A stretch of DNA of 64,000 nt from an uncultured Pseudomonadota bacterium (GTDB lineage: Bacteria > Myxococcota_A > Polyangia > Fen-1088): contig CAVTSM010000003.1 of the NCBI GenBank assembly GCA_963737345.1, positions 2,099,171 through 2,163,170 on the forward strand, written 5' to 3'. A program made the position numbers and the translations under genes. Positions 1-64,000 of this stretch are shown piece by piece. How positions within the stretch are numbered: the stretch's first letter is position 1; the number at the start of each line of letters is the position of its first letter. The notes under the pieces are model-generated. The model did not search any database. It had not been told where the DNA came from and saw only the letters and a program-made list of their open reading frames with translations.

Positions 1-1107
1 CAGGCCCAGCGACAGGATCCCCCAGGCGCCGCAGACGCCGTGCACCGACGACGCGCCCACGGGGTCGTCGATCTTGAGGACGTTCTCGATGAACAGCGCC
101 GAGACGACCACCAGCATCCCGGCCACCAGGCCGATGAAAATCGCCACCGGCGCGGTCACGAAGGCGCAGGGCGCCGTGATGGCCACCATCCCGGCCAGCA
201 TCCCATTGCACAGCATGCTGACGTCCGGCGTGTCGAACCGAAACTTCATGTACAGATACGCCCCGAAGGCCCCTGTCGCCGAGGCCAGCATCGTGTTCAC
301 CGCGATGACGGCGATGTGGGTGTCCATGCCGGACAAGGTCGAGCCGGGGTTGAAGCCGAACCAACCGAACGCCAGGATGAACGTCCCCAGCACGGCCATC
401 GGGATGTTGTGTCCGGGGATGGGTTGCGCCTTGCCGTCGGCCGAGTACTTGCCGATGCGCGGGCCCATCATCTTGGCGCCCACCAGCGCCGCCACCCCAC
501 CCACCATGTGGACGACGGAGCTGCCCGCGAAGTCGACGTGTCCGTGTCCGAGGCCAAAGTTGTGGCCCAGCTGCGACAGCCAGCCACCGCCCCAGACCCA
601 GTTCGCGTAAATCGGGTAGATGAGCGTCGAGATGACGAAGCTGAAAATCACGAACGACGTGAACTTCCAGCGCTCGGCCATGGCGCCGGTGGGGATGGTC
701 GCCGTGGTGTCCATGAAGACCATCTGGAACAGGAACAGCGCCGCGACCGGCGCCGTGTAGACGGCGGGCGACAGAAAAAAGCCGCGCATTCCAAACAGGC
801 CGAACTCTCGGCCGGCGATGTGAATGACCATCTCGCTGGACAGGGTCGCGTCGTTCCCGAAGGTCGACAGCGCCCCCACGCCGCCCATCTGCAGGCCGAA
901 CCCCAACGCCCAGAACCCGATGATGCCGATCGCGTAGACCAGGAAGTTCATGCCCATCGTGTGGGCGACGTTCTTTGCGCGCGTGAGACCGGTTTCCACC
1001 AGCGCGAACCCGGCCTGCATGAACATGACCAGGAAGCCGGTGACCAGCGTCCAGACGATGTTCAGCGCGGTCTGGCCGGAGAGGACCATCGTCCTCAGCT
1101 CGGCCAT
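1..1107 (-). CDS. amt: Ammonium transporter (Amt family), 3' end outside window
   Basis: Reverse-strand translation from ATG (complement 1105-1107, RBS aagggg upstream) reads MAELRTMVLSGQTALNIVWTLVTGFLVMFMQAGFALVETGLTRAKNVAHTM...VDFAGSSVVHMVGGVAALVGAKMMGPRIGKY...HGVCGAWG, a typical Amt/MEP transporter. No stop within window. It is absent from the ORF track because it is partial. The forward ORF 40..1212 is its R/H/G-rich shadow. Confidence 0.85.
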   Translation of the reverse strand, partial: MAELRTMVLSGQTALNIVWTLVTGFLVMFMQAGFALVETGLTRAKNVAHTMGMNFLVYAIGIIGFWALGFGLQMGGVGALSTFGNDATLSSEMVIHIAGREFGLFGMRGFFLSPAVYTAPVAALFLFQMVFMDTTATIPTGAMAERWKFTSFVIFSFVISTLIYPIYANWVWGGGWLSQLGHNFGLGHGHVDFAGSSVVHMVGGVAALVGAKMMGPRIGKYSADGKAQPIPGHNIPMAVLGTFILAFGWFGFNPGSTLSGMDTHIAVIAVNTMLASATGAFGAYLYMKFRFDTPDVSMLCNGMLAGMVAITAPCAFVTAPVAIFIGLVAGMLVVVSALFIENVLKIDDPVGASSVHGVCGAWGILSLGL

Positions 1108-1293
1108 CCCCTTGTTCAAATCGGCAACGCTCGGATCCAAGTTTGTTCCCCGTCGCGCAGCTTCTCAAACGGCATGTCAAGAAGGTGTTTCCAACACATG
1201 AAATCTGGGTGACGCCGAGCCGCGGCGCGCGCGTTACCCAGAAAGCGCGCGGTCGAAACATTTCGGCTACTTGGCGCGTGGTGACATGGGTCC

Positions 1294-2343
1294 ATGAGCG
1301 GACTCGGAGGCCTCAACAAGTCGCCGGCCGGCGTGGTGATCGGGATGGTGCAGCTGCAGCTGCCGACGGTGACGACCCCCGCGGAGCTGGCGGCTCAGAC
1401 CGACCGGATCGTGGGGATGGTGGGGAAGGCGCGGCGCAACCTGCCGGGGATGGACCTGGTCGTGTTCCCGGAATACGCCCTGCACGGCCTGTCGATGAGC
1501 ACCGATCCCGCGCTCATGTGCCGCCTCGACGGGCCGGAGGTGGCCGCCTTCCGGGCGGCGTGCGTCGCCAACCGGATCTGGGGCTGCTTCTCGATCATGG
1601 AGGCGAACCCGCGCGGCAACCCCTACAACAGCGGGATCATCGTCGACGACCGCGGCGACATCCGCCTCTACTACCGCAAGCTGCACCCCTGGGTGCCCGT
1701 CGAGCCGTGGGAGCCGGGAGACCTCGGCATCCCGGTGTGCGACGGCCCCAATGGCAGCCGGCTGGCGCTGATCATCTGCCACGACGGGATGTTCCCCGAG
1801 ATGGCGCGCGAGTGCGCCTACAAGGGGGCCGAGATCATCATCCGCACCGCCGGCTACACGGCGCCCATCCGCCACGCCTGGCGCATCACCAACCAGGCGA
1901 ACGCCTTTCAGAACCTGGCGGTCACGGCGTCCGTCTGCCTCTGCGGCTCGGACGGGACGTTCGACTCCATGGGCGAAGCGATGATCGTCAACTTCGACGG
2001 CGTGCCGGTGGCGACGGGTGGCGGACGCCCCGACGAGATCATCACCGCCGAGGTGCGGCCCGATCTGGTGCGCCAAGCGCGGCGCACCTGGGGCGTCGAG
2101 AACAACATCTACCAGCTGGCGCACCGCGGGTACGTCGCGGTGAAGGGCGGCGCCGGCGACTGCCCGTACACGTTCATGCACGATCTGGTCGCCGGGCGGT
2201 ATCGCCTCCCCTGGGAGGATCAGGTCGTCCAGGTGGACGGCACCTCTTGCGGTCTCCCCGCGCCCGAACGGCGTTATGCGGCGACTCCCGCGCGCGAGAC
2301 GAGGCCGGAGACGCAGCCCGTCCCGCAGATCAGAGCTTCCTGA
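1294..2343 (+). CDS. amiF: Formamidase / aliphatic amidase (nitrilase superfamily)
   Basis: 349 aa, MSGLGG...VVFPEYALHGLS...EANPRGNPYNSGIIVDDRGDIRLYYRKLHPWVPVEPWEPGDLGIPVCDGPNGSRLALIICHDGMFPE...NNIYQLAHRGYVA...YRLPWED. Near-colinear with Helicobacter AmiF (from memory), including the catalytic Cys in the ICHDG motif. Confidence 0.85.
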   Translation: MSGLGGLNKSPAGVVIGMVQLQLPTVTTPAELAAQTDRIVGMVGKARRNLPGMDLVVFPEYALHGLSMSTDPALMCRLDGPEVAAFRAACVANRIWGCFSIMEANPRGNPYNSGIIVDDRGDIRLYYRKLHPWVPVEPWEPGDLGIPVCDGPNGSRLALIICHDGMFPEMARECAYKGAEIIIRTAGYTAPIRHAWRITNQANAFQNLAVTASVCLCGSDGTFDSMGEAMIVNFDGVPVATGGGRPDEIITAEVRPDLVRQARRTWGVENNIYQLAHRGYVAVKGGAGDCPYTFMHDLVAGRYRLPWEDQVVQVDGTSCGLPAPERRYAATPARETRPETQPVPQIRAS

Positions 2344-2391
2344 GCTGGTGATTGATCGGGGCGGAGCTCGGCTTCCGCTGTCGCCAGCTCG

Positions 2392-3333
2392 TCAGGCGCG
2401 CGCGCCGACCACCAGGGCAGCGCCTTCGATGAAGACGCCACGGTCGGTCACGAAGGGCGCCAGAGCCTCGCGGAGCACGGTCTCGAGGCGCAACTGGAGG
2501 TTCGCCGGCGCCTCCGCCATCGCCCGCGCCGCGGGACCTATTTCGCGCGCGTACGCGACGGCCTCGTCGAGGGAGGCCGCGCCACCAAAGTGAAGGGGCA
2601 TGACGACCGGTTCAATCGTGACGTTATTCCAACCGGCGCCTGCCAGCAGCGCCTGCACCCGCGCGGGATCCGACAAGAAGAATGGCCCGGGGCGGTCGTC
2701 GCCCACCGTGTTCGGCGTCGCTGACGATGGCAGGAGACGCGTCACGGCCTCGAGGGGGCGAGCCGCCCACGGATTCTTGGCGAGCGCTTGCCAGCAAACG
2801 AAAGAGAGCCGTCCGCCGGGTCGCATTCCCCGGCGCAGGTTCCCGAACGCCGCGAGCGCGTCGTCGAAGAACATGACGCCGAAACGCGAATAGAGCGCGT
2901 CGAAGCTGGGGCTCGCGAAGGCGAACGTCTGCGCGTCTGCCAACGCGAGGGAGATTGCCGGCTGCTGCGCCAGCCTCTCCTGCGCGCGGGCGAGCATGGG
3001 CGGCGAGATGTCGATCCCGAGCACGTGGCCCGCCCCGCCCGAGAGCGCGGCGAGCTGGAGCACCGTCTGCCCGCAGCCGCAGCCGACGTCGAGGACGCGC
3101 TCACCCGGCTCGACGCGGAGCCGGTCCATCGCGATCCGGCCGAGCGGGTCGACGAGCGCGTCCGTGCGCTCCTGCATGCGGACCCACGCCAGGCCCGCCT
3201 TCTCGACGAAGGACTGGCTGGAAACAGAAAGGGAAGAAGGGGCAGCCACCGGTGAGGACAACCTGCCCCTGGGATGCTCTGGAGCCCCTTGCGTTACAAA
3301 ATCGAGGGCGCCGGCACCCCCGCCCGGGCTCAC
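2392..3333 (-). CDS. Class I SAM-dependent methyltransferase
   Basis: VLDVGCGCGQ motif I and a Methyltransf_11/25-like layout. GTG start at 3333; an alternative ATG at 3177 (MQERTD...) sits 28 aa before motif I. Confidence 0.7.
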   Translation of the reverse strand: MSPGGGAGALDFVTQGAPEHPRGRLSSPVAAPSSLSVSSQSFVEKAGLAWVRMQERTDALVDPLGRIAMDRLRVEPGERVLDVGCGCGQTVLQLAALSGGAGHVLGIDISPPMLARAQERLAQQPAISLALADAQTFAFASPSFDALYSRFGVMFFDDALAAFGNLRRGMRPGGRLSFVCWQALAKNPWAARPLEAVTRLLPSSATPNTVGDDRPGPFFLSDPARVQALLAGAGWNNVTIEPVVMPLHFGGAASLDEAVAYAREIGPAARAMAEAPANLQLRLETVLREALAPFVTDRGVFIEGAALVVGARA

Positions 3334-3350
3334 GACCGCCCGAGCACGTG

Positions 3351-3436
3351 CGTTACATGCTGAGATCGCGCAGCAGGCCAGTCAGCATCTGCAGCGAGAG
3401 GGCGGACCAGGATTCCTGGTAGTAGGTGCTGCCCGC
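3351..3436 (-). pseudogene. Orphan duplicated 3'-terminal fragment (~86 bp, ~90% identical) of the GH8 gene at 5595-5680
   Basis: Reverse complement reads ...LAGSTYYQESWSALSLQMLTGLLRDLSM*, versus the GH8 C-terminus LAGSTYYQESWTALSLQMMTGLLRDLSM*, with about 8 mismatches. Similarity stops abruptly upstream and there is no long ORF in this frame. Confidence 0.7.
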
Positions 3437-3553
3437 CAGCAGTGGTGCGGTTCGCGGAGCCTCATCTCGAACGACCTTCGCGGGTATCGCCTACGCGAGG
3501 GAAGATGAGCCAAGAGTGTCCTCTGGGTTTGATGCGGATGGTGCCGCGCGCCC

Positions 3554-4516
3554 GTGAACGCGCGCGGCACCATCCGAGGGGGTTACCTAGCGCCCAAGGA
3601 ACTCGACTTCGGCCATCATGAGCGGCGTGTCGTTCTTCTTCTGGATGAGGACGTCCTGGGTCATCAGCCGGACCCGAGATCCGTTAATAAGTTTTGCGGC
3701 GTGCGCCGCGCGGCCACACTGGATCAGTATCTGGCGAGCCCTGTGGGCCAATACCTCGTCGGTCCGACCTGGATCGTCTGGTGGCTGAGCGCGCGCCTCA
3801 ACGGAATCATGTTCTGGGGACGGCCCGAGGAGGATCACGTCCGTGAGGTGACCCGTGCCCTCGACGGCGAGCGTGGGCGCGCGGTGCAGCCCCACGCATC
3901 CATCATAGACGCTCGGCTCATGCAGTCGGTCGGCGTCGGATCATTTCACGTTCTTTCCGAATACGTTCGCGTCAATCGCGTGCTCCTGTCGGGGGTGGTT
4001 GCTGGACAGGCGGTGCTGCGCCCAGGCGGCCTCGTGGGCGCCATCGTCGCGGGGTTTCATTCCGTCCTCGATCCTGGCTATCCGACGCGCGTGTTCGCCA
4101 GCAGCGCGGCGGCGCTGCGCTGGCTCGACGTAGAAGAATCCGCGGAGGTGCTGCAGGAACTGGAGGACATTCGCATGACGGCGGCTGGCGAATTTGCGCT
4201 GGTCGGGGCCGTCCGTGCCGAGCTCGAACGAAAACCTGGGGGCGTGACGCTCAACGACGTGGCCCGGACGCTGGGACTTTCTCCGCGCGATCTTCAGCGC
4301 AAGCTGCGCGAGGCGCAAACGCGTTTCAAGATTGAGCAGCGCGCTGCCCAGGTCCGGGCGGCGAAAGCGTTGATGCTGGAATCCACGCACGAACTGAAGC
4401 ACATCGCCAGCGAAGTTGGCTGCGCGTCGCCGCAACACTTTAGCGTGTTGTTTCGGGAGCTCGTCGGCGAAGCCCCAGGCCAGTGGCGAGAGCGCGCACG
4501 GGCGCGCGACAGTTAG
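3554..4516 (+). CDS. AraC/XylS family transcriptional regulator
   Basis: C-terminal AraC-type HTH (VTLNDVARTLGLSPRDLQRKLRE...LKHIASEVGCASPQHFSVLFRELVGEAPGQWRE). GTG start; the exact N-terminus is uncertain. Confidence 0.65.
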   Translation: MNARGTIRGGYLAPKELDFGHHERRVVLLLDEDVLGHQPDPRSVNKFCGVRRAATLDQYLASPVGQYLVGPTWIVWWLSARLNGIMFWGRPEEDHVREVTRALDGERGRAVQPHASIIDARLMQSVGVGSFHVLSEYVRVNRVLLSGVVAGQAVLRPGGLVGAIVAGFHSVLDPGYPTRVFASSAAALRWLDVEESAEVLQELEDIRMTAAGEFALVGAVRAELERKPGGVTLNDVARTLGLSPRDLQRKLREAQTRFKIEQRAAQVRAAKALMLESTHELKHIASEVGCASPQHFSVLFRELVGEAPGQWRERARARDS

Positions 4517-4541
4517 CGGCACGATGGCCAAGCCCTGACGC

Positions 4542-5579
4542 TCAGGCTTCGTCTTCCGGAAACGCGCCGGCCAACGCGCCGGCGAGGCGATCCGCTGCGG
4601 GATTCTCTCGGACGGCTGCGCGCGTGCGTTCGCGAACGCCGGGGTCGAAGCGACGCGCGGCGAGTCCTGCCACGGCGGCCTCCGCGTCCTGGATCCGGCC
4701 AGTCGCCACGGTGCTGAGGAGAACGGCGAGTGCGCGGTCGTTGCGCTGCAAGCCGAGGGCCCGCAGGGTCGGTGCCCGTTCGCTCGCGCGCGGCGCGGCC
4801 TCCAGGTGCGCGAGCAGCGTCTCGAGCGCCTCCGGCCGCGTGGAGGGACCGAGCACCAGGGCAGCCAGTTCGCGCGCACCTTCGTCAGCGCCATGCAGGG
4901 CATCGCGCAGGCGCGGCAGGGCGTATTCGGGGGCAAGTGCAAGCAGCCCCGTCATGCACGCGAGCATGACCAGGGGATCGTCGTCTCCGACAATCCAGCG
5001 CAGCGCGAGAGCGCCGGCCAACGCCCGGTCACCGTTCGCCGCCAGTGCCTCGGCGGCAGCCTGACGCACCGGCGACTCCGGATCGGCCAGCAGTCCGCCG
5101 GCCACCAGCGACAGGTCGGGATGCGACAGGCGCGCGAGGGCAAGCACGCCGCGCGCCCGTACGCCGGAAGCGGTGTCGACCGGCGGTCCCCAGGCAGGCT
5201 CTTTTTGGAACGTGGTCGTCGCTTCCAGAAAGATCGCGGCGTCACCGTGACTGCCGAAGTCGAGCGCCTCCAACGCAGCCAGCTTGCCCAGGCAACCCGG
5301 ATCGTTCTTGACGGGGTCGACGCGAAGGCGGCGAAACGCGGCGCTCAGGTCGTCGTCGAATCCCGCCAGCGAGTGCTCGCGAACGATCTTCGCCGCTCGC
5401 GCCGCCAGCAGCCCGGGACCAGTCCCCAGCGCCTCACGTAGCCCCGCACGCGCCTCGTCGGAGGACGGCTCCCGAGTGGTCGCCTCGAACCGCGCGAGTT
5501 TCGCCTGGAAGGAGTCGCGCTTTCCCCGACCGCGGTCCCCTGCGCTGGGCGGGTTCGAGCTGGATCGTCGGGCCACCAC
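4542..5579 (-). CDS. HEAT-repeat (PBS-lyase-like) protein
   Basis: Repeated Ala/Leu-rich helical pairs (..VRQAAAEALAANGD.., ..ARELAALVLGP..) typical of HEAT_2 repeats. GTG start. Confidence 0.55.
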   Translation of the reverse strand: MVARRSSSNPPSAGDRGRGKRDSFQAKLARFEATTREPSSDEARAGLREALGTGPGLLAARAAKIVREHSLAGFDDDLSAAFRRLRVDPVKNDPGCLGKLAALEALDFGSHGDAAIFLEATTTFQKEPAWGPPVDTASGVRARGVLALARLSHPDLSLVAGGLLADPESPVRQAAAEALAANGDRALAGALALRWIVGDDDPLVMLACMTGLLALAPEYALPRLRDALHGADEGARELAALVLGPSTRPEALETLLAHLEAAPRASERAPTLRALGLQRNDRALAVLLSTVATGRIQDAEAAVAGLAARRFDPGVRERTRAAVRENPAADRLAGALAGAFPEDEA

Positions 5580-5594
5580 GACTCCAGCCTACCG

Positions 5595-6986
5595 CTACAT
5601 ACTGAGGTCGCGCAGCAGGCCGGTCATCATCTGCAGGGAGAGGGCGGTCCAGGATTCCTGGTAGTAAGTGCTGCCCGCCAGGTCGCCCAAGGTGGCCACG
5701 CTGGCGTAGGCGTCCTCGCGCAGCTGGGCGTAGGTCGACCCGGTCGCCATCGCGCCCACCCCCGCCCCGCCCACGAACGACGCCGCGCGCGGGCTGCCGG
5801 CGTTGACGAATTGCGGGTGCGGGTTGCCGTTCAGATCGTAGCCGTCGACCATCGCCGCGACGGTCACGCCCGCGTAGAAGCTGCTGATCTTCTGCAAGTA
5901 GCTGAGCGCGCGCGGCTCGGCGTTCCAGCAGTAGTCCTGGCCGATGCGGAAGGGCGTCCGGCAGGAATCCAGCTGGTGGTGAATCGGATCGCCCGTGCCC
6001 GCGGGCGGCATCGGCGCGCCGGCTGGTGTCGACCAGGCGGGGACCAGCCCGTTGCTGGCGTTCCCGTTCTGCGTGTTCAGCGTCGCGGCGAGCACCGTGT
6101 ACGTCGCTTCGACCGTCTGGTTCCAGCCTGCGTTGCCCGACACGCGCGCGAACACGCGGTAGTACGCCGGCGCGAAATACGAGATGTTGATGACCGAGCC
6201 GTCGGCGAATTGATCGCCCGGCGTCAGCACGTTGTTGCGTCCGTGGTCGACCTCGTGCTGCCACATGGCGTCGATCAACTTCTTGGCGGCCGCCAAGTAC
6301 GTGGTCGAGAGGCTGCCCTGCCCTCCCCAGCGCTTGTCGGCCATCGCCAGCGCGAAGGCCATGTCTTCGTCGGCGTCGCTGGCGGCGCCGGTCCCCAGCG
6401 CCTGCGTTCCGGCGGCGTTGATGTACCAGTTCATGAGGCCGTTTCCGTCCAGCCACAGGTTCGCGTACTTCCAGAACTTGTCGAACGACGCCTGATCGTC
6501 GGCGTAAACCGCCAACAGCATCGCGTAGCCGATCCCCTCTGAAACCGTGGAGTTGACCTCGGCTCCCGAAGAGTTCGGCCGCTTGACCCGAAGGAAACCG
6601 CGGGCACCGTCGCTGGTCACCAGGTCGGCCATCCACTTCGCGTAAGCCGCCTGGGCGTCACTCAGCTTGGCCGCGGCCGGCGCCGCGCAATGGCCGGCGC
6701 CCGGAATGCTGAGAGCGGTTGCCGCGCCGCCGGCTCCCCCACTGGCCGCCACGCCGCCCGCGCCGGGTGCGGCGCCCCCGGCCCCGCCGCGTCCGATGGT
6801 CGCGCCGCCCCCGCCGCTGCCGCCCGCGGCATTGGGAACACCGCCGCTGCCCGTGCCGGAGCCGCCCGTCGAGCCACCCGATCCAGTCGATCCGCCCGCG
6901 CCATCCGGATGACCGGGCGACGCGCAGCCGGTCGGTTGGGCCAGCAGGCAGAGCATAAGCAAAGGAAGCGCAGGGGACCGAAACAT
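5595..6986 (-). CDS. Secreted glycoside hydrolase family 8 (endoglucanase/chitosanase-type) with Gly/Ser-rich linker
   Basis: ATG at complement 6984-6986 with RBS ggagga. Signal peptide MFRSPALPLLMLCLLAQPTGC. GH8 catalytic motifs NSTVSEGIGYAMLLAV and ASDADEDMAFALAMADKRWG. The track ORF extends to a TTG at 7007. Confidence 0.8.
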   Translation of the reverse strand: MFRSPALPLLMLCLLAQPTGCASPGHPDGAGGSTGSGGSTGGSGTGSGGVPNAAGGSGGGGATIGRGGAGGAAPGAGGVAASGGAGGAATALSIPGAGHCAAPAAAKLSDAQAAYAKWMADLVTSDGARGFLRVKRPNSSGAEVNSTVSEGIGYAMLLAVYADDQASFDKFWKYANLWLDGNGLMNWYINAAGTQALGTGAASDADEDMAFALAMADKRWGGQGSLSTTYLAAAKKLIDAMWQHEVDHGRNNVLTPGDQFADGSVINISYFAPAYYRVFARVSGNAGWNQTVEATYTVLAATLNTQNGNASNGLVPAWSTPAGAPMPPAGTGDPIHHQLDSCRTPFRIGQDYCWNAEPRALSYLQKISSFYAGVTVAAMVDGYDLNGNPHPQFVNAGSPRAASFVGGAGVGAMATGSTYAQLREDAYASVATLGDLAGSTYYQESWTALSLQMMTGLLRDLSM

Positions 6987-7091
6987 CCAGCTCCTCCGTG
7001 AACGCAAGGGACGCCCGCCGCCGCCGAAGCCTGCATCATACGCCGGGTCCGCTGTTTCGAGCCCCGACTTTGCGACCGCCGTCGGGCGCGC

Positions 7092-7898
7092 TCAGAGGCG
7101 GACCGGCAGCCGCAAGTGTCGGGCGTACATCAGGTCCCGATGCGCCAGCAGCGACGCCGGGACGGCGGCGCGCACGCCGGCATCCACCGTCGCGATCGCG
7201 TGACGGACCACGTCCGGCATGGGGCACGTGTCGTGCGGCAGCGGCAGGATCACGCCCAGCACCGTCGCGGCGTAGACGTCCAGCGCCGTGGGCGCGGGGC
7301 CCAGCATGTAGGGGTGTCCGGCGGCGGCGCTACCGGACAGCGTGCGCGCCAGCAAGTTCAGCACCCGGATGGCGCGCGCCCGCGCCGCCACGACGCGATC
7401 GGGCGCGTAGCCGTACTTCGGCGCCAGGTAGGCCGCCACCGGCGCCGGCCACCCTTGCCGGCCGTCGGTGGTCAGGCCGGCGTGCGTCAGCAACAGCCGC
7501 ACGCTCCAGCCGAGGCCGCCCTCCGACAGGATCGCGTGCGACAGGCCGTACATGGTCACGGCCCGATCCTCGTCGTCCGGCACCAGCGACAGGCGGCCGC
7601 CGAGCCGTTCGGCCAACGCCAGGATCTCGGCCCAGCCCGTGCGCGGCGGCTCGTCGTCGAAAAGGACCACCGGCGCGTTGTTGGACCCGGTCTGCTCGCG
7701 CACGGCCTGAGCGAACTTCCGAAACGGCACCAGGACGTAGTCCAGCCCTTTCAGGTCGAACAGGCCCAGCGCCGCCTGTGACCAGGGGCTGGGGACATTC
7801 TCGGCGTACACCACCCTCAGCCCGCGCGCGGCGCGGGCCGTCTCGAAGTCGACGACCGCCATGCCGGCCGCAACCAGCAAGTCCGATGCCGCCGCCAC
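7092..7898 (-). CDS. Glutathione S-transferase-like protein (thioredoxin-like N-domain)
   Basis: 268 aa. The N-terminal VDFETARA...SPWSQAALGLFDLKGLDY resembles a GST N-domain. Weak family-level call only. Confidence 0.45.
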   Translation of the reverse strand: MAAASDLLVAAGMAVVDFETARAARGLRVVYAENVPSPWSQAALGLFDLKGLDYVLVPFRKFAQAVREQTGSNNAPVVLFDDEPPRTGWAEILALAERLGGRLSLVPDDEDRAVTMYGLSHAILSEGGLGWSVRLLLTHAGLTTDGRQGWPAPVAAYLAPKYGYAPDRVVAARARAIRVLNLLARTLSGSAAAGHPYMLGPAPTALDVYAATVLGVILPLPHDTCPMPDVVRHAIATVDAGVRAAVPASLLAHRDLMYARHLRLPVRL

Positions 7899-7959
7899 CA
7901 GTGCGGGCGGCGAGGCCCTTCACCTACCGGGTGCGAAGCGGGCCCCGGTTTGTTGCGAA

Positions 7960-9713
<1,754 letters not shown>

Positions 9714-9722
9714 GATGCGCGC

Positions 9723-10283
9723 GTGCGCATCGAAGCCATATCCATCGGCCGCAACCCGCCCGACGAGATCAACGTCATCATCGAGGTCCCCGTCGGTGGC
9801 GAGCCGATCAAATACGAAATGGACAAGGACGCCGGGACGCTGGTGGTCGACCGCTTCCTGTACACGTCCATGCGCTACCCCGGCAACTACGGCTTCATCC
9901 CGCACACGCTGTCAGGCGACGGCGACCCGGTCGACGTGCTGGTCGCCAACCAGCGCGGCGTCGTGCCGGGCGCGGTCATGGCCGTCCGCCCGGTGGGCAT
10001 CTTCCTGATGCAGGACGAAGCCGGGCTGGACGAGAAGATCCTGGCCGTCCCGGCGACGCGCCTCACGCGCCGCTACGAACAGGTCCGCAACTACACCGAC
10101 TTCCCCGAGATCACCGTCAAGCAAATCGAGCACTTCTTCGCCCACTACAAGGACCTCGAAGATCACAAATGGGTGAAGGTCATCGGCTGGGGCAACGTGG
10201 AGGACGCCAAGAAGGCCATCCTCGAGGGAATCGCCCGCGCCAAGGAGCCTTCCCCGATCCGATCTCCCGGTTCAGCCGTATAG
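9723..10283 (+). CDS. ppa: Inorganic pyrophosphatase
   Basis: GTG start. [74 protein letters not shown] is a family I PPase signature. Confidence 0.9.
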
Positions 10284-10310
10284 AAGCGAACCCCAAACAG
10301 GAGACCCGAC

Positions 10311-10922
10311 ATGCATCCGACCAAAATCCTCTCGTTGGCGCTGGGAGCGTCCGTTCTGTGCGCGGCCGCCGCCGCGCGGGCCGAGGCGCCCAAGCCAGCG
10401 CCCGCCGCCGCTGCGCCGGCCGCGCCCGCGCCCACGGCAGCTCCCATGCCGCCCCCGGGACCGCCCATGCCCTCCAAGGAGCTGGATGCGTTCATGAAGC
10501 CGTTCGAGGGGAGCTGGAAGTGCGAAGCGACCTTCCCGGCAGGCACGATGGGCCCGACCGAGATCAAGGCCAAGGGGACCGTCAAGTTCAAGAAGGACAT
10601 GGGCGGCTTCTTCTGGAAGGGCGACTACCAGCTGACCAAGCAGAAGGGCGTTCCGCCCATGGCCGTGCAGTTCTGGATCGGCCACGACCAGGGCTCGGGC
10701 CAGCTCACGTTCACGTCCGTCGACAGCATGGGCGGCACCGTGATGGAGGCCGGCAAGCCCGAAGCGGACAGCGTCACCACCATCGGCGAGGGCTACATGA
10801 TGGGCCACAAGGTGAAGATCAAAGAGACGATGTGGCACAAGGACAAGACCGGCGGCCACACCGCAGAGATGGACATGGGCAAGGGCTGGATGTCCATGGG
10901 CAAGGACGAATGTAAGCGGTAA
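10311..10922 (+). CDS. Secreted hypothetical protein (signal peptide plus Ala/Pro-rich linker)
   Basis: RBS ggagacc then ATG. Signal peptide MHPTKILSLALGASVLCAAAAARA. Lys/Met/Trp-rich mature domain. Confidence 0.6.
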   Translation: MHPTKILSLALGASVLCAAAAARAEAPKPAPAAAAPAAPAPTAAPMPPPGPPMPSKELDAFMKPFEGSWKCEATFPAGTMGPTEIKAKGTVKFKKDMGGFFWKGDYQLTKQKGVPPMAVQFWIGHDQGSGQLTFTSVDSMGGTVMEAGKPEADSVTTIGEGYMMGHKVKIKETMWHKDKTGGHTAEMDMGKGWMSMGKDECKR

Positions 10923-10963
10923 GCAGGAACCTCGGAGACGCCGGCGGCCAGCGCCGCCCGGCG

Positions 10964-11938
10964 TCACCAGGCGTAGGCTTCGGGCGCCGGCTTGCCGGGG
11001 CCCGGGAAGATTTCGTCCAGCTTGGCGAGCTGCTTGGCGTCCAGCTGGATGTCCAGCGCGCGCAACCCGCCGTCCAGCTGCTCGCGCGTGCGCGGACCGA
11101 TGATGGGGCCGGTCACCACCGGGTTGGCCAACAGCCAGGCCAGCGCGACGTCGGCCGGCTCCTCACCCAACTCCCGGCAGAAGCGCTCGTACGCTTCCAG
11201 CTTGGGGCGGTGGCGGGCGAGCTCCGCCTGCCCCCACTGGCCGTCACGGCGGCCGCCGCTGCCCGCGCGCCGGCCCGACCCCGCCAGCGCACCGCTGGCC
11301 AGCGGGCTCCACGGAATGACGCCCAAGCCGTAGGCGGCACAGGCCGGCAGCACCTCCAGCTCGATGGAGCGTTCCACCAGGCTGTACTTGCTCTGCTCCG
11401 AGACCAGCCCCAGGAAGTTGCGGCGCGCCGCGGCCTCGCTGGCGCGGGCGATGTGCCACCCGGCGAAGTTGGACGAGCCGACGTAGATGACCTTGCCCTG
11501 TTGAACCAGCAGCTCCATGGCCTGCCAGATCTCTTCCCAGGGCGTGTCGCGATCGACGTGATGCATCTGGTAAAGATCGAGGTGGTCGGTCTTGAGGCGC
11601 CGCAGGCTCCCCTCGCAGGCGGCGCGGATGTGACGGGCCGACAGGCGGCTCTCGTTCGGCCAGTCGCCCATCTCGCCGTACACCTTGGTGGCAAGGACGA
11701 CCTTCTCGCGGCGGCCGCCCCCCTGCGCCAACCATCGGCCGATGATCTGCTCGGTCACGCCCTCGCCCTTCTTCCAGCCGTAGACGTTGGCCGTGTCGAA
11801 GAAGTTGATCCCCAGCTCCAGCGCGCGGTCCATGATCCCGAACGCGTCGGCTTCGGTCGTCTCGGGACCGAAGTTCATCGTCCCCAGGCAAAACCGACTG
11901 ACCTTCAGGCCCGTGCGACCGAGCTTCACGTAGCGCAT
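10964..11938 (-). CDS. Aldo/keto reductase
   Basis: MRYVKLGRTGLKVSRFCLGTMNFG...INFFDTANVYG...HVDRDTPWEE...IPWSPLASG; classic AKR. Confidence 0.9.
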   Translation of the reverse strand: MRYVKLGRTGLKVSRFCLGTMNFGPETTEADAFGIMDRALELGINFFDTANVYGWKKGEGVTEQIIGRWLAQGGGRREKVVLATKVYGEMGDWPNESRLSARHIRAACEGSLRRLKTDHLDLYQMHHVDRDTPWEEIWQAMELLVQQGKVIYVGSSNFAGWHIARASEAAARRNFLGLVSEQSKYSLVERSIELEVLPACAAYGLGVIPWSPLASGALAGSGRRAGSGGRRDGQWGQAELARHRPKLEAYERFCRELGEEPADVALAWLLANPVVTGPIIGPRTREQLDGGLRALDIQLDAKQLAKLDEIFPGPGKPAPEAYAW

Positions 11939-11966
11939 GCGGCGAACTTAGCCGCGCGCCGCCGCG

Positions 11967-11996
11967 GGTCAATGAAAACAACTTGGAACAACTTGG
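11967..11996. promoter_or_regulatory. Three tandem 10-bp direct repeats (aacaacttgg x3) upstream of the AKR gene
   Basis: aacaacttgg aacaacttgg aacaacttgc. On the minus strand they lie just upstream of TTGACC-N16-TAAGTT, which sits 6 nt before the AKR ATG (leaderless-like). Candidate transcription-factor operator. Confidence 0.5.
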
Positions 11997-12010
11997 AACA
12001 ACTTGCCGGC

Positions 12011-13216
12011 TCAACCCTTCACGCAGAGAACCTGTTTCAGCTCGACGACCACTTCGACCAGGTCGGCCTGGTTCTTCATCACCTGATCGATGGGCTTGTA
12101 GGCGGCGGGGATCTCGTCGAGGACCCCGGCGTCCTTGCGGCAGCAGACACCCGCGGTCTGCGCGGCCAGATCCTCGACTGTGTAGGCGCGCTTGGCGGCG
12201 CCGCGTGACATCCGCCGTCCGGCGCCGTGCGACGCGCTCTGGAAGGACTCGGCATTGCCGAGGCCCCGCACCACGTAGCTCTGGGTCCCCATGGATCCGG
12301 GAATGATCCCCAGCTCGCCGGCGCCCGCGCGGATCGCCCCCTTGCGCGTGACGATCACCTCCTCACCGAAGTGAGTCTCCTCGGCGACGTAATTGTGATG
12401 ACAGAGGATGGGCGCCTCGTATGCGACCGGGCGCCCGAGGTGCGGTTCGACGACGCGCGCGAAGACGTCGCACAACAACTGGAACATCACGCGCCGATTC
12501 AAGAACGCATACCGCTGCGCCCAAAACAGGTCGTGGCGATAGGCGGCCATCTCGGGGGTGCCCGCCAGAAAGACGGCCAGGTCGCGATCCGGCAGCTCGG
12601 CGTTGTGCGCCAGCCGCTTGGCGGCGGCGATGTGCACCTCGGCCAGCTGCTTGCCGATGTTGCGCGACCCCGAGTGCAGCATCAGCCACACCCGGCCGTC
12701 GCTGCCCCGGCAGACCTCGATGAAATGGTTGCCACCGCCCAGCGTGCCGACCTGCCGTTTGGCCGTGCTCAGCCGATCGCGCACCTTCGGCGTGAGGTCG
12801 CGGAACTGGGTGAACAGCTGCAGGCCGTCGCGCGCGATCGCGTCGGGCATCCCATGCTTGAACACGGGCTCGTCGTGCGCGTTGAAGCCCACCGGAATGG
12901 CCCGCTCGACCGCGCTGCGCAGCGGACTCAGCGAATCGGGGAGCTCGTCCGCGCGCACCGACGTGCGGATGGCGCCCATCCCGCACCCGATGTCGACGCC
13001 CACGGCCGCGGGCGAAACGGCGCCGCGCATGGCGACGACCGAACCGACGGTGGCGCCCTTGCCGAAATGCACGTCCGGCATGGCGGCCACGTGATGGAAC
13101 ACCCACGGCAACGACGCCGTGCGCTTCAGCTGATCCAGCGCGGAGCTCTCGACCTCATGGACGGGCGCCCACACCTTGATCGGAACGTTCGCGCTGTGAA
13201 CGACGGAAGCCGGCAT
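12011..13216 (-). CDS. rtcB: RNA-splicing ligase RtcB
   Basis: HFGKGATVGSV...GGGNHFIEV...SASHGAGRRMSR motifs. 401 aa. Confidence 0.9.
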   Translation of the reverse strand: MPASVVHSANVPIKVWAPVHEVESSALDQLKRTASLPWVFHHVAAMPDVHFGKGATVGSVVAMRGAVSPAAVGVDIGCGMGAIRTSVRADELPDSLSPLRSAVERAIPVGFNAHDEPVFKHGMPDAIARDGLQLFTQFRDLTPKVRDRLSTAKRQVGTLGGGNHFIEVCRGSDGRVWLMLHSGSRNIGKQLAEVHIAAAKRLAHNAELPDRDLAVFLAGTPEMAAYRHDLFWAQRYAFLNRRVMFQLLCDVFARVVEPHLGRPVAYEAPILCHHNYVAEETHFGEEVIVTRKGAIRAGAGELGIIPGSMGTQSYVVRGLGNAESFQSASHGAGRRMSRGAAKRAYTVEDLAAQTAGVCCRKDAGVLDEIPAAYKPIDQVMKNQADLVEVVVELKQVLCVKG

Positions 13217-13275
13217 GTCAGGTCGTCATTGGATGCACGTGACCGCCCGCCGGATGCGAGAACGCCGCAGCGTCG

Positions 13276-13725
13276 CTACGGCTTGGGCATGTTCTTGAAC
13301 ATCTCGTCCATCCGGCGCTTCATCTCGGGCATCGCCACGTCTTCCTTGTGGCTGGCGATGCTCCAGCGGTTGCCCCACTTGTCGGTCAAGATGCCGTAGC
13401 GGTCGCCCCAGAACTGATCCTCGAGCGGCATCGCGACCTGACAGCCCGCCGCCGTGGCCTGCTTCCACAGCGCATCCGCGTCGCTGACATAAAGATGCAG
13501 CGACGACTGCGTCGGCGGGCCCATCGTGGCGTCCGCGATCATCACGATCGAATCGCCGATCTTGATCTCGCTGTGCATGACCTTGCCGTCCGGTCCCTCC
13601 GCCACCGGGCGTTCCTCGGCGCCGAAGGCTTTCTTGTAAAAGGCGATCGCCTCACGCGCCCCGTTGACGCTCAGGTGCGGCGTGACCGTGTGGTACCCCT
13701 CGGGAACAGCCTTGATCTGTGCCAT
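13276..13725 (-). CDS. VOC/glyoxalase-family protein (PhnB-like)
   Basis: Start taken at internal ATG (MAQIKAVPEGYH) with strong RBS agggaggg. Followed 59 nt later by rtcB on the same strand. Confidence 0.7.
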   Translation of the reverse strand: MAQIKAVPEGYHTVTPHLSVNGAREAIAFYKKAFGAEERPVAEGPDGKVMHSEIKIGDSIVMIADATMGPPTQSSLHLYVSDADALWKQATAAGCQVAMPLEDQFWGDRYGILTDKWGNRWSIASHKEDVAMPEMKRRMDEMFKNMPKP

Positions 13726-13799
13726 CGCTACCCTCCCTTTCGCCGCTTTCATACCGACGATCGGGCTCCGTGGCCAGCGGGTGTTAACCTTGAGGGGTC

Positions 13800-14330
13800 A
13801 TGACGACGTTTCGGCTCGACCGGATGACCGCCGACGTCCGCAAGCTCACGCTCACCGTCTTGGCCCTGGGGGGCGCCTTCATCCTGCTGGCCAAGTCCGG
13901 CCCGCCCGCGATGCGCGCCCACATCGAGATCGGGGCGGCTGCCCTGGCGGCGGTCTGCGCGCTCACCTGGCTCGCCTTGCGCCCGACGCGGTTCATCGTC
14001 GACGAGAGCAGCTTGCGCATCGAATGGCCCATCCGCGTGCGCCTCATTCCGCGCTCCGTGATCGCCGGCGCGCGCCTGGTCAAGGCGGCGGATTTCCGGC
14101 GCGCGCACAAGCTGCGCGTGCGCGTGGGGGCCGGCGGGCTCTGGGGAACGTTCGGCCTCCTCAAGGGCGCCCGCGAAACCTACTCGACCTGGGTGTCACG
14201 GACCGATCGCTGGGTGGTGGTGCACTTGACGGACGGCAGCCATCCGCTGCTGCTGACCCCGGCCCATCCAGACCGTTTCGTGGCCGCGCTGGGCGCCCTG
14301 CCGGCCAACGTCGTCGACCTGCCCCTCTGA
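13800..14330 (+). CDS. Hypothetical membrane-anchored protein (PH-like/DUF)
   Basis: 176 aa with two N-terminal TM helices. No confident family. Confidence 0.45.
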   Translation: MTTFRLDRMTADVRKLTLTVLALGGAFILLAKSGPPAMRAHIEIGAAALAAVCALTWLALRPTRFIVDESSLRIEWPIRVRLIPRSVIAGARLVKAADFRRAHKLRVRVGAGGLWGTFGLLKGARETYSTWVSRTDRWVVVHLTDGSHPLLLTPAHPDRFVAALGALPANVVDLPL

Positions 14331-14349
14331 TCGATCGACCGCGGGCGGG

Positions 14350-14967
14350 TCAGCGCCAGTCGTAGTTGAAGCTGATGCTGATGCGCTCGCCTGGGCCGCG
14401 CTGGGCGGCGACCTCGTGGCGCAGCCAGCTTTCGAACAGGATCACCTTGCCCGCCTCGACGTCGTACGAGATCTGCTGCTTGTTCTCGTCGCGGCTCTTC
14501 GCTCGCTTGGGGGGCGCGCCCATGAACTTGTCGAGGCGCGGGTCCTCGAACCGGATGCGCGACGAGCCGGGGGGCGTGCTCACGTAATAGGTCCCGCTGA
14601 TCACCGACAGCGGGTGCAGATGCAGCGCGTGCACGGCGTGCCGCGACATCATGTTCAGCCAGCAGTCGGTCATGGTCAGCTTCCCCTGGCCGAGGTCCAT
14701 GTCCAGCCGCCGCGCGAAGCGCATGACGTGCCGCCGGATCCGCTTTTCGAGGTCCATGAACGTCGAGAACGCACGGTGCAGGTTGGTCATCGACCCGTAG
14801 GACGTGTAGCCGGCCGGGTAGTTCTGCCGGCACCAGCGCGCCCCGGCCTTGTCGTGGGCGCGGATCTTCCGGCAGTCTTCGACAAGCGACCGCGCGAACG
14901 CGGCGTCGGCGCGCGGCAGCAGCGGGGCATCATAAATCAGCGTCGGGAACCAGGCGCGGGTCGGCAT
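14350..14967 (-). CDS. TIGR02466-type putative 2OG-Fe(II) oxygenase family protein
   Basis: Starts WFPTLIY and ends RISISFNYDWR, with LHLHP...SVISGTYYV in between. These are hallmarks of the ~200-aa TIGR02466/2OG-FeII_Oxy_5 family, identified from memory. The gene starts 7 nt after the radical-SAM stop. Confidence 0.55.
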   Translation of the reverse strand: MPTRAWFPTLIYDAPLLPRADAAFARSLVEDCRKIRAHDKAGARWCRQNYPAGYTSYGSMTNLHRAFSTFMDLEKRIRRHVMRFARRLDMDLGQGKLTMTDCWLNMMSRHAVHALHLHPLSVISGTYYVSTPPGSSRIRFEDPRLDKFMGAPPKRAKSRDENKQQISYDVEAGKVILFESWLRHEVAAQRGPGERISISFNYDWR

Positions 14968-14974
14968 CGGCCGC

Positions 14975-16900
14975 TCAATGTGCCGTCATTCGCAGCGCGT
15001 TCGCAATCAGGTCCGGCGGCACCGCCGGCGGCGGCACGCGGCGGCGGCCACGCGCGGGGTCAAACCAGGTCCGCACGTCCAGCTCCAGGCCGATGCCGTG
15101 CATGTAGTTGTAGAGAGCCTTGCGCAGCCCCTGCCCCAGCCGAGCGTGGTCAGTGCCCACCGGGTCCTCGAAGGGGACTTCGTTGCGCGCGAACGTCGAG
15201 GTCGGACGCAGCAGCCGGATGCCGTAACGTTCCGGCTGTGCGCCGATGGGGCTCCAGGCGGTGGCCGCAAAGCGGTGCCAGAACGCGGACTGGATGCACC
15301 CTTCGGCGAACAGCTGGCGCACGCGCTCGAGGGCGTCGACCGTCTCCTGCTCCGTCTCCGTCGGAAAGCCGTACATCAAGTACGCGTGCACCAGGATGCC
15401 GGCGTCGGTCAACGCGCGCGTCACGCGGGCGACCTGCGCGACCGTCACCCCCTTTTGCATGAGCGCCAGCAGCCGGTCCGACGCCACCTCCAGCCCGCCG
15501 GTGAGCGCGATGCACCCCGATCGCGCCAGCAGCCGCGCCAGCGCGGGCGTGAAGGTCTTTTCGAAGCGAATGTTCCCCCACCACGAGACGACGACCTGAC
15601 GCGCCAGCAATCTCTCGGCGATCGCCCGCAGCATGGCGGGGGGCGCCGCCTCGTCGACGAAGTGGAACCCGGTCTGCCCGGTCTCGGCCACCATCGCCGC
15701 GATCCGGTCGACGATCAGATCGGCCGACGCCGTCTCGTATCGAGCGATGTACGGCAGCGAGACGTCGCAGAACGTGCACTTCTTCCAGTAGCAGCCGCGC
15801 GCGACGGTCAGCTTGTTCCAGCGTCCGTCGGACCAGAGCCGGTGCACGGGGTTCAGCATCTCGAACAGCGACACGTACTGGTGAAGGGGCAGCCCGGCGT
15901 AGGTGGGCGTCCCGGCCTGCTCGTGCGAAACCTCGACGGCGGCCGGATCGGCCTTCAACACCACGCGGCCAGCTTCGCGGACGAAGGTGCGGTGCAACGG
16001 CACGGCGTCGCCGCGCAGGTGGCGGATCAGGTTCAGCAGCGGGCGCTCGCCGTCGTCGAGAGTCACGTAGTCGAAGTAGTCGAACACCCGCGGCTCGCGC
16101 AGCTCGCGCAGCTCTGTGTTGACGTACCCCCCGCCCAGCGCCAGGCGCACCGCCGGCCGCGCGCGGCGGATGGCCCGGGCCAGGCGAAAACCACCGTAGA
16201 CGTTGCCCGGGAACGGCGCGGTGACGCCCACCAGATCGGGCTCGTGCCGGCGCGCCAGCTCGGCGCCGATCTCGTCGGTCATCTGGTCGACCAGCGTGGG
16301 CGGACCTTCCAGCGCCGCGCGCAACGGCTCGAAGCTGGTCGCGCTGACGGCCAGCCGCTCGCCGTAGCGCGCCAGCTCGAAGCGCGCGTCGATGCCGTCG
16401 CGGATGACGTCGGCCAGATCGTCGACGTAGAGGCTCGCGACGTGCTTGGCCCGGTCGGCGATCCCCAGCGCCCCGAAGGCCCAGCCGAGCGGCCCCTCCG
16501 ACTCGTCACCCGCCAGCGGCGCGAACCGCGGCCCCTCGGGCAGGAAGGTCCGCGCGGCGATCCGCGACGCCAGGTTCGGATCGCGCCCCTGCAAGAACGC
16601 GATCACGCTCTCGACGGTCTCCAGGTAACGGTCCGGGTTGTCGAGGAACGCCGCCACCGACGGGCCCATGGCCCGCCGCGCGGCCGGCTTGGCGGACGCG
16701 ATCGCTTCGCGCACGCGCGCCAGCCCAGGGCGCGAGAAGAGGCCCAAGAACAGCTCCAGCGCGGGATCGGCCTGCGCCAGGTCCAGCTCCAGCGTGGCGG
16801 CGTGCTGGCGCAAAAATCCGGTCAGGTAGGCCGTCGCCGGGTACGGCGTGTTCAGCTGCACCATCGGCGGCGTCACCAGCAGGACGCGCATACCCGTCAT
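14975..16900 (-). CDS. B12-binding-domain radical SAM protein (Cx4Cx2C variant)
   Basis: N-terminal B12-binding-like Rossmann domain (MRVLLVTPPMVQLNTPYP...), then GCYWKKCTFCDVS and an Elp3/TIM-barrel-like region. Start taken at the ATG that forms an ATGA overlap with the DnaJ-like stop (16897-16900). The track ORF extends into an R/G-rich artefact. Confidence 0.8.
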   Translation of the reverse strand: MTGMRVLLVTPPMVQLNTPYPATAYLTGFLRQHAATLELDLAQADPALELFLGLFSRPGLARVREAIASAKPAARRAMGPSVAAFLDNPDRYLETVESVIAFLQGRDPNLASRIAARTFLPEGPRFAPLAGDESEGPLGWAFGALGIADRAKHVASLYVDDLADVIRDGIDARFELARYGERLAVSATSFEPLRAALEGPPTLVDQMTDEIGAELARRHEPDLVGVTAPFPGNVYGGFRLARAIRRARPAVRLALGGGYVNTELRELREPRVFDYFDYVTLDDGERPLLNLIRHLRGDAVPLHRTFVREAGRVVLKADPAAVEVSHEQAGTPTYAGLPLHQYVSLFEMLNPVHRLWSDGRWNKLTVARGCYWKKCTFCDVSLPYIARYETASADLIVDRIAAMVAETGQTGFHFVDEAAPPAMLRAIAERLLARQVVVSWWGNIRFEKTFTPALARLLARSGCIALTGGLEVASDRLLALMQKGVTVAQVARVTRALTDAGILVHAYLMYGFPTETEQETVDALERVRQLFAEGCIQSAFWHRFAATAWSPIGAQPERYGIRLLRPTSTFARNEVPFEDPVGTDHARLGQGLRKALYNYMHGIGLELDVRTWFDPARGRRRVPPPAVPPDLIANALRMTAH

Positions 16901-17568
16901 ACGGCGACGCGGATCCGGGCCCGCTGCTGCGCGACGCCCGCCTTGCGCAGATTGGCCGTGATCAGCATGCCGTCGCGGGCCGCGCGCGGGATCGGCACCA
17001 CCACCGGCACGCTGTCGGTCACCGTCCCGGCGTGCTCGCAGCGGATGCACCAGACGCCGCGCGGGCTAGCGACCCCGCCGCAGGTCGGGCACAGGATCCG
17101 CATGCGCATCTCGACGACCGCGGATCCACCGACCGCCGCCTCCGCCGCGCTGAGGGACAGCTCCAGCACGCCATCGGCGGTCAGCCGCGCCACGCCGTCG
17201 GCCTGCAAGCGATCGAGCGGACCGCTCACGCGCGGCAAGACGTTGGGGATCGGCTTTTCCCAGCTCGCCGTCCAGCCGCTGTTCGACACCGTCCAGGCGT
17301 TGGCGTTTCCCCGGACCGCTCCCGGCGCGAAGGCCCCCTGGGATTCGCGCTGCAGCAGATGCGCGTCGTAGGCGGTGCGCGCCGTCGGATCCGACAGCAT
17401 CCGATAGGCCTCGGCGATGCGCCCGAACGTCTCGGCGCTGGCGGCGCCGGCTCGGTCGGGGTGATGTTGCAGCGCCAGCTTGCGGTAGGCGCGCCGGATC
17501 TCCGCGCCGCTGGCTGAGCGGGAAACGCCCAGCAGCACGTAAAGGTCGACGGAGGGCGGCGCGCGCAC
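16897..17568 (-). CDS. J-domain protein with C-terminal CxxC...CxxC zinc finger
   Basis: DLYVLLGVSRSASGAEIRRAYRKLALQHHPDR (HPD motif) and ...CPTCGG...CIRCEHAG. GTG start. Confidence 0.7.
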   Translation of the reverse strand: MRAPPSVDLYVLLGVSRSASGAEIRRAYRKLALQHHPDRAGAASAETFGRIAEAYRMLSDPTARTAYDAHLLQRESQGAFAPGAVRGNANAWTVSNSGWTASWEKPIPNVLPRVSGPLDRLQADGVARLTADGVLELSLSAAEAAVGGSAVVEMRMRILCPTCGGVASPRGVWCIRCEHAGTVTDSVPVVVPIPRAARDGMLITANLRKAGVAQQRARIRVAV

Positions 17569-17591
17569 GGGCGAAGCTTAACTCGCCCTCG

Positions 17592-18464
17592 TCACGGCGC
17601 GCGGCCCACGATGCGGATCAGGTGCTCGGCGGCGCGGGTGCGACGCTGCTCGGCCGCGGCGCGCCATGCGGCGGCGCCGTGCTCGATGTTGCCCAGGTAG
17701 TAGCGAAGACCCAGGCCCAGGCCCAGCAGGGCCGCCTCGGCGACCGCCCCGTCGGCCAGCAGGAAGGCCACGCCGACGCCGAACCCGCCGTTCACCAACA
17801 GCGCCAGCGCGCCGTCCGCCGCCCGCCCCGCGGTGGCCTGCCCCAAACCGGGAACAACCGCCGACAGCACACCGCCCCAGATGGCCCTGTGGCGCGGCTG
17901 AATCTGCAGGGTGTCGATCAGCTCGTCCGCCCGTCCGTCGCGGGGTGCCGCGCCTGCCGGCAGCGCGGCCACGCAGGCGCGCGCGGCCGCCGCGTCCAGA
18001 GCCAACACCTCGGCCACGCAGCGCAGCCGCCCGGCGACCGCGCGCGTCTCCTCGTCGACGCCGAACTCCTCGACCCGGCTGAAGAGGTGCAACGCGTGTG
18101 GGTACGCGCGGGCGCGCAGCAGCACCACCCCGGCTGCCAGCTGCCACTCGTCGCTGCGCGCCGGGTCTTCGACGGCGGCGGCCGCGTCGTTCAGGAACGG
18201 CGCGGCCTGCTCGGGCTGACCGTCCAGCGCCAGCGCCATACCGACGTCGTAAGCGGTCTGCGCCGCGATCGCCTCCGGCCCCCCTTCTGCGGTGAGGCGC
18301 CCGGCTTCCCACCCGGCCTCGCGACTGAGCCCCAGGCGCAGCAACGTGGCCACGAAATCGGGGGCGGCGATAGGCCGAGCCGGCTCGGCAGCCATCGCCC
18401 GGCCGCCCGACAGGGCCCCGAGCGCAAGCAGCGCGCTAAGGATCCAGGCGCCGTTCGTACGCAC
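17592..18464 (-). CDS. Secreted hypothetical protein, paralog B (TM2-like C-terminal module)
   Basis: Signal peptide MRTNGAWILSALLALGALSGGRAMA. C-terminus SAVVPGLGQATAGRAADGALALLVNGGFGVGVAFLL...LGLRYYLGNIEHG is shared with the upstream paralog. Confidence 0.5.
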   Translation of the reverse strand: MRTNGAWILSALLALGALSGGRAMAAEPARPIAAPDFVATLLRLGLSREAGWEAGRLTAEGGPEAIAAQTAYDVGMALALDGQPEQAAPFLNDAAAAVEDPARSDEWQLAAGVVLLRARAYPHALHLFSRVEEFGVDEETRAVAGRLRCVAEVLALDAAAARACVAALPAGAAPRDGRADELIDTLQIQPRHRAIWGGVLSAVVPGLGQATAGRAADGALALLVNGGFGVGVAFLLADGAVAEAALLGLGLGLRYYLGNIEHGAAAWRAAAEQRRTRAAEHLIRIVGRAP

Positions 18465-19320
18465 GATCGATCTCCTGCATCAGCGCGTCCTCGGCGTCGC
18501 GCCGCTGCACGATGGCGCCCACCGCGGAGCCGTAGACGTTTCCCACGTACAAAAGCGCGGCCACGCTCCCCAGGATCCACCCGCGAACCGAGGCGCGCCC
18601 CTCGTCGTAGAAGCCCTGGGCCGCGAGGGCGCCGGTGACCCCAATCAGGACGAAGCTCATGACGCCGTCGGCGACCCGGCCGATGTAGACGCGCCCCAGG
18701 CCCGGGATCACGGCCGACAGGGCCCCGGCCAACCAGGGAGACTTGCGCGGCAACGCCTGGTAGCGGCCGATCAGCTCTTCGTCCTGTTGCTGCCAGATCC
18801 CCGGCAGGCCGGCCGCAGACGGGGCGGCCGTCAGCTGGCGCGCCTCCGCCCAGCGCCGCGCCCGGATGACCCGCATCCGCAACGTCGCGCGCGCAAGCTG
18901 GTCGTCGGGCGAGGGAGACTGCGTCGGCTCCAGCGCCGGACAGGCGGGCGCCGCCAGGTCGGACAGGAACACCTCGGTCAGGCAGAGGCGCAGACGGGTG
19001 CGCGGGCCCAGCGGCGTTCCTTCGCCGGGAAGCGCCAGCACCAGTCGCCGCGCGTCGTCGAAGCGGCCGGCCAGCGACAGGCAAAGGGCGGCGCGATCGA
19101 ACCCGCGCTCGCGCTGGCTCGGGTGCTGGTAGGCGTATCGCAACGCCTCGACGGCGCAAGCCTCGAAGCTGCCCAGGTTGCGCAGACGCTCGGCGAGCTC
19201 CAAGAATGAGGGCGCCTCCACAGGCGCCTGCGCAGCCGCGCGCCGCATCCCGCAAAACGGCGACGCCAGGGCCATCCCGATCACCAACGGCAAGGTCCAC
19301 CTGCGCACGCGCGCGCTCAC
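18436..19320 (-). CDS. Secreted hypothetical protein, paralog A (TPR-like plus the same C-terminal PGLG membrane module)
   Basis: Start taken at GTG (complement 19318-19320), which forms a GTGA overlap with the YidD-like stop: SARVRRWTLPLVIGMALASPF... C-terminus ALSAVIPGLGRVYIGRVADGVMSFVLIGVTGALAAQGFYDEG...LLYVGNVYGS. The track ORF runs to 20067 in an R/S-rich artefact. Confidence 0.5.
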   Translation of the reverse strand: MSARVRRWTLPLVIGMALASPFCGMRRAAAQAPVEAPSFLELAERLRNLGSFEACAVEALRYAYQHPSQRERGFDRAALCLSLAGRFDDARRLVLALPGEGTPLGPRTRLRLCLTEVFLSDLAAPACPALEPTQSPSPDDQLARATLRMRVIRARRWAEARQLTAAPSAAGLPGIWQQQDEELIGRYQALPRKSPWLAGALSAVIPGLGRVYIGRVADGVMSFVLIGVTGALAAQGFYDEGRASVRGWILGSVAALLYVGNVYGSAVGAIVQRRDAEDALMQEIDRAYERRLDP

Positions 19321-19766
19321 TCGGCCCGCATCAGGCAATAGCGGGCTGGGTCGTCGCGCAAGAGCCGTCCGCCCTCGGCGCGCGGGTAATACGGCACGGC
19401 CAGCGGGTGATCGCGCAGCAGGCGATCCAGCGTCAGCAACACGCCCTGAAACAGCCCGCAGTGCCCGATCGCGGCCTGCGAGAACCGCGAGCACGACGGC
19501 GTGAAGACACAGCCGCCCGCGTCCTGCGACGACAGCATCAGATGGTACGTGCCGAACAGCGCCCGCGTGACCCCGCTGCCCAGCGCCCCGTCCCAGGGGC
19601 GCGCCCCGGCCTCCGCCTGCGGGGCGGTCTCCGATCCGGCCAGCAGGTACGCGACGGCCTGCTCCGGCTTCCACAGCTCGGGAACCTCCGCCGCGGCTCC
19701 CGCGGCGCGCGCGCCCCCGCCGCCGGCCAGCGCGGCGGCGAACGTGGTTATCAACAATCCCCGCAT
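19317..19766 (-). CDS. YidD-like (membrane protein insertion efficiency factor / haemolytic-domain) protein with N-terminal signal and linker
   Basis: FGTYHLMLSSQDAGGCVFTPSCSRFSQAAIGHCGLFQGVLLTLDRLLRDHP matches the YidD core (CxF.P.CS.Y...A....G...G..L...R..RCHP). Start at internal ATG (MRGLLITTFAAALAG). Confidence 0.55.
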   Translation of the reverse strand: MRGLLITTFAAALAGGGGARAAGAAAEVPELWKPEQAVAYLLAGSETAPQAEAGARPWDGALGSGVTRALFGTYHLMLSSQDAGGCVFTPSCSRFSQAAIGHCGLFQGVLLTLDRLLRDHPLAVPYYPRAEGGRLLRDDPARYCLMRAE

Positions 19767-20509
19767 CACCAAGAGAGGGGCTGGATTTTCGTCTGCGGGC
19801 CCAGCTTCGCGCAACCGATCGTTCCCTTCTGCGGATCGAAGCGGGCGATCCGATCGAGGGTCCATTGCTCCTCGCGCTGCCGGGCGCCGCCCGACGCGTA
19901 GTAGTCCGCGACGACCGTGCGCGGGACCGTGCGAATGCCGACCCGGACGCGTTCGCCGAATGCGAACCGGCGCTGCGGCTGCCCCTTGGCGTCGACCAGC
20001 TCGATCGAGCGCGCACCCTGACGGGTCTCGACGGCGTGCAGCTCGCCCAGTTCTTTTCCGCCGCCATCGACGACCCGCCAGCGCGTCAGCAGCTCGCCGT
20101 TGGCCCGCTTGCGGTCCAGCAGCTTCGACCCCGCGGGGAGCGTGCTGGCCGGATCGACCAATCCGGCCGCCAGCGCGTCCAGCATGGGCGGCGGCTGCGG
20201 CGGCAACACTCGCGCGACGAACGCCAGGTCGCGATCCGGGTAGTAAATGACCAGCTCGCGCGGCGACAGGTGCATCTCCTGCAGGCGCGGCGACTTCACG
20301 GCCACGCAGATCTCGCCGCCGGGGATGAAGCTCAAGGAACCGGAGACGGTCTCGGTGCCGGCGGCGTCGACGGTCTTCAGAACGAAGTCCGCCGCCAGGG
20401 AGACGGATCCCGTCGCGGCGGCGGGCGGCGGATCGACCTTGGCAGGCGCCGGGACCAGCGTCGCGGCCAGAGCAGCGGCCAGAGCAGCGGCGACGGTGGC
20501 GGTCAGCAC
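19766..20509 (-). CDS. Secreted hypothetical protein (LolA-like fold suspected)
   Basis: GTG start. Signal peptide MLTATVAAALAAALAATLVPAPA, then a ~200-aa beta-rich domain. Family call is weak. Confidence 0.45.
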   Translation of the reverse strand: MLTATVAAALAAALAATLVPAPAKVDPPPAAATGSVSLAADFVLKTVDAAGTETVSGSLSFIPGGEICVAVKSPRLQEMHLSPRELVIYYPDRDLAFVARVLPPQPPPMLDALAAGLVDPASTLPAGSKLLDRKRANGELLTRWRVVDGGGKELGELHAVETRQGARSIELVDAKGQPQRRFAFGERVRVGIRTVPRTVVADYYASGGARQREEQWTLDRIARFDPQKGTIGCAKLGPQTKIQPLSW

Positions 20510-20513
20510 CCGC

Positions 20514-21053
20514 TCACGGGCTCGTGATGAGCGCGGTCGTCCCGGTCGTGTACGTCGGTTCGCTCTTCACGATGGCGACGATGATGATGATGTAGATGAC
20601 GACCACCACCGCCACGGCCGTCGCCGTGCCCCAGATCGCCGCGCGCCCCTGGATCGATCGCGCCTCGGACTTGTAGGCCGTCGTGTAGATCGCCAGGTAC
20701 TCCGGCGATTTCCCCATGAGGCGCGCCGGCGGCGGCGTGGCCTCCGCGACGTAGGCGATGACGATGCCGATGACACCCAGCAGACAGCCGGCAAAGAACC
20801 ACAGGGTGCCGTTGGTGTCGGCGCGGGCGTCGTTCGTCGCCTCGGCCGTCGCGCGGCCCGCATCTACCGGCTGTGGCGCGTAGTAGGGCTGGCCAGCGTA
20901 GCCGGGCGGCGGCCCATAGCCCTGCGCCGGCGCCGGGCCCCAGCCCTGCTGGGCCATCGCGGGCCGCTGCATCATCGGCAGAAGGATCATCGCGGCCGAA
21001 ACGATCGCCACGACCAGAGTCGAACTCAGCCACCTTCCGGAACCAATCCTCAT
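20514..21053 (-). CDS. Hypothetical membrane protein (Pro/Gly/Tyr-rich region plus two TM helices)
   Basis: ATG with RBS gagagga. QGYGPPPGYAGQPYYAPQ low-complexity region. C-terminal helix VVVVIYIIIIVAIV. First gene of the minus-strand operon. Confidence 0.5.
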   Translation of the reverse strand: MRIGSGRWLSSTLVVAIVSAAMILLPMMQRPAMAQQGWGPAPAQGYGPPPGYAGQPYYAPQPVDAGRATAEATNDARADTNGTLWFFAGCLLGVIGIVIAYVAEATPPPARLMGKSPEYLAIYTTAYKSEARSIQGRAAIWGTATAVAVVVVIYIIIIVAIVKSEPTYTTGTTALITSP

Positions 21054-21221
21054 CGTTTCCTCTCGCAGGCAAAGCCCGCTTCAGGAGGGGGAACAGCCTG
21101 TGCGCCTCGTCTCTTGTACATGAGACGCTCGAGTTCGGTCAACATCCCTGAGCTTCGATCCTGTATCGCCCGGCGCACTCGATGACTCAAGGCTTTCCCG
21201 AGTTCCGCGATATGCAGGGGA

Positions 21222-21668
21222 ATGGGGAGCCCCGAGGAAGCGGTGAACGATGTGTGGGAGGCGGTTTTTGGTGGCCTGAAGCGCCTGCGCGAGCAGTGGC
21301 CCGCCGCGGACTGGAGCTACGACCGGCGTTTCCGCTGCGTGGCTTCGTCCATCCCACTGTCACAAGAGGCGGCGGCACGGGCAGCCATCGAGGCGGCGCT
21401 GCCGACAGCCTGGTCGTCGGAGACGCTGCCCAGCGCGTCGGAGGACGTTCGCGCGCTGGCGGGCACGTGCGGCGGGCTGCGCGCGGCGCAGCTGCTGCTG
21501 TGGGGTGGCCTGCCGAACGGGCCCGGCGCCTTCGGCCTGTGGTGGCCGTGGGGTGACGGAACCACCGTGACCCTGCGAATCGGCCTGCACCATCTGGATC
21601 TGCCGAAAGTCCGATACCCGCGGCTCCGCGACCTGTTCGGGATCCCCCAGGCCGCCGGCCCCGGCTGA
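21222..21668 (+). CDS. Hypothetical protein
   Basis: 148 aa with high GC3 and plausible codon usage. The opposite-strand ORF is an R-rich artefact. No family. Confidence 0.35.
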   Translation: MGSPEEAVNDVWEAVFGGLKRLREQWPAADWSYDRRFRCVASSIPLSQEAAARAAIEAALPTAWSSETLPSASEDVRALAGTCGGLRAAQLLLWGGLPNGPGAFGLWWPWGDGTTVTLRIGLHHLDLPKVRYPRLRDLFGIPQAAGPG

Positions 21669-21772
21669 AGGGCCTGGGCCCGGGGTGGCAGGACCACCCA
21701 CATCGCGGCTCGCCTTGATGGCTCCAGCAACCTGGAGTAACTTTCCAGCGTTTCCGCAGGGCCCCTCTGCCG

Positions 21773-22285
21773 ATGCTCGCGCTCGCATTCACGTTCGCCG
21801 CCACCGCGCTCGCCGCCGCACCCTCGGCCAGCGTCACCTGCGCTGACGGTCCGGCCAGCTGCGACGGCGCCTGGGATGCGCCGGTCGCGTTCGTCGCCGA
21901 CAGCGGGCAAGACCACGACGGTCCGCGCGAATACGCGACGCCCGCCGAGGTCGACTGCCCCGAGCCGCCGCAGCCGGCCCCGGTGCTGGCCAGCGGCGAA
22001 TGCAGCGAAACGCCGGCCGCTTTCTGGTACCGCGTCTCCCGCTATCCCGAAAGCGAGTTGCCGGCGGGGCGTCTGGCCCCTTCGACCCGTCGCGCCCACC
22101 ACGCCGGCGCGGTGACCGGTGGCCTGCCCGACGTCGGCCATTTCACGAAGCTGGCGACTCAGCCGATAGCGCTCGTCGCGCTGCCAGCACTGTTCCCGGC
22201 GGCCTCGCGCCGCCTCGATCACACCTGGGCGCAGGCGCTTCCCGCGCGCGCCCTGGCGCCGCCCGACCGGCCGCCTCGCGCCTGA
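21773..22285 (+). CDS. Secreted hypothetical protein
   Basis: Signal peptide MLALAFTFAATALAAAPSASV; Cys-containing mature region. Confidence 0.4.
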   Translation: MLALAFTFAATALAAAPSASVTCADGPASCDGAWDAPVAFVADSGQDHDGPREYATPAEVDCPEPPQPAPVLASGECSETPAAFWYRVSRYPESELPAGRLAPSTRRAHHAGAVTGGLPDVGHFTKLATQPIALVALPALFPAASRRLDHTWAQALPARALAPPDRPPRA

Positions 22286-22396
22286 CCGCGAAGCAACGGT
22301 TGTGAATTTGACGCGCGTGTGAGGGAGCGGGCCGCGCGGCTCGCACGCGCTGGGATTTCGTCGCGCGGCGTTTCGTTTCCGAATGGAGAGACAGTC

Positions 22397-25015
22397 ATGA
22401 ACAAAGGGACAGTATTGGTCTTGCTGGTGGTGGTGCTGGGAGGGGGCTATGGCCTTGGCCGGCTGGCGACCCGCGACAAGAGCGGCTCGCCCGGCGGCGC
22501 CGCTACGGCGGCGACGGGCGGCTCGACCGCGGGCGACGGTGTCGACCGCGTGCGCGTGCCGCTGGATGGGCCCATGAAGGGCCCGGCGAACGCCAAGGTG
22601 ACGATCGTCGAGTTCTCCGACTTCCAGTGCCCCTTCTGCGGCCGCGTCATGCCGACTTTGCAGCAGATCGAGAAGAACTACGGCAATGACGTGCGCACCG
22701 TGTTCATCCACAACCCCCTTCCCTTCCACCCCAACGCCGAGCCGGCCGCCGAGGCGGCCATCGCCGCCGAGGCGCAGGGGAAGTTCTGGCAGATGCACGA
22801 CAAGCTGTTCGCGAACCAGCAGAACCTGACCCGGCCCGACCTGGAGAAGTACGCCCAGGAGATCGGCCTGGACATGAACAAGTTCAAGGCGGCGCTGGAC
22901 TCGCATTCCGGCAAGAAGAAGATCGATGCGGACCTGGCCGTCGCCAAGCAGGTGGGCGTCCAGGGAACGCCGAACTTCTACATCGACGGCCGCAACGTGC
23001 AGGGCGCGCAGCCGTACGAAGAGTTCAAGAAGGTCATCGACGACGAGATCCAGCGCGCCAACAAGCTGATCGCGCAGGGAACGCCGGCCAACCAGGTCTA
23101 CACGGCGTTCATGAAGGGCGCGAAGACGGCGGCGCAAGCGCAGGCCCAGGCCGCCAAGGGCCCCGGCGCCGGCACCGAGGTCTACAAGGTCGCCGTGGGC
23201 GACGCCCCGACCCGCGGCAGCAAGCAGCCGAAGGTGACGATCGTCGAGTACTCGGACTTCCAGTGCCCGTACTGCAGCCGCGCCGCCGCCACGCTGGACA
23301 CGCTGATGAAGGACTACGCCAGCGACGTCCAGCTGGCCTACAAGCACAACCCGCTGCCGTTCCACCAGCAGGCCATGCCGGCCGCGCTGGCCGCCGAGGC
23401 CGCGCGCGAGCAGGGCAAGTTCTGGGAGATGCACGACAAGATGTTCAAGAACCAGACGAGCCTGCAGCGCGCTGACCTCGACAAGTACGCGCAGGAAGTC
23501 GGCCTGGACATGGGCAAGTACAAAGAGGCGATGGAGAAGGAAAAGGGGAAGGACCGCATCAAGAGCGACATGGCCGAGGCCGAGAAGTTCGGCGCGCGCG
23601 GCACCCCCAACTTCTTCATCAACGGCCACAACTTCCGGGGCGCCCAGCCAATCGAGGCCTTCAAGGCCGTCGTCGACGAGGAGATCAAGAAGGCCGACGC
23701 CAAGATCGCCTCGGGCACGCCGCGCGGGCAGGTCTACGCCGCGCTGACGCAAGGCGGTCTCGACAAGGCGGCCGCGCCGCCGCCACCCAAGGCCAACCCG
23801 GGCGAGCCCGACGCCAACGTGCGCTACCGCGCCGAGATCAAGGGCGCGCCGGTGAAGGGCGCCAAGGATGCGCCGGTCACGATCGTGCAGTGGTCGGACT
23901 ACCAGTGCCCGTTCTGCAGCCGCGTCGAGCCGACCATCAACAAGGTGATGGACGACTACAAGGGCAAGGTGCGCGTGGCGTGGCGCGACCTGCCGCTGCC
24001 GTTCCACCCCAACGCGATGCCCTCGGCGATCGCGGCCCGCGCCGCCGGCGAGCAGGGGAAGTACTGGGAGATGCACGACAAGCTGTTCGCCGATCAGCAG
24101 CACGAGGATCGCGCGACGTTCGAGAAGTACGCGCAGGAGCTGGGCCTCAACATGGCCAAATTCAAGGCGGCGCTGGACGCGCAGAAGGGCAAAGAGGCCA
24201 TCGAGGCGGACGCGGCGGCCGGCGGGAAGATCGGCGCGCGCGGCACGCCGGCCTTCTTCGTCAACGGGAAGTTCCTCTCGGGCGCGCAGCCCTACGAGGT
24301 GTTCAAGGCCAAGATCGACGAGGAGCTGAAGAACGCCGACGGGCTGATCGCCAAGGGGACGCCGAAATCCAAGGTCTATGACGCCCTGATGAAGGACGCC
24401 AAGACCGAGGTGGCGGCCGCCCCGGCGCAGGCCGCACAAGGCGCCGAGAAGACGCCCGAGCAGGACGACACCGTCTTCAAGGTGGCCGCCGGCAACGCGC
24501 CGGCCAAGGGCAGCAAGAACGCCCCGCTGCAGGTGGTCATCTTCTCGGACTTCCAGTGCCCGTTCTGCAAGCGCGTCGAGCCGACGCTGACGCAGATGGA
24601 GAAGGAGTACGGCGGCAAGGTGCACATGGCGTGGAAGAACTACCCACTTCCGTTCCACCAGAACGCCGAGCCGGCGGCCGAGGCGGCCATGGCGGCCAAC
24701 GCCCAGGGCAAGTTCTGGCAGATGCACGACAAGCTGTTCGAGAACAACACGGCGCTCGATCGCCCCAGCCTCGAGAAGTACGCGCAGGAGCTGGGCCTCG
24801 ACATGGCCAAGTTCAAGGCGGACCTGGACGCGCAGAAGTACAAGGACTCGATCGCGGCCGACACCAAGGAAGGCCAGGCGGTCGGCGTGAACGGTACCCC
24901 GGCGGTGTTCATCAACGGGCGCAAGATCAGCGGCGCCTACCCCTGGGAGACGTTCAAGAAGATCGCCGACGACGAACTGGCGAAGAAGCAGGGCAAGCTC
25001 GCCAAGAAGGGGTAG
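22397..25015 (+). CDS. Tetra-domain DsbA-like thiol:disulfide oxidoreductase (four tandem thioredoxin-fold domains in one polypeptide)
   Basis: ATG 22397 after ggagagacagtc. Signal/TM MNKGTVLVLLVVVLGGG. Four about-213-aa repeats, each with F/W-SD-F/Y-QCP(F/Y)C...NPLPFH...QGKFW.MHDKLF...GTP.FFING; CxxC motifs near nt 22628, 23267, 23909 and 24559. Confidence 0.85.
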   Translation: MNKGTVLVLLVVVLGGGYGLGRLATRDKSGSPGGAATAATGGSTAGDGVDRVRVPLDGPMKGPANAKVTIVEFSDFQCPFCGRVMPTLQQIEKNYGNDVRTVFIHNPLPFHPNAEPAAEAAIAAEAQGKFWQMHDKLFANQQNLTRPDLEKYAQEIGLDMNKFKAALDSHSGKKKIDADLAVAKQVGVQGTPNFYIDGRNVQGAQPYEEFKKVIDDEIQRANKLIAQGTPANQVYTAFMKGAKTAAQAQAQAAKGPGAGTEVYKVAVGDAPTRGSKQPKVTIVEYSDFQCPYCSRAAATLDTLMKDYASDVQLAYKHNPLPFHQQAMPAALAAEAAREQGKFWEMHDKMFKNQTSLQRADLDKYAQEVGLDMGKYKEAMEKEKGKDRIKSDMAEAEKFGARGTPNFFINGHNFRGAQPIEAFKAVVDEEIKKADAKIASGTPRGQVYAALTQGGLDKAAAPPPPKANPGEPDANVRYRAEIKGAPVKGAKDAPVTIVQWSDYQCPFCSRVEPTINKVMDDYKGKVRVAWRDLPLPFHPNAMPSAIAARAAGEQGKYWEMHDKLFADQQHEDRATFEKYAQELGLNMAKFKAALDAQKGKEAIEADAAAGGKIGARGTPAFFVNGKFLSGAQPYEVFKAKIDEELKNADGLIAKGTPKSKVYDALMKDAKTEVAAAPAQAAQGAEKTPEQDDTVFKVAAGNAPAKGSKNAPLQVVIFSDFQCPFCKRVEPTLTQMEKEYGGKVHMAWKNYPLPFHQNAEPAAEAAMAANAQGKFWQMHDKLFENNTALDRPSLEKYAQELGLDMAKFKADLDAQKYKDSIAADTKEGQAVGVNGTPAVFINGRKISGAYPWETFKKIADDELAKKQGKLAKKG
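22600..25015 (+). repeat. Four imperfect tandem DNA repeats of about 640-650 bp encoding the DsbA domains
   Basis: Periodic recurrence of tcggacttccagtgcccgt(t/a)ctgc... and ..ggcaagttctggcagatgcacgacaagctgttc.. blocks. The antisense ORFs in the track are mutually similar. Confidence 0.7.
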
Positions 25016-25025
25016 AACCCTTCCG

Positions 25026-25634
25026 ATGAAGCATCCCCCAGCCGCGACACGGCCAGAGGTTGGTGTGTCGCGGCTGCGCCGACTGGCGCCGCTCGCGCTG
25101 ACGGCGCTGGCGGTGGCGTTCGTGGCGGTCAGATTTCTGGCGGCCACCCACGACACCCTGGCGCGCACCCGCGACGGCGCCTGCGCCGCGCTCAAGCCCG
25201 ACCCGCTGCCGCCGATCCTGACCAGCGGCGTGACGCCCGACTTTCAGCTCCCGGACCTGGGCGGACACACCGTATCGCTGAGCGCGCAGCGCGGACACCC
25301 GGTGCTGCTGAATTTCTGGGCCACTTGGTGCCCCCCGTGCGTGGACGAGGTCCCCTCGCTGGAGGACCTGGCCCGCCGGATCGACGGAACCGACCTGCGC
25401 CTGCTGGCGGTCAGCGTCGACGACGACTGGAACGCCATCCGCCGCTTTTTCGTGAAGGGGAGCGCGATGGGGGTCCTTTTGGATACGTCGCACGACGTGC
25501 CCAAGAAGTTCGGCACCACGCAGTACCCGGAAAGCTTCCTCATCGACGCTGCCGGTCGCGTCCGCTATTACTTCATCAACAAGCGCGACTGGTCCGGTCC
25601 CGAAGCCGTCGCCTGCCTGGAAAGCTTGCGATGA
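25026..25634 (+). CDS. TlpA/ResA-like periplasmic thiol-disulfide oxidoreductase (redoxin)
   Basis: N-terminal TM anchor. LLNFWATWCPPCVDEVP. Starts 10 nt after the tetra-DsbA stop. Confidence 0.8.
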   Translation: MKHPPAATRPEVGVSRLRRLAPLALTALAVAFVAVRFLAATHDTLARTRDGACAALKPDPLPPILTSGVTPDFQLPDLGGHTVSLSAQRGHPVLLNFWATWCPPCVDEVPSLEDLARRIDGTDLRLLAVSVDDDWNAIRRFFVKGSAMGVLLDTSHDVPKKFGTTQYPESFLIDAAGRVRYYFINKRDWSGPEAVACLESLR

Positions 25635-26866
25635 CTTCAGCAGCACCTCTGCCGGTCCCGCCGCCGGCGGTGCGCGCGCGTGGCATCCCAGCGCTGCCGC
25701 TGCTGACGCTGATCAACTTCTTCAATTACCTCGACCGCCAGGTCGTCTACGGGATGACGCCGCACATCGGCTCGGCGTTCAACCTGTCCAATTTCAAGCT
25801 GGGCTGGCTGGCGTGGGCCAACCTGTTCGTGTTCGCGGTCGCCTCGCTGATCTCCGGGCCGATCGCCGACCGTGTGGGCCCGCGCAAGGTGATCTTCACG
25901 GGCATCCTGGTCTGGTCGATCGCCACCATCGGCTCGGCGCTCTCGACGTCGTTTCCGATGCTGCTGTTCTTCCGGGCGCTGGTGGGCGTGGGCGAAGGCG
26001 CGTACGGACCGTCGGCCAACACACTGCTGTGCGCCGACGCGCCGCCCGAAAAGCGCGGCCGCGCGCTGGGGATTTACAACATCGGGATGGCGCTGGGCGG
26101 AACCAGCGGCCTGGTGCTAGGAACCATGCTGGCGCCCATCGTCGGGTGGCGCGGGGTGTTCTGGATTGCGGGCGGCCCGTCGGTCTTGCTGACACTGGCG
26201 GCCGCCTTCGTCGCCGCGCCGGATCGCCTGATCCGCCCGCAGACCCTGCCGGCCCGCACCTATCTGCTGTCGCCGGCTTACGTGATGGCGGTCGGGGGCG
26301 GCGTGTTGGCCACCTTCGGCGCCAGCGCGCTCATCTTCTGGGTGCGGACGCTGGTCATCGAAGAGCGCCACCTGAGCGTCACCTTCGGCAGCATCTACAT
26401 GGCGTTCGTGGGCCTGTTCTGTGGCGCCGGCGGCGTCATCGTGGGCGGCTACATGGGCGACGCGCTGAACCGGCGGCGCCGCGGCGGCCACGCGATGACC
26501 ATCGGCGTCTCGATGTTGGCCGCGGTGCCGGTGGGCGCGCTGGCCCTGACGCTCCCCTGGCAGCCGGCGTTCCTGATCCTGACCGCGGGTGCGGCCTTCC
26601 TGCTGTCCGTCTACAACGGCCCTTCCGCCGCGGTGATCGACGAGCTGGGACCACCTCAATACGCGGCAACCCTGCAGGCTGTCTCGATGTTCAGCCTGCA
26701 CGTGCTCGGAAACTCCCCCGCGCCGTCCATCATCGGCCGGATCTCCGACCAGCTCCACGTCCCGATCTCGGGCGCGCTGCAGGCGGCGATCGTCGCGTTT
26801 GGCCTCTCGGGCGTGCTGTTCATCTTCGTTGCACGCCGGCAGCGCACGATGCCCCAATATCACTGA
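25631..26866 (+). CDS. MFS transporter
   Basis: ATG 25631 overlaps the TlpA-like stop (ATGA). 12-TM pattern; LDRQVVYGMTPHIGSAFNLSNFKLGWL...GPIADRVGPRKV. The track ORF starts upstream in an R-rich artefact. Confidence 0.8.
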   Translation: MTSAAPLPVPPPAVRARGIPALPLLTLINFFNYLDRQVVYGMTPHIGSAFNLSNFKLGWLAWANLFVFAVASLISGPIADRVGPRKVIFTGILVWSIATIGSALSTSFPMLLFFRALVGVGEGAYGPSANTLLCADAPPEKRGRALGIYNIGMALGGTSGLVLGTMLAPIVGWRGVFWIAGGPSVLLTLAAAFVAAPDRLIRPQTLPARTYLLSPAYVMAVGGGVLATFGASALIFWVRTLVIEERHLSVTFGSIYMAFVGLFCGAGGVIVGGYMGDALNRRRRGGHAMTIGVSMLAAVPVGALALTLPWQPAFLILTAGAAFLLSVYNGPSAAVIDELGPPQYAATLQAVSMFSLHVLGNSPAPSIIGRISDQLHVPISGALQAAIVAFGLSGVLFIFVARRQRTMPQYH

Positions 26867-26870
26867 GCCG

Positions 26871-27593
26871 ATGACCACCGCCCCCACGACGCAGGACTAT
26901 TACGATCGGTTCGCCGCCGGCTACGAGGCCGAGCGCCACCACGGCTACCACCGGCTGATCGACGACCTGGAGCTGGACCTGGTGCGCCGCTTCGGCGCGG
27001 GCCGCGACGTGTTCGAAGCCGGCTGCGGCACAGGCTTGCTGCTGCGTGAGGCGGCCGCGGTCGCCCGCTCGGCGGTGGGGCTGGATTTGTCCCGCGGCAT
27101 GCTGCGGCCGGCGCGCGCGCGCGGCTTGCGCGTGGTCCAGGGTTCGCTGACCGACGTGCCGCTCCCGTCGGCGTCGTTCGATCTGGTCTACAGCATGAAG
27201 GTCCTGGCCCACGTTCCGCCCATCGAGCGCGCGGTGGCGGAGCTGGCGCGTCTGGTGCGCCCGGGCGGCCATTTGCTGCTCGAGTTCTACAACCCGTTCT
27301 CGCTGCGCTATCTGGCCAAGAGGCTGGGCGGCCCGGGGCGGATCGCCGCCGACGGCACCACCGAGAAGGACGTGTACACGCGATTCGACACGCTGGCGCG
27401 CGCGCGCAGCTACTTGCCGGCCGGCGTCGACCTGATCGCCGTACGGGGCGTGCGCGTCGTGACACCGTCTTCCCACGTCTTCCGCCTGCCGGCGCTGGCG
27501 CGCCTCTTCGCGTGGGCCGAGCGGACGGCTTGCGACCTGCCCGTGTTGCGCAACCTGGGCGGTTTCATGATCCTGGTCGCGCAAAAGCGCTGA
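26871..27593 (+). CDS. Class I SAM-dependent methyltransferase
   Basis: ATG 26871, 4 nt after the MFS stop. VFEAGCGTGLL motif I. Confidence 0.75.
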   Translation: MTTAPTTQDYYDRFAAGYEAERHHGYHRLIDDLELDLVRRFGAGRDVFEAGCGTGLLLREAAAVARSAVGLDLSRGMLRPARARGLRVVQGSLTDVPLPSASFDLVYSMKVLAHVPPIERAVAELARLVRPGGHLLLEFYNPFSLRYLAKRLGGPGRIAADGTTEKDVYTRFDTLARARSYLPAGVDLIAVRGVRVVTPSSHVFRLPALARLFAWAERTACDLPVLRNLGGFMILVAQKR

Positions 27594-27597
27594 AGCC

Positions 27598-28245
27598 ATG
27601 GCCATCCGCTTCGAGCTGCCGCCCCGCGGGACGCTGACCCCGAACAACGCGGACGATCCGCTGCCGTACTATTACAAGCCATCGGTCGGCTGGCTGTACC
27701 GCCACCGCCTGCAGATGGGGCTCGACTTCCTGGACGCCCGTCCCGCCGGCCGCGTCCTCGAGGTGGGGGTCGGCAGCGGCGTGCTGGTGCCGACGCTGAC
27801 CCGCGCCTTCGCCGCGTACACGGGCACCGACCTGACCCTGGCGCCGAATCTGGATCGGCTGGTGGCGCCCAGCTGTCGCGCGGAGTTCCGGCGGGCCGAT
27901 CTCCTGCGCGACGGCGATCTTCCCGCCGGCCACTTCGACGCCATCGCTTGCTTCTCGGTGCTCGAGCACATCGCCGACGCAGACGGCGCCGCCCGCAGCC
28001 TGGCCCGCGCGCTGGCGCCCGGCGGCACGCTGGTGACCGGCTACCCGATGGTCAGCCCCCTCATGACGCGCGCCTTCGCGCTGATCGGGTTCGACCGCAT
28101 CGACGACCACCACGTCAGCCCGCCGGCGCGCATCGCCGCCGCGCTGGGGCGCGTTCTGACGCCGCGCGGGCGCGCCGCCTTCCCGCCCCGTGCGCCGGTG
28201 GCCGCGGCGCTGTACCAGTGCACCGCCTGGACGCGGCCGCGATGA
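27598..28245 (+). CDS. Class I SAM-dependent methyltransferase
   Basis: ATG 4 nt after the previous stop. VLEVGVGSGVL motif I. Confidence 0.7.
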   Translation: MAIRFELPPRGTLTPNNADDPLPYYYKPSVGWLYRHRLQMGLDFLDARPAGRVLEVGVGSGVLVPTLTRAFAAYTGTDLTLAPNLDRLVAPSCRAEFRRADLLRDGDLPAGHFDAIACFSVLEHIADADGAARSLARALAPGGTLVTGYPMVSPLMTRAFALIGFDRIDDHHVSPPARIAAALGRVLTPRGRAAFPPRAPVAAALYQCTAWTRPR

Positions 28246-28252
28246 CCGACGG

Positions 28253-29038
28253 CTACTGCCGCTCGATGGTGATCAGCATGCGAAACGCCACCCACCGTCG
28301 AACGACCCGCGGAAGGCGATTTTCGAGACCATTCAAGAACGACCAGACCTTCATCGGGAGCACCGGTCGATACGAAAAGCCGCCCGAGGCCAGGTAACTC
28401 AGCCCGGCCAGGTACTCGACCTGCCGGACCGCCAGCGCCGGACATTCCTTTTCGAACGTTTTCCGCGCGCGCCCGAAGATCAGGGTCGGAATCGCCTGAT
28501 TGGACGCAAACGGGTCGCGCGGGCCGGCGGCGGTCTGATCGGCGAGCGGATCGACCCACAGCCTGAGCGGCTCGGCGTGGAAGACCTTATAGATGGGATA
28601 CGACATCGGGCTCACATAGGGCTCGCACATCACGAGGCGCCCGCCCGGACGCAAGACGCGCGCGGCTTCCGCGAAGAACCGTCGCGGCGACGGAAGGTGA
28701 TGCAGAACGTCCAGCAGAACCAGCGCGCCCAGGCTGCGATCGCCATGGGGCAGCGCTTGCGCGTCCAGCTCACGGTCGTGCCAAGGCGCGCGCACCAGGT
28801 CGGTCAGCTCGAGGTCGGGGATGAACCGGCGCGCGAAACCCGGTCCAGAGCCGATTTCGACGCGCGGCCCAACCGACGGCGGCGGCAGCGCAGCGGCAAT
28901 CCGGCCGTACCACTCACTGTAAAGAACGCGAAGGGCGGCGTTGGCCTCCCAGGCCAGGCGGTGCCGCTGAAAACGCTCGATCGTCGCCAGACGCTGTTCT
29001 TCGGAAAAGCTCATCGAAGCCGGTTCGCCGCAGGTCAC
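28253..29038 (-). CDS. Class I SAM-dependent methyltransferase
   Basis: VEIGSGPGF motif I...LVMCEPY. GTG 29038 or ATG 29014. Its stop is 7 nt from the convergent MTase stop. Confidence 0.7.
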   Translation of the reverse strand: MTCGEPASMSFSEEQRLATIERFQRHRLAWEANAALRVLYSEWYGRIAAALPPPSVGPRVEIGSGPGFARRFIPDLELTDLVRAPWHDRELDAQALPHGDRSLGALVLLDVLHHLPSPRRFFAEAARVLRPGGRLVMCEPYVSPMSYPIYKVFHAEPLRLWVDPLADQTAAGPRDPFASNQAIPTLIFGRARKTFEKECPALAVRQVEYLAGLSYLASGGFSYRPVLPMKVWSFLNGLENRLPRVVRRWVAFRMLITIERQ

Positions 29039-29042
29039 CCGT

Positions 29043-30356
29043 TCACCTCCACAGCGGAAAAATCAACCGCCGGTGGGCGGCCGCCAGCGAGATGGGGAGC
29101 TCGGCCCAGACTGGGGCGAAGTAAACGAAGGCGACGAACACCAGCCCGACGAAGGCCAGGACCTGCCTGGGATGGGTCCGATCCAGCCGCGCCAGGGCGC
29201 CAGCCAGCAGCAGGATCGCGAAGCCCCAGGACGCCAGATAGTGGTACCAGTAGGTGACGATTCGCCTGCTGAACCAGAGAAGGTTCATCGAGATCCAGCC
29301 GACCGCCAGAACAGCCACCGCCCGCGTGAAGGTCGTATCGAAGAGGCGCTGCCACCGCTCGCGCCAGCGTGCGCTGAACGCCGCCGCCGCGCCTGCCACG
29401 AGGAGGCCCAGCAGACAGAGATCGGCGCCGATCCACAGCACGGGGTTCCCGAGGGTGGATGCCATCCGGATCCGGCCGGCCTGGGTCGCGCTCTTGACGA
29501 CCAGCGGGTGGTAGAGAACCAGCCACGAATACCAGGGAGACTCGATCGGGTTGGCACCGTGCGCGAAACCGAGGTGCAGGTGCGCGCGATGCTGCATCAC
29601 GTGCCAGACCGCCAGCGGGCTGTACGCCTGCCCTGACATGGCCAGGCCGATCATCCAGACGCCCAGGTGAACCACGGGCACCAGCGCAAAGGCAGCCAGC
29701 GTGTACCAAGGGACCCGCCGCAGCATCAAGATCGCGAAGCAGGACGGCAGCACGACCTGCATCCCGCTCCACTTCACCGATCCGGACAGGCCCGCCAGCA
29801 GGGCGCTGACCAGGACCCCGCCCCACCCGCGCGCCGTCACGGCCGCGAGAATGCTCCACAGCGCGAGGCAGGTCAGAAACCCCTCCGAGAACGCCAGCCG
29901 CGCGTACGAAAGGTAGAATCCGTCGGCCGCCATGAACGCCGCGGCCAGCCAGCCGGCGCGGCGATCTTCGAACAAGTCCCGGCCGATCAGGAATGCCAGC
30001 ACCACGCTCTGGATCCCGAAACAGACCACCGTGAACCGCCAACCCATCGGGTTGTTCCCAAACACCAGCATGCCGATGCCGATCAGAAGCTTGGCCAACG
30101 GCGGGTGGCAGCACTCCGCGTCAGGGTCGAGGCCGATCAGGAACTGTTGCGCCGCGCCGACGAACTGATCCTCGTCGAAGCAGTAGTGCAGCGGGTAGCC
30201 CACGTTCTGAACGCGCAGCACCACCCCGGCGGCGATCATCAGCACCAGCAGGACACCGGTGGCCGGATGCGACATTCGGGGGCCGTGCGAAGCGACCGCC
30301 TTCCACAGCGACGCAAGCGAGCGGCCGCCGGCCGCGGGCGGGGGACCGGCGGTCAT
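29043..30356 (-). CDS. GT39/PMT_2-family (ArnT/protein O-mannosyltransferase-like) polyprenyl-phosphate-sugar-dependent glycosyltransferase
   Basis: YCFDEDQFVGAAQQF...CCHPPLAKLLIGIGMLVFG carries the DE...HPPL(A/G)K hallmark; polytopic membrane protein. Start ATG 30356 in an ATGA overlap with the upstream stop. Confidence 0.75.
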   Translation of the reverse strand: MTAGPPPAAGGRSLASLWKAVASHGPRMSHPATGVLLVLMIAAGVVLRVQNVGYPLHYCFDEDQFVGAAQQFLIGLDPDAECCHPPLAKLLIGIGMLVFGNNPMGWRFTVVCFGIQSVVLAFLIGRDLFEDRRAGWLAAAFMAADGFYLSYARLAFSEGFLTCLALWSILAAVTARGWGGVLVSALLAGLSGSVKWSGMQVVLPSCFAILMLRRVPWYTLAAFALVPVVHLGVWMIGLAMSGQAYSPLAVWHVMQHRAHLHLGFAHGANPIESPWYSWLVLYHPLVVKSATQAGRIRMASTLGNPVLWIGADLCLLGLLVAGAAAAFSARWRERWQRLFDTTFTRAVAVLAVGWISMNLLWFSRRIVTYWYHYLASWGFAILLLAGALARLDRTHPRQVLAFVGLVFVAFVYFAPVWAELPISLAAAHRRLIFPLWR

Positions 30357-30916
30357 CGCGGCAGCACGCAATTCGTCAACGATCCGACCGTGACCGTCTT
30401 GCCGGTCGGAGCAAATGGGGCGGCCGGGGAGAAGCGGATCGAAGCGGAGCCCACCACCCCTTGGATGTGGTAGTTGCAAACCACCGTGAACCGCGTGGCC
30501 GGCAGCGCCGCCTTGAGCTCGGGCGACGTCCACAATCCGGCGCCGAGCAGCAGCTCGTTCCCGACGGTGTTGAACGGTTGCAGGGTGTGCGGATCATCGG
30601 CTGACAGGGGTTCGACCGGGCGAAAATCACGCCCGAAGCCACAGCGAAGCCCGTCGATCACCCGGTCGGAGGCGCAGGCGAGGTTTTGCTTGTCCTCGCG
30701 CACGACGGTGACTTCGACGGACACGACGTCGCCCACGTGCCACGCCCGTGTGACCTGCGCGTACCCCTCGCGGTAGCGCTTGCCCGCGGAGACCAGCCAG
30801 ACCCCGAAAGCGATCAGGCAAAAACACAGCAATGAAAAGACCAGGGTGTTCAGCCGCCCCGGAGCCGGCCGCGCGTCGGATGGAATCTCACGCCCCGGAT
30901 CCTGGTCGGAAGACAT
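30353..30916 (-). CDS. Hypothetical membrane-anchored protein
   Basis: One N-terminal TM helix (LNTLVFSLLCFCLIAFGVWLV); 187 aa. Confidence 0.5.
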   Translation of the reverse strand: MSSDQDPGREIPSDARPAPGRLNTLVFSLLCFCLIAFGVWLVSAGKRYREGYAQVTRAWHVGDVVSVEVTVVREDKQNLACASDRVIDGLRCGFGRDFRPVEPLSADDPHTLQPFNTVGNELLLGAGLWTSPELKAALPATRFTVVCNYHIQGVVGSASIRFSPAAPFAPTGKTVTVGSLTNCVLPR

Positions 30917-30942
30917 GATTGCTGGACGCTTTCAGCCGGCCG

Positions 30943-32432
30943 TCAGACGAACTTGATCTTGCGCGCCGCCACCGCCGACATCCGCAGCAAGAGCCACCCG
31001 TGCTTCCAGCGCGAGATGTTGGTCTCGCCGTAGGTGCGATCCCGGTAGCGCACCGGGATCTCGGCGATCTTCAAATTCAGCCGCGCGGCCCCGAAGATGA
31101 GGTCGAAATCGCCGAACGGGTCGAAGTCGCCGAAATAGCTGCGGGCCGCTGCGATGCGCTCGTAATCCTTGCGCCACAGCACCTTGGTCCCGCACAGGGT
31201 GTCCTTGATGGGCTGCTGCAAGAGATAGGTGAACAGCTCCGAGAAGGCGACGTTCCCCAGCTTGTTGAAAAAGCGCATCGCGCCCGGCTCCATCGGGTAG
31301 ACCAGCCGCGTCCCCTGGACATAGTCGGCGTGGCCGCCGGCCAGCACGTCGTAGAAGGACGGCAGGTCCTCGGGCGGGACCGTCAGGTCGGCGTCCAGGA
31401 TCATCAACACGTCGCCGGTCGCGTGCGCGAATCCCAGCCGGACGGCGTCCCCCTTGCCCTTGCCGGTCTGCTGGAAAGCACGCAGCTTCAGCGGCCCGTC
31501 GTAGGTGGCCACCGTCCGCTGGATGGCGGCCCAGGTGTCGTCGGTCGAATGTCCCTCCACGAAGATGAGCTCGGTCGACGTCCCCATGACCGGCGTGCGC
31601 GCGGCAGCCGCGGCGACGTTGCCGGCTTCGTTGCGGGTCGGAACGACGACGCTCACGCTGGCCTTGCGAACCGGCGCGCTCACGCCCCGATCGCGCAGCA
31701 CGTAGATGCGGTAGAGCGAGGCCGTGCTCATCGCGGGCGCGCGCACCAGGTAGCGGTTCAGGGCCGGCCCGACGCCCGGCACCTCGATCGGCAGCAAGAG
31801 GCGATCCTCGAAGCGCACCACCTCGAGGCCGGTGATGTCGTAGAGATTCCGAAAGTCGGCGTCCGACAGCCAGTTCGCCTGCGGAGCCGGGCGCTTCAAT
31901 CCCGCCATCTCTGCCAGCCGCACCGGCACTTCCCACAGGTAGTTGAAGGCGGTCAGGTAGATGCGGCCCCCGGGCTCGAGCCGCTTCTTCAGCCCCAAGA
32001 GCAGTGCCTTGACGTCGAGGACGCTGTGGCACAAGCGATCGCAGACCACGGCATCGGCGCGCGCGGCGACGTCGGCGGGAGGCGCGATCGCGTCCTCGAC
32101 GTCGAAGGTGATCTCCGGATGTTGGGCGCGCGCCTGTGCGACGACCTCGGGCAGATAGTCGAGGCCGCGGCGGCGCGCGTTCGGCAGCGCGGCCAGCAGA
32201 TCGCCACCGCCGCAGCCGACCTCCAGGACCGATGCGTCAGCCGGAATCAGCCTCGCCAGCGCCTCTTGCAAATCGCGGTGAAGGAAATCGCGAGCCGTCG
32301 GGTGGCGCGGCGGCTCGGCCGCGCGCCGGTAGTATTCACGCCAGGTCGCCTCGAGCTGAGCGGCCCGCGACGGCGCCTGGTCGGCAGCAAAGGGATCGAC
32401 GGGCGGTCCCGGCGCAGTCGTCGTCGCGGTCA

Positions 32433-32433
<1 letters not shown>
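30943..32433 (-). CDS. Fusion: class I SAM methyltransferase (N) :: GT2 Dpm1/polyprenyl-phosphate-sugar synthase-like glycosyltransferase (C)
   Basis: Start ATG 32433 (MTATTTAPGPP) in a TGATG overlap with the kinase stop. LEVGCGGGDL motif I. C-terminal half VSVVVPTRNEAGNV...MILDADLTVPPEDLPSFYD...LCGTKVLWR (GT2 DxD). The track ORF extends 220 codons into an R-rich artefact. Confidence 0.75.
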
Positions 32434-35162
<2,729 letters not shown>

Positions 35163-35174
35163 ATTACTGAGAAT

Positions 35175-35924
35175 TCAGACATTGGCAGCGAATTTTGGTC
35201 CGTTCGCGGTCGCTTTTTTCGTCCGCTCGCTTTCCAGAAAAGCCAGGGTCGCGCCAGCAGCCACGAACGGTGGGGCCACGAAGATCGCAAACGGGATCAG
35301 GTACAGCACCGTGGCCCCAATGCCAAATCCCAGCGTCTGCGCGGGGTGCACCGCCAGATAGGCCCACTTCGCGCCGAACGTGGCGCCCCGCCGCGACAAG
35401 GGGTAATCGAACCCGTCGTATGCCAGGAAGATCGTCCCGATCCCGAGGCCGATCGCCGTGCCGACGAGCGGGCTCAAGAAGCCAGAAACGACGGCGCCGA
35501 CGAATACAGCGACGCCATAAAGCGCGACTTTCAGAATTCCGTGGGCCAGAGCTCGCGCGATCGACGGCATCAGCCGCGTCGAAGGTGTCACGCCCCCGGT
35601 GTCCTTTTCCACCCGCTCCGATAGCAGGTCCGAAAAGACCGCCACCAGGAGCGGCTGAAGCACGATGAACACGAGAGCCGCCCCGACGGACGTCAGAACG
35701 ATGAGCACCAGCCAGGCCACGACCGGTTGGCTGCCCATCAGCGATACGAGCCAGCTCTCGTGTCGGAGCCAGCGGCCGACGGCGTAGATCGCGGCCCCGC
35801 CCAGCGCCACGTCCAGCAGCAACGGCGCGACCAGATAGGCCCACAGCCGGTGGCGTGCAATGAACACACCCCCGCGAAACGGCGCGACAAATCCCCGAAA
35901 CAGACCCACCCGAGGAGTGTACAC
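35175..35924 (-). CDS. EI24/CysZ-family membrane protein
   Basis: Four-plus TM helices with an EI24-like pattern. GTG start. Confidence 0.55.
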   Translation of the reverse strand: MYTPRVGLFRGFVAPFRGGVFIARHRLWAYLVAPLLLDVALGGAAIYAVGRWLRHESWLVSLMGSQPVVAWLVLIVLTSVGAALVFIVLQPLLVAVFSDLLSERVEKDTGGVTPSTRLMPSIARALAHGILKVALYGVAVFVGAVVSGFLSPLVGTAIGLGIGTIFLAYDGFDYPLSRRGATFGAKWAYLAVHPAQTLGFGIGATVLYLIPFAIFVAPPFVAAGATLAFLESERTKKATANGPKFAANV

Positions 35925-35993
35925 CGATCACCCGCGAGACCCCGGCAACGCAACCTTCCGACGCCCTATCCGATACCCCATCAGGAGGGTCCC

Positions 35994-36407
35994 ATGCCGA
36001 ACGCCGTCATCCCAATTCCCGCAGGTCAACCGGTCGATTCTCAGCTCCAGATCGCCGCCACCCGCGCCCGCCAGACAGAGCGTCCACCCAAACCGTTTCA
36101 CGACGTCCTGGCGGGTGGCGTCTCCCTGCTGTTGAGCGGGGCCGAGGTCGCCACCCATGTCGTGGCCGGTCCGGTGATGGCGGCGGCGGTTCACGACGCG
36201 CGCGTGGGGGCGACGGCGGCGCTGGGCGCGCCCGGAAATCCGGGCGACCTCCAGTCGCTCCTCGACGGCGGGCAGTCCTCGAACCTGCAGTTGCTCGCGC
36301 TGCAGCAGCAGATCCAGAACGACAGCCAGCAGTTCTCGACGGTGTCAAACGTCATGCGGGCCAGGTACGACACCGCCAAGGCAGCCGTGTCCAACATCCG
36401 GGCATGA
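35994..36407 (+). CDS. Hypothetical small protein with T3SS needle/inner-rod (SctF/SctI)-like C-terminus
   Basis: RBS caggaggg then ATG 35994. 137 aa. C-terminus LLALQQQIQNDSQQFSTVSNVMRARYDTAKAAVSNIRA resembles the PrgI/MxiH/YscF-PrgJ C-terminal helices (...NTVKVFKDIDAAIIQNFR). Confidence 0.4.
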   Translation: MPNAVIPIPAGQPVDSQLQIAATRARQTERPPKPFHDVLAGGVSLLLSGAEVATHVVAGPVMAAAVHDARVGATAALGAPGNPGDLQSLLDGGQSSNLQLLALQQQIQNDSQQFSTVSNVMRARYDTAKAAVSNIRA

Positions 36408-36428
36408 CTGTGCTAAGGTCGCGCGCGC

Positions 36429-36809
36429 GTGGCAGGTAAGATCACGGGCCCAGGAAACGGGGGCCCACCCGGCAGCGTCCCGGTCGGCGGTTCCGAGAAC
36501 AGCGGTCCGATCGCCGAGGGGCAGGCGCCGTTCGCCGACCGGCTCGAGCCGGCCGAAGCCGTTGGTGCGTCGCCGGCCAGTGGCGCGCCGCCCGCGATCG
36601 CCGCTTCGGGCGTCGCCGATCTGGCGGCCGCGCTGAAGGCCGGAACGCTCACGCCTCAGGCGGCGGTCGACCGGGTGATCGATCGCATCGTCGACAAGCA
36701 CCTTGGCGCGCACGCGCCCGTCGGCTCCCGCGAAAAGCTGCGGGCCGCTCTCGAAGCCGCGCTCGCCGACGATCCACTGCTCGCCGAAAAAATCCGCAGC
36801 CTGGCCTAG
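36429..36809 (+). CDS. Hypothetical protein (Gly/Pro-rich N-terminus, helical C-terminus)
   Basis: GTG start 22 nt after the previous stop. No family. Confidence 0.3.
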   Translation: MAGKITGPGNGGPPGSVPVGGSENSGPIAEGQAPFADRLEPAEAVGASPASGAPPAIAASGVADLAAALKAGTLTPQAAVDRVIDRIVDKHLGAHAPVGSREKLRAALEAALADDPLLAEKIRSLA

Positions 36810-36941
36810 TCGGAATGCCGTCCGGTCAACGCCAGGACGCGAGGACGCCAGGAGCTCCGGATCCGGATCTTCTGATGGGTCTTCCTGATCTTTTGGCGTC
36901 CCTGGCGTCCTGGCGCTCGACTGAACAGAATTGGGTCGGGC

Positions 36942-37238
36942 TCACGACGCGGGAACGACGTCCGTTGCCGGCCGCGTGGCACGGGCGGCGGCCAGGGCTT
37001 CGCGAACCTCGGGCGGCAAGAAGATCCCATCCGTGTCCAGCTGGGCCAGGGCGCTGGTCAGCGTCGCGGCGCGCTCGGCCGGCGGAACCTTGCGGTCGAT
37101 GATGACCCACCACTGCCCTTTGACCTTGCACAGGCCGCCCGCCCCGGAAACTTCGCCGGTCATGGTCTCGTAGCGCACCTGGACGCCGAGTTGCGTGGCG
37201 GCCTGTTCAAGCGCTTCGGTCATTTTTTCGGGCTTCAT
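36942..37238 (-). CDS. Hypothetical small protein
   Basis: 98 aa. ATG overlaps the stop of the upstream GAF-PAS gene (ATGA), which implies co-translation. Confidence 0.45.
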   Translation of the reverse strand: MKPEKMTEALEQAATQLGVQVRYETMTGEVSGAGGLCKVKGQWWVIIDRKVPPAERAATLTSALAQLDTDGIFLPPEVREALAAARATRPATDVVPAS

Positions 37239-38959
37239 GCGTCCTCTTTTTTACCCGTTTCCGGAGGTGCGGAATAGTTTTCCTGTGCGGCGCGATCCAG
37301 GTCGATGATCTGCGCGCCGCCCACGTAGCTCTTGGTTTCGTAACGCGTCAAGCTCCCCAGCTTGCGGACGATGGCCGCCATGCGGTCGGCCTCTTCCAGA
37401 ATCGTCCGCACCATGGGCAGGTGCGCGTCGTCGGGACCGAGCTTGCGGATCAGCACTTGCGCGTAGCCCATGACCGAGGTCAGCGGCTGATTCAGCTCAT
37501 GCGCGGCGGCACCGGCCAGCTCGACGGCCACCGCCTGCTTTTGCGAGATGGCCAGCTTCTCTTGCGCCGACGCCAGCCGCTCTTCCATCCGGATCCGGTC
37601 CCGCAGGTCCGAAAAGACGCCCACGGTCGCGATCTCCCGACCGTCGTCGTCCAGCACCAGCGCCGCCGAGATGGACACCGGGACCCGCTCGCCGCCCGCC
37701 GACAGCAGCTCGCGCCGCACCGGCTCCAGCCGGCCTCCGCCGCCGTGCTCGGCCGACCGGATGAGGTGCATGACCTCGCGGCCCACGCCCGGCGGGTAGA
37801 GCCGTTTGACCGAAATCTTCCCGATGACGTCCACCGCCTTATAGCCGCAGATCCGCTCGGCGCCCTGGTTGAAGAGGACGATCGTGCCGCGCATGTTGGC
37901 GGCGATGATCCCGTCGACAGCCGAGTTGAGGATGCGGTTCAGAAACTCGCTCGTCCGCCGCAACTCGCGCTCTAGCTCACGCGCCAGCGTCACGTCACGG
38001 AACGAGAAAATCGCGGCCTCGTGCTCGCTCAAAACGGCGATCGACGCAACCGACACGGCAATGCGATCGCCCGACGTGGTGACCAGCTCGAGATCGAAGT
38101 TTTCCACCGGTTCGGCCGCGATGGCCCTCTCGATCCGCGCGGCCAGCCCCGGTCGGAACGCTTCGGGCACGATCTGGGCGATGGGTTTCCCCCCCAGGCC
38201 GTCGCGCGCGTAACCGGTCATCTCTTCGGCGGCGCGGTTCATGTAGAGGACTTGGCCCGCGCCATCCAGCACGAAAATTCCGTCGGACGCGCTGTCGATG
38301 AAGGCGCGGTAGCGCTCGATCGCGCGAATTCGCCCCTCCTCGCGCACCTCGGACTGCGTGACACGACGGGTCCGTCCGCGCAGCGGATCCAGCGCTTTGG
38401 CGCCGCGGATGACGATCCCGAGCATCGATCCCGCGACACGCGCCGCGGCCAGCGCGCCCTGCGCAGCCTCGTCGCCGCGGAACCGCGCCACCAGCATGCC
38501 TGCCGGGCGACCGCCGACCAAGACGGGGACCGTCGCGGTCGTCTGTCCGGCGGCATCGGGTCCCACCGAGACGGCGCTCTCGTCGACCGCGCGGCGCAAG
38601 TTCGGGTGCTGGTCCAATGACCAACGCACGCCGGCCGAGACGGGCGAAGGGTCGTCCCCCCCGCTGTCGGCCACCAGGTACGCAGCGTCCGGATCCGTCA
38701 GCAGCGCGAACAGGCTGACGGACGTCGCGCCAAGAGCCCGCGCCACGTGCTCGACGGCCGCGTGGAGCTGACTTTCGCCCGTTCCGACGGCCAGCACCTG
38801 CGCCGCTTGCGCCAAACTGTCGAGCGCATCCGCCTCGAGGGCGCCGTTCACGGTCGCCGGCTCCGACGCGGGCGCGGCAACAACACGCGGGCGGCGGCGG
38901 CGGCGGCGCTCAGGACCTCCCGCACGGGGACGCCGGTCTGCGCGCCCAGCCGACGGCAA
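37235..38959 (-). CDS. GAF-PAS-PAS sensor protein with HisKA-like DHp domain but no HATPase_c domain
   Basis: PAS motifs (IFVLDGAGQVLYMNRAAEEMTGY; IIAANMRGTIVLFNQGAERICGY). DHp H-box AAAHELNQPLTSVMGYAQVL. Ends about 60 aa after the H-box. N-terminal 35 codons are R-rich and overlap larC, so the true start is probably downstream (~38860). Confidence 0.65.
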   Translation of the reverse strand: MPSAGRADRRPRAGGPERRRRRRPRVVAAPASEPATVNGALEADALDSLAQAAQVLAVGTGESQLHAAVEHVARALGATSVSLFALLTDPDAAYLVADSGGDDPSPVSAGVRWSLDQHPNLRRAVDESAVSVGPDAAGQTTATVPVLVGGRPAGMLVARFRGDEAAQGALAAARVAGSMLGIVIRGAKALDPLRGRTRRVTQSEVREEGRIRAIERYRAFIDSASDGIFVLDGAGQVLYMNRAAEEMTGYARDGLGGKPIAQIVPEAFRPGLAARIERAIAAEPVENFDLELVTTSGDRIAVSVASIAVLSEHEAAIFSFRDVTLARELERELRRTSEFLNRILNSAVDGIIAANMRGTIVLFNQGAERICGYKAVDVIGKISVKRLYPPGVGREVMHLIRSAEHGGGGRLEPVRRELLSAGGERVPVSISAALVLDDDGREIATVGVFSDLRDRIRMEERLASAQEKLAISQKQAVAVELAGAAAHELNQPLTSVMGYAQVLIRKLGPDDAHLPMVRTILEEADRMAAIVRKLGSLTRYETKSYVGGAQIIDLDRAAQENYSAPPETGKKEDA

Positions 38960-40176
38960 TCTTCGAACTCGGGCTGGGCGCCCAGGATCTGGCCGTCCAG
39001 CGCCGCGACCTTGACGCGGACGGGGCCGTAGGACGTCTGGACCTTCGCAAACGACCGGGCCAGCACGACCCGGTCGAGCGCGCGCCGGCGCAACCCCAGC
39101 GTGGTCGACGCCGTGAAGAAAGCCCGCTCGACCGCCGCGCCAGTGGCCGCCGGCGCCAGCGCCGAGACCTGCAACGCCGGACGCCCCTTCTTCATGATGA
39201 TGGGCGTCGACCAGACGTCCACCGCGCCAGCCTCGAAGAGCGCGTCGAACAACGGACCGACCAGCTGGGGGTTCATGTCGTCGAGGTTGGCTTCGATCAA
39301 GACGACGTCCGTGGCCGCCGCGACGTCCGGCTCCCCGACGAGCTCGCCCAGGCTCACCCGAAGGACATTGGCGCGATCGGGCAGCTCGCGCGTGCCCGCG
39401 CCGTACCCGACCGCCCGCAGGCGCATTGGCGGCAACGGGCCGAAGCGATCGACGACCGCCGCCAAAATCGCAGCGCCCGTCGGGGTCGTCAGCTCGCCCT
39501 GTCCTTCGGGCACGATTGGCACACCTGTCAGCAGGGCGGCCGTCGCGGGCGCCGGCACCGGCACCGGCCCGTGGGCAGTGCGCACGACGCCCGTGCCCAC
39601 GACCGGCGGCAGCGATCCGATCGACGCCGGCGCCAGGTGAGCGATGGCCGCCGCGACGCCGACCACGTCGGCGATCGAATCGTAGGCGCCGACCTCGTGG
39701 AACGTGACCTGCCCGATCTTTCTGCCGTGCAGGGCGGCCTCGACCTCGGCGATGCGCAGGAAAATGTCTCCCGCCAGCGCCCGGACGTCGGCGTCGAGCC
39801 GGGCGCGCGCGAGCAGCCGCTTGATCTCGGCGTAGTCGCGATGGTCGTGGGCGTGGGCATGTTCGTGACCGTGGCCCTGTGCGTGTTCGTGGCCGTGGCC
39901 CTGTGCGTGTTCGTGGCCGTGTTCGGTGGCGCCGTGGTCCGGGGCGGGCCGGCGGGTCTGGCGGCGCTTGGGTTTCCCCGGCCAGCTCACATCGAAGCTG
40001 CGACCCACGTAGGCGCCGCGCGTGCGCCGGCCGAAGACGGCGCGCAAGCCGCGGACGCCCATCGCGGCGATCGCCCGCTGGACCACGGCCGCCGGCACAC
40101 CCGCGTCGACCAACGCCGCGACGGCCATGTCGCCGGCGATCCCGGACGTGGGCTCGAAGTGCAGATGCACGCTCAC
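38848..40176 (-). CDS. larC: LarC (nickel-pincer cofactor Ni insertase, DUF111 family) with His-rich insert
   Basis: GTG start in a GTGA overlap with the larB stop. MSVHLHFEPTSGIAGDM...His-rich HGHEHAQGHGHEHAQGHGHEHAHAHDH...GTLGGGNHFIEV-like core. Identified from memory of the LarC family. Confidence 0.75.
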   Translation of the reverse strand: MSVHLHFEPTSGIAGDMAVAALVDAGVPAAVVQRAIAAMGVRGLRAVFGRRTRGAYVGRSFDVSWPGKPKRRQTRRPAPDHGATEHGHEHAQGHGHEHAQGHGHEHAHAHDHRDYAEIKRLLARARLDADVRALAGDIFLRIAEVEAALHGRKIGQVTFHEVGAYDSIADVVGVAAAIAHLAPASIGSLPPVVGTGVVRTAHGPVPVPAPATAALLTGVPIVPEGQGELTTPTGAAILAAVVDRFGPLPPMRLRAVGYGAGTRELPDRANVLRVSLGELVGEPDVAAATDVVLIEANLDDMNPQLVGPLFDALFEAGAVDVWSTPIIMKKGRPALQVSALAPAATGAAVERAFFTASTTLGLRRRALDRVVLARSFAKVQTSYGPVRVKVAALDGQILGAQPEFEDCRRLGAQTGVPVREVLSAAAAAARVLLPRPRRSRRP

Positions 40177-40928
40177 TCTCGGATACGATTCAGCATAGCC
40201 GCCATGCGGCCCGCGCCGAAGCCGTTATCGATGTTCATCACGGCCACACCCGACGCGCACGAGTTCAGCATGCCCAGCAGCGCAGCGATGCCGCCCAGAC
40301 TGGCCCCGTACCCGACGCTGGTCGGTACGGCGATCACTGGGCGCGCGAACAGCCCGCCGACCACGCTGGGCAAAGCCCCTTCCATACCGGCGACCACGAT
40401 GACGATCTCGGCGGCGGCGACCGTCTCGCGGTGCGCGAGCAGCCGATGCAGGCCCGCCACACCCACGTCGTAGATGCGCGCGACGCGGTTGCCGGACAGC
40501 TCGGCGGTGACGGCAGCCTCCTCTGCGACGGGAACGTCCGACGTGCCGGCGCTGATGACCGCGATGACTCCCCGTCCTTTGTCGGCCGGTGGGTTCTCGC
40601 CCACGACGACGATTCGTGGCAGCGCCAGATACCGCGCGCCGGGGACGTCGGCGACGACGACCGCTGCCGCCTCCGGCGAGACGCGGGTGGCGAACACCGC
40701 CGCGCCGCCGGCAGCCAATTCCTTGAGGATCGCCGCGATTTGCTCGGGGGCCTTACCGGTCCCTAGCACCACCTCGGGAAAGCCCGTGCGCAGGTGCCGG
40801 TGGGTGTCGACGTGCGCGAAATCGAGCGCCCGGAACGGCAGGTCGCGCAGCGCCGCCATCGTGTCGTCGACGGTGGCGCGCCCGGCCTGCACGTCTTCCA
40901 GCAGCACCCGCAGCCGTTGAGGATCCAT
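40173..40928 (-). CDS. larB: LarB (PurE-like nickel-pincer cofactor carboxylase/hydrolase)
   Basis: ...IAVISAGTSDVPVAEEAAVTAELSGNRVARIYDVGVAGLHRLL...VVAGMEGALPSVVGGL...VPTSVGYG; a PurE-fold C-terminal half with a LarB-type N-terminal extension. Confidence 0.75.
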   Translation of the reverse strand: MDPQRLRVLLEDVQAGRATVDDTMAALRDLPFRALDFAHVDTHRHLRTGFPEVVLGTGKAPEQIAAILKELAAGGAAVFATRVSPEAAAVVVADVPGARYLALPRIVVVGENPPADKGRGVIAVISAGTSDVPVAEEAAVTAELSGNRVARIYDVGVAGLHRLLAHRETVAAAEIVIVVAGMEGALPSVVGGLFARPVIAVPTSVGYGASLGGIAALLGMLNSCASGVAVMNIDNGFGAGRMAAMLNRIRE

Positions 40929-40952
40929 GCGGACCCCCACCTTACCACTACG

Positions 40953-41348
40953 TCAGGGAGCGGGGGCGGAGTCGCCGCCGCCGGACGCCAGCACGGCGCG
41001 CACTTCGCCGACGAAGGCATCCACCGAGAACGGTTTGCGCACGAAACCCTGCGCCCGCGCCGGGCGGGGCGTCGCCATCGCGCTCAGCACGATGACGGGC
41101 ACGCCAGCCAGCCGGGATTCGGCGGTCATTCGCGCCAGGACCTCCCACCCGGACACCATCGGCATCAGCAGGTCGAGGATCACCAGGTCGGCGCCCGGCG
41201 GGTCGTTCAGCGTGAGAAAATCGATCGCCTGCTTACCATTGGAGGCCGGCACCACGTCGAACCCTTCGTCCTCCAATATGTCTTGCAGCGAGTCCCGAAC
41301 GTCCGGATCGTCCTCGACCAGCAAGATGGTCCGCCCCGCCCCACTCAT
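40953..41348 (-). CDS. Single-domain response regulator receiver
   Basis: ILLVEDDPDVRDSL...DLVILDLLMP...GVPVIVLSA. Confidence 0.7.
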   Translation of the reverse strand: MSGAGRTILLVEDDPDVRDSLQDILEDEGFDVVPASNGKQAIDFLTLNDPPGADLVILDLLMPMVSGWEVLARMTAESRLAGVPVIVLSAMATPRPARAQGFVRKPFSVDAFVGEVRAVLASGGGDSAPAP

Positions 41349-41440
41349 CCCGCGCACCGCATGTCCTGAAAGTCTGGCGGGCGGTTCTGCCGTCATCAAG
41401 CGAAACGCGTGGTAATTTGGTCCGGCCGGGTCGCCCGCTG

Positions 41441-43276
41441 ATGAGCCACGCGTCGCGCTACACCATCCTGCGGAAAGTCACTGACGGCGGAACGGCCGAG
41501 ATCTTCCTAGCCAAGCAGCACGGCGCGCAAGGGTTCGAAAAGACCGTCGTCCTCAAGCGCATTTTTACGACGTTCTACGCCGACCCTCAGTTCAGGCACA
41601 TGCTGGTGGACGAGGCGCATGTCGCGATGTCGCTCAATCACAGCAACATCGTGCAGGTGCTGGACCTGGGCGAGGCCGACGGCCGGTATTTCCTGGCGCT
41701 CGAGCTGGTCGACGGCTGGTCACTCGACCGTATTTTGAAGCGCGCCAAGGCGGCCGGCGTTCAGATGCCGCCCCCGCTGGCGCTGTACGTGACCGCCGAG
41801 GTGTGCCGGGCGCTGGCTTACGCCCACGCCAAGCGGCGCCCCGACGGAAAACCGCTGGGCATCGTCCACCGCGACGTCAGCCCGCACAACGTCCTCATCA
41901 GCGAACAGGGCGAGGTCAAGCTGACGGATTTCGGTATCGCGAAAGCGATGAACAAGACCGAAAAAAGCCTGGGGAACCTGATCAAGGGGAAGGTCGCCTT
42001 CATGTCGCCCGAGCAGGCCGCCGCGGCGCCACTGGACGCGCGTTCGGACCTGTTTTCGGTCGGGACCATCCTGTACGCGATGATCACGCGCCGGCACCCG
42101 TTCGACGCGCCCACGGATTACGAGACGTTGATGCTGGTGAAAAACGGCGACTACGTGCCGCCGGAGACCGCTCGGCCGGGCCTGAACCCGGAGCTTTATC
42201 GGGTGATTCGCAAGGCGATGGGCAAGCAGCCCGCCGACCGGTACCAGCGCGCCGAGGACATGCTGATCGACGTCGAACAGGTGATGCGGGTGGCGTTCCG
42301 GGCCGTCGGCCAAACCGAGTTGCAGCGATGGCTGGCGGAGCTGGGCGCCAAGGACGGCGTGCCGCCGGTGACGCGCGAGGCGCCGCCCGAGCCCCCGGCC
42401 GCGCGGTCGACGGTCGGTCCGCTGCGCGCCGGCTCCGGACAGGAGTCAGGCCTGGTGCTGAACCTGGACGACGCGGAGGAGGTTCGCGCCGCGGACCAAC
42501 CACCCCCGCCGCCGCCGGCGGCGGCGCCCACGGAAGTGATGCGAAAACCTCCCGCGTTCGCGCCAGCGGACCGGCCCTGGCAACGACAACCCGCCGTTCG
42601 GATCGGCCTGGCGCTGCTGCTGCTGATCGCCGGCCTGAGCGTGGGCGCCCGCTTGATGCGGGGCCGCAGCCCCGCCAGCGCGGTTCGTCCGAACCCGCCC
42701 CCGCCCGCGCCGCCCCCCGCCGCAACCGCGCCCACGCCGCCCGTTGCGGTGCCTCCAGCGCCGGCCGAGCCCGCGGCGCGCGTCGCGAACACGGACACCG
42801 CCGACGCGAGTCCACCGGGCGCTCCTGCGGCCGCACCGGTCGTCACCCCGCCCCCCGCTGGGACACGACCACCCGCGAAGACGACCGAGGTGGAGCCAGA
42901 GCCGGCAGAAGACAGCCTGCCCCCCGCCCCAGGCAGCGAGACGGACTCCAGCGCTGGCGGTCGCGGTCACCTCACGAAAGGACGGCCGCCGTTCCCCGTG
43001 CTGATCGAAAGTGATCCGGAAGGCTCGCACGTGACGACCGGGCGGCACCAATTCGGAACGACCCCGCTGACATTGAAATTGCGGCCGGGGAACTCGTACG
43101 AGCTGACCTTCAGCCACGCGGGATACGCGCCGGTGTCACGGCACTACCGCTTCGAGGCGCTCGCGCCGCAGACCCTGCGGGTGACCCTCAAGAAGCTGCC
43201 CGAGCCCCACAAGCCGCCGGCCGCACCCCAGGCTAGGCCGGCGGCGCCAGGGCCGAAGTCGTTCTTCTCGCGCTGA
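41441..43276 (+). CDS. Ser/Thr protein kinase with Pro/Ala-rich linker, TM segment and PEGA-like C-terminal domain
   Basis: ATG 41441 (MSHASRYTILRKVTDGGTAEIFLA...VVLKRIF...HRDVSPHNVLI...DFGIAKA). TM IGLALLLLIAGLSV. C-terminal LIESDPEGSHVTTGRHQFGTTPLTLKLRPGNSYELTF. Confidence 0.85.
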   Translation: MSHASRYTILRKVTDGGTAEIFLAKQHGAQGFEKTVVLKRIFTTFYADPQFRHMLVDEAHVAMSLNHSNIVQVLDLGEADGRYFLALELVDGWSLDRILKRAKAAGVQMPPPLALYVTAEVCRALAYAHAKRRPDGKPLGIVHRDVSPHNVLISEQGEVKLTDFGIAKAMNKTEKSLGNLIKGKVAFMSPEQAAAAPLDARSDLFSVGTILYAMITRRHPFDAPTDYETLMLVKNGDYVPPETARPGLNPELYRVIRKAMGKQPADRYQRAEDMLIDVEQVMRVAFRAVGQTELQRWLAELGAKDGVPPVTREAPPEPPAARSTVGPLRAGSGQESGLVLNLDDAEEVRAADQPPPPPPAAAPTEVMRKPPAFAPADRPWQRQPAVRIGLALLLLIAGLSVGARLMRGRSPASAVRPNPPPPAPPPAATAPTPPVAVPPAPAEPAARVANTDTADASPPGAPAAAPVVTPPPAGTRPPAKTTEVEPEPAEDSLPPAPGSETDSSAGGRGHLTKGRPPFPVLIESDPEGSHVTTGRHQFGTTPLTLKLRPGNSYELTFSHAGYAPVSRHYRFEALAPQTLRVTLKKLPEPHKPPAAPQARPAAPGPKSFFSR

Positions 43277-43521
43277 GCGATCGTCAGGCGACCGCCGTCA
43301 GCGCGTCTCCAGCATCAGGCGCAAGACCTCGATCGCGGCCAGGCGTCCCATGATCCGCCGCAGCTCGCCGAGATCGACGAAGGCGTGGACCACGCCCGCT
43401 TGCCCGACGGCCGACGCCCTCGAAGCCGGCCGTCCCGATTCGTCACTACCCGTTTCCGTTCCGCGCGCGTCATTCATGTGACCATCCTTCTGGCAAACCG
43501 GCGGTGTACCGCCCGGGGCAG

Positions 43522-43932
43522 CTAGCGCGCCATTCGTCGGTGCGCTGCCCTGTACTCCGACGATGTCAGCCGTTCGGCCGTTTGGCCAAGACGATCGAGC
43601 TCGATCGGTTTTCGCATGCATTCGAAACCCGCCTGTCTTCCCAGGCGGCACAGCTGCAATTCACGATCCGACCGCGCGGTGACGAGCAAGATCGCGCAGC
43701 CCGGTCGCGAATGGCGCAGCCAGCGGATCAGCTCGAGGCCGTCCATGCCTGGCATCTCGAGATCGGTGACCACCAGGTCGGCCGGGAAGCCCGTCAGCGC
43801 CTCGCAAGCTTGCCGGCCATTCCCCGCGACCATGACGTCGTAGCCTGCATCCGCAAAGTAGTCGCGCAACAGCTCACGCGTGAGGTCGTCGTCGTCGACC
43901 AGCAGAATGCGTGAACGTCCCATGCTGTCCAT
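43522..43932 (-). CDS. Single-domain response regulator receiver
   Basis: RILLVDDDDLTRELLRDYF...DLVVTDLEMPGMDGLEL...AILLVTA. Confidence 0.7.
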   Translation of the reverse strand: MDSMGRSRILLVDDDDLTRELLRDYFADAGYDVMVAGNGRQACEALTGFPADLVVTDLEMPGMDGLELIRWLRHSRPGCAILLVTARSDRELQLCRLGRQAGFECMRKPIELDRLGQTAERLTSSEYRAAHRRMAR

Positions 43933-44098
43933 GGGCGACGAGCGTGCAAGCCGCGCACCAATACTTACAGGTGGCTTCCTGGAACCTTGTAGGTCCTGGC
44001 CTTTTGCCGCAGTCCAGTCCGGTAACGTGAAAGGGGGCGCCGGTGACGCCGCGTGACCTCAGCCACGCCAAATCAGCGGGATTGCGCCGCCCCGCGGC

Positions 44099-44113
44099 TG
44101 GCACGCAACTTGT
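44099..44113 (+). promoter_or_regulatory. Candidate sigma-54 (-24/-12) promoter upstream of the CBS-domain gene
   Basis: TGGCACGCAACTTGT matches 14 of 15 positions of TGGCACG-N4-TTGC; about 60 nt upstream of ATG 44176. Confidence 0.3.
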
Positions 44114-44175
44114 TTGTGTTGGGCTGACGGGCGGGTGGGCTTCCGGTCCGCTAAACTCTAATTTGGAGGGCAGTC

Positions 44176-44709
44176 ATGGATGTCATGGCTGAAGTTGGGT
44201 CTTGCTGCGTGGCCGAGGTGATGGGGACGGAGCTGTACACGCTCACGCCAGACACGGTCGTGGCCTCGGCGCGGCGGCTGGCCTTCGAAAACGGAATCGA
44301 TCACCTGCTGGTGCTCGAAAACGGGACCTTGACCGGGATCGTCTGCCGCGAGGACTTGCGAACCGCCGAGCGGACGGCGTTCATCGGGGAGTGCATGAGC
44401 TCGCCGGTCCTGTGCATCGGGCCCGACACCACGCTCGACGAGGCGGCGCAGATCATGGCCGAGCAGCACGTGTCGTGCCTGCCGGTCGTGACCGGGGCGT
44501 TCCTGGTCGGCATCGTCACGCGGGACGCGCTGGCGACGGTGGGGCTGGCGGGCGAGCGGCGCCCGGCGCCCAAGCTGGTCTGCAGCGCCTGCGGGGCAGA
44601 CCATGAGGACGACAAGGTCCGCCGGGATCCGCGCTCGGGCGGGATCCCTCTGTGCGTCGATTGCCTGGGCCGCACATCCGCGAACGCGCTCCGCCGCCAA
44701 GCCGACTGA
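44176..44709 (+). CDS. CBS-pair domain protein with C-terminal CxxC...CxxC zinc ribbon
   Basis: RBS ggaggg. Two CBS motifs; ...LVCSACGADHEDD...PLCVDCLG. Confidence 0.7.
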   Translation: MDVMAEVGSCCVAEVMGTELYTLTPDTVVASARRLAFENGIDHLLVLENGTLTGIVCREDLRTAERTAFIGECMSSPVLCIGPDTTLDEAAQIMAEQHVSCLPVVTGAFLVGIVTRDALATVGLAGERRPAPKLVCSACGADHEDDKVRRDPRSGGIPLCVDCLGRTSANALRRQAD

Positions 44710-44737
44710 ACGCCGCCGCGTTGTATAAGCGCCCGCG

Positions 44738-46513
44738 ATGCCGGTCAGCCGCGCGGGTGCGAAATTGGAAGCGGCGCTGGACCAGTTTCACCTGGCCGGC
44801 GCCGTGGCAGGCGCCCGCGCCGTCGACGTGGGCGCATCGGCCGGCGGCTTCACGGAAGTCTTGCTCGCGCACGGCGCCCTTTCGGTGCTGGCGGTCGACG
44901 TGGGCCGCGACCAGCTTCACCCGTCGCTGCGTGCGGATGGCCGAGTCACGGTCCTGGAAGAGACGGATTGGCGGCGCCTGTCCCTGAACGAAGCTGAAGG
45001 GCCATTCGATTTCTTCACGGTGGATGTGAGCTTCGTCTCTGCCCGTAACATGCTGAGGGGCCTGGCGTTTCGTTTACGCCCCGGCGCCCAGGGGGTCGTC
45101 CTGGTGAAACCTCAGTTCGAGCTCCCCGATCGCCAGGTCAAGGGCGGCGAGGTGCGCGACCAAAACCTGCGCCAGGCGGCCGTCGATCGGGTCCGCAAGC
45201 GCGGCCAGGCGCTGGGCTTCCAGCTGGTCGCCGACGTGGACTCGCCCGTCGCGGGGCGCGAAGGGTCGATCGAGATCCTGGCCCATTTGAAGTTCGACGG
45301 GCGTTCGGCTCGGCTGCCCGCGCCGGGCGAGCGCCGGCCGCACCAGCCGCGCGCCCGCCGGACCGCGGCTGGACCGGAGGCGCTGCGCTGGTTCGCGGTG
45401 GTCGCGCCCGGGCTGGAGCCGGCAGCCGAACAAGAGGTCCGCGCGCTGGAAGGCGCCACGGAGGTGACAGCGGTCGCGGGCGGCGTCGAATGGACGGCGC
45501 CTGTGCTGGGCGGGCTGGACGCAAACCTGTGGCTGCGCACCGTCACCCGGGTTCTGGCACGCGTCGGAAGCGTCGAGGCCCGCGAGTTCGGCAAGCTGCG
45601 CCGGCGCGGGGCGGGCCTTCCCTGGGACCGGTTTTTGGCCCGCGGCGCCGTGGTCAGCATCCGCGCCAGTACCACGCGTTGCCGTCTCTACCACACGGGC
45701 GCGCTGGTCGAGACCGCCGCCCTGGCGATCGCGGACGCGGTGCCCGGGGTCCGCGTCGCCGCCAAGGACGAGGACCAGGCCACCGCAGCGGTGCTGATAC
45801 GCGGCGAGGCGGATCGCTTCACGTTCAGCGTCGACGCCTCCGGCGAGCGCCTGCACCGGCGCGGGGCCCGCATCGAGGTGGGGGCGGCGCCCATGCGCGA
45901 GACCTTGGCGGCCGGCCTGTTGGCGCTGGCGGGATGGGAGCCCAACCAGGCTCTTTGCGATCCGGTCTGCGGCGCCGGGACGATCGCGATCGAGGCGGCG
46001 CTGCAAGCCGTGGATCGGGCGCCAGGGCTGGATCGAGAGTTCGCGCTGGAGGACTGGCCGCTGTTCGCCGCATCCGGCGACGCGGCCGCCTCCGTACGCG
46101 AACGGGCGCGCGCCCGCGTCCGGCCGGCGGCGCCGGCACCGATCACCGCCTCCGATCGCGATCCGTCGGTGATCGAAAGCGCCGCCCGGAATGCGGCGCG
46201 CGCCGGCATCGCCGAACAGATCGCGTTCGCTTGCCGCGATCTGGGCGACGCGCGACCGCAGCCCGGGCAGGCCGGGCTGGTGATTGCCAACCCACCTTAT
46301 GGGCGGCGGCTCGGCGATCCGCGCGCGGCGGTGCGCGTCTATCGCGATCTGGGACGGCTCCTGCGCGCGCACTTTCGCGGGTGGCGCGCCGCCATCGTCG
46401 TGCCGGCGCGGCTGCCCGGCGCGGGCGATGCCCTGCGGCTGACCCTCCCCGACCACCACCGCTTGCGCAACGGCGGGCTCCCGATCGAGCTGCGCGTCGG
46501 ATCGATCACTTGA
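44738..46513 (+). CDS. Fusion: TlyA-like FtsJ-type RNA 2'-O-methyltransferase (no S4 domain) :: THUMP plus RlmL/UPF0020-type (NPPYG) RNA methyltransferase
   Basis: aa 1-190 PVSRAGAKLEAALDQF...DVGASAGGFTEVLL...VKPQFEL...EGSIEILAHLK matches the TlyA catalytic domain. aa ~200-591 contain a THUMP-like region, then CDPVCGAGTIAIEAA and VIANPPYGRRLG motifs. Confidence 0.7.
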   Translation: MPVSRAGAKLEAALDQFHLAGAVAGARAVDVGASAGGFTEVLLAHGALSVLAVDVGRDQLHPSLRADGRVTVLEETDWRRLSLNEAEGPFDFFTVDVSFVSARNMLRGLAFRLRPGAQGVVLVKPQFELPDRQVKGGEVRDQNLRQAAVDRVRKRGQALGFQLVADVDSPVAGREGSIEILAHLKFDGRSARLPAPGERRPHQPRARRTAAGPEALRWFAVVAPGLEPAAEQEVRALEGATEVTAVAGGVEWTAPVLGGLDANLWLRTVTRVLARVGSVEAREFGKLRRRGAGLPWDRFLARGAVVSIRASTTRCRLYHTGALVETAALAIADAVPGVRVAAKDEDQATAAVLIRGEADRFTFSVDASGERLHRRGARIEVGAAPMRETLAAGLLALAGWEPNQALCDPVCGAGTIAIEAALQAVDRAPGLDREFALEDWPLFAASGDAAASVRERARARVRPAAPAPITASDRDPSVIESAARNAARAGIAEQIAFACRDLGDARPQPGQAGLVIANPPYGRRLGDPRAAVRVYRDLGRLLRAHFRGWRAAIVVPARLPGAGDALRLTLPDHHRLRNGGLPIELRVGSIT

Positions 46514-47567
46514 TCGGCAATTCCAGCTGCGCGCGCGGAGGCTCCCGAGCCGACTTGCCGACTGCCTTCGGCGCTTCCGCCAGCGAGCGGGCGTTGTCGC
46601 CCATCGCGGCGTGCGGACGGAAGCCGTGGCGCGCCGCCGAGGTATCGAAGAGCGCCTGGATCGCCTGCGCGTACGTCCCCTCGCCGCGCCCGCGCACGCC
46701 GAACCGCGAATCGTAAAGCTGGCCGCCGCGCGTTTCGCGGACCCGATGCAGCACCCGCTCGGCCGACAGCGGCAGCGCCGCCCGCAGTCGCTCCTCGAAG
46801 ACGGCCTTCACCGAGCCAGGCAGGCGCAGCAACACGTGGCCGGCCGACCGCGCACCCGCGTCGTGCGCCGCCTTCAAGATGCGCGGGATGTCTTGGTCGT
46901 TGAGCCCCGGGATGATCGGCGCGACGTTCACACCGACGGAGATCCCCGCGCGCGCCAGCTTCTCGATCACGCGCAGCCGCCGCGCGGGCGCCGGCACGTA
47001 CGGTTCGATGGCGCGCGCCTTGTCGGCGTCCCAGAACGGAATGCTGACGGTGACGTGCGCCGAAGCGACGGCGCCCAGACTGGCCAGCACGTCGATGTCG
47101 CGCTCGACCAGCGCCGACTTCGTGATGATGGCCGCCGGGTTCGCACGCTCGACGCACACCTCGAGGCAACCGCGCGTGAGGCGGTATGACGCTTCAAGCG
47201 GCTGGTAGCAATCGGTGACGCCGCTGAAGACCACCGTCTCGCGGCGCCAGCTCTTGCGGGCGAAGGCGGCGCGCAGCAAGGCCGGCGCCTCAGGCTTGAT
47301 GACGATCTTCCGATCGAAGTCGGTCCCAGCGCCGAAGCTGAGGTACTCGTGCGACGGGCGCGCGTAGCAATAGGCGCACGCGTGAAAACAGCCGCGGTAA
47401 GGATTGACGCTCCAGGTGAATCCGACGTCGGGGCTGTCGTTCTTCGACAGGATGTTGCGCGTGCCGTCGGCAAACACCTGCAGCCGCACCTCGGGAACGC
47501 CCTCCAGATATTCGACTTCGGTGGTCGCCCATGGGTTCGGCGGATTCGAGATCGCCACCGGCAGCAC
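46506..47567 (-). CDS. Radical SAM protein, SplB-like putative DNA-repair lyase (COG1533-type)
   Basis: GTG start. NPYRGCFHACAYCYAR (CxxxCxxC). Convergent 8-nt overlap with the upstream fusion gene. Confidence 0.8.
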   Translation of the reverse strand: MLPVAISNPPNPWATTEVEYLEGVPEVRLQVFADGTRNILSKNDSPDVGFTWSVNPYRGCFHACAYCYARPSHEYLSFGAGTDFDRKIVIKPEAPALLRAAFARKSWRRETVVFSGVTDCYQPLEASYRLTRGCLEVCVERANPAAIITKSALVERDIDVLASLGAVASAHVTVSIPFWDADKARAIEPYVPAPARRLRVIEKLARAGISVGVNVAPIIPGLNDQDIPRILKAAHDAGARSAGHVLLRLPGSVKAVFEERLRAALPLSAERVLHRVRETRGGQLYDSRFGVRGRGEGTYAQAIQALFDTSAARHGFRPHAAMGDNARSLAEAPKAVGKSAREPPRAQLELPIK

Positions 47568-47582
47568 CCCAAAAGTTTGGCA

Positions 47583-47598
47583 CTGAACCGATGTTCAG
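47583..47598. promoter_or_regulatory. Perfect palindrome CTGAAC-cgat-GTTCAG (GAAC-N4-GTTC, Cheo/LexA-box-like) 16 nt upstream of the radical-SAM repair gene start
   Basis: 6-4-6 inverted repeat in the 77-nt divergent intergenic region between the SplB-like gene and the aminotransferase. Confidence 0.45.
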
Positions 47599-47644
47599 TC
47601 AAGCGCCGGCGCGATCAATCAAGTAGTGTTCCGCGGCTTTTGTC

Positions 47645-48847
47645 ATGGCAGGCCCCCCCGACCCCTCTTCGAACCGCTTCGCGCGATTGGCCGCGCTTCC
47701 CCCTTATGTGCTCGCCGCCGTCGACGAGCTGAAGTCGCGGCTGCGCGCCGAGGGGCACGATGTCTTCGACTTCGGTCTCGGCAACCCGGACGGGCCCAGC
47801 CCGCGCGCGGTGATCGAACGGCTGACGACGGAAGCGCAGCGGCCCGGGAATCAGCGCTACATGCCGTCGCGCGGCCTACCGGAGGTGCGACGCGCGATCT
47901 GCGACTGGTACCAGCGCCGCTACGGCCAGACGTTCGACCCCGAGACGGAAGCGGTGGTCACCCTCGGCGCGAAGGAGGGGCTGGCGCACCTGCTGCTGGC
48001 CATCGTCGGACCCGGGGATTGCGTGCTGTCGCCCGACCCCTGCTACCCAATCCACCGCTACGGCGTGATCATCGCCGGCGGCGAGCCCGTGCCGGTGGCG
48101 ACCGGCCCCGGCCTCGATCCCTACGGCGAGATCGAGGCGGCCCTGGCGCGGTCGCCGCGCAAGCCCAAGGGGCTCATCATCAACTTCCCCCACAACCCGA
48201 CCAGCGCCGTCGTCGAGCAGAGCTTCTTCGAGAAGGTGGTCGCGCTCGCAAAGCGTGAATCGCTTTGGGTGATCTCGGACCTCGCGTACGCGGACCTGCT
48301 GCACGACGGAAAGCCGGCGCCGTCCATCTTCGGCGTGCCCGGCGGGCGAGACGTGGCGGTCGAGTTTTTCACCGTGTCGAAGAGCTACTCGATGCCCGGC
48401 TGGCGCGTCGGCTTCTGCGTCGGAAACCGGACGCTGGTGGGCGCGCTGGGGACGATCAAGGGCTACCTGGACTACGGAATCTTCGGGCCCGTGCAGCTGG
48501 CGGCGGCGACCGCGCTGTCGCCCCTCTGCGACGCGGACGTCGCCGCAAACCGCGAGCTCTACAAGCGTCGGGCGGCGATTCTGTGCGACGGACTGGCGGC
48601 AGCGGGGTGGCCCGTGCCGCGGCCGACGGCGTCGATGTTCGTCTGGGCCCCGCTGCCCGGACGGGCCGTCGAAAAGGGCGCCGTCACGTTCGCGGCCGAG
48701 CTGCTGGCCGAGGCGCGGGTCGCCGTGTCACCCGGCGTGGGATTCGGCCCCGGCGGCGAGGGGTTCGTGCGGTTCGCGCTGGTCGAGACGGACGACCGCG
48801 CGCGGCAGGCGTGCGCGGCCATCGGACGCTTTCTCCACACGCATTGA
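47645..48847 (+). CDS. PLP-dependent aminotransferase class I/II (AlaC/LL-DAP-AT-like)
   Basis: ...NPDGPSP...[11 protein letters not shown]...[16 protein letters not shown]...; 400 aa. Confidence 0.85.
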
Positions 48848-48882
48848 CAAGCCGGCAGCGCTCAAGTAGAAACCTCCGCTCC

Positions 48883-49335
48883 ATGCCTTCCGCAGCCACG
48901 CACCATCGCCCCACTTTCCAGGCGAACGACTCGTTCGTCCACGGCTGGCACATCGCCGACGTCGAGGGTCAGACCCTTGGCCGCGCCGCCACCAAGATCG
49001 CCGACATCCTGCGCGGCAAGCACCGCCCGACGTACACCGCGCATGCCGACGCCGGTGACTTCGTGGTGGTCATCAACGCCGACAAGGTTCGCCTGACCGG
49101 GAAAAAGTGGTCGGGCAAGCTGTACCGCGATCACTCGCTGTTCCCCGGCGGCTTGCGCACGCAGACCGCGGAGCAGCTGGTCAAGCGCCACCCCGAGGAC
49201 CTGGTCCTCCGCGCCGTGTGGGGCATGCTGCCCAAGGGCCCGCTCGGCCGCCGCATCTACAAGAAGCTCAAGGTCTACGCCGGCCCGAACCACCCGCACG
49301 CCGCGCAGCAGCCCAAGCCCGTCAAGTTCGCCTAG
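48883..49335 (+). CDS. rplM: 50S ribosomal protein L13
   Basis: ...[24 protein letters not shown]...[34 protein letters not shown], colinear with E. coli L13. Confidence 0.9.
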
Positions 49336-49348
49336 GAGCACCCGACCG

Positions 49349-49747
49349 ATGCCTGACGTTTCGAAAGCCATTTACGCCACGGGCCGCCGCAAGCACGCTG
49401 TCGCCCGCGTTTGGTTGCAGCCGGGCTCCGGCAAGATCGCCATCAACAAGCGGTCGCTGGAAGATTACTTCGGTCGCGAGACCTCGCGCATGGTGTTCCG
49501 CCAGGCGCTGGAGCTGACCGAGACCTCGGGCACCTTCGACATCTTCGTGAACGTCAGCGGCGGTGGCCTCTCGGGGCAGGCCGACGCGATTCGCCACGGC
49601 ATCTCGCGCAGCCTGATCAAGATCGACCCGACCTACCGGCCCGCCCTCAAGAAGGCTGGCTATCTGACGCGCGACGCGCGCCAGAAAGAGCGCAAGAAGT
49701 ACGGCCAGCGTGGCGCTCGCGCCCGCTTCCAGTTCAGCAAGCGCTAA
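49349..49747 (+). CDS. rpsI: 30S ribosomal protein S9
   Basis: [33 protein letters not shown]...[19 protein letters not shown]...[18 protein letters not shown]. Confidence 0.9.
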
Positions 49748-49920
49748 AAGCTTGCGGTGCGGTACGGTTGGGGGCCGGGCGACGATCCGGCCCGCTGGCT
49801 GCGCCGGGCCTGCGCTTCCGGTCCTCATTTACATGAGTAAACTGCGGGCCGGTTCTCGGCCCGACTTCGCCAGCGGACCGGCTTGTCGCCCGCTGGTCGC
49901 TCGGAGGCCATACAGAGCAA

Positions 49921-51120
49921 CTACTCGCGCGAGCGGCCCAGCAGGAATCGGCCGACGCGGGAGGTGCGGAACCGTTCGCTGAGGTTGCTCCGGGTTCCCG
50001 TGCCGGGAACCGTCGCGGCCGTCTCGGTGTCGCTCGCGCCACGGCTGGGCGATCCCGGTTCCGTTTCCTGGGTCTGGTCGGTTCGGGCGCCGCCCAGTTC
50101 GCCCCCGGCCAGTCGCGCCCCGCCGAGTCGATTGAACGACGGGATCTCGGGCGGCTGGCGCGCCGCGATCAGGCCCCCCAGCTCTTGCACGAACGCGATG
50201 GCGTCTTCGCTGCGGAAGGCCTGGGCGACCAAGAGTGTGTCCAGATCGCGCGCCATCTCCTGCGCCGTCTGGTACCGCTTGTCGCGGTCACGCTCGAGCG
50301 CCTTGAGGACGATCCGGTCCAGCTCGGGCGGGATCTCCGGCCGCAGCTGCGACGGCGGCGGGATCTCCATGTTCAGCACCCGATAGAAGGTGATCTGGTG
50401 GTTGTCGCCTTCGAAGAGAGGCTGCAGCGTCAACAGCTCGTGCAGGACGATCCCCAGGGAGAAGATGTCGGTGCGATGATCGATGTCGCGCTGGTCCAGC
50501 GTCTCGGGCGCCAGGTAGGCGGGCTTGCCCTTGATCGTGCCGACCTGTGAGCGGGCCTGCGACGCACGGTACTTGGCCACGCCGAAGTCCAGCAACTTGG
50601 CGGTGCCCGTCGCGGTGAGCAGCACATTGGACGGCGTCACGTCGCGGTGCACGACGTTCAGCGGCGCGCCGTCGGCGTCCAGCAGGTTGTGGACGTGGTC
50701 CAAGGCGCGGCAGACGTCGTGCGCGATCTGGCACGCGACGCCGATGGGCATCTGCCGCCCCACCTCCTTGAGCACGCTCACCGTCTCCGCCAGCGACGGA
50801 CCGTCGACGTACTCGAGCACCAAGAACAGCGTCCCGTCCGATTCGCCGAAGTCGTAGGCCTGGATGACGTTCGGGTGGTGGAGCATCCCCAGGATCTTCG
50901 CCTCGGCCACGAACATCCGCACGAACGACGGATCGCTGCAGTTGGCGGGCAGGATTCGTTTGACGACCACCGTGCGCTGGAAACCACCCGGACCGGTGGC
51001 GCGCGCCTTGAAGATCTCGGCCATTCCACCGGTGCCGAGCTGCTCGATGAGCTCGTACCGGCCGAGCCGCTCGTTGGGCGTCGCCTTGCCCTGCTCCAGT
51101 GCTCCCCCAGCCGACATCAT
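49921..51120 (-). CDS. Ser/Thr protein kinase
   Basis: Start at ATGATG (51115-51120). GTGGMAEIFKA...VVVKRIL...HRDVTPSNVLL...DFGVAKY...AYLAPE. Confidence 0.8.
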   Translation of the reverse strand: MMSAGGALEQGKATPNERLGRYELIEQLGTGGMAEIFKARATGPGGFQRTVVVKRILPANCSDPSFVRMFVAEAKILGMLHHPNVIQAYDFGESDGTLFLVLEYVDGPSLAETVSVLKEVGRQMPIGVACQIAHDVCRALDHVHNLLDADGAPLNVVHRDVTPSNVLLTATGTAKLLDFGVAKYRASQARSQVGTIKGKPAYLAPETLDQRDIDHRTDIFSLGIVLHELLTLQPLFEGDNHQITFYRVLNMEIPPPSQLRPEIPPELDRIVLKALERDRDKRYQTAQEMARDLDTLLVAQAFRSEDAIAFVQELGGLIAARQPPEIPSFNRLGGARLAGGELGGARTDQTQETEPGSPSRGASDTETAATVPGTGTRSNLSERFRTSRVGRFLLGRSRE

Positions 51121-51130
51121 CCGCCGCCGA

Positions 51131-51538
51131 TCAACTGCTGTGACGCTCGACCTTCTCGATGAGGTCCGCAATCTCGACCGGCTTGGTCACATAGCCGGCT
51201 GCGTCCAGGTCTTCGACGGCGAACGCGATCTGCGCGCCTGCCGACATGAGGACCACGGGGATTTTCGCCAGCTCGGCCCTGCGCTTTTGCAGCCGGCGAA
51301 AATCCCACCCATTCATGATGGGCATCATCAGGTCCAGCAGGATGATCTGGCAGGCGTCCGGCTCCGCCTCGAGAATTTTCAGCGCCTCGGCACCATTGGG
51401 CGCCTGCAGGACGCGGTAGTCCTCTTGTTCCAGCAGGGCGGCCAACGCGTCACGCTCGTCGTCGTCGTCCTCGACGAGCATGACGGTCTTGCGAGGGCTC
51501 TTCTCGATGGCCATGGCGGAAGCCGGCTCGACGGTCAC
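51131..51538 (-). CDS. Single-domain response regulator receiver
   Basis: VMLVEDDDDERDALAALL...IILLDLMMP...IPVVLMSA. GTG start in a GTGA overlap with the upstream stop, or ATG 51514. Confidence 0.7.
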   Translation of the reverse strand: MTVEPASAMAIEKSPRKTVMLVEDDDDERDALAALLEQEDYRVLQAPNGAEALKILEAEPDACQIILLDLMMPIMNGWDFRRLQKRRAELAKIPVVLMSAGAQIAFAVEDLDAAGYVTKPVEIADLIEKVERHSS

Positions 51539-51942
51539 TTGCCGGCGGCGGGCTCCCCCGCCTTGTCATGGGCTTTCTTGGACTTGACGCCGGCCTTCTC
51601 GATGTCGTTGCCGGACTTCTCCATCTGCTTCGCCTCGTCGCCTCGCTCCTCGCCGGCCTTCTCAATCGCGGCGCCCTTCTTCTTGGTGGCCTTTCCGGCC
51701 GCTTCCTCGTGCTTGTTGTCGTTCTTCTTGCCGGCCTCTTCCTCGGCCTTGCCCTTCTTCTCGAGCTTGGCGCCCTTGGCCTTTTCGGCGTCGGCGGCCT
51801 TCTCTTCGGCATTGCCCTTCTTCTCGATCTTGTTGCCTTCCTTTTCGCCGGCACTCTGGGCGGCACGAACGGGACCGGCCAGCAGCAACGCGACGACGGG
51901 CAACGACAGGCGAATCAGCGAACGGGTCGACAAATGGATCAT
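51535..51942 (-). CDS. Secreted Lys/Glu/Ala-rich repeat protein
   Basis: Strong RBS ggaggt. Signal peptide MIHLSTRSLIRLSLPVVALLLAGPVRA. Imperfect repeats (I/L)EKKG(N/K)AEE(K/E)A and IEKAGEE.. Confidence 0.5.
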   Translation of the reverse strand: MIHLSTRSLIRLSLPVVALLLAGPVRAAQSAGEKEGNKIEKKGNAEEKAADAEKAKGAKLEKKGKAEEEAGKKNDNKHEEAAGKATKKKGAAIEKAGEERGDEAKQMEKSGNDIEKAGVKSKKAHDKAGEPAAGK

Positions 51943-52159
51943 GGGGACCTCCGGTTTGAATTCACACGCGAACCCCAGCCGGGCGGCTCACCTCCACGAA
52001 GCTAGATCCCCTTCGCGGAAGAACCAGGGGTTCGCTTAGGGAGTTGTCGCCAGACCGCTCACCACAAGCAGCGAGCGCCGAGGGCGGCAATCGCCGCCGG
52101 TGCGCGCCGGCCAGCCCGCCCGCCAGTCTTAGCCCACCCGGTGGACTAAGACAGGGCGA

Positions 52160-55100
52160 TCAACGACCCGCGAACGGGCCGGGCAGCAGCGGGCGGTCCA
52201 GGATGCGCTGGGAGCGGATGTAGCGTTCCAACGCGTCGACGGCTTTCGTGTACATGGCGTTGGCGTAGTAGGCGCGGCCCAGGTAGTAGAGGGCTTCGGG
52301 GCGGCGCGCCACGTACGTTGCATCGTCGGCCAGCGCCTTGAGCTCGTCGATCGCGTCGCCGTAAAATTCCGCCTTGTAGTCCAGAAAGCCGCTCAGCAAC
52401 GAGAAGTCCTGGCCCATGCCGGTCCAGATCTCCTCGGGCCACTTCTCCAAAATCTTGTAGGCGGTGGCGTAGCGGCGATCCCCGACTTCGGCGATGACCG
52501 AGGGGTATTCCTCTTTCACCTGATGGACGTATTCCGGGTGGGCGGCGGCGATCTGCGCCGGCACCGCCGGAGCGGCCAGCTGGTCGCTGGGCGCCAGCGG
52601 GATCTCGGGATCACGGTCGAGGCGCGTGGACACCAGGTTCAGCAGCAGGCGCGCGTGCTGCGCCTCGGTCGAATCCCCCGCCGCCTCGGCGCGCCGGGCC
52701 CACAGCTCGGCCTCGCGCGCCTTGCCGTGTGCCAGCAAGCTGCGCGACAGCAGCCCTGCCCGCGCGCTCCGCTGCGGGCCCTCGTACCCCTTCACCAGAC
52801 CGGTCAGCCGTCCGTAGGGCCACAGCGGGCCGTACACCTTGGCCAGGTACGGATCGAACTTGGCGTAGCCCAACAGGTCGCGCGGTGCCGCGAACTCGAT
52901 GCGGGCGTTGTCGTCGGTGTTTCGCGGCGCGGCCGCGGTGAACGACTCCAGCTCCTCCGGGCCGAGCAGCAGATAAGCCAGCGCGTCGTGCGGCGAGTTG
53001 AGCCCACCCCGCCGCGCCTCGGCGCGCACCGTCGGGTTCTGGAAGGCCCGCTCGAGAAGATCGATGTCCAGCGGCAGCGGCCGCATGCTACCCACCAGGA
53101 TCGTGTCGGACGACAGGTCCTCGGCGGCGAAGACGTACACGTACGGGAACTCGTCGCGAACGGTGCCGTAGATGGTCTTGATGTTCCAGGGCGCCATCTC
53201 GTACAGCTGCGCCCACTGGCAGAAGATGCCATTCGGCGCCAGGCGCCGCTTCACGTCGCGGAAATACTCGCGCGTGAACAGGTTCGAGACGCCCGTCAGC
53301 CAGGGGTTGGACGGTTCGCTGACGATGACGTCGAACTGGTCCTTGCGCTGGGTCAGGAAATTGCGCCCGTCGCCGACGCGCGCCGTGACCTGCGGGTTTT
53401 GCAGGGGGCGGTGGTTGTCGTTGTCGAAAAAACGCGACGCCCGGTAGATCGCCGGCTCCAGCTCGACGACCTCCAGCGAACCGATCGGGTATTGCGTGAT
53501 CGCGCCCGCCGTGACGCCCGACCCGAACCCCACCAGCGCCACCTTGGGCGGCGCCGGTTGATCGTAGAACAGCAGCGGCAACAGGCCGACCATGATCTGC
53601 GTCGGCATGTCGGCGTCGTTCGAGGCGTCGACCTTTCCGTTGTTCTTCAACGAAAACGTCTTGGCGTCCCACTGGTCGACGGTGACCGTCGTCGCCACGC
53701 CATCCTCGTAGAAGACCAGCTTGGGATCCTTCCAGACGTGCTTGCGAATCTTGCGGCTGATGTACTCGCGGGCGACCGACATCCGGAAGAATCCCGACGA
53801 GAAGCTGACCAGGTTCCAGCGGGGCAGCAGCAACCCCAGCGCAGCCAGCCCGATGGCCGCGGCCACTCCAGCGCGACGCTTGCGAACCGGCAGCTCGGGA
53901 GCGACCGCGAAAAGCAGCGCCGCCAGCGCCAGATCGATCGCCACCGCGACGTAGATGCCCCGCTGTAGGCCCAGCTTGGGCAGCACCACGAACCCCGACA
54001 GGAAAGATCCCACGATGGCGCCGACGGTGTTCAGCGCGTAGGCGTGCCCGACGTCGCGCCCGACGGACTCCAGCCCGCCGGCCGCGATCCGCATCGTCAG
54101 CGGGAAGACGCCGCCCATCAGCACTGTGGCCGGCAGCAGGATCATGCAGGCCATCACGAACTGACAGGCCAGGATCGTGTCGACGCCGAAGCTGGTCGAT
54201 TGCAGCAGCCAGGTGAAGACGTAGGGCATCCGGTCGGTGAAGAGGTACGTCGCGCCAACCGCGACCGCCGTCCCCAGGTGCAGCAGGGCCAGCCACCGCA
54301 CCGGGTGAGGCGTCCGCTGGCTGGCACGCCCGAAGAGCGCGGCGCCGATGCCGAGCCCGATCAGGAACGCCAGTAGGATGAGGGTGAACGAGAAGATCGA
54401 CGAGCCCAGCAGCACCGCCAGCGCGCGCGTCCAGAGGACCTGCAGCGTCATGGCCGTCGCGCCCGAAACCGCGAAAGCCCCCAGCGCCGCGCGCCGCGAG
54501 CGGGGGTCGATGGCCGGCGGCGGAGGCAGCACCGGCCCCTCCAAGTTGGCGGCCGCAGCCGCGGCGTCCAGGCGCTCGTCGATCGAGATCCCCTCGCCTC
54601 CGGCGTCGGCGGGCAGGACGCGACGGGCGACCAGAATGGCCCCGGCCAGCACCAAATCGAACGACGCCGCGGTGACGTTCGTCCAGCGCAACCCCATGGT
54701 CGGCAGGAAAATGAAACCGGCGCAGAAGGCACCGGCGACCGCCCCGAACAGGTTCACGGAGTAAAGCGTCCCGATCCGCAGCCCGATGCGGCGCAGCTCC
54801 CACGGACGGGTGACGAAATGACGCGCCAAGAACGGCAGCGTCGCCCCCATGAGCGTCGTCGGAACCAGCAAGAGACCGGCTGACGCGATGAACCGCAGCA
54901 CGGACAGCAGCGCGTACCGGTCGCCGAAGGCGCTCCAGAGCGTGCGATTCAAGCCCGGGTAGGCCAGCATCACCAGCGGCACCAGCAGCGCGTAAAGGCC
55001 GATGCCGGCCTCGGCCAGGGCGTAAGCGCGCACCGGGTTCTTGAGGCGATCGGCGTAGCGCCCGGCCAGGTAGGACCCCAGGCCCAGGCCGCCCATGAAC

Positions 55101-55231
55101 GCGGTCAGCACCGTCGAGACCGCCAGGGTGGTCGACCCGAAGACCAGGGTCAGCATCCGGGTCCAGAGCATCTCCAGAATCAGCCCGGAGGCGCCCGACA
55201 GGAAGAAACAGGCCAGGACGACGACCCGCAT
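52160..55231 (-). CDS. Fused multi-TM (MFS-like) :: spermidine-synthase-like :: TPR protein (COG4262-type)
   Basis: 1023 aa. Two multi-TM blocks, then GFGSGVTAGAITQYP...VVELEPAI...DVIVSEPSNPW (PABS-like), then TPR-like repeats at the C-terminus. Confidence 0.7.
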   Translation of the reverse strand: MRVVVLACFFLSGASGLILEMLWTRMLTLVFGSTTLAVSTVLTAFMGGLGLGSYLAGRYADRLKNPVRAYALAEAGIGLYALLVPLVMLAYPGLNRTLWSAFGDRYALLSVLRFIASAGLLLVPTTLMGATLPFLARHFVTRPWELRRIGLRIGTLYSVNLFGAVAGAFCAGFIFLPTMGLRWTNVTAASFDLVLAGAILVARRVLPADAGGEGISIDERLDAAAAAANLEGPVLPPPPAIDPRSRRAALGAFAVSGATAMTLQVLWTRALAVLLGSSIFSFTLILLAFLIGLGIGAALFGRASQRTPHPVRWLALLHLGTAVAVGATYLFTDRMPYVFTWLLQSTSFGVDTILACQFVMACMILLPATVLMGGVFPLTMRIAAGGLESVGRDVGHAYALNTVGAIVGSFLSGFVVLPKLGLQRGIYVAVAIDLALAALLFAVAPELPVRKRRAGVAAAIGLAALGLLLPRWNLVSFSSGFFRMSVAREYISRKIRKHVWKDPKLVFYEDGVATTVTVDQWDAKTFSLKNNGKVDASNDADMPTQIMVGLLPLLFYDQPAPPKVALVGFGSGVTAGAITQYPIGSLEVVELEPAIYRASRFFDNDNHRPLQNPQVTARVGDGRNFLTQRKDQFDVIVSEPSNPWLTGVSNLFTREYFRDVKRRLAPNGIFCQWAQLYEMAPWNIKTIYGTVRDEFPYVYVFAAEDLSSDTILVGSMRPLPLDIDLLERAFQNPTVRAEARRGGLNSPHDALAYLLLGPEELESFTAAAPRNTDDNARIEFAAPRDLLGYAKFDPYLAKVYGPLWPYGRLTGLVKGYEGPQRSARAGLLSRSLLAHGKAREAELWARRAEAAGDSTEAQHARLLLNLVSTRLDRDPEIPLAPSDQLAAPAVPAQIAAAHPEYVHQVKEEYPSVIAEVGDRRYATAYKILEKWPEEIWTGMGQDFSLLSGFLDYKAEFYGDAIDELKALADDATYVARRPEALYYLGRAYYANAMYTKAVDALERYIRSQRILDRPLLPGPFAGR

Positions 55232-55326
55232 GGGGGCGGCAATCTACCACCTTTGTGACACCCCTCCCTTGACGCCAGGGGCTGCCTCGTTTGGACTAAG
55301 CGCCTTCAGGCAACCCGAGCCGCGCG

Positions 55327-55982
55327 ATGCCCATCAAACCACCCCACACGACGATGTACGGCGTCACCGCGGCCACCACTCTCGAAGGATTGCTCGCACC
55401 GGCGGAATCGCGCGCGGCGGACGACGCGGCGCTGATCGCGTCGGTGAAGCGGGGCGACCCCGGCAGCCGCGAGGCGCTCTACCACCGGTACAAGCGGCGT
55501 GTGTACGGACTGGCTCTGCGAATCGTTGGGCCTGGCGACGCCGAGGAGGTCGCCCAGGAGGCGTTCATCCGGATCTTCGGGGCCTCCCCAAGTTCCGGGG
55601 TGACGCAGCGCTGTCGACCTGGGTCTACCGGCTGGCGGTGAACGCGGCGCTTTCTCACCGCAGCCGGCGCGCGGGCGCGCGCCTGCCGATCGACGACAAC
55701 CAGGCCGAGGCGGGCGGCGTCGAGACCCAGCCGGCCGTCGAACCGGCGCGCGGCGACGCGGTCCTGCGCGCCCGCCTCGAGCGAGCCTTGGCCGAGCTCC
55801 CCGCCGGCTATCGCACCGTGGTGGTCCTGCACGACATCGAGGGATTGGAGCACGAAGAGATAGCCGGCATCCTCGACTGTCACGTCGGCACCTCGAAATC
55901 ACAGCTGCACAAGGCGCGCGCCCGCCTGCGCGCGATCCTGCAGGCGGGCGGCATCACGGCCGCGGCCCTTGAAAACGATTGA
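55327..55982 (+). pseudogene. ECF (sigma-70 family) sigma factor interrupted by a -1 frameshift at the G4 run 55579-55582
   Basis: Region 2 reads in phase 1 (..RRVYGLALRIVGPGDAEEVAQEAFIRIFG, stop at 55641). Regions 2.4-4 read in phase 0 (GLPKFRGDAALSTWVYRLAVN...LPAGYRTVVVLHDIEGLEHEEIAGILDCHVGTSKSQLHKAR, stop at 55982). One extra G would give ...IRIFGGLPKFRG.... Confidence 0.65.
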
Positions 55983-55992
55983 ACCCACCCAC

Positions 55993-56736
55993 ATGACGGA
56001 CCAGCAGTATCCCGTCTGCGCGATGTTCTCCGACGAAACGCTCTCGGCCTTCGCCGACGGCGATCTTGCACCGGCCGAGGCAGCCCGGGTGCGGGCGCAC
56101 CTCGGGTCCTGCCCGGCGTGCGCCGCCGCCGCCGGTCAGCTGGGCGCGCTGGCGGCCGCCGCCCGCGGCCTGGATCGGCCCGAGCCGCCCCCCACTTTGT
56201 GGTTGGCGGTCGAGGGGGCGCTGGAGAAGCACGAGCGCCCCTGGTGGATGGCGCTGCGCATTTTCGGCGTGGGCGCGCTGGCCGGCGCGGCGGCCGTCTC
56301 GATCGCGGCGCTGGGGCTGGCGTCCTGGCGCACCCACCGCGCCGAGCAGGCCAGGGCGGGCGTGAGCGGCACGGGATCCACGGCCGAGATCGCCGCGCCG
56401 GTGGCGGTCGCCGCACGCATCGCCCCCGATCCGCTACTGGATGAAGCCGAGGCCGAGCTGGCCCGCGCCGCCGCCGCCTACGAGCAGTCGATCGAGAAGC
56501 TGCGGGCCTTGCTCGAGCGGGAAGAGCCCCGCTGGAGCCCGGAGGAACGGGCTCGCTGCGCCGAACGACTGGCCCAGCTGGATGAGGCCATCGTGCATTC
56601 GCGGGACCTGGCGCGCCGCAGCCCCGGGGATACGCTGGGCAGCGACCAGCTCTTCGCCGCCTACCGCCAGAAGATCGAATTTTTGGCCGAGGCGGTCCAC
56701 AGAGGCGGAACCTTCCGGCAGGAGACGCGGCGATGA
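55993..56736 (+). CDS. Anti-sigma factor (zinc-finger HxxxCxxC type) with TM helix
   Basis: ARVRAHLGSCPACAAAAG...TM FGVGALAGAAAVSIAALGL; directly downstream of the ECF sigma gene. Confidence 0.65.
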   Translation: MTDQQYPVCAMFSDETLSAFADGDLAPAEAARVRAHLGSCPACAAAAGQLGALAAAARGLDRPEPPPTLWLAVEGALEKHERPWWMALRIFGVGALAGAAAVSIAALGLASWRTHRAEQARAGVSGTGSTAEIAAPVAVAARIAPDPLLDEAEAELARAAAAYEQSIEKLRALLEREEPRWSPEERARCAERLAQLDEAIVHSRDLARRSPGDTLGSDQLFAAYRQKIEFLAEAVHRGGTFRQETRR

Positions 56737-57692
56737 TCCGCGCCGCCCTGTTGGTCACGCTGGGGCTGCAGCTGGGCGTGCGGACGGCCGACGCCAACGA
56801 GGCCCTCGTCGATCACCGGGAGCTGGTCGTCCCCGCCCACGGCGCCGAGCTGGTGCGCATCGACAACCCGCTCGGGCGGGTGGCCATCCGCGGAACAGCC
56901 CGCCCGGGCGAGATCCACATCCTGGCCGACAAGCACGCGAGCAGCCCCGAAGTCCTGGGGCGCCTGCGCGTCCACTACACGGCCTTCGAGAACGGCGAGA
57001 TCCAGATCGACACCCGGGTCGAGCTGGGCGGGCGCGAACGGTCGCTGCCGCTGGCGGAGAGCGGCGTCGACCTGTGGCTGGAGGTCCCGCCGGACGTGGC
57101 GGTCCAGGCCAAGACCTTTGGCGGCGACGTATCGGCCTCCGGGCTGCGCGCCGGGGCCAAGCTCGAGACGACCGGCGGCCGGATCGGCATATCGGACGTC
57201 CGCGGCGGGGTGGTCACCCACCAGCTCCGCGGTGGCCAGCACGTGGCCGAGGTCGAAGGCGACGTCGACCTCGATGGGGTCGAGGGCGACCTGGACCTGA
57301 GGAATCTCGTCGGCGGCCGTGTGGACGCCCGGATGGTCGACGGAAGCATCCGGGCCGAAGACATCCGCGCCGATTTCGTGCGCCTGGTGACGACCACCGG
57401 CGCCATCGTGCTGCTGGGGGTGATGCGGCCGGCCGGCCACTACGACCTGCGCAGCTACGCAGGCGAGGTCCGGGTCGCCGCCGGGGACACGCCGTTCGAG
57501 TTGCGGGCCCGCTCGGCGATGCCGCTCGAGGCCACGGCGGTCGTGCTGCGCGGGGCGCGCCGGGACGGCGAGTGGCTCCGCGCCCAGTACCTCGGCCGGC
57601 GAACAGCGGCCCGGCAGCGTCCGGCGTTGCTCGAGCTCTCGTCGGCGCTGGCGCGGGTCGTGATTCAGCCGCTGGCCACCGACGTGCAATAG
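56733..57692 (+). CDS. Secreted DUF4097-like (putative adhesin beta-strand repeat) protein
   Basis: ATGA overlap with the anti-sigma stop. Signal peptide, then repeated G.V.V...G.V.... beta-strand units. Confidence 0.5.
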   Translation: MIRAALLVTLGLQLGVRTADANEALVDHRELVVPAHGAELVRIDNPLGRVAIRGTARPGEIHILADKHASSPEVLGRLRVHYTAFENGEIQIDTRVELGGRERSLPLAESGVDLWLEVPPDVAVQAKTFGGDVSASGLRAGAKLETTGGRIGISDVRGGVVTHQLRGGQHVAEVEGDVDLDGVEGDLDLRNLVGGRVDARMVDGSIRAEDIRADFVRLVTTTGAIVLLGVMRPAGHYDLRSYAGEVRVAAGDTPFELRARSAMPLEATAVVLRGARRDGEWLRAQYLGRRTAARQRPALLELSSALARVVIQPLATDVQ

Positions 57693-57801
57693 CCCCACCG
57701 GGCCCGAAGGTCAGGCGCCGCGCGCGCCGGCGCCGCCCGCGATTTGGCATGAAACCCGCGGCGGAGGTGTTAATGTTAGCGGTCAGGTCGACGGATCGCG
57801 G

Positions 57802-58533
57802 ATGCGGATCGGGGTCTTTTCGGACACACACGCCAACATCGAGGCGCTCGAGGCGGTGCAGAGAGCTCTGGACGACGAAAAGGTCGACAAGCGGGTCTGC
57901 CTGGGCGACACGGTGGGGTACGGCGCCAGCCCAAACGAGTGCTGCGCGCTGATTCGGGCGCGCGCGGCGCACACGATCCTGGGAAATCACGACGCCGCCG
58001 TCGCGGGGCGCATGGATTATTCCTACTACTACCATGCGGCGCGCCACGCGCTGGACATGCACGCCCGGCTGCTGACGCCCGAGAACATGCAGTGGCTGAA
58101 GACCCTGCCCTACGACGTGCGCGACGGGGACGTCCATTACTGCCACGGCTCGCCGCTGAACATCGAAGAGTTCGATTACATCTTCGCGCGCGACCAAGCC
58201 GCGCAGTGTCTGGAGATCTGGGATGACCTTTCGACACTGACGCTGATCGGCCACTCGCACCTGTGCAAGTCGTTCGCGCTCTCTGCGGGCGGGGTCCACG
58301 AAGTGGTGGCCGACCGCTTCGAGCTGCGCCCGGGGTGGAAATACATCGTCAGCGTCGGCTCCGTCGGACAACCGCGGGATTACGATCCCCGGGCCAGCTA
58401 TGTCGTCTACGACACCGAGCGAAAGCTGTTCGAGTTCCGGCGCGTCGAATACGACGTCAAAGCCTCGGCCGAAAAGATCTTTGGCTCGGACCTGGAACCG
58501 AACTTCGGGCATCGTCTGTTCATCGGCGTCTGA
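57802..58533 (+). CDS. Metallophosphoesterase (calcineurin-like)
   Basis: MRIGVFSDTHAN...GDTVGYG...GNHD...GHSH motifs. Confidence 0.8.
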   Translation: MRIGVFSDTHANIEALEAVQRALDDEKVDKRVCLGDTVGYGASPNECCALIRARAAHTILGNHDAAVAGRMDYSYYYHAARHALDMHARLLTPENMQWLKTLPYDVRDGDVHYCHGSPLNIEEFDYIFARDQAAQCLEIWDDLSTLTLIGHSHLCKSFALSAGGVHEVVADRFELRPGWKYIVSVGSVGQPRDYDPRASYVVYDTERKLFEFRRVEYDVKASAEKIFGSDLEPNFGHRLFIGV

Positions 58534-58534
58534 C

Positions 58535-60157
58535 GTGCAGAGGGGCGTCGGCCTGGGGGGCGTGATCCTGCTGGCCCTGCTGGTCGGGGTCGGCGAGCGG
58601 CCTGCTGTCGCGGCGCCATTGCAGAGCGGCTGCGTCGCCGACGAGCCGGTGCCGACCCCGCCGCGCGACGCTGGGTGGGAACGATCGCAGCAGGTCACCT
58701 GGGAAGAGGTCGAGAAGCGCGGCGGCGTCGTCCCGGACATCGAGGAAGACGCCGGCCACGCGCCACCCGCTTGGTGGCGGTACCCGAGCCCGATCCGATC
58801 GGGCGAGCTGTTGGCCGCCGAAGCCAAGAACCCCAAAGGCCTCTACGAGACGGTCCCACCGGGCGACCTCAAGCCCGGCGACATTTTGGTGCGCACGCAC
58901 GGCGCGGGCCTCGGCCCTTGCGGGAAGATGACCGTGGTGGCTGGCGCCCAGCACGACAGCTGGGTGACCCTGGCTCCGGGCGACGGGCCAGACCCGGCCA
59001 CGCGCGACGCCGACCCCACGTTCTTCGAGGGCAAGGCAGTGCGAAGCGGCGTGGCTGCCTACCGGATTCGGGTCAAGAAGGACGACTCGCTGGGGCACGT
59101 TCGCGAGATCGAGCGCGATCTGCGCCACCTGGAACGGACCATCTCCGAGCGCCCGCCGCTGATCGCCAAGAAGGGCGGAGCGGTCGTCGACGAGAAGGTG
59201 CACGACCTCATCGACGAGTCCTGGTCGCTGGCCGCAGATCCGGCCTTTCACGAGGAGCAGCACGCGTTGACGGGGCGCGCGCTGGCGCTGGCCGCCGCTT
59301 TGGACTGGCCGGGCGCGCAGCAAGAGGCGGCCGCGGTGCTGGACGACGTGCTGCGCCGGACGCCGCTGCGGGAAGACGCCGTGCTCGCCCGCGCGGCCGT
59401 GTTTCTGCTGGCCGACGACGCCGAAAAGGCGCTGACCCTGGCGGAGGCGGCGACGGCCATTCCCGAGGTGCCGCCCCGCGTGCACTATCTGGCCGCCCGG
59501 GCGCTGGCCGCGCAGAGCAAGAAGAGCGAAGCGGCGGCGGAGCTGCGCAAGTATCGCGACGCACAGCCCTACGACGCGCTGGCGGCCCGCCTGGCCGACG
59601 CGGCGGCGAGGTCGGCCAACGTTCCGCTGGTGCCGGCGCCGCTGGCCACACCGGACGGCACCGGCTCGCGGCTGCGGTTCTCGGCGACGGCGGACAGGGG
59701 TGCCGTCGCCAGCGATGCCTACGATTTCGCCGTCGCGTGGCCGCTCACCTGGCGGATCACGGGCGTCCAGGCCTCGCCCGAAAGCGGCCTGCTTCTGGAT
59801 TTCGAGACCGGACGCGTGCTGCGCGAAGACGGCGAGACCGAGCGCGGAACGGCGGTCGTGTTGGTCCAGCGCCCGCCGGCCGGCGCCGCCGATGCGCTGG
59901 CCCGCAAGGGGGCGCGCAACATTTTTCCAGACGCGAAGTTGAAGACGCTGCCGCCGCACCAGCCGGGAACGCGCCGGGAACAGTTTCGCGAGCGGGCGGA
60001 AGGCGCCACCCACCTGGGCGAAGTCACGACCGTGACGCGTGAGGGGCTGGTCTACTTCTTGGTCCTGAACGCCACGACGGCGACCTATCCCAAGTTGAAG
60101 GACGAGTACGCCGCCTTCGTGAAGAGCTTCGCCGCGGTGAAGCTCGCCAAGAAGTAG
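58535..60157 (+). CDS. Secreted hypothetical protein (about 540 aa)
   Basis: GTG 2 nt after the phosphoesterase stop. Signal peptide QRGVGLGGVILLALLVGVGERPAVAAP. The track ORF start (58400) overlaps the upstream gene in a Ser-rich artefact. Confidence 0.5.
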   Translation: MQRGVGLGGVILLALLVGVGERPAVAAPLQSGCVADEPVPTPPRDAGWERSQQVTWEEVEKRGGVVPDIEEDAGHAPPAWWRYPSPIRSGELLAAEAKNPKGLYETVPPGDLKPGDILVRTHGAGLGPCGKMTVVAGAQHDSWVTLAPGDGPDPATRDADPTFFEGKAVRSGVAAYRIRVKKDDSLGHVREIERDLRHLERTISERPPLIAKKGGAVVDEKVHDLIDESWSLAADPAFHEEQHALTGRALALAAALDWPGAQQEAAAVLDDVLRRTPLREDAVLARAAVFLLADDAEKALTLAEAATAIPEVPPRVHYLAARALAAQSKKSEAAAELRKYRDAQPYDALAARLADAAARSANVPLVPAPLATPDGTGSRLRFSATADRGAVASDAYDFAVAWPLTWRITGVQASPESGLLLDFETGRVLREDGETERGTAVVLVQRPPAGAADALARKGARNIFPDAKLKTLPPHQPGTRREQFRERAEGATHLGEVTTVTREGLVYFLVLNATTATYPKLKDEYAAFVKSFAAVKLAKK

Positions 60158-60168
60158 ACGCGAGGCGG

Positions 60169-60756
60169 CTACTTCTTCTGTTCGAACATGCCAGTCAGCT
60201 TCGCCTGGCCGAGCTTGTTGGCGTTCACGTTGAAGCCGACCATGGCCGGCGAAGCACCCGGCGGAACGTCGATCTTGTCGACCTTGAGCGCGTACAGCGT
60301 GAAGTTGTAGTGGTGTTTGCCGCTGCCCGGCGGCGGACACGGTCCACCCCAGCCCGGCTTGCCGAAATCGGTGTTTCCCTGAACCGTCCCCTTGGGCAGC
60401 GCGTGTCCGTCGGCGGCGCCCGCGCCCTCCGGCAACGCGGTCGTGTCAGCCGGGATGTTGTAGACGACCCAGTGCCACCAGCCGGAGCCCGTCGGCGCAT
60501 CGGGGTCGTGCACCATCAGCGCGAAGCTCTTCGTCCCAGCCGGCGGGTTCTTCCACTCCAGCGGCGGGGACACGTTCTCCCCCGTGCACCCCATCTGGTT
60601 GAACGAATACTTGGGGGCGATCGTCCCGTTGCTCTTGAACGCGGTGCTGGTCAGGGTGAACGAAGCGGCTTCGACGGCCGGTGAATGGGTCAAGCCGGCG
60701 CCGAGGCCGATCGCGACGAAAAACAAACCGGTTCCGATCTTCGTGGATGTCTTCAT
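60169..60756 (-). CDS. YbhB/YbcL (PEBP/RKIP) family protein, secreted
   Basis: ATG 60756. Signal peptide. ...FALMVHDPDAPTGSGWWHWVVYNIP...GPCPPPGSGKHHYNFTLYAL. Confidence 0.8.
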   Translation of the reverse strand: MKTSTKIGTGLFFVAIGLGAGLTHSPAVEAASFTLTSTAFKSNGTIAPKYSFNQMGCTGENVSPPLEWKNPPAGTKSFALMVHDPDAPTGSGWWHWVVYNIPADTTALPEGAGAADGHALPKGTVQGNTDFGKPGWGGPCPPPGSGKHHYNFTLYALKVDKIDVPPGASPAMVGFNVNANKLGQAKLTGMFEQKK

Positions 60757-60852
60757 CCGTGCACGCTCCTTCGAGTTTGCGAGCACGGTAACAATCCAAG
60801 CTCGGCCGTCAAGACAATGTCACCGCGGCCCGAGCTGCCCTGAATAGCAAAC

Positions 60853-60875
60853 GGGGGGCCTAAAGAGGCCCCCCC
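60853..60875 (-). terminator. GC hairpin (GGGGGGCC taaaga GGCCCCCC); possible intrinsic terminator for the upstream small minus-strand ORF
   Basis: 8-bp G/C stem. On the minus strand it is followed by gtttgctatt, a weak U-tract. Confidence 0.35.
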
Positions 60876-61050
60876 GTGTGTGACGCCGACTGATTGTTTC
60901 GATCTCGCCCCGTCGTCCCGAGCACCATGAGGGTCAGAATTCCTCGCCGTTCCCTAACACCTTTTCCCCAGCTCCCTCGGCGAAGAAGGCGGACCGCACA
61001 GTCAGTTCATTGCATCACCATGGACGAACGTAAGACCCGCTGCCGACCGG

Positions 61051-61218
61051 TCAAGACCGGGCGGCCATGCGCTGGTGCGCCCGCCGAATCTGGACGACCC
61101 GCGCCAGCACCAAGCCGACCGCACCCGCCAGCAACAGGTGAACGAAACCGCCCATTGTCGTCGCACTCACGATTGCCAGCGTCCACACCAATGACAAAAC
61201 CACCGCCACCACGAACAT
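61051..61218 (-). CDS. Small hydrophobic protein (about 55 aa), lmo0937-like
   Basis: Not in the ORF track because it is under 60 aa. MFVVAVVLSLVWTLAIVSATTMGGFVHLLLAGAVGLVLARVVQIRRAHQRMAARS*; two predicted TM helices and high GC3. Confidence 0.35.
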   Translation of the reverse strand: MFVVAVVLSLVWTLAIVSATTMGGFVHLLLAGAVGLVLARVVQIRRAHQRMAARS

Positions 61219-61392
61219 TGGATCCACCTCGCCCCGCTCGACCTTAAGTTTCCACGAACTGTCAAAGGCAACGTGAGCTCTCTTTCGCCGAGATCAAGGA
61301 ACGGTTCCGTCCCCGGTACGCCGTCCGGTGCCTCTTGGTACGCTGCCGCCAGCACACCAGGCGGCCGTGGCGAGGTGCGCCGATTCTTTCAG

Positions 61393-62430
61393 ATGAACCT
61401 GGCGGTGCTGGGCGTGGCGACCTGCTTCGCGCTGGTCTACCGGTTCGTGAATGCCCTCTTCATCCTGTTCGTCGGGATCGCGATCGGGATGGCCGTCAAG
61501 CCGGGCGTCGAATGGCTCCGGCGGCGCGGCGTCCCACGAAGTGTGGGGGCGCTGGGCATCTACCTGGCGCTGGCCGGCGTCTTCGGTGGAGCCGCCCTGC
61601 TGGTCAGCCCGGCCATCACCGACGGGATGAGCGCGCTGGTCGCGCGCGGCCCCAAGCAACTCGAGAGCCTGCGCGCCGAGATGGCCCGCTCTGAAAGCTC
61701 GACGCTGCGGCACCTGGCCGAGGCACGCCTGCCCACGCCGGCGCCGTCCAAGCTGCAAGCGACCACGGTCGTCACGTACGGGGGCGTGCTGGGCCGCAAC
61801 CTGGGGGCTGTCGCCGCCGTCTTGATCATGGGCTTCTACTGGACGCTGGAGGGCGAGCGCCGGACGCGCGTCCTGGCGCTGTTTGCGCCATTCGAGCGCC
61901 GGCGCGCCATCCTGGCGTTCATCGTCGAGGTGGAGCGCACGGTGGGCGCCTACCTGCGCGGCCAATCGCTGGTCTGCGTGACGATCGGCCTCATGGCGTT
62001 CGGCATCTACCGCGCGATGGCCCTGCCCCACGCCACGGCCCTGGGCCTGCTCTACGCGATCGGTGAGGCGGTGCCGGTCGTCGGCCCCATCGTGGGGACG
62101 ACCGCCGCCGCCGTGGTCGCGCTGTCCGTCAAGCCGGCGCTGGTGCTGTGGGTCGCTTGCGCGGCGGCGTTCCTGCAGCTCGCCGAGAACTACGTGCTGG
62201 TCCCGCGCATGATGGGCCGCACCGTCGGCGTGAGCCCGCTGGTGACGCTGTTGGCCATCGCGGCATTCGGGTCGACCCTGGGGATCGCCGGCGCCGTGCT
62301 GGCGATCCCCATCGCCGCCATCGTGCAGCTGCTGCTTTATCGCTTCCTGCTGGGCTCCGAAGCGCGGGCCAGCGATCCCCCGTCGGCCGCGGCCCCCTCA
62401 GCGTCGTGCGCTACGAGATCCACCAGCTGA
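61393..62430 (+). CDS. AI-2E family transporter (UPF0118/PerM-like), C-terminal tail probably frameshifted
   Basis: ATG 61393 (MNLAVLGVATCFALVYRF...). 8 TM helices. The phase-1 frame ends in a low-complexity tail, while phase 0 continues with a structured tail (see 62406-62558). Confidence 0.7.
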   Translation: MNLAVLGVATCFALVYRFVNALFILFVGIAIGMAVKPGVEWLRRRGVPRSVGALGIYLALAGVFGGAALLVSPAITDGMSALVARGPKQLESLRAEMARSESSTLRHLAEARLPTPAPSKLQATTVVTYGGVLGRNLGAVAAVLIMGFYWTLEGERRTRVLALFAPFERRRAILAFIVEVERTVGAYLRGQSLVCVTIGLMAFGIYRAMALPHATALGLLYAIGEAVPVVGPIVGTTAAAVVALSVKPALVLWVACAAAFLQLAENYVLVPRMMGRTVGVSPLVTLLAIAAFGSTLGIAGAVLAIPIAAIVQLLLYRFLLGSEARASDPPSAAAPSASCATRSTS

Positions 62431-62558
62431 CGCGCGACGTGCGCAAGCGCCTCTCGGTCACGGACGATCGCGCCGCCACCGAACGCGTCGAAGATGCCAT
62501 CGAGGGGATCGCGTACGACCTGGATCGCCTGCTGGCCGACCGCGAGGGGCGGCCATGA
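62406..62558 (+). other. 50-codon phase-0 ORF between the AI-2E genes: either a frameshifted C-terminal tail of AI-2E #1 or a separate small gene
   Basis: GTG...RYEIHQLTRDVRKRLSVTDDRAATERVEDAIEGIAYDLDRLLADREGRP*. It resembles the cytoplasmic tail of paralog #2 (..IEQRIGHLRRRLLSLSEDEALQLGNVIERLETL..). A C5 run at 62390-62394 lies just upstream. Its stop overlaps the ATG of gene #2 (ATGA). Confidence 0.4.
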
Positions 62559-63730
62559 GGCGCGTGGCCGTCGCAACGGCCGTGTCGCTGGCCACGTTGA
62601 TGGCCGTCGTGCTGCTCTGGAAGTTCGCCGGCGTCGCCGCGCTGTTCGTCATCTCGCTGGCCGTGGCTGCGACCGTGCGGCCGCTCATCGAATCGGTGGA
62701 GCGCCAGCTGGGGCGCAACCTGGCGTTGGTGGTGGTGTACCTGTCCGGCATGACGGTCCTGGCCGTCTTCGTGTACGTCGCCCTTCACGGGTTGCTGGGC
62801 GAGGTGGACCTGGCCATCGATCGCCTGACCGGCTCGTACGGCGCGCTCACCGTCCGCCCGCCGTCATCCGCTGGTCCCATTCGGCGCCTTCTTTACGAAC
62901 GGCTTCCCAAACCGGCGGCCCTCTATCACGCCATCGCGGCCTCCCGTCCTGCGGCGCTGTTGGACGCCGCGCTGAACATGACGCTGAACCTGATCGATCT
63001 GCTGGGCGGCTTTCTGATGGTGGTGGCGCTGTCCGCATACTGGAGCGCCAGCCACGAATCCTTCGAGCGAATCTGGTTGTCGCTGATCCCGGCGCCCCAA
63101 CGTCCGCGCGCCCGCAGCATCTGGCGCGGCATCGAGGCCGCCGTCGGGGCTCACCTGCGCGCGGAGCTGGCCGAAAGCGCCATCGCGATGCTCCTGGTTG
63201 CCATCGCGTTTCGTCTGGGGCACATCCCGACGCCGATCCTGCCGGCGCTGGCCGTCGGTCTCCTGCGAATCGTGCCCTTCTTTGGGCCTGTTCTGGCGGC
63301 AGCCGCGGCCGCCCTGGCCGGTTGGGCCGTCGACGGCCAGGTGGCCGCCGTGGTGGGCCTGGCCACCCTGGCGCTGCTGCTGGGGATGGAACGGGGTGTC
63401 GCGCGGCATGTGTTCCAGGTGCACCGCGCCAGCCCGACCCTGACCGTCGTGGCCGCCATCCTGTTCGTCGAAGTCTTCGGGACGCCGGGACTGCTTCTGG
63501 CGTCGACGGCCGCCATCGCGGCCGAAGCGGCCATCGAGCGCGTCATCCGCACCCACCCGCGACGAGAGCGGCCCAACCGCACCCTGGCGCAAATCGAGCA
63601 GCGAATCGGTCACCTGCGCCGCCGGCTGCTGTCGCTGTCCGAAGATGAGGCTCTGCAGCTGGGCAACGTCATCGAGCGGCTGGAGACGCTGGCGACCACC
63701 GCCCGCGCCGCCGCGTCCGACCCGCGCTGA
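62555..63730 (+). CDS. AI-2E family transporter (tandem paralog)
   Basis: MRRVAVATAVSLATLMAVVLLWKF...; same topology as #1. Confidence 0.75.
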   Translation: MRRVAVATAVSLATLMAVVLLWKFAGVAALFVISLAVAATVRPLIESVERQLGRNLALVVVYLSGMTVLAVFVYVALHGLLGEVDLAIDRLTGSYGALTVRPPSSAGPIRRLLYERLPKPAALYHAIAASRPAALLDAALNMTLNLIDLLGGFLMVVALSAYWSASHESFERIWLSLIPAPQRPRARSIWRGIEAAVGAHLRAELAESAIAMLLVAIAFRLGHIPTPILPALAVGLLRIVPFFGPVLAAAAAALAGWAVDGQVAAVVGLATLALLLGMERGVARHVFQVHRASPTLTVVAAILFVEVFGTPGLLLASTAAIAAEAAIERVIRTHPRRERPNRTLAQIEQRIGHLRRRLLSLSEDEALQLGNVIERLETLATTARAAASDPR

Positions 63731-63744
63731 AGCGGATACAGACT

Positions 63745-64000
63745 CTACAGGCTGCGAAAGTCGGCGACGCCCGTCGCGCGCGCCAGCGAGGACATCGCGA
63801 TGTCCAGATCGTAGACCGCCTGCAGGTAGCGGGTGCGCATCCCGAAGAACGCGACCAGCGCGTCGGAAAAGTCGCGACTTTCGGCCAGGCCAAGCGCGAA
63901 ATTCTGAGCCACCGCCGAAATCCAGGCTCGGCCCGCCTTCTCGCCCCGTTCCATGCTGTCGGCTCGGGCGCGAGCCTCGGTCAGCTCGCCGTACGCCTTT
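63745..64000 (-). CDS. C-terminal end of an outer-membrane efflux (TolC-like) protein, 5' part outside window
   Basis: ...YLQAVYDLDIAMSSLARATGVADFRSL* resembles a TolC-family C-terminal repeat. Partial, weak call. Confidence 0.35.
   Translation of the reverse strand, partial: KAYGELTEARARADSMERGEKAGRAWISAVAQNFALGLAESRDFSDALVAFFGMRTRYLQAVYDLDIAMSSLARATGVADFRSL

Follow-up and report, generated by a model that had tools for sequence, protein, structure and literature searches.

Eight same-orientation genes lie end to end on the minus strand (14350-21053) of the window, the whole 64,000-nt stretch of DNA from an uncultured Polyangia bacterium analyzed here, and their close packing raises the question of whether they serve one pathway. 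The preliminary description of the locus suggested that they may, as a single maturation system in which a radical SAM (rSAM) enzyme and an oxygenase tailor a secreted substrate. This proposal is not supported, since the two halves of the run occur independently. We consider it probable that the locus consists of two independent cassettes, A (g1-g5, 17592-21053) and B (g6-g8, 14350-17568). The eight-gene set is a lineage-specific juxtaposition, with the cassettes abutting in one Polyangia lineage only. Both cassettes are uncharacterized, and no known pathway fits either.

Gene content and layout

All eight genes are present in the open reading frame list at these coordinates, and all eight products have numerous homologs, so we take g1-g8 to be real genes. 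Their junctions, read off the sequence, agree with the tight packing first described: the g1 stop is followed after 4 nt by the GTG of g2, g2 and g3 overlap by 1 nt (TGATG at 19764-19768), g3 and g4 share a GTGA overlap (19317-19320), g4 and g5 overlap by 29 nt (18436-18464), g5 and g6 are 23 nt apart, g6 and g7 meet at ATGA (16897-16900), and 7 nt separate g7 from g8 (14968-14974). Searches of Pfam and NCBIfam together with structure comparison recovered nearly all of the domains that had been named across g1-g8.

Synteny of the two halves

Cassette A occurs without cassette B, in further Polyangia settings as well as in a 38% GC lineage. The g1-g5 order is the same in locus L087 (52% identity in g4) and on a JGI contig (60%), where the surroundings are unrelated and the DnaJ, rSAM and oxygenase genes are absent. 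All five genes also stand in the same order, with overlapping junctions, in L130 (38% GC), and a three-gene core is found in L166 (Ignavibacteriaceae; Ignavibacteriota). The paralogous pair g4 (A) and g5 (B) is kept in L087, L130 and L166, and the 29-nt g4/g5 overlap recurs identically in L001, L004 and the JGI contig. Among the 81 loci seeded with g4, none of the distant ones carries a homolog of g6, g7 or g8.

Conversely, cassette B occurs without cassette A in the sister genomes L007, L010 and L031, where a 148-aa flanking gene is followed by DnaJ, rSAM and oxygenase genes. In L007, the intergenic region matches two stretches of the window, namely the g5/g6 spacer and the left end of the spacer that separates the 148-aa gene from g1, and this identifies cassette A as a discrete indel. 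In a single Polyangia clade, the cassettes would have come together by an insertion or a deletion in the intergenic stretch that separates the 148-aa gene from g6. The halves also divide by N-terminal hydrophobic segments, which are present in g1, g2, g4 and g5, shorter in g3 and lacking in g6-g8. Consistent with the first description, these signal or anchor segments mark the g1-g5 products as envelope-targeted.

Relatives whose rSAM identity has fallen to about 69-72% (L005, L091, L102 and L103) still retain the junction between the cassettes. The only loci that preserve the full set of eight share unrelated flanking genes as well, encoding a DsbA-repeat protein and the 148-aa protein, so their synteny reflects close relatedness. 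The preliminary description had named a lack of conserved synteny in relatives as counting against a single system, and g1-g5 and g6-g8 are indeed found apart.

Promoters and transcription

We infer a promoter for each cassette from sequence conservation. Upstream of g1, the motif TTGAC[CTG]-N18-TACAA[AG] is conserved amid diverging sequence (L001, L004, L005, L008, L090, L091, L093, L096, L097, L098, L100, L102 and L103). The window copy, a candidate sigma-70-type promoter for cassette A (TTGACC-18 nt-TACAAG, 21113-21142, minus strand), precedes the g1 ATG by roughly 60 nt and falls inside the segment missing from L007. A consensus promoter scanner missed it because the scanner demands T at position 6.

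A -10-like hexamer, TAAGCT (17575-17580, minus strand), lies 6 nt upstream of the g6 GTG. All 19 g6-carrying loci have TAAGCT, TAGACT, TAACAT or TAGAAT, with 6-7 nt between the hexamer and the start codon and no Shine-Dalgarno sequence, and the hexamer is kept with cassette A upstream (for example in the window, L001, L004 and L005) or without it (L007, L010 and L031). This TAnnnT element suggests a separate g6-g8 transcript and probably directs the synthesis of a leaderless cassette B mRNA. Separate transcription, which the preliminary description had set against a single eight-gene transcript, is thus suggested for cassette B. The 23-nt g5-g6 spacer contains no terminator, so transcripts started at the cassette A promoter are likely to run on into g6-g8, and co-expression of all eight genes in this organism is quite plausible.

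A second reading, which we regard as unlikely, is that cassettes of separate origin were functionally recruited together in this Polyangia clade into a supra-operon. The g1 promoter would co-regulate them, perhaps in response to envelope stress or oxygen stress, and they would have no substrate in common. In its favor are the terminator-free spacer, an A-B junction kept over moderate divergence and thiol-redox envelope neighbors (the DsbA-repeat protein and an AhpC/Redoxin protein). However, cassette A is absent at this site in L007 (rSAM identity 84%), L010 (74%) and L031 (70%), which interleave in rSAM identity with the A-carrying L004 (82%) and L005 (72%), indicating repeated loss or gain of the linkage. 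Moreover, g6 keeps its -10-like element even in loci with cassette A in front of it. Two independent cassettes remain our preferred reading.

Cassette A proteins

Cassette A is probably an ancient envelope operon of wide distribution, preceded by a candidate promoter of its own. Its first gene, g1 (20514-21053, minus strand), encodes a small membrane protein of 179 aa. Residues 9-27, 84-102 and 144-162 are hydrophobic; the protein has a signal or anchor at its N terminus, a linker rich in Pro, Gly, Tyr and Gln, and a pair of transmembrane helices. No family in Pfam or NCBIfam matched g1, g2 or g5. A g1 homolog heads the cassette in the 38% GC locus L130 (8552-8902) and shares the core LW..GGCLLG..G...AYV.EP..P.AR..GK.P.Y.

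The g2 product (247 aa; 19766-20509, minus strand) is a predicted exported LolA-fold protein. It had been called LolA-like without sequence support in the window protein, and the predicted structure bears the call out: an AlphaFold model (pLDDT 81) searched against the PDB with Foldseek matched the LolA-superfamily protein 3buu (E 1.7e-9), and further matches were Porphyromonas gingivalis LolA3 (9tp6), LolB (9tpm, TMq 0.61) and E. coli LolA (7z6w). The L130 counterpart scores 22.1 bits against Pfam LolA (cut-off 23.6).

The YidD-like assignment of g3 (149 aa; 19317-19766, minus strand) is confirmed by Pfam YidD (43.4 bits, cut-off 27), with TIGR00278 just under its cut-off (39.1 against 40 bits). 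Its proposed signal peptide agrees with a short N-terminal segment read from the sequence and with clear signal peptides in low-GC homologs. In 62 of the 81 g4-seeded loci the gene just ahead of the g4-like gene is YidD-like, and YidD, TPR and hairpin domains are fused in single proteins (P0393, P0429, P0444, P0458 and P0467). This conserved adjacency and the fusions support the idea that YidD-like and hairpin proteins work together.

The remaining two genes, g4 (294 aa; 18436-19320, minus strand) and g5 (290 aa; 17592-18464, minus strand), the last of the cassette, share an architecture of signal peptide, TPR-like domain and C-terminal two-helix membrane hairpin. That they are paralogs, as first described, is upheld by a BLASTP match between their C-terminal modules (50 aa at 44% identity, E 3e-9) and by conservation of the A/B pair in distant loci. 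The g4 hairpin reads PGLGRVYIG ... GNVYGS; PGLG, GNVYGS and C55, C80, C113 and C127, four cysteines in the TPR-like periplasmic domain, are invariant in alignment A2. The g4 model (pLDDT 85) is all-helical, with structural matches to generic TPR proteins only. Of the TM2-like call, the two-helix hairpin module itself stands, but the TM2 score of g4, 13.7 bits, is sub-threshold. A search with the g4 hairpin module found 2579 representative proteins at E<=1e-3. Low-GC B-type homologs of g5 match TPR_2 (28.8 bits, cut-off 27) and score 19.4 bits, sub-threshold, against DUF5683.

We propose that the g1-g5 products could assemble into a periplasmic complex, anchored in the inner membrane, whose task in envelope biogenesis would be to handle a hydrophobic or lipidated cargo. 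In this complex the LolA fold of g2 would bind acyl or hydrophobic groups, and scaffolding would be provided by the TPR domains of g4 and g5. Cargo and activity are things we infer only, and the functional proposals for both cassettes are guesses from fold and neighborhood.

Cassette B proteins

The first gene of cassette B, g6 (16897-17568, minus strand), encodes a truncated DnaJ-like protein of 223 aa, predicted to be cytoplasmic and lacking any hydrophobic segment. The J domain with its HPD motif (Pfam DnaJ, 73.3 bits) and the CxxC...CxxC motif are present as described. Against DnaJ_bact it scores 101 bits (cut-off 377), covering profile positions 1-174 of 354, and cysteines 160, 163, 174 and 177 make up one four-Cys zinc center. 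A J-protein gene adjoins the rSAM gene in only 7 of 86 rSAM-seeded loci.

The g7 product (641 aa; 14975-16900, minus strand) is an orphan B12-binding-type rSAM enzyme. The Radical_SAM part of this assignment is secure (49.2 bits, cut-off 29.5), but the B12-binding domain falls below threshold (26.3 bits, cut-off 32.1). The unusual GCYWKKCTFC (Cx4Cx2C) is real, with C370, C375 and C378 invariant in 14 orthologs. A suggested DUF4070 domain was absent from the profile results for all eight products. Named NCBIfam rSAM equivalogs, including HpnJ, HpnR, BchE, PhpK and RiPP methyltransferases, all scored far below their cut-offs, in line with the earlier view that the locus fits no characterized pathway, and g7 has no sequence relative in the PDB. 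We also considered g7 as a YgiQ ortholog and rejected this (hhalign probability 24%), the similarity to E. coli YgiQ being confined to the cluster loop.

For g8 (205 aa; 14350-14967, minus strand), the TIGR02466 assignment is confirmed at 213.7 bits (cut-off 62.5; profile positions 2-200 of 201), with a match to 2OG-FeII_Oxy_5 as well. To our knowledge, TIGR02466 is an uncharacterized oxygenase-like family without a known substrate. Its sole mention in the literature searched is a cyanophage genome paper. The g8 gene adjoins the rSAM gene in L001, L005, L007, L010 and L031; the distant L070 shows this pairing independently, at 41% identity. In L004 the two genes flank an IS element plus a toxin-antitoxin pair, and in L008 no g8 gene occurs within 1.4 kb downstream.

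At least 592 species genomes, from Myxococcota, Bdellovibrionota, and Beta- and Gammaproteobacteria, encode orthologs of g7 at 57-70% identity; the rSAM belongs to a highly conserved, near single-lineage family in hundreds of species. It is mostly solitary or adjoins a gene for the 23S rRNA pseudouridine synthase RluE/RluF, and cassette A accompanies it in only 4 of the 86 rSAM-seeded loci. RluE- or RluF-like neighbors occur in 26 loci, within tens of nucleotides in 23 of the 68 with adequate flanks; in Gammaproteobacteria they follow the rSAM gene in the same direction, in Myxococcota most of them lie upstream and are transcribed divergently, and in Betaproteobacteria they are absent. The link may represent two or three independent events only. 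Because RluE and RluF are the only recurrent neighbors elsewhere, we suggest, with low to moderate confidence, that the rSAM most likely modifies the ribosome or RNA. This would be a housekeeping modification and not the tailoring of secreted paralogs.

These distributions bear on the single-pathway proposal, in which a cytoplasmic rSAM, 2OG-type oxygenase and J-protein would modify a substrate before export, perhaps one of the paralogs, for the envelope proteins then to handle. Uniform orientation, tight or overlapping junctions, the full eight-gene order in L001, L004, L005, L008, L090, L091, L102 and L103, and a gene set that no known pathway explains are all compatible with it. The synteny data nevertheless already strain this reading, and we judge it very unlikely: the halves separate in both close and distant genomes, the rSAM is conserved across its many species without g1-g6 nearby, cassette A spans phyla and appears as fusion proteins without an rSAM nearby, mobile and toxin-antitoxin genes part rSAM from oxygenase in L004, a promoter-like element precedes g6, and no precursor-like small ORF is conserved. 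A role for g7 with g8 in tailoring a RiPP or other natural product is hardly credible, since the best NCBIfam similarities of g7, to the RiPP maturation rSAM C-methyltransferase TIGR03975 (101 bits) and PhpK-type P-methyltransferases, are far under the cut-offs of 282 and 600 bits, no precursor ORF is conserved (including a 31-aa ORF upstream of g1), the neighborhoods examined hold no biosynthetic, transporter or protease partners, and such high cross-phylum conservation of g7 is atypical for secondary metabolism.

Comparison with known systems

YidD (PF01809/TIGR00278) is a membrane protein insertion efficiency factor encoded in E. coli in the rnpA-yidD-yidC locus. The g3 protein shares the YidD domain with its conserved C..PSCS core, but is about double the length, reads RDHP in place of the RCHP motif and carries an N-terminal signal-like segment, on which basis it is predicted to be exported. 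Its gene neighbors are LolA-fold and TPR/hairpin genes instead of rnpA and yidC, and in some organisms g3-type proteins are fused to TPR/hairpin domains. The resemblance of g2 to the LolA and LolB carriers and to LolA3, a P. gingivalis LolA paralog without an assigned role (PMC13103446), lies in its predicted LolA-superfamily fold (Foldseek E 1e-9 to 1e-7, probability 1.0). It has no significant sequence match, is about 60 residues larger than the matched E. coli and P. aeruginosa LolA chains, and its gene belongs to the YidD-like/TPR-hairpin cassette instead of accompanying lolCDE.

With DUF5683 (PF18935) and TM2 (PF05154), g4 and g5 share the S..[IV]PG.G..Y.G motif, located in their C-terminal hairpin. 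Fused YidD-TPR-hairpin relatives score 31-33.5 bits against DUF5683 (cut-off 26.7), and JGI annotates relatives as 'TM2 domain-containing membrane protein YozV', whereas the window's g4 and g5 are below threshold for TM2 and have no match to DUF5683. Unlike those modules, g4 and g5 add an N-terminal signal peptide and a TPR domain, and their genes follow a YidD-like gene as a conserved A/B pair.

In cassette B, g6 resembles DnaJ/Hsp40, HscB and CbpA in its J domain, HPD and CxxC zinc motif, but it has one zinc center instead of the two of DnaJ, lacks the DnaJ C-terminal substrate-binding domains at 223 aa, and its gene is translationally coupled to that of a radical SAM enzyme. The g8 protein is a full-length member of TIGR02466/2OG-FeII_Oxy_5 (PF13759), from which it does not differ at the sequence level. 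With class B (cobalamin-binding) radical SAM enzymes (TIGR03975, PhpK, BchE, HpnJ/HpnR and RlmX), g7 shares a Rossmann-type N-terminal domain followed by a radical SAM core, but Cx4Cx2C replaces CxxxCxxC and no named family's cut-off is reached. RlmX of E. coli is a class B radical SAM rRNA ribose C-methyltransferase (Ishiguro et al. 2026, as cited in PMC13602947), and the RluE/RluF neighborhood of g7 suggests, by analogy with RlmX, RlmN and Cfr, that its substrate may likewise be RNA or the ribosome.

Gene order and surroundings

The eight genes (g1 to g8) are all co-oriented on the minus strand and occupy 14350-21053 of a window of about 70% GC, with the short or overlapping junctions that the preliminary description reported. 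There is a 4-nt gap from g1 to g2 and a 7-nt gap from g7 to g8, g2 and g3 share 1 nt within TGATG, and GTGA and ATGA overlaps join g3 to g4 and g6 to g7, respectively; at the extremes, the end of g4 overruns the start of g5 by 29 nt (18436-18464), and g5 and g6 are 23 nt apart. The g4/g5 overlap is kept in length in several relatives, among them L001 (8433-8461) and L004 (8337-8365), and is replaced by a 3-nt gap in L087, a locus from other surroundings.

Downstream lie minus-strand genes for RtcB (RNA ligase family, 12011-13216) and a glyoxalase/VOC protein (13276-13752), and a plus-strand gene for a bacterial PH-domain membrane protein (13800-14330) that converges with g8. All three are also kept in the closest relatives L001, L004 and L007 as general synteny. 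Upstream, the plus strand encodes an 898-aa secreted protein (22319-25015) in which DsbA/thioredoxin-like units are repeated, every unit carrying CPFC or CPYC; this neighbor is kept in relatives, with an AhpC/Redoxin gene beyond it in L001, L004 and L005. Scanning the window for Rfam families and tRNA genes returned no matches.

Two independent cassettes

This tight packing hinted at a new eight-gene maturation pathway, as the preliminary description had proposed, a tempting lead that comparative genomics removes by splitting the set in two. We compared all eight proteins by tblastn and iterated HMM searches with 86 loci seeded by g7, a radical SAM (rSAM) protein. Genes g1 to g5 (cassette A) adjoin the rSAM gene in only four of these loci (L001, L004, L005 and L008), the J-protein gene g6 was found in 7 of 86, the TIGR02466 oxygenase-like gene g8 likewise in 7 of 86, and in about 75 the rSAM gene stands alone. 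The four loci with g1 to g5 have unrelated flanking genes in common as well, the DsbA-repeat gene and a 148-aa gene, so their synteny reflects close relatedness. HMM matches to g4 and g5 near the rSAM genes of L018 and L058 proved to be generic long TPR proteins rather than members of cassette A.

Each half of the set occurs without the other, which leaves a single eight-gene pathway unsupported. In L007, L010 and L031, whose rSAM proteins are 84%, 74% and 70% identical to g7, the 148-aa gene is followed by the J-protein, rSAM and oxygenase genes (g6 to g8, cassette B) with g1 to g5 absent, and by rSAM identity these loci interleave with those that carry g1 to g5. In L007 the short intergenic region aligns with the left end of the spacer that parts the 148-aa gene from g1 in the window, and also with the window's g5/g6 spacer, which marks g1 to g5 as a discrete indel.

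The same separation is seen from the other side, where the expected conservation of gene order fails past close relatives: L087 (g4 52% identical) and a JGI contig (60%) encode the membrane protein, LolA-like protein, YidD-like protein and paralogues A and B (the counterparts of g4 and g5) in the window's order, but in unrelated surroundings and with g6 to g8 absent. A metagenome scan from g4 yielded 80 loci. Among 81 g4-seeded loci, 62 have a YidD-like gene immediately before the g4-like gene, 28 have a g2-like gene and 17 have a g1-like gene; g6 (10 loci) and g8 (4 loci) appear only in close Polyangia relatives, and the distant members of the set lack g6, g7 and g8. L130, at 38% GC, holds all five cassette A genes, arranged as in the window and overlapping at their junctions, and L166, from Ignavibacteriaceae, holds the YidD-like gene and the A/B pair, both without g6 to g8. 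We conclude that g1 to g5 are an old, independent envelope cassette and that this locus juxtaposes, in a lineage-specific way, two cassettes that are both uncharacterised. Two better-defined problems take the place of the single pathway, and each cassette is worth study by itself.

Candidate transcription signals

A consensus scan of the window for promoters and terminators found no promoter, and terminators at chance level only. Cross-locus comparison alone revealed two elements, of which the first, upstream of g1, had been missed by the consensus promoter scan: TTGAC[CTG]-N18-TACAA[AG] is kept there in more than 12 related loci while the flanking sequence diverges. In the window this candidate promoter reads TTGACC-N18-TACAAG (21113-21142, minus strand) and lies within the cassette-specific segment.

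The second element precedes g6. A TAnnnT hexamer (TAAGCT, TAGACT, TAACAT or TAGAAT) ends 6-7 nt ahead of the start codon (GTG or ATG) in 19 of the 19 loci that carry g6, with or without cassette A upstream, and no Shine-Dalgarno sequence precedes g6 in any of the 19. The window copy, a -10-like TAAGCT (17575-17580, minus strand), precedes the GTG of g6 by 6 nt. The spacing is what a leaderless transcript beginning at the start codon needs, and its conservation suggests that the hexamer may serve as the internal -10 element of such a transcript. Because the terminator scan found none between g5 and g6, read-through from cassette A is also likely.

Cassette B: a radical SAM family with an invariant Cx4Cx2C motif

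The rSAM family is very large. All 8000 of 8000 scored candidates matched at E<=1e-20, and scanning a single genome for each species recovered at least 592 loci, at 57-70% identity, across Myxococcota, Bdellovibrionota, Beta- and Gammaproteobacteria, including cultured strains of Limnobacter, Paludibacterium (P. yongneupense DSM 18731) and Pseudogulbenkiania (P. subflava DSM 22618). Among the families put forward in the preliminary description, TIGR02466 (g8), Radical_SAM (g7), the J domain (g6) and YidD (g3) were recovered, whereas B12-binding and TM2 stayed below threshold. For g7 itself, Radical_SAM (PF04055) scored 49.2 bits against a cut-off of 29.5 and B12-binding (PF02310) a sub-threshold 26.3 against 32.1; NCBI names its relatives B12-binding, and precomputed PF02310 matches exist for them.

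The unusual cysteine spacing noted earlier is real: the canonical CxxxCxxC of class B rSAM enzymes is absent from g7, which instead has Cx4Cx2C; 14 orthologues all keep C370, C375 and C378. A JGI COG label assigns the protein to YgiQ, but hhalign gave a probability of 24% confined to the cluster loop, in which g7 is one residue longer than YgiQ, and we rejected orthology. Against named rSAM pathways (HpnJ/HpnR, BchE, BzaD, PhpK and RiPP methyltransferases) no equivalog or subfamily cut-off was reached; the best score was to TIGR03975 (101 of 282 bits), with HpnJ at 39 of 578, HpnR at 17 of 650 and BchE at 55 of 481. The earlier statement that the locus matches no characterised pathway therefore stands, and no solved relative emerged when the rSAM profile was searched against PDB sequences.

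A RiPP or other natural-product role would call for a precursor peptide, and one candidate was seen, a 31-aa ORF, MLTELERLMYKRRGAQAVPPPEAGFACERKR (21054-21149, minus strand), joined to the g1 start by an ATGA overlap. It is not kept in L001, L004, L005 or L008 and is thus probably a chance ORF, and we rejected this reading.

The only recurrent neighbors of the rSAM gene in other lineages are pseudouridine synthase genes, which adjoin it in 23 of 68 loci with adequate flanks. RluE and RluF are 23S rRNA pseudouridine synthases. In Gammaproteobacteria the neighbor is RluE-like (232 bits, cut-off 284) and follows the rSAM gene in the same direction after 3-31 nt; in Myxococcota it is RluF-like (316 bits, cut-off 318) and for the most part lies upstream in divergent orientation. 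The synthase gene, in each case no more than tens of nucleotides away, is downstream in L027, L033, L035, L039, L042, L044, L050, L052, L054 and L062 and upstream in L002, L006, L011, L013, L020, L022-L026 and L046; clustering of neighbors in Betaproteobacteria loci gave no consistent partner. There is also a precedent in RlmX, a cobalamin-dependent rSAM enzyme for which C-methylation of peptidyl-transferase-centre riboses was recently reported (PMC13602947). Based on these neighbors and this precedent, our best guess, held with low to moderate confidence, is that the rSAM protein modifies the ribosome or RNA. With RluE- and RluF-like genes recurring beside this orphan Cx4Cx2C family, such a role can be tested directly in tractable organisms.

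g6 has a J domain (PF00226, 73.3 bits) with the HPD motif in HHPDRA, and the gene is restricted to this Polyangia clade. Compared with DnaJ, a type I Hsp40, it scores 101 bits against an equivalog cut-off of 377, matching only profile positions 1-174 of 354, and its four cysteines do not supply the two zinc centres of DnaJ, nor does it have the C-terminal substrate-binding domains. g8 is a full-length TIGR02466 match (213.7 bits against 62.5) that also matches PF13759 (2OG-FeII_Oxy_5, 107.3 against 27). A TIGR02466 gene adjoins the rSAM gene again in the distant L070 (41% identity), which hints at a real link between the two. Counting against this link, an IS element (rve, HTH_Tnp_1) and a PIN/RHH toxin-antitoxin pair separate the genes in L004 (11975-14874), where the oxygenase gene persists some 3 kb farther downstream, and in L008 it is missing downstream of the rSAM gene.

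Cassette A: a YidD-like protein encoded with TPR/hairpin proteins

A hydropathy scan found N-terminal hydrophobic segments in g1, g2, g4 and g5 and none in g6 to g8; that of g3, too short for the scan, was read from the sequence and from the clear signal peptides of low-GC homologues. No Pfam or NCBIfam family matched g1, g2 or g5. In the predicted g4 model (pLDDT 85), a TPR-like domain, helical throughout, leads into a long helical hairpin; a fold search of this model against the PDB found generic TPR matches only (E >0.1), and low-GC homologues match TPR families above threshold. The C-terminal hairpin module is common to g4 and g5, which bears out the paralogy first noted from the sequence. 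Searched alone, the module retrieved 2579 representative proteins at E<=1e-3, most with the length and architecture of g4.

Five of the representative proteins (P0393, P0429, P0444, P0458 and P0467) are single polypeptides of 413-726 aa in which a YidD domain is joined to TPR repeats and to one or two DUF5683-like hairpins, which is evidence that the separate g3, g4 and g5 products act jointly. The YidD-like protein and the two hairpin paralogues are, on these sequence grounds, a core linked by adjacency and fusion. C55, C80, C113 and C127 of g4, in its predicted periplasmic TPR-like domain, are invariant in 16 homologues down to 48% identity, suggesting two structural disulfides. The adjacent DsbA-repeat gene fits such putative bonds only loosely.

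While the association of these parts is observed across genomes, their activity we infer. With a small membrane protein (g1), a LolA-fold protein (g2), a YidD-like protein predicted to be exported (g3) and two TPR domains carried on DUF5683/TM2-like hairpins (g4 and g5), cassette A points to products that would form an inner-membrane-anchored periplasmic complex handling hydrophobic or lipidated cargo. A bolder proposal, which we consider rather improbable, is that cassette A is a previously unrecognised multi-phylum periplasmic machine in which an exported YidD paralogue, two TPR/hairpin holders and a LolA-fold carrier would serve periplasmic-side insertion or traffic of hydrophobic cargo (lipoproteins, lipids or membrane-protein segments) by a route distinct from YidC/YidD and Lol. 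The literature searched contained no description of, or functional lead on, an exported-YidD cassette.

Comparison with known envelope systems

LolA paralogues whose role is unknown exist, for example LolA3 (PMC13103446), and searches of the literature on LolA3 and TIGR02466 turned up no lead on function. For g2, the LolA-like call had no sequence support, with no Pfam or NCBIfam match, but the predicted structure upholds it: the model (pLDDT 81) has the LolA fold, an open beta-barrel with an internal helix, and Foldseek matched it to LolA-superfamily structures at E 1e-9 to 1e-7 (1.7e-9 to 3buu) and to many LolA and LolB chains at a probability of 1.0. The g2 homologue of L130 nearly reaches Pfam LolA (22.1 bits against 23.6). 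Cassette A contains no lol genes.

The hairpins are related to DUF5683 and TM2 at a distance, since those of the fused relatives reach 31-33.5 bits for DUF5683 (cut-off 26.7) whereas the window proteins stay sub-threshold, with g4 at 13.7 bits for TM2 (cut-off 27.9) and g5 giving no match.

g3 passes the Pfam YidD cut-off (43.4 bits against 27) and falls marginally under that of the NCBIfam equivalog TIGR00278 (39.1 against 40). E. coli YidD is a small cytoplasmic-face protein encoded in rnpA-yidD-yidC. Unlike it, g3 is a 149-aa protein with an N-terminal signal-like segment and neighbors encoding LolA-fold and TPR/hairpin proteins. Gene fusions and adjacency conserved across phyla connect a YidD-like protein predicted to be exported with paralogous membrane proteins of the TPR/DUF5683-like kind and with a LolA-fold protein. 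Because YidD is poorly understood and thought to act at the cytoplasmic face, envelope biogenesis could be approached afresh through a system built on a periplasmic paralogue.

Follow-up and report, generated by a model that had tools for sequence, protein, structure and literature searches.

The biology of DsbA has been worked out on single-domain enzymes, and the choice between oxidation and isomerisation is tied to the oligomeric state of the enzyme, as in DsbC dimers and ScsC trimers. TsdA and BdbD have a membrane anchor or are located in the cell envelope. Work on ScsC showed that the choice of upstream partner open to a DsbA-like domain is tuned by its oligomeric state (PMC11634996). A passing remark on sequences that have two or three DSBA domains dates from 2009 (PMC2757866). 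A literature search on tandem or multidomain DsbA and on Myxococcus DsbA found no experimental study of such arrays, and a paper on VKOR phylogeny made no mention of myxobacteria.

In the window, the whole stretch of 64,000 nucleotides that was analysed, we identified a real gene for a probably membrane-tethered periplasmic protein with four complete DsbA-type domains. The domains were called with Pfam, sequence motifs, a codon alignment, an alignment of orthologues and an AF2 model. The features of the array gene and of the genes that follow it are:

22397 to 25015 (stop codon included), + strand: coding sequence of the 872-aa four-domain DsbA-like protein, based on the ORF list, the translation and ribosome-binding site, fourfold Pfam Thioredoxin_4/DSBA matches and a 100% identical database protein
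22397 to 22465, + strand: N-terminal hydrophobic segment, aa 1-23 (MNKGTVLVLLVVVLGGGYGLGRL), based on the sequence, the similar N-termini of homologues and an AF2 pLDDT below 50
22466 to 22567, + strand: tether rich in Gly, Ala, Thr and Ser, aa 24-57, leading from the predicted membrane anchor to domain 1, based on the sequence and the low pLDDT of residues 1-44
22568 to 23116, + strand: DsbA-like domain 1 (residues 58-240); active site CPFC, residues 78-81, nt 22628-22639; Thr191-Pro192
23204 to 23752, + strand: DsbA-like domain 2 (residues 270-452); active site CPYC, residues 290-293, nt 23264-23275; Thr403-Pro404
23846 to 24394, + strand: DsbA-like domain 3 (residues 484-666); active site CPFC, residues 504-507, nt 23906-23917; Thr617-Pro618
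24497 to 25012, + strand: DsbA-like domain 4 (residues 701-872); active site CPFC, residues 721-724, nt 24557-24568; Thr834-Pro835
25026 to 25634, + strand: membrane-anchored redoxin of the TlpA/ResA/CcmG family, 202 aa, WCPPC, based on Pfam AhpC-TSA/Redoxin, PDB relatives and conserved linkage
25631 to 26866, + strand: MFS transporter (Pfam MFS_1), its ATG overlapping the redoxin stop (ATGA)
26871 to 27593, + strand: class I SAM methyltransferase, 4 nt 3' of the MFS stop
27598 to 28245, + strand: second class I SAM methyltransferase, 4 nt 3' of the preceding stop, closing the + strand run

The start ATG of the array gene lies 7 nt 3' of a GGAGAG ribosome-binding site, and the MNKGT start is common to the orthologues. 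Residues 5-22 form a hydrophobic stretch that is also found in similar form in the N-termini of homologues, and it has no lipobox because there is no Cys in this segment, the first Cys of the protein being residue 78. The segment is probably an uncleaved signal anchor, with the topology deduced from these features. The tether that follows was the least conserved of all regions among orthologues (53%). The protein has eight cysteines in total, located in CPFC 78, CPYC 290, CPFC 504 and CPFC 721.

Both Pfam families were matched in four stretches, Thioredoxin_4 (PF13462) with an E-value of 1.3e-121 (403 bits, cut-off 23.2) and DSBA (PF01323) with an E-value of 1.5e-101 (338 bits, cut-off 25.6). 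In 53 orthologues with 71-95% identity all eight cysteines and all four Thr-Pro pairs were invariant, and the conservation of the four domain cores was 74-85%, with the core of domain 3 being the highest (85%). T191-P192, T403-P404, T617-P618 and T834-P835 thus provide the conserved Pro loop that faces the active site in the DsbA family, where this Pro is cis in solved structures. The AF2 model contained four confident DsbA folds (pLDDT about 90), each with the topology beta-alpha-beta, 4-5 helices, beta-beta-alpha, so that each had the thioredoxin fold, the helical insert and, at the start of helix 1, a CxxC. A linker helix comes after domains 1-3 and is missing after domain 4. As the linkers had a pLDDT below 50 and the pTM was 0.37, the model suggests beads on a string, and it gave no defined inter-domain geometry.

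The array stop ends at 25015 and the redoxin ATG is at 25026, leaving a gap of 10 nt. The redoxin scored 83 bits against AhpC-TSA and 80 bits against Redoxin, in both cases above the cut-off (E 2e-23), and its PDB relatives were 3kcm, 3hdc, ResA and TlpA (1jfu). With this fold, a WCxxC motif and a hydrophobic N-terminal anchor it belongs to the TlpA/ResA/CcmG family; beyond WCPPC it has one further Cys near each end. None of the specific NCBIfam equivalogs could be assigned, as the scores were 77 bits for ResA (cut-off 170), 62 for DsbE (cut-off 123) and 61 for TlpA (cut-off 230). Within the four-domain clade, 12-19 loci had a TlpA-like gene directly downstream of the array, and the Nannocystis array is likewise followed by one. 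A functional tie to the MFS and methyltransferase genes was set aside, since outside close relatives these genes do not stand beside the pair, and in loci L004 and L070 they are displaced. A promoter scan found no promoter-like sites, a terminator scan found no + strand terminators inside the gene run, and the window gave no Rfam or tRNA matches. The earlier note, made from the letters of this DNA, had described a single 872-aa reading frame with four collinear DsbA-like domains (CPFC/CPYC/CPFC/CPFC) and, 10 nt later, a TlpA-like WCPPC redoxin leading into the MFS and methyltransferase genes; Pfam, the translation and the coordinates confirmed this description.

To place the domains among known systems, a profile of 25 array domains was compared with the PDB sequences and the top 60 matches were considered. 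The matches included TsdA/C. diphtheriae DsbA (1e-33), 3gyk (6e-29), BdbD (2e-27) and ScsC (about 2e-26), all of them single-domain envelope oxidoreductases, and the Foldseek TM to target was 0.58-0.84 for 4PWO, 3GYK and BdbD. Per domain, C. diphtheriae TsdA/DsbA (7UNN, 4PWO) and B. subtilis BdbD (3EU3) were the best match in both sequence and fold, with 24-36% identity. The array shares the CPFC active site with 4PWO and the Thr-Pro loop and helical insertion with TsdA and BdbD. However, TsdA and BdbD have one catalytic domain per chain, whereas the array has four and conserved inter-domain linker helices. Also, the BdbD gene adjoins the gene of its partner BdbC, and no partner gene is found near the array.

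ScsC and Wolbachia alpha-DsbA2 resemble the array in that their DsbA-like catalytic domain belongs to the same subclass (E about 1e-26 to 1e-17) and that each particle has several catalytic domains, and the neighbouring gene for a membrane-anchored TlpA/CcmG-like redoxin recalls the scsC-scsD pair. In comparison to trimeric ScsC, the array obtains its multivalency by gene-internal duplication, has four non-identical domains, lacks scsA and scsB, and is probably membrane-tethered instead of soluble. The locus was not assigned to the Scs system, as only the ScsD-like neighbour was found and no scsB/DsbD-like gene was present in the window or among the conserved neighbours, clustered by blastp, in the 5 kb around homologous loci. 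In place of the N-terminal oligomerisation helix of ScsC, or a soluble monomer, there is a hydrophobic anchor with a disordered Gly/Ala-rich tether.

Eukaryotic PDI (a-b-b'-a') likewise has four thioredoxin-fold domains with flexible links in one chain, and in both proteins several sites or binding surfaces may work on one folding substrate, as proposed here for the array. The PDI domains, however, are plain thioredoxin folds that lack the DsbA helical insert, and of the four only two are catalytic, whereas all four domains here are DsbA-type with CxxC; the origins are independent. The array was accordingly not classed with PDI, whose members have plain a and b domains with non-catalytic b and b'. 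The TRXL1-4 domains of UGGT are the only solved case of four DsbA-like folds in one chain (PMC7687155), and Foldseek aligned them over about 830 columns. The UGGT domains lack catalytic Cys, have a permuted or discontinuous topology and form a rigid ring fused to a glucosyltransferase. As the identity to the array was 11% and the rmsd 17-27 A, this match shows only a shared build from several DsbA-like folds, and since UGGT was outside the top 60 profile matches the link has no sequence-level support. The best NCBIfam model, matching all four domains, was the Rcas_1661 thioredoxin-like (seleno)lipoprotein (NF041057). Membership of this family was rejected: single domains scored 98-116 bits against a cut-off of 190, which only the four-domain sum passes, and the protein has neither a lipobox Cys (none before residue 78) nor selenocysteine.

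Judged from these comparisons, the array is best read as a multi-site oxidoreductase for envelope protein folding. We put a probability of about 0.5 on it being an inner-membrane-tethered periplasmic thiol-disulfide oxidoreductase with four BdbD/TsdA/ScsC-subclass domains, predicted to be active, on flexible linkers. For this model we infer the membrane topology, the redox partner, the direction of catalysis and the cooperation of the domains. Once exported by Sec, the array would stay at the membrane through its hydrophobic N-terminal segment, and each CPxC site could there capture a cysteine of a substrate leaving the translocon as a mixed disulfide. With four sites on one flexible tether, a multi-cysteine substrate could be oxidised, and wrong pairings re-attacked, without release, and the array would be a covalent, PDI-like version of DsbA. 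The avidity platform for folding substrates suggested in the earlier note is a reasonable idea for such a candidate role. Recycling would depend on a quinone-linked membrane partner of the DsbB or VKOR type encoded elsewhere; by Pfam, no DsbB, VKOR, DsbD or CcdA was found among the about 52 ORFs of the window, nor was one found among the conserved genes, clustered by blastp, that lie up to 5 kb from homologous loci. The co-transcribed TlpA/ResA-like redoxin may serve specifically to reduce the small number of envelope proteins that need a reduced state in an oxidising setting, with cytochrome or copper-site cysteines as candidate targets. In B. subtilis, ResA and CcdA are reportedly needed because BdbD drives the oxidation of apocytochrome c (Erlendsson and Hederstedt 2002). 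The Thr before the cis-Pro, the multi-domain state and the TlpA-like neighbour also fit the reductive ScsC/ScsD pattern; this, and the lack of a partner gene in the window and among those neighbours, speaks against the oxidase model.

A less likely alternative is that the array isomerises or reduces disulfides, as a covalent equivalent of the trimeric PmScsC, CcScsC and Wolbachia alpha-DsbA2. The linked domains would then sterically bar oxidation by DsbB or VKOR, a reductant of the DsbD/ScsB/CcdA type would keep the sites reduced, and the array would work alongside the ScsD-like TlpA relative encoded next to it, perhaps in a defence against copper or oxidative stress. ScsC is among the closest solved relatives (E about 1e-26 to 2e-26), and trimeric DsbA-like proteins are known to isomerise, with oligomerisation blocking the interaction with DsbB (PMC5524982, PMC8900818, PMC6450060, PMC11634996). 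The gene pair here corresponds to scsC-scsD, in which scsD encodes an anchored TlpA/CcmG-like redoxin, and Thr precedes the cis-Pro in all four domains, as is reported for all ScsC homologues and for E. coli DsbG (PMC10907172). Additionally, about one third of the related arrays had some CxxS/T or Cys-less domains in an HMM-anchored alignment of active sites, suggesting a PDI-style division of labour. However, the oxidases TsdA and BdbD outscored ScsC, and where ScsC has a trimerisation helix the array has a predicted membrane anchor, a feature shared with two oxidases, BdbD and M. tuberculosis DsbA. Neither ScsB/DsbD/CcdA nor an scsA-like gene was found in the window or among the clustered neighbours of homologous loci, and the TlpA-like neighbour was absent from the three-domain loci of Myxococcaceae. 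Far less probable is a mainly non-catalytic role in which the domains, like UGGT TRXL, offer a binding scaffold to unfolded envelope proteins, as a holdase or a sensor of misfolding would, and the cysteines matter little. UGGT is the only multi-domain solved structure that Foldseek matched, its four DsbA-like domains sense misfolded proteins (PMC7687155), and Cys-less domains do occur in some related arrays. Against this stand the invariance of the eight active-site Cys and the four Thr-Pro pairs among the orthologues, the distance of the UGGT match and its absence from the profile matches described above, and the lack of any match of the window protein to the UGGT families Thioredoxin_12 to _15 in Pfam.

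The four copies themselves might have come from assembly expansion or collapse, or might form a recently and actively recombining contingency array, but we regard the chance of this as close to negligible. The DNA repeats kept one register: their starts were 636, 642 and 651 nt apart, their identity to the reference copies was 63-77%, and in the codon alignment they were pairwise 65-67% identical in nucleotides and 50-56% in amino acids, which bore out the about-645-bp repeats of 60-70% identity described in the earlier note. Third-position identity was about 0.6 and the longest exact matches were 19-31 bp. In the per-domain comparison that had been proposed, every domain clustered with the same-position domain of its orthologues, across genera and down to about 50% overall identity. 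The low identity together with this grouping indicates that the duplications are ancient and not recent, and the copies would be best explained as ancient internal duplications that were all retained by selection. The tandem layout, a copy number of 2-7 between lineages and one seven-domain protein with blocks of 86-93% aa identity would fit an artefact or recombination, but assemblers would not confuse repeats with 65-67% DNA identity and exact runs of at most 31 bp, and the same four-domain order with positional orthology was seen in independent assemblies, on contigs of up to about 880 kb. By these sequence comparisons the four-domain array is neither an assembly artefact nor actively recombining. 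The seven-domain array appears to reflect a more recent block duplication in that one protein.

Expansion and contraction by recombination, as the earlier note had considered, is thus unsupported in this lineage given the positional orthology, the about 66% DNA identity and the short exact matches, and the note itself had named common, annotated four-domain homologues in related genomes as grounds for refuting it; such homologues are indeed common and annotated, though generically. Clustering at 90% identity gave more than 120 clusters of four-domain orthologues of about 870 aa, and at 50% identity four-domain homologues made up 25 of the top 150 representatives. Their database names are "thioredoxin domain-containing protein [Polyangia bacterium]" or "protein-disulfide isomerase". 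DsbA arrays were encoded at no fewer than 585 genome loci, with 2-7 domains, most often 3, in the arrays examined, and the 80 array loci that were kept all came from Myxococcota or unclassified MAGs. In Myxococcaceae the array gene sits in a core region, with relA, ridA and a PBP gene close by, a location that fits a housekeeping role. Taken from its distribution in sequence databases, the layout is an old, stable and very common myxobacterial trait, listed under generic names, and an uncharacterised variant instead of a one-off.

The window gene alone adds little, being an ordinary conserved member of its family that is already public under generic names. For the family as a whole, a phylum that hard-wires 2-7 DsbA domains per chain is a natural experiment on oxidation versus isomerisation. 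We regard it as a speculative and unlikely reading that the tandem arrays are a Myxococcota-wide, independently evolved bacterial PDI, which would split oxidation, isomerisation and substrate holding among its domains for very large Cys-rich secretomes. Remoter still would be a prokaryotic source, in such arrays, of the four DsbA-like domains of UGGT, the origin of which has been described as an open question (PMC7687155). If the arrays are indeed a built-in oxidase-isomerase, this would explain the folding of the large exported proteomes of myxobacteria, and the arrays could serve as foldases for the production of multi-disulfide proteins.

The strongest coding signature in the region belongs to an open reading frame at 22319-25015 on the + strand (GC3 0.95; G+C of the window ~69%). 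A GGAGAG ribosome-binding site is followed after 7 nt by an ATG at 22397, and because 52 orthologues begin with the same MNKGT... N-terminus, this ATG, and not the GTG at 22319, is the start of the 872-aa product. Pfam detected Thioredoxin_4 (403 bits) and DSBA (338 bits), each in four stretches, and the protein has eight cysteines only, located in CPFC (78), CPYC (290), CPFC (504) and CPFC (721). The earlier note had described an 872-aa protein with four collinear DsbA-like domains (D1-D4) carrying these motifs, encoded by DNA repeats of about 645 bp that are 60-70% identical and followed 10 nt later by a TlpA-like WCPPC redoxin; this description was correct in every element. The DNA repeat families are in register, spaced by 636, 642 and 651 nt, and pairwise identity between the four domains is 50-56% at the protein level and 65-67% at the DNA level. 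The gene is the first in a run of five:

22397-25015, + strand, dsbA x4, first gene of the run
25026-25634, + strand, TlpA-like redoxin (AhpC-TSA/Redoxin match, WCPPC, hydrophobic N-terminus), 10-nt gap after dsbA x4
25631-26866, + strand, MFS transporter, ATGA overlap with the redoxin gene
26871-27593, + strand, methyltransferase, 4-nt gap to the MFS gene
27598-28245, + strand, second methyltransferase, 4-nt gap to the preceding methyltransferase

No terminator-like site was found on the + strand within the run (22397-28245), and a third methyltransferase gene and a PMT-family glycosyltransferase gene converge on it from the opposite strand. The ~730 nt that precede the dsbA x4 start codon (21669-22396) are, for so gene-dense a window, an unusually long leader or intergenic stretch; they gave neither an ORF with a coding GC3 signature nor any match to Rfam or to a sigma-70-like promoter.

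The N-terminus, MNKGTVLVLLVVVLGGGYGLGRL, is hydrophobic, has no lipobox cysteine and is followed by a Gly/Ala/Thr-rich segment, from which we infer an uncleaved signal anchor and a flexible tether. AlphaFold2, run on a 53-sequence alignment, gave four confident DsbA folds with a mean pLDDT of 84; pLDDT was below 50 at residues 1-44, 246-255, 461-468 and 674-684, and pTM was 0.37. As modelled, the protein is four well-defined beads whose mutual arrangement AlphaFold2 does not predict. D1-D3 are each trailed by a conserved short helix (GTPxxQVYxAL) and an Ala/Pro/Gln-rich linker, and D4 is the end of the protein. Across 53 orthologues (71-95% identity) neither the eight cysteines nor the four Thr-Pro pairs of the cis-Pro loop vary, and conservation is 74-85% in the domain cores versus 53% in the N-terminal tether.

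The best relatives in both fold and sequence were C. diphtheriae DsbA/TsdA (4PWO, 7UNN), 3GYK, BdbD, Wolbachia alpha-DsbA2 and ScsC proteins, whereas E. coli DsbA was far more distant (profile E-value 7e-7). The NCBIfam model Rcas_1661 was rejected, as it passes only as a four-domain sum, with single domains at 98-116 bits against a cut-off of 190. The sole multi-domain solved protein matched was eukaryotic UGGT (identity 11%, rmsd 17-27 A), which has four DsbA-like TRXL domains (PMC7687155). Pfam and profile searches gave no sequence-level support for this match, and it therefore shows only that both proteins contain several DsbA-like folds.

Tandem Repeats Finder returned only trivial short repeats over the array, as expected from copies so diverged. 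Third-position identity among the four copies is ~0.6, all pairs being about equally distant, and the copies share exact DNA matches of at most 19-31 bp. In the per-domain phylogeny proposed in the earlier note (neighbour-joining, 115 domains, unbootstrapped), each window domain grouped with the same-position domain of the homologous loci L001, L004 and L005, and D3 and D4 also grouped with D3 and D4 of L010, L012 and L013, which are only ~50-56% identical overall. The duplications are therefore old, and these lineages diverged only after the four-domain order was in place. D2 and D3 look like internal duplicates, at deep nodes that are weak in the unbootstrapped tree. The same order was found in independent assemblies, including contigs of up to ~880 kb. 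For this locus mis-assembly is effectively excluded, as is ongoing recombination, and the suggestion that the array expands and contracts by recombination is not supported in this lineage.

In a word-indexed protein search the window protein matched more than 120 clusters (90% identity level), whose proteins are 851-910 aa long and share 70-100% identity with it; they bear names such as "thioredoxin domain-containing protein [Polyangia bacterium]" and "protein-disulfide isomerase". One database protein is 100% identical, and the members of its cluster are named Polyangia bacterium. The earlier note stated that its observation would be refuted if four-domain homologues were already common and annotated in related genomes, and this is the case: the window gene is typical and conserved, and belongs to a large Myxococcota family already deposited under generic names. 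In the literature searched we found no study of multi-domain DsbA arrays, which are noted only in passing.

Homologous arrays were detected by genome scan at at least 585 loci, 80 of which were kept. Most of these are labelled Myxococcota, and the remainder are MAGs with broad labels only ("Deltaproteobacteria", "Pseudomonadota", uncultured bacterium). The named groups are Polyangia, Polyangiaceae, Sandaracinaceae, Nannocystis, Anaeromyxobacter, Myxococcaceae, Archangium, Corallococcus and Pyxidicoccus. Domain counts with an HMM made from the window's four domains gave three as the commonest copy number (for example in all Myxococcaceae); four copies are seen in the clade of the window gene and in a few other groups. 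With domain 3 as the only query, an exhaustive HMMER search gave 3984 representatives at E<=1e-30. Of the best 150, 149 are multi-domain (13 with two domains, 108 three, 25 four, 2 five and 1 six), and those with a name are all Myxococcota, Bradymonadales included. Locus L018 (9995-15034, + strand) encodes a seven-domain array of ~1680 aa with a lipobox-like LFAC N-terminus. Protein identity there is 93% for D4/D7, 86% for D3/D6 and 72% for D1/D5, which makes D5-D7 a more recent copy of D1, D3 and D4; block duplication can therefore expand arrays in some lineages. The database protein P0032 (1506 aa) is probably similar. Two adjacent three-domain genes occur at nine Polyangiaceae loci (L023, L042, L050, L053, L057, L064, L071, L073, L075), and Nannocystis sp. 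RBIL2 (L058) has three adjacent genes with 2+3+2 domains, followed by a TlpA-like ORF, so that adjacent-gene arrays reach up to seven DsbA domains at one locus. In several MAGs with isolate prefix MFD (L008, L009, L019, L052, L070) the array is split over overlapping frames, through either assembly or sequencing frameshifts or possibly true pseudogenes.

About one third of the 150 best HMMER representatives (P0121-P0270) have at least one domain with CxxS/T or without cysteines. CxxS/T domains (CPFS, CPFT, CPYS) number ~30, active-site positions lacking cysteine read for example APAT or EPDS, and the altered domains are often first or last in the array. By analogy with PDI, this suggests specialisation into catalytic and non-catalytic domains. 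The window protein retains all four CxxC sites.

The only stable partner across homologous loci is the TlpA-like gene. It sits directly downstream at 12-19 loci of the four-domain clade, at identities as low as 36-50%, and it also follows the Nannocystis array. Only close relatives have the MFS and methyltransferase genes after the pair, and in L004 and L070 these genes are displaced. The window redoxin belongs to the TlpA/ResA/CcmG family and passed no equivalog cut-off. It has two extra cysteines outside WCPPC, Cys53 (DGACAAL) and Cys197 (AVACLESLR), both kept in the L004 orthologue. B. japonicum TlpA reportedly has a second, structural disulfide, and these two residues may form a similar one.

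The most widely conserved neighbour of multi-DsbA genes is a Ser/Thr protein kinase with C-terminal PEGA domains (23 loci in Myxococcaceae, Polyangiaceae and Nannocystis, e.g. L025, L028, L032, L040), usually convergent and ~0.1-1.2 kb away. The best match to this neighbour is the window's kinase at 32433-35162 (- strand; 45-56% identity over the kinase part), separated from dsbA x4 by 7.4 kb that hold the tlpA-like, MFS, methyltransferase and PMT genes, on its downstream side; as myxobacteria have many such kinases, orthology is not proven. Genes for a B12-binding radical SAM protein (14975-17050), RtcB RNA ligase (12011-13216) and a protein of 1023 aa that combines a TPR repeat and a spermidine-synthase-like domain (52160-55231), all on the - strand, have no link to dsbA x4. 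At 38848-40940 (- strand) a gene of the nickel insertion protein family PF01969, which we take to be LarC, adjoins one for a LarB-like AIR carboxylase (PF00731). Together, LarC and LarB make the nickel-pincer cofactor of lactate racemase; Pfam identified no LarA among the window ORFs scanned.

Read from its sequence, the case is solid for a protein that is exported, is probably tethered to the membrane and has four catalytically intact DsbA-type sites on flexible links, all under selection. We give a probability of about 0.5 to the whole reading as a multi-site oxidative-folding catalyst with a DsbB/VKOR-type partner and a TlpA/ResA-like reductant. Several CPxC sites on one tether would allow a multi-cysteine substrate to be oxidised and then attacked again before it is released, as in PDI, and the array would be recycled by a partner encoded elsewhere. 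Such an oxidising envelope would need a specific reductant, a role that would fall to the co-transcribed TlpA/ResA-like protein; in B. subtilis, BdbD is said to create the need for ResA/CcdA.

The main alternative, with a clearly smaller chance, is a reductive isomerase: the array would be the covalent counterpart of trimeric ScsC or alpha-DsbA2, with oligomerisation blocking DsbB and a DsbD-type protein keeping the enzyme reduced. The scsC-scsD gene pair parallels the array and its TlpA-like neighbour, and in profile searches the close relatives include oxidases (TsdA, BdbD) as well as an isomerase/reductase (ScsC). The Thr before the cis-Pro favours neither model, since the window protein shares it with both ScsC and DsbG. 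No DsbB, VKOR, DsbD or CcdA was found among the ~52 window ORFs scanned with Pfam or as a conserved neighbour at homologous loci, and with neither partner gene in view and TsdA, BdbD and ScsC all close, oxidase and isomerase are not separable from sequence. The remaining interest lies at the level of the family, as a phylum-wide, uncharacterised DsbA architecture of two to seven domains.

What the first reader, a model, noticed from the sequence alone, without database searches (positions are those of the whole stretch)
44738..46513. Unusual RNA-methyltransferase domain fusion: TlyA-type 2'-O-MTase (without S4) fused to THUMP plus an NPPYG (RlmL/Trm14-type) base MTase
A 591-aa single frame joins a clear TlyA catalytic domain to a THUMP RNA-binding module and a class-I MTase with CDPVCGAGT and NPPYG motifs. 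The TlyA part lacks its usual S4 RNA-binding domain, so THUMP may have replaced it. The N-terminal motifs are PVSRAGAKLEAALDQF, DVGASAGGFTEVLL and VKPQFEL. The product would carry one ribose-MTase and one base-MTase active site. Known fusions such as RlmKL pair two base MTases. I do not recall this pairing.
Basis: partly seen in the sequence, partly recalled or inferred. Interest (0 to 1): 0.6.

Follow-up and report, generated by a model that had tools for sequence, protein, structure and literature searches.

The report
S4-less TlyA fused to RlmL methyltransferase
This is a real, conserved gene in uncultured Polyangia (myxobacteria) that joins a ribose-methylating TlyA-type enzyme, missing its usual RNA-binding domain, to a complete RlmL-type guanine methylase; it is probably a two-headed ribosomal-RNA modifier, an undescribed but unsurprising variant of known enzymes.

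Summary
Window 44738-46513 (+) is one 591-aa ORF with every quoted motif in place. An in-frame TAA at 44726-44728 rules out a hidden upstream S4 domain.

The N-terminal half (aa 3-186) is TlyA-type, not RlmM- or RlmE-type. Its K9-D96-K124-E179 tetrad is intact. The C-terminal half (aa 216-591) is a complete RlmL module: ferredoxin-like domain, THUMP and an NPPY methyltransferase.

It is not an indel artefact. More than 100 protein clusters and 76 species-level genomes carry it, all uncultured Polyangia/Myxococcales, at 42-92% identity and in at least two genomic contexts. Both catalytic sets are invariant. The linker is flexible and ranges from about 30 to about 100 aa.

"THUMP replaced S4" is not supported as history. 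Standalone S4-less TlyA-type genes of about 210 aa exist in Myxococcota, and in a rough tree the fusions form one clade beside them. S4 was probably lost first, followed by a single fusion.

Most likely function (inferred): the RlmL module docks on early 23S rRNA and makes m2G2445, while the tethered ribose methylase modifies a site within reach. That site is unknown. No publication describing it was found, though pipelines already annotate both halves. Verdict: new variant of a known kind, moderate interest.

The parts
44738..46513 (+). Whole fusion gene, 591 aa plus TGA stop
   Evidence: ORF list. Conserved at full length in >100 protein clusters and 76 species-level genomes. GC3 stays at 0.72-0.94 in one frame across the junction.
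44726..44728 (+). In-frame TAA that bounds the ORF upstream, so there is no room for an S4 domain
   Evidence: Sequence read. All relatives also begin M-x-VSRAG or carry at most about 13 extra residues.
44744..45295 (+). TlyA-type class I 2'-O-ribose methyltransferase catalytic domain (aa 3-186), S4-less
   Evidence: Pfam FtsJ 7e-30. NCBIfam TlyA 2e-39 over profile positions 58-234 of 236. PDB TlyA/YiiB hits at 1e-31 to 1e-35. Foldseek 5kyg TM 0.81, rmsd 1.9 A, 46% identity.
44762..44764 (+). K9, first Lys of the K-D-K-E tetrad (aligns to Mtb TlyA K69)
   Evidence: Alignment to 5ks2/7s0s. Invariant in 28 of 28.
44825..44866 (+). SAM-binding motif I, DVGASAGGFTEVLL (aa 30-43)
   Evidence: D30, G32, A33, G36, G37, F38 and T39 are invariant.
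45023..45034 (+). D96 (catalytic Asp, aligns to Mtb D154) through F99 (aligns to the base-flip Phe157)
   Evidence: Invariant in 28 of 28. The role of Phe157 is taken from PMC9168844.
45107..45109 (+). K124, second catalytic Lys in VKPQFE (aligns to Mtb K182)
45272..45274 (+). E179, catalytic Glu (aligns to Mtb E238)
45296..45388 (+). Interdomain linker (aa 187-217). It carries the conserved motif LPAPGERR (aa 193-200, nt 45314-45337), then a variable, disordered stretch.
   Evidence: P194 and G197 are invariant, followed by 10-20 variable residues. AF2 pLDDT is below 50 at aa 201-212. The linker is expanded to about 100 aa of low-complexity sequence in L073. The KPQFE-to-NPPYG distance ranges from 380 to 461 aa.
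45392..45556 (+). RlmL ferredoxin-like N-terminal domain (aa 219-273)
   Evidence: Pfam RlmL_1st 5e-11, found in 28 of 28 members.
45557..45859 (+). THUMP-type RNA-binding domain (aa ~274-374), divergent in sequence; boundaries approximate
   Evidence: No Pfam hit in the window protein; 7 of 28 relatives hit PF02926, best 1e-5. The region is covered by the RlmKL model alignment 5-382 and by superposition on whole RlmL-type structures 3k0b/3ldu/3ldg, TM 0.86-0.89. The model shows an alpha/beta pattern here.
45860..46510 (+). RlmL-type class I N-methyltransferase domain (Pfam aa 375-554, with a C-terminal beta hairpin to aa 591). Motif I is CDPVCGAGT (nt 45956-45982); motif IV is NPPYG (nt 46289-46303).
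   Evidence: Pfam UPF0020 2e-41. D408, P409, C411, G412, G414 and N518-P-P-Y-G522 are invariant. PDB 3k0b 1e-47 and RlmKL 3v97 2e-43.
44176..44709 (+). Upstream CBS-pair gene, 28 nt from the fusion start. It is syntenic context and probably co-transcribed (inferred); it is not part of the enzyme.
   Evidence: Pfam CBS 2e-25. Present immediately upstream in 38 of 76 loci.

Best explanation
This is a genuine, vertically inherited gene of an uncultured Polyangia lineage that encodes a bifunctional, two-active-site RNA methyltransferase, most likely acting on 23S rRNA. The C-terminal 375 residues are a complete RlmL module: ferredoxin-like domain, THUMP, and an NPPY class I methyltransferase. By homology this module binds the helix-74 region of protein-free 23S rRNA early in 50S assembly and makes m2G2445. 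The N-terminal 186 residues are a TlyA-type 2'-O-ribose methyltransferase that belongs to an S4-less subclade. It cannot recognise the ribosome the way canonical TlyA does, because that requires S4 residues R6 and R20 at the base of H69. In this protein it hangs on a flexible 30-100 aa tether from the RlmL module. The RlmL module would therefore deliver it to nascent 23S rRNA, where it methylates a ribose within reach. Shown here: the fusion, its conservation, both intact catalytic sets, the absence of S4, the flexible linker, and the order of events (S4 loss, then one fusion), the last only from a rough tree. Inferred: rRNA as substrate, m2G2445 as the RlmL product, tether-mediated targeting, and early-assembly timing. 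Unknown: which ribose is methylated.
For: A real gene: identical architecture in >100 clusters at 60-100% identity, about a dozen further 50%-identity clusters down to 42%, and 76 species-representative genomes. 62 of those loci have one uninterrupted frame; the rest are two standalone genes, apparent contig-end truncations, and unresolved cases I take to be long-read frameshifts or motif variants. Synteny is conserved in one clade, and the fusion is kept in other contexts in another clade. Both halves look active: K9/D96/K124/E179, motif I, DPxCGxG and NPPYG are invariant in 28 sequences at 61-91% identity, while the protein overall evolves faster than its neighbours (69% identity against 84-88%). 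Family assignment: TlyA 135 bits against RlmM 22 bits; RlmKL 218 bits against Trm14 90 bits. Structural TM scores are 0.81 to the TlyA CTD and 0.86-0.89 to whole RlmL-type proteins. The closest standalone relative of the C-half is a Polyangia RlmL-size protein located beside rimP-nusA and a release factor. Flexible tether: pLDDT below 50 at aa 201-212, pTM 0.63, and variable linker length. Canonical TlyA needs its S4 domain for the 50S substrate and recognises mature 50S (PMC9168844). RlmKL uses naked 23S rRNA and does not act on 50S (PMC3351187). Three of seven H69-contacting CTD residues of Mtb TlyA are replaced across the family: Y115 to R/H, R133 mostly to G/E (4 of 28 keep R), and K189 to D in 27 of 28. 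A fourth, S234, is E in 10 of 28. Precedents: RlmKL is a fused two-methyltransferase enzyme acting on one helix, and RlmM is THUMP plus a TlyA-like ribose methyltransferase acting on naked domain V.
Against: There are no biochemical data for any member. The substrate, the sites and the activity of each half are all inferred from homology. Standalone S4-less relatives with no RNA-binding domain at all show that the catalytic domain can presumably find a substrate without a cis-acting THUMP, so the tether may not be needed for targeting. Mtb TlyA CTD lacking the RAWV linker is SAM-binding deficient, and this clade keeps only the V, so activity of the N-domain is not guaranteed. Gene neighbourhoods give no ribosome-biogenesis signal. 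The AF2 interdomain geometry is not reliable, so I could not measure the distance between the active sites. I could not establish whether these genomes also encode a canonical TlyA, RlmL, RlmK or RlmM.
Confidence: 0.62

Rival explanations
1. Simple co-expression fusion. The N-domain still makes the canonical TlyA product (Cm1920 in H69, possibly also Cm1409 in 16S) independently of the RlmL module, and the fusion only ensures equal dosage of two rRNA methylases.
For: The closest characterised family is TlyA. The base-flip Phe (F99), R5 and R/K79 are conserved. The long disordered linker would allow independent action. Standalone S4-less forms exist.
Against: In Mtb TlyA the S4 residues R6 and R20 are indispensable for 50S methylation, and the whole domain is absent here. 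K189 is replaced by an almost invariant Asp, and Y115 and R133 are not conserved. RlmL-type enzymes act on naked rRNA whereas TlyA acts on mature 50S, so the two canonical activities fall at different assembly stages.
Confidence: 0.25
2. One reading: THUMP directly replaced S4 as the RNA-binding module of a TlyA enzyme, as a one-step domain swap.
For: S4 is absent and a THUMP-containing module is present in the same polypeptide. RlmM shows that THUMP can serve a TlyA-like ribose methyltransferase.
Against: Complete standalone S4-less genes of about 210 aa with no THUMP occur in Myxococcota. In an NJ tree the canonical/S4-less split has 60/60 support and the fusions are one clade (55/60) beside the standalone forms, so S4 loss probably preceded the fusion. 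THUMP sits about 90 residues or more downstream, behind a disordered linker, and is an integral part of a complete RlmL; it was not inserted at the S4 position.
Confidence: 0.15
3. One methyltransferase domain is catalytically silent and acts as an RNA chaperone or helper for the other, as RlmK enhances RlmL by unwinding helix 74.
For: RlmK stimulates RlmL and unwinds H74 independently of SAM. Loss of the RAWV motif may weaken SAM binding in the N-domain.
Against: Every catalytic and SAM-motif residue of both domains is invariant across 28 sequences down to 61% identity, while surrounding positions vary. That pattern is expected for active enzymes.
Confidence: 0.07
4. The substrate is tRNA, not rRNA: a Trm14/TrmN-like m2G enzyme coupled to a ribose methylase.
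For: THUMP is most common in tRNA enzymes. Trm14 and TrmN are detectable relatives.
Against: The RlmKL model scores 218 bits against 90 bits for Trm14. TM scores are 0.86-0.89 to RlmL-type proteins against 0.74-0.83 to Trm14/TrmN, with 25-29% against 17-21% identity. The closest standalone homologues have RlmL size and architecture.
Confidence: 0.07
5. Assembly or sequencing artefact: an indel merges two adjacent genes.
For: None beyond the a priori possibility. A few long-read MAG loci do appear to carry frameshifts that split the gene; I did not inspect each one.
Against: The fusion is seen in hundreds of independent assemblies from several sources and sequencing technologies. The linker carries a conserved motif. 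GC3 is continuous in one frame. The standalone relatives of the two halves that I examined are not adjacent to each other.
Confidence: 0.01

Closest known systems
TlyA (16S/23S rRNA cytidine-2'-O-methyltransferase; M. tuberculosis Rv1694; PDB 5kyg, 7s0s)
   Same: The N-terminal 186 aa share the class I fold (TM 0.81, 44-46% identity), the K-D-K-E tetrad, motif I, the KPQFE motif and the base-flipping Phe.
   Different: There is no S4 domain, and only the V of the RAWV linker motif remains. It scores below both curated TlyA cut-offs (135 < 250 and 124 < 185.8). The H69-contact positions Y115, R133 and K189 are replaced across the family (4 of 28 keep R at the R133 position). It is fused to another enzyme.
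RlmL / the N-terminal half of E. coli RlmKL (YcbY; PDB 3v97), and standalone RlmL-type proteins (3k0b, 3ldu, 3ldg)
   Same: The C-terminal 375 aa have the same three-domain layout (ferredoxin-like, THUMP, NPPY methyltransferase), with full-length superposition and conserved motifs I and IV.
   Different: There is no RlmK (m7G2069) half. The partner enzyme is at the N-terminus and is a ribose methylase, not a base methylase. The THUMP sequence is divergent.
RlmKL as a concept: a fused bifunctional rRNA methyltransferase
   Same: Two SAM-dependent methyltransferase domains sit in one polypeptide together with an RlmL module. By analogy the two targets may lie close together on early-assembly 23S rRNA.
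   Different: The partner is from a different family (TlyA-type 2'-O against RlmK m7G), the domain order is opposite, and the join is a long disordered tether rather than a compact one.
RlmM (E. coli YgdE, Cm2498; PDB 4atn)
   Same: It combines a THUMP domain with a ribose methyltransferase whose closest structural relatives are TlyA and YiiB, and it acts on naked domain V.
   Different: RlmM runs THUMP then methyltransferase and has one active site. Similarity here is only weak (22 bits; Foldseek rmsd about 13 A), so this protein is not an RlmM family member.
Standalone S4-less TlyA-type proteins of Myxococcota (e.g. P0290, P0299; loci L074, L075); uncharacterised
   Same: They share the same subclade-specific motifs (APGPFDFF, ARxMLR), are 53-63% identical, and also lack S4.
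   Different: They are single-domain genes of about 210 aa with no RlmL module and without the LPxPGERR linker motif.

Membership tests
TlyA family rRNA 2'-O-methyltransferase | FtsJ-like class I methyltransferase domain with the K-D-K-E tetrad and SAM motif I | tested here: met
   K9, D96, K124 and E179 align to Mtb K69, D154, K182 and E238 and are invariant. Motif I is invariant.
TlyA family rRNA 2'-O-methyltransferase | The best-matching ribose-methyltransferase family is TlyA rather than RlmM, RlmE or fibrillarin | tested here: met
   NCBIfam TlyA 135 bits against RlmM 22 bits, and RlmE is not listed. All PDB sequence hits to the N-domain are TlyA or YiiB.
TlyA family rRNA 2'-O-methyltransferase | N-terminal S4-fold RNA-binding domain (R6 and R20 are essential for the 50S substrate) | tested here: not met
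   An in-frame stop lies 12 nt upstream of the ATG. The profile match begins at position 58 of 236. No family member has PF01479.
TlyA family rRNA 2'-O-methyltransferase | Interdomain RAWV-type linker motif required for SAM binding by the Mtb CTD | tested here: not met
   The protein starts M-P-V-SRAG, so only the V is retained. Some deeper fusions have RYVGRGG. The requirement is taken from PMC9168844.
TlyA family rRNA 2'-O-methyltransferase | Score above the curated family cut-off | tested here: not met
   NF049952 135.3 < 250; TIGR00478 123.9 < 185.8.
TlyA family rRNA 2'-O-methyltransferase | Conservation of the CTD residues that contact H69 (R65, Y115, R133, R137, K189, F157, S234) | tested here: inconclusive
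   R65, F157 and R137 are kept (R137 as R or K). Y115 becomes R/H. R133 is mostly G/E, with R kept in 4 of 28. K189 becomes D in 27 of 28. S234 is S or E. These positions are only moderately conserved among canonical TlyAs as well.
TlyA family rRNA 2'-O-methyltransferase | Makes Cm1920 (23S) and/or Cm1409 (16S) | not testable with these tools
   Needs biochemistry or modification mapping.
RlmL (23S rRNA m2G2445 methyltransferase) | Ferredoxin-like N-domain + THUMP + UPF0020 methyltransferase architecture | tested here: met
   Pfam RlmL_1st and UPF0020. RlmKL model positions 5-382 are aligned. TM 0.86-0.89 over about 385 columns to 3k0b, 3ldu and 3ldg. The THUMP Pfam model hits only 7 of 28 members.
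RlmL (23S rRNA m2G2445 methyltransferase) | Motif I (DPxCGSGT-like) and motif IV NPPY of exocyclic-amine methyltransferases | tested here: met
   D408-P-V-C-G-A-G-T and N518-P-P-Y-G, invariant.
RlmL (23S rRNA m2G2445 methyltransferase) | Closer to RlmL than to the tRNA enzymes Trm14, TrmN and Trm11 | tested here: met
   218 bits against 90 bits. Foldseek E 1e-31 to 1e-34 against 1e-19 to 1e-21.
RlmL (23S rRNA m2G2445 methyltransferase) | Forms m2G2445 on naked 23S rRNA | not testable with these tools
   This property of E. coli RlmKL comes from PMC3351187 and is inferred here by homology.
RlmKL (bifunctional RlmK/RlmL equivalog NF008748) | C-terminal RlmK m7G2069 methyltransferase half, and a score above 466 bits | tested here: not met
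   Only model positions 5-382 of 704 are matched, at 218.5 bits. There is no RlmK domain.
RlmM (23S rRNA Cm2498 methyltransferase) | N-terminal THUMP followed by the RlmM-type methyltransferase; family HMM match | tested here: not met
   NF008734 21.9 bits against a cut-off of 176, covering aa 4-75 only. Foldseek to 4atn gives TM 0.24 and rmsd 12.8 A. The domain order is different.

The most novel reading that the evidence does not exclude
The S4-less TlyA-type module has acquired a new target. Delivered by the RlmL module to the helix-74 / peptidyl-transferase-ring region of nascent 23S rRNA, it would install a 2'-O-methyl that canonical TlyA does not make. Candidates are a Cm2498-like mark (convergent with RlmM) or a ribose methyl next to or on G2445. 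That would make this the first enzyme known to couple a base methylation and a ribose methylation in one rRNA neighbourhood. It would also define an S4-independent mode of substrate recognition for the wider S4-less TlyA subfamily.
Probability: 0.3. Interest if true: 0.6.

Novelty: new variant of a known kind. Interest (0 to 1): 0.4.

Why it matters
If both halves are active, this would be the first fused rRNA enzyme I could find that pairs a ribose 2'-O-methylase with a base N-methylase; RlmKL pairs two base methylases. It also exposes a whole S4-less branch of the TlyA family, standalone and fused. That branch cannot use the S4-dependent H69 recognition mechanism established for M. tuberculosis TlyA, so its targets are open. 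TlyA methylations determine capreomycin and viomycin sensitivity, so knowing what S4-less TlyAs modify bears on how ribosome modification patterns vary in soil bacteria. The practical impact is limited: the fusion is confined to uncultured Polyangia, both parent families are well understood, and it does not make any long-standing open question directly testable.

Tried and rejected
**Rejected**
- Upstream extension or a hidden S4 domain: ruled out by the in-frame TAA at 44726-44728.
- Indel or read-through artefact: ruled out by conservation in 76 genomes, the single frame, continuous GC3 and the conserved linker motif.
- N-domain belonging to another FtsJ-like family: ruled out.
- L072 and L073 as unfused states: L073 is a fusion with an expanded linker, and L072 is cut by a contig end.
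- Adjacent-gene precursor: not found. The standalone Polyangia RlmL and the standalone S4-less TlyA-type genes have unrelated neighbours.
- A second TlyA or RlmL copy in the window: none.

**Uninformative**
- Operon context as a clue to the target. The kinase, response regulator, CBS, radical-SAM and aminotransferase neighbours are conserved only in the closer clade and are not ribosome-related. The distant clades have other neighbours.

**Could not be done**
- Foldseek against AFDB, to see whether UniProt already holds the architecture: the library was unavailable.
- The primary RAWV paper (JBC 2017) is not held; I relied on its summary in PMC9168844.
- Exact look-up of the window protein's own contig failed.
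- Coexistence of a canonical S4-TlyA in fusion-bearing genomes. I ran no further search on a poorly chosen query.
- This is a rough tree, not maximum likelihood.

**Literature**
- Four searches found no description of the fusion or of S4-less TlyAs.
Full report

Yes. The ORF list gives one frame, 44738..46513 (+), 591 aa, with an ATG start.

Domain assignments:

| Library | Match | Residues | Score |
|---|---|---|---|
| Pfam | FtsJ | 3-186 | 7e-30 |
| Pfam | RlmL_1st | 219-273 | 5e-11 |
| Pfam | UPF0020 | 375-554 | 2e-41 |
| NCBIfam | TlyA equivalog, profile positions 58-234 of 236 | 3-184 | 135 bits |
| NCBIfam | RlmKL, profile positions 5-382 of 704 (the RlmL half) | 217-590 | 218.5 bits |

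The TlyA match starts at profile position 58, so exactly the S4 part of the profile is missing. The absence of S4 is not a start-codon artefact. An in-frame TAA lies at 44726-44728, and the upstream CBS gene ends at 44709, 28 nt before the ATG.

The only soft spot is THUMP. Pfam's THUMP model does not hit this protein and hits only 7 of 28 relatives. The region is nevertheless covered by the RlmKL model alignment. It is also covered by the structural superposition described in section 3.

**2. Is it an artefact?**

No.

- A search of 5.8 billion proteins returned more than 100 clusters of 590-610 aa at 60-100% identity. Nearly all carry PF01728 + PF22020 + PF01170, and they come from NCBI, ENA, JGI and Logan assemblies.
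- The 50%-identity library adds about a dozen full-length fusion clusters down to 42-45% identity. Below those, the hits become ordinary RlmL-size proteins of about 380 aa.
- A scan of one genome per GTDB species found 76 loci, all from uncultured Polyangia/Myxococcales/Myxococcota MAGs.
- 62 of the 76 loci carry KPQFE...NPPYG in one uninterrupted frame. Of the other 14, L074 and L075 are standalone genes. Several appear to be cut by contig ends, as L072 is. I take the rest to be long-read frameshifts or motif variants, but I did not inspect each one.
- In the window, GC3 stays at 0.72-0.94 in the same frame through the junction.
- The neighbourhood (Ser/Thr kinase, response regulator, CBS, fusion, convergent radical-SAM gene, aminotransferase) is conserved in the clade at 55% identity or above. 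The clade at about 50% identity keeps the intact fusion in different contexts. The fusion is therefore older than the local synteny.

**3. Anatomy**

A 28-sequence family alignment (61-91% identity to the window protein) shows both catalytic sets to be invariant.

- **N-half.** K9, D96, K124 and E179 align residue for residue with the Mtb TlyA tetrad K69, D154, K182 and E238 in the HMMER alignments to 5ks2 and 7s0s. Motif I (D30-x-G-A-S-x-G-G-F-T) is also invariant.
- **C-half.** D408-P-x-C-G-x-G and N518-P-P-Y-G are invariant.
- **Evolutionary rate.** The protein as a whole evolves faster than its neighbours: 69% identity against 84-88% in the same genome pairs. The invariant catalytic residues therefore indicate purifying selection on both activities.
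- **Linker (aa 187-217).** It starts with a conserved F-x-G-R...L-P-x-P-G-E-R/S-R motif. A variable stretch follows.
- **Structure prediction.** AlphaFold2 on this alignment gives mean pLDDT 84.8 but pTM 0.63, with aa 201-212 below pLDDT 50. This suggests two well-folded modules on a flexible tether.
- **Linker length.** In L073 the linker is expanded to about 100 residues of low-complexity sequence. The KPQFE-to-NPPYG distance ranges from 380 to 461 aa.
- **Fold matches.** Foldseek places the C-terminal ~385 residues on whole standalone RlmL-type proteins (3k0b, 3ldu, 3ldg; TM 0.86-0.89, rmsd about 3 A) and on RlmKL. It places the N-terminal ~185 residues on the TlyA C-terminal domain (5kyg; TM 0.81, rmsd 1.9 A, 46% identity). 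No solved structure covers both halves.

**4. Which TlyA?**

Canonical TlyA binds the mature 50S subunit through its S4 domain. R6A and R20A abolish 50S methylation. The catalytic domain contacts H69 through R65, Y115, R133, R137 and K189, with F157 and S234 stabilising the flipped base. The catalytic domain alone is SAM-binding deficient without the four-residue RAWV linker (PMC9168844).

| Mtb TlyA residue | Role | In the fusion family (28 sequences) |
|---|---|---|
| R65 | H69 contact | R, invariant |
| F157 | base flip | F, invariant |
| R137 | H69 contact | R or K |
| Y115 | H69 contact | R or H |
| R133 | H69 contact | mostly G or E (R in 4) |
| K189 | H69 contact | D in 27 of 28 |
| S234 | base flip | S (17), E (10), R (1) |
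| RAWV linker | SAM binding | only the V remains |

The chemistry is conserved, but the known recognition apparatus is gone or altered.

**5. Evolutionary order**

- Two loci from the genome scan, L074 and L075, encode standalone versions of the same subclade. They share the motifs APGPFDFF and ARxMLR. Neither has an S4 domain, even when the maximal upstream ORF is translated.
- A search with the L075 protein found many genes of 200-260 aa carrying only PF01728, at 54-63% identity. Canonical S4 + FtsJ TlyAs appear only at 51% identity or below.
- Domain scores separate cleanly. Fusions and standalone S4-less proteins score 170-396 bits and mostly have 0-25 residues before the domain; the two exceptions are over-long ORF calls. 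Canonical TlyAs score 113-147 bits and mostly have 57-65 residues before the domain.
- In an NJ tree of 52 catalytic domains, the canonical/S4-less split has 60/60 bootstrap support. The fusions are monophyletic in 55 of 60 replicates and sit beside the standalone S4-less proteins.
- Standalone members P0299 and P0290 are complete genes of 209-210 aa in unrelated neighbourhoods, with no RNA-binding partner adjacent.
- The closest standalone relatives of the C-half (49% identity, 391 aa) are Polyangia "class I SAM-dependent RNA methyltransferase" genes. They sit beside rimP-nusA and a release factor, with no TlyA-like neighbour.

The most economical history is that S4 was lost in a myxobacterial TlyA lineage, and that one later event fused this S4-less enzyme to the lineage's own RlmL. 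This contradicts "THUMP replaced S4" as a single swap. It leaves open the possibility that the RlmL module now supplies the targeting. The tree is a rough NJ analysis and should be repeated with maximum likelihood.

**6. Mechanism (inferred)**

E. coli RlmKL methylates naked 23S rRNA, does not act on 50S subunits, and works early in assembly. In that enzyme the fused partner methylates the same helix and helps RlmL (PMC3351187). RlmM combines THUMP with a TlyA-like ribose methyltransferase and acts on naked domain V (PMC3488215).

By analogy, I propose that the RlmL module docks on the helix-74 region of nascent 23S rRNA and makes m2G2445. It would hold the S4-less ribose methyltransferase on a 30-100 aa leash, so that it can methylate a 2'-OH within reach.

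Which ribose is methylated cannot be decided here. Candidates are C1920 (the canonical TlyA site), a site in the peptidyl-transferase ring such as C2498, or something new.

The main rival (about 0.25) is that the N-domain works independently on the canonical TlyA site and the fusion only couples expression. Against that rival stand the missing S4 domain, the K189-to-D change, and the different assembly stages at which the two canonical enzymes act. In its favour are the existence of standalone S4-less enzymes and the long floppy linker. Less likely rivals are a silent helper domain (about 0.07), a tRNA substrate (about 0.07) and an assembly artefact (about 0.01).

**7. Comparison with known families and novelty**

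The protein works like a TlyA at one end and like an RlmL at the other. As a concept it resembles RlmKL. It is not a member of the TlyA equivalog: S4 and the RAWV motif are absent, and it scores below both curated cut-offs. It is not RlmKL, because it has no RlmK half. It is not RlmM.

Four full-text searches found no description of this fusion or of S4-less TlyAs. The architecture is, however, already visible in public annotation. JGI labels some members "RlmL / YqxC with S4 and FtsJ domains", NCBI labels them simply "SAM-dependent methyltransferase", and JGI labels many wrongly as "putative N6-adenine-specific DNA methylase".

I rate it a new variant of a known kind. It is of moderate interest to rRNA-modification specialists, mostly because the S4-less TlyA branch has no known way of finding its substrate. 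It is not surprising in kind.

**8. Limits**

- There are no experimental data for any member.
- The tree is a rough NJ analysis.
- The AF2 interdomain geometry is unreliable.
- I could not test whether fusion-bearing genomes also keep a canonical TlyA, RlmL, RlmK or RlmM. That test would most sharply separate "same target" from "new target".

Noticed in passing
L074:~6001-6597; L075:~523-1125; proteins P0286-P0303 (e.g. P0290, P0299): There is a whole subfamily of standalone TlyA-type 2'-O-methyltransferases in Myxococcota. They are about 200-260 aa and have neither an S4 domain nor any other RNA-binding domain. I found no description of them in the literature. How they find a substrate is unknown.
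   Followed up: partly
window 46506-46513: The fusion gene and the convergent radical-SAM gene (46506..47567, minus strand) overlap tail-to-tail by 8 bp. Both end in TGA. The arrangement is kept in 31 of 76 related loci.
   Followed up: partly
window 44176-44709: The upstream gene encodes a CBS pair followed by a Cys-rich tail (CSACG...CVDC) that looks like a zinc ribbon. It ends 28 nt before the fusion's ATG and is syntenic in 38 of 76 loci. It may be co-transcribed with the fusion. Its function is unknown.
   Followed up: no
L001-L030 compared with window 41417-48847: Across the same genome pairs the fusion diverges faster than its neighbours: about 69% identity against 84% for CBS, 86% for the radical-SAM gene and 88% for the aminotransferase. 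Its catalytic residues nevertheless stay invariant.
   Followed up: partly
L073:5362-7368: This fusion homologue (668 aa) lies downstream of a large ORF that looks like an error-prone DNA polymerase III alpha subunit (DnaE2), judged by eye only. Its interdomain linker is expanded by low-complexity repeats (GDGDGDGAGVGAGAGAGA...AKPSTGAKPSAKASASAKASA).
   Followed up: no
L075:85-520: The maximal ORF upstream of the standalone S4-less gene translates into repeated GGTGQAPNRQEV units. This suggests a DNA tandem repeat in the 5' region rather than coding sequence.
   Followed up: no
L045:2747-3742: In one distant-clade locus, an ORF that looks like an RluA-family pseudouridine synthase (motif ...WRLDHFLKQRIRR) lies about 2 kb upstream of the fusion. 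This was judged by eye only and is not conserved in the other loci examined.
   Followed up: no
L059, L061, L062, L063, L065, L069 (long-read MAGs); protein P0337: In several long-read MAG assemblies the fusion appears to be split by frameshifts, producing apparent 'standalone' fragments in protein databases. Such fragments could be mistaken for unfused genes.
   Followed up: partly
annotations of P0010-P0120: Most JGI entries for this family are named 'putative N6-adenine-specific DNA methylase'. This looks like a misannotation carried over from COG0116/UPF0020; the fold and domain context are those of an RNA methyltransferase.
   Followed up: no
window ~48900-49335: A ribosomal protein L13 (rplM)-like ORF lies about 2.4 kb downstream of the fusion; this was judged by eye from the translation. 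In the related locus L081, rplM-rpsI lie about 8 kb downstream. Separate, unrelated genes lie in between, so this is probably coincidental.
   Followed up: no
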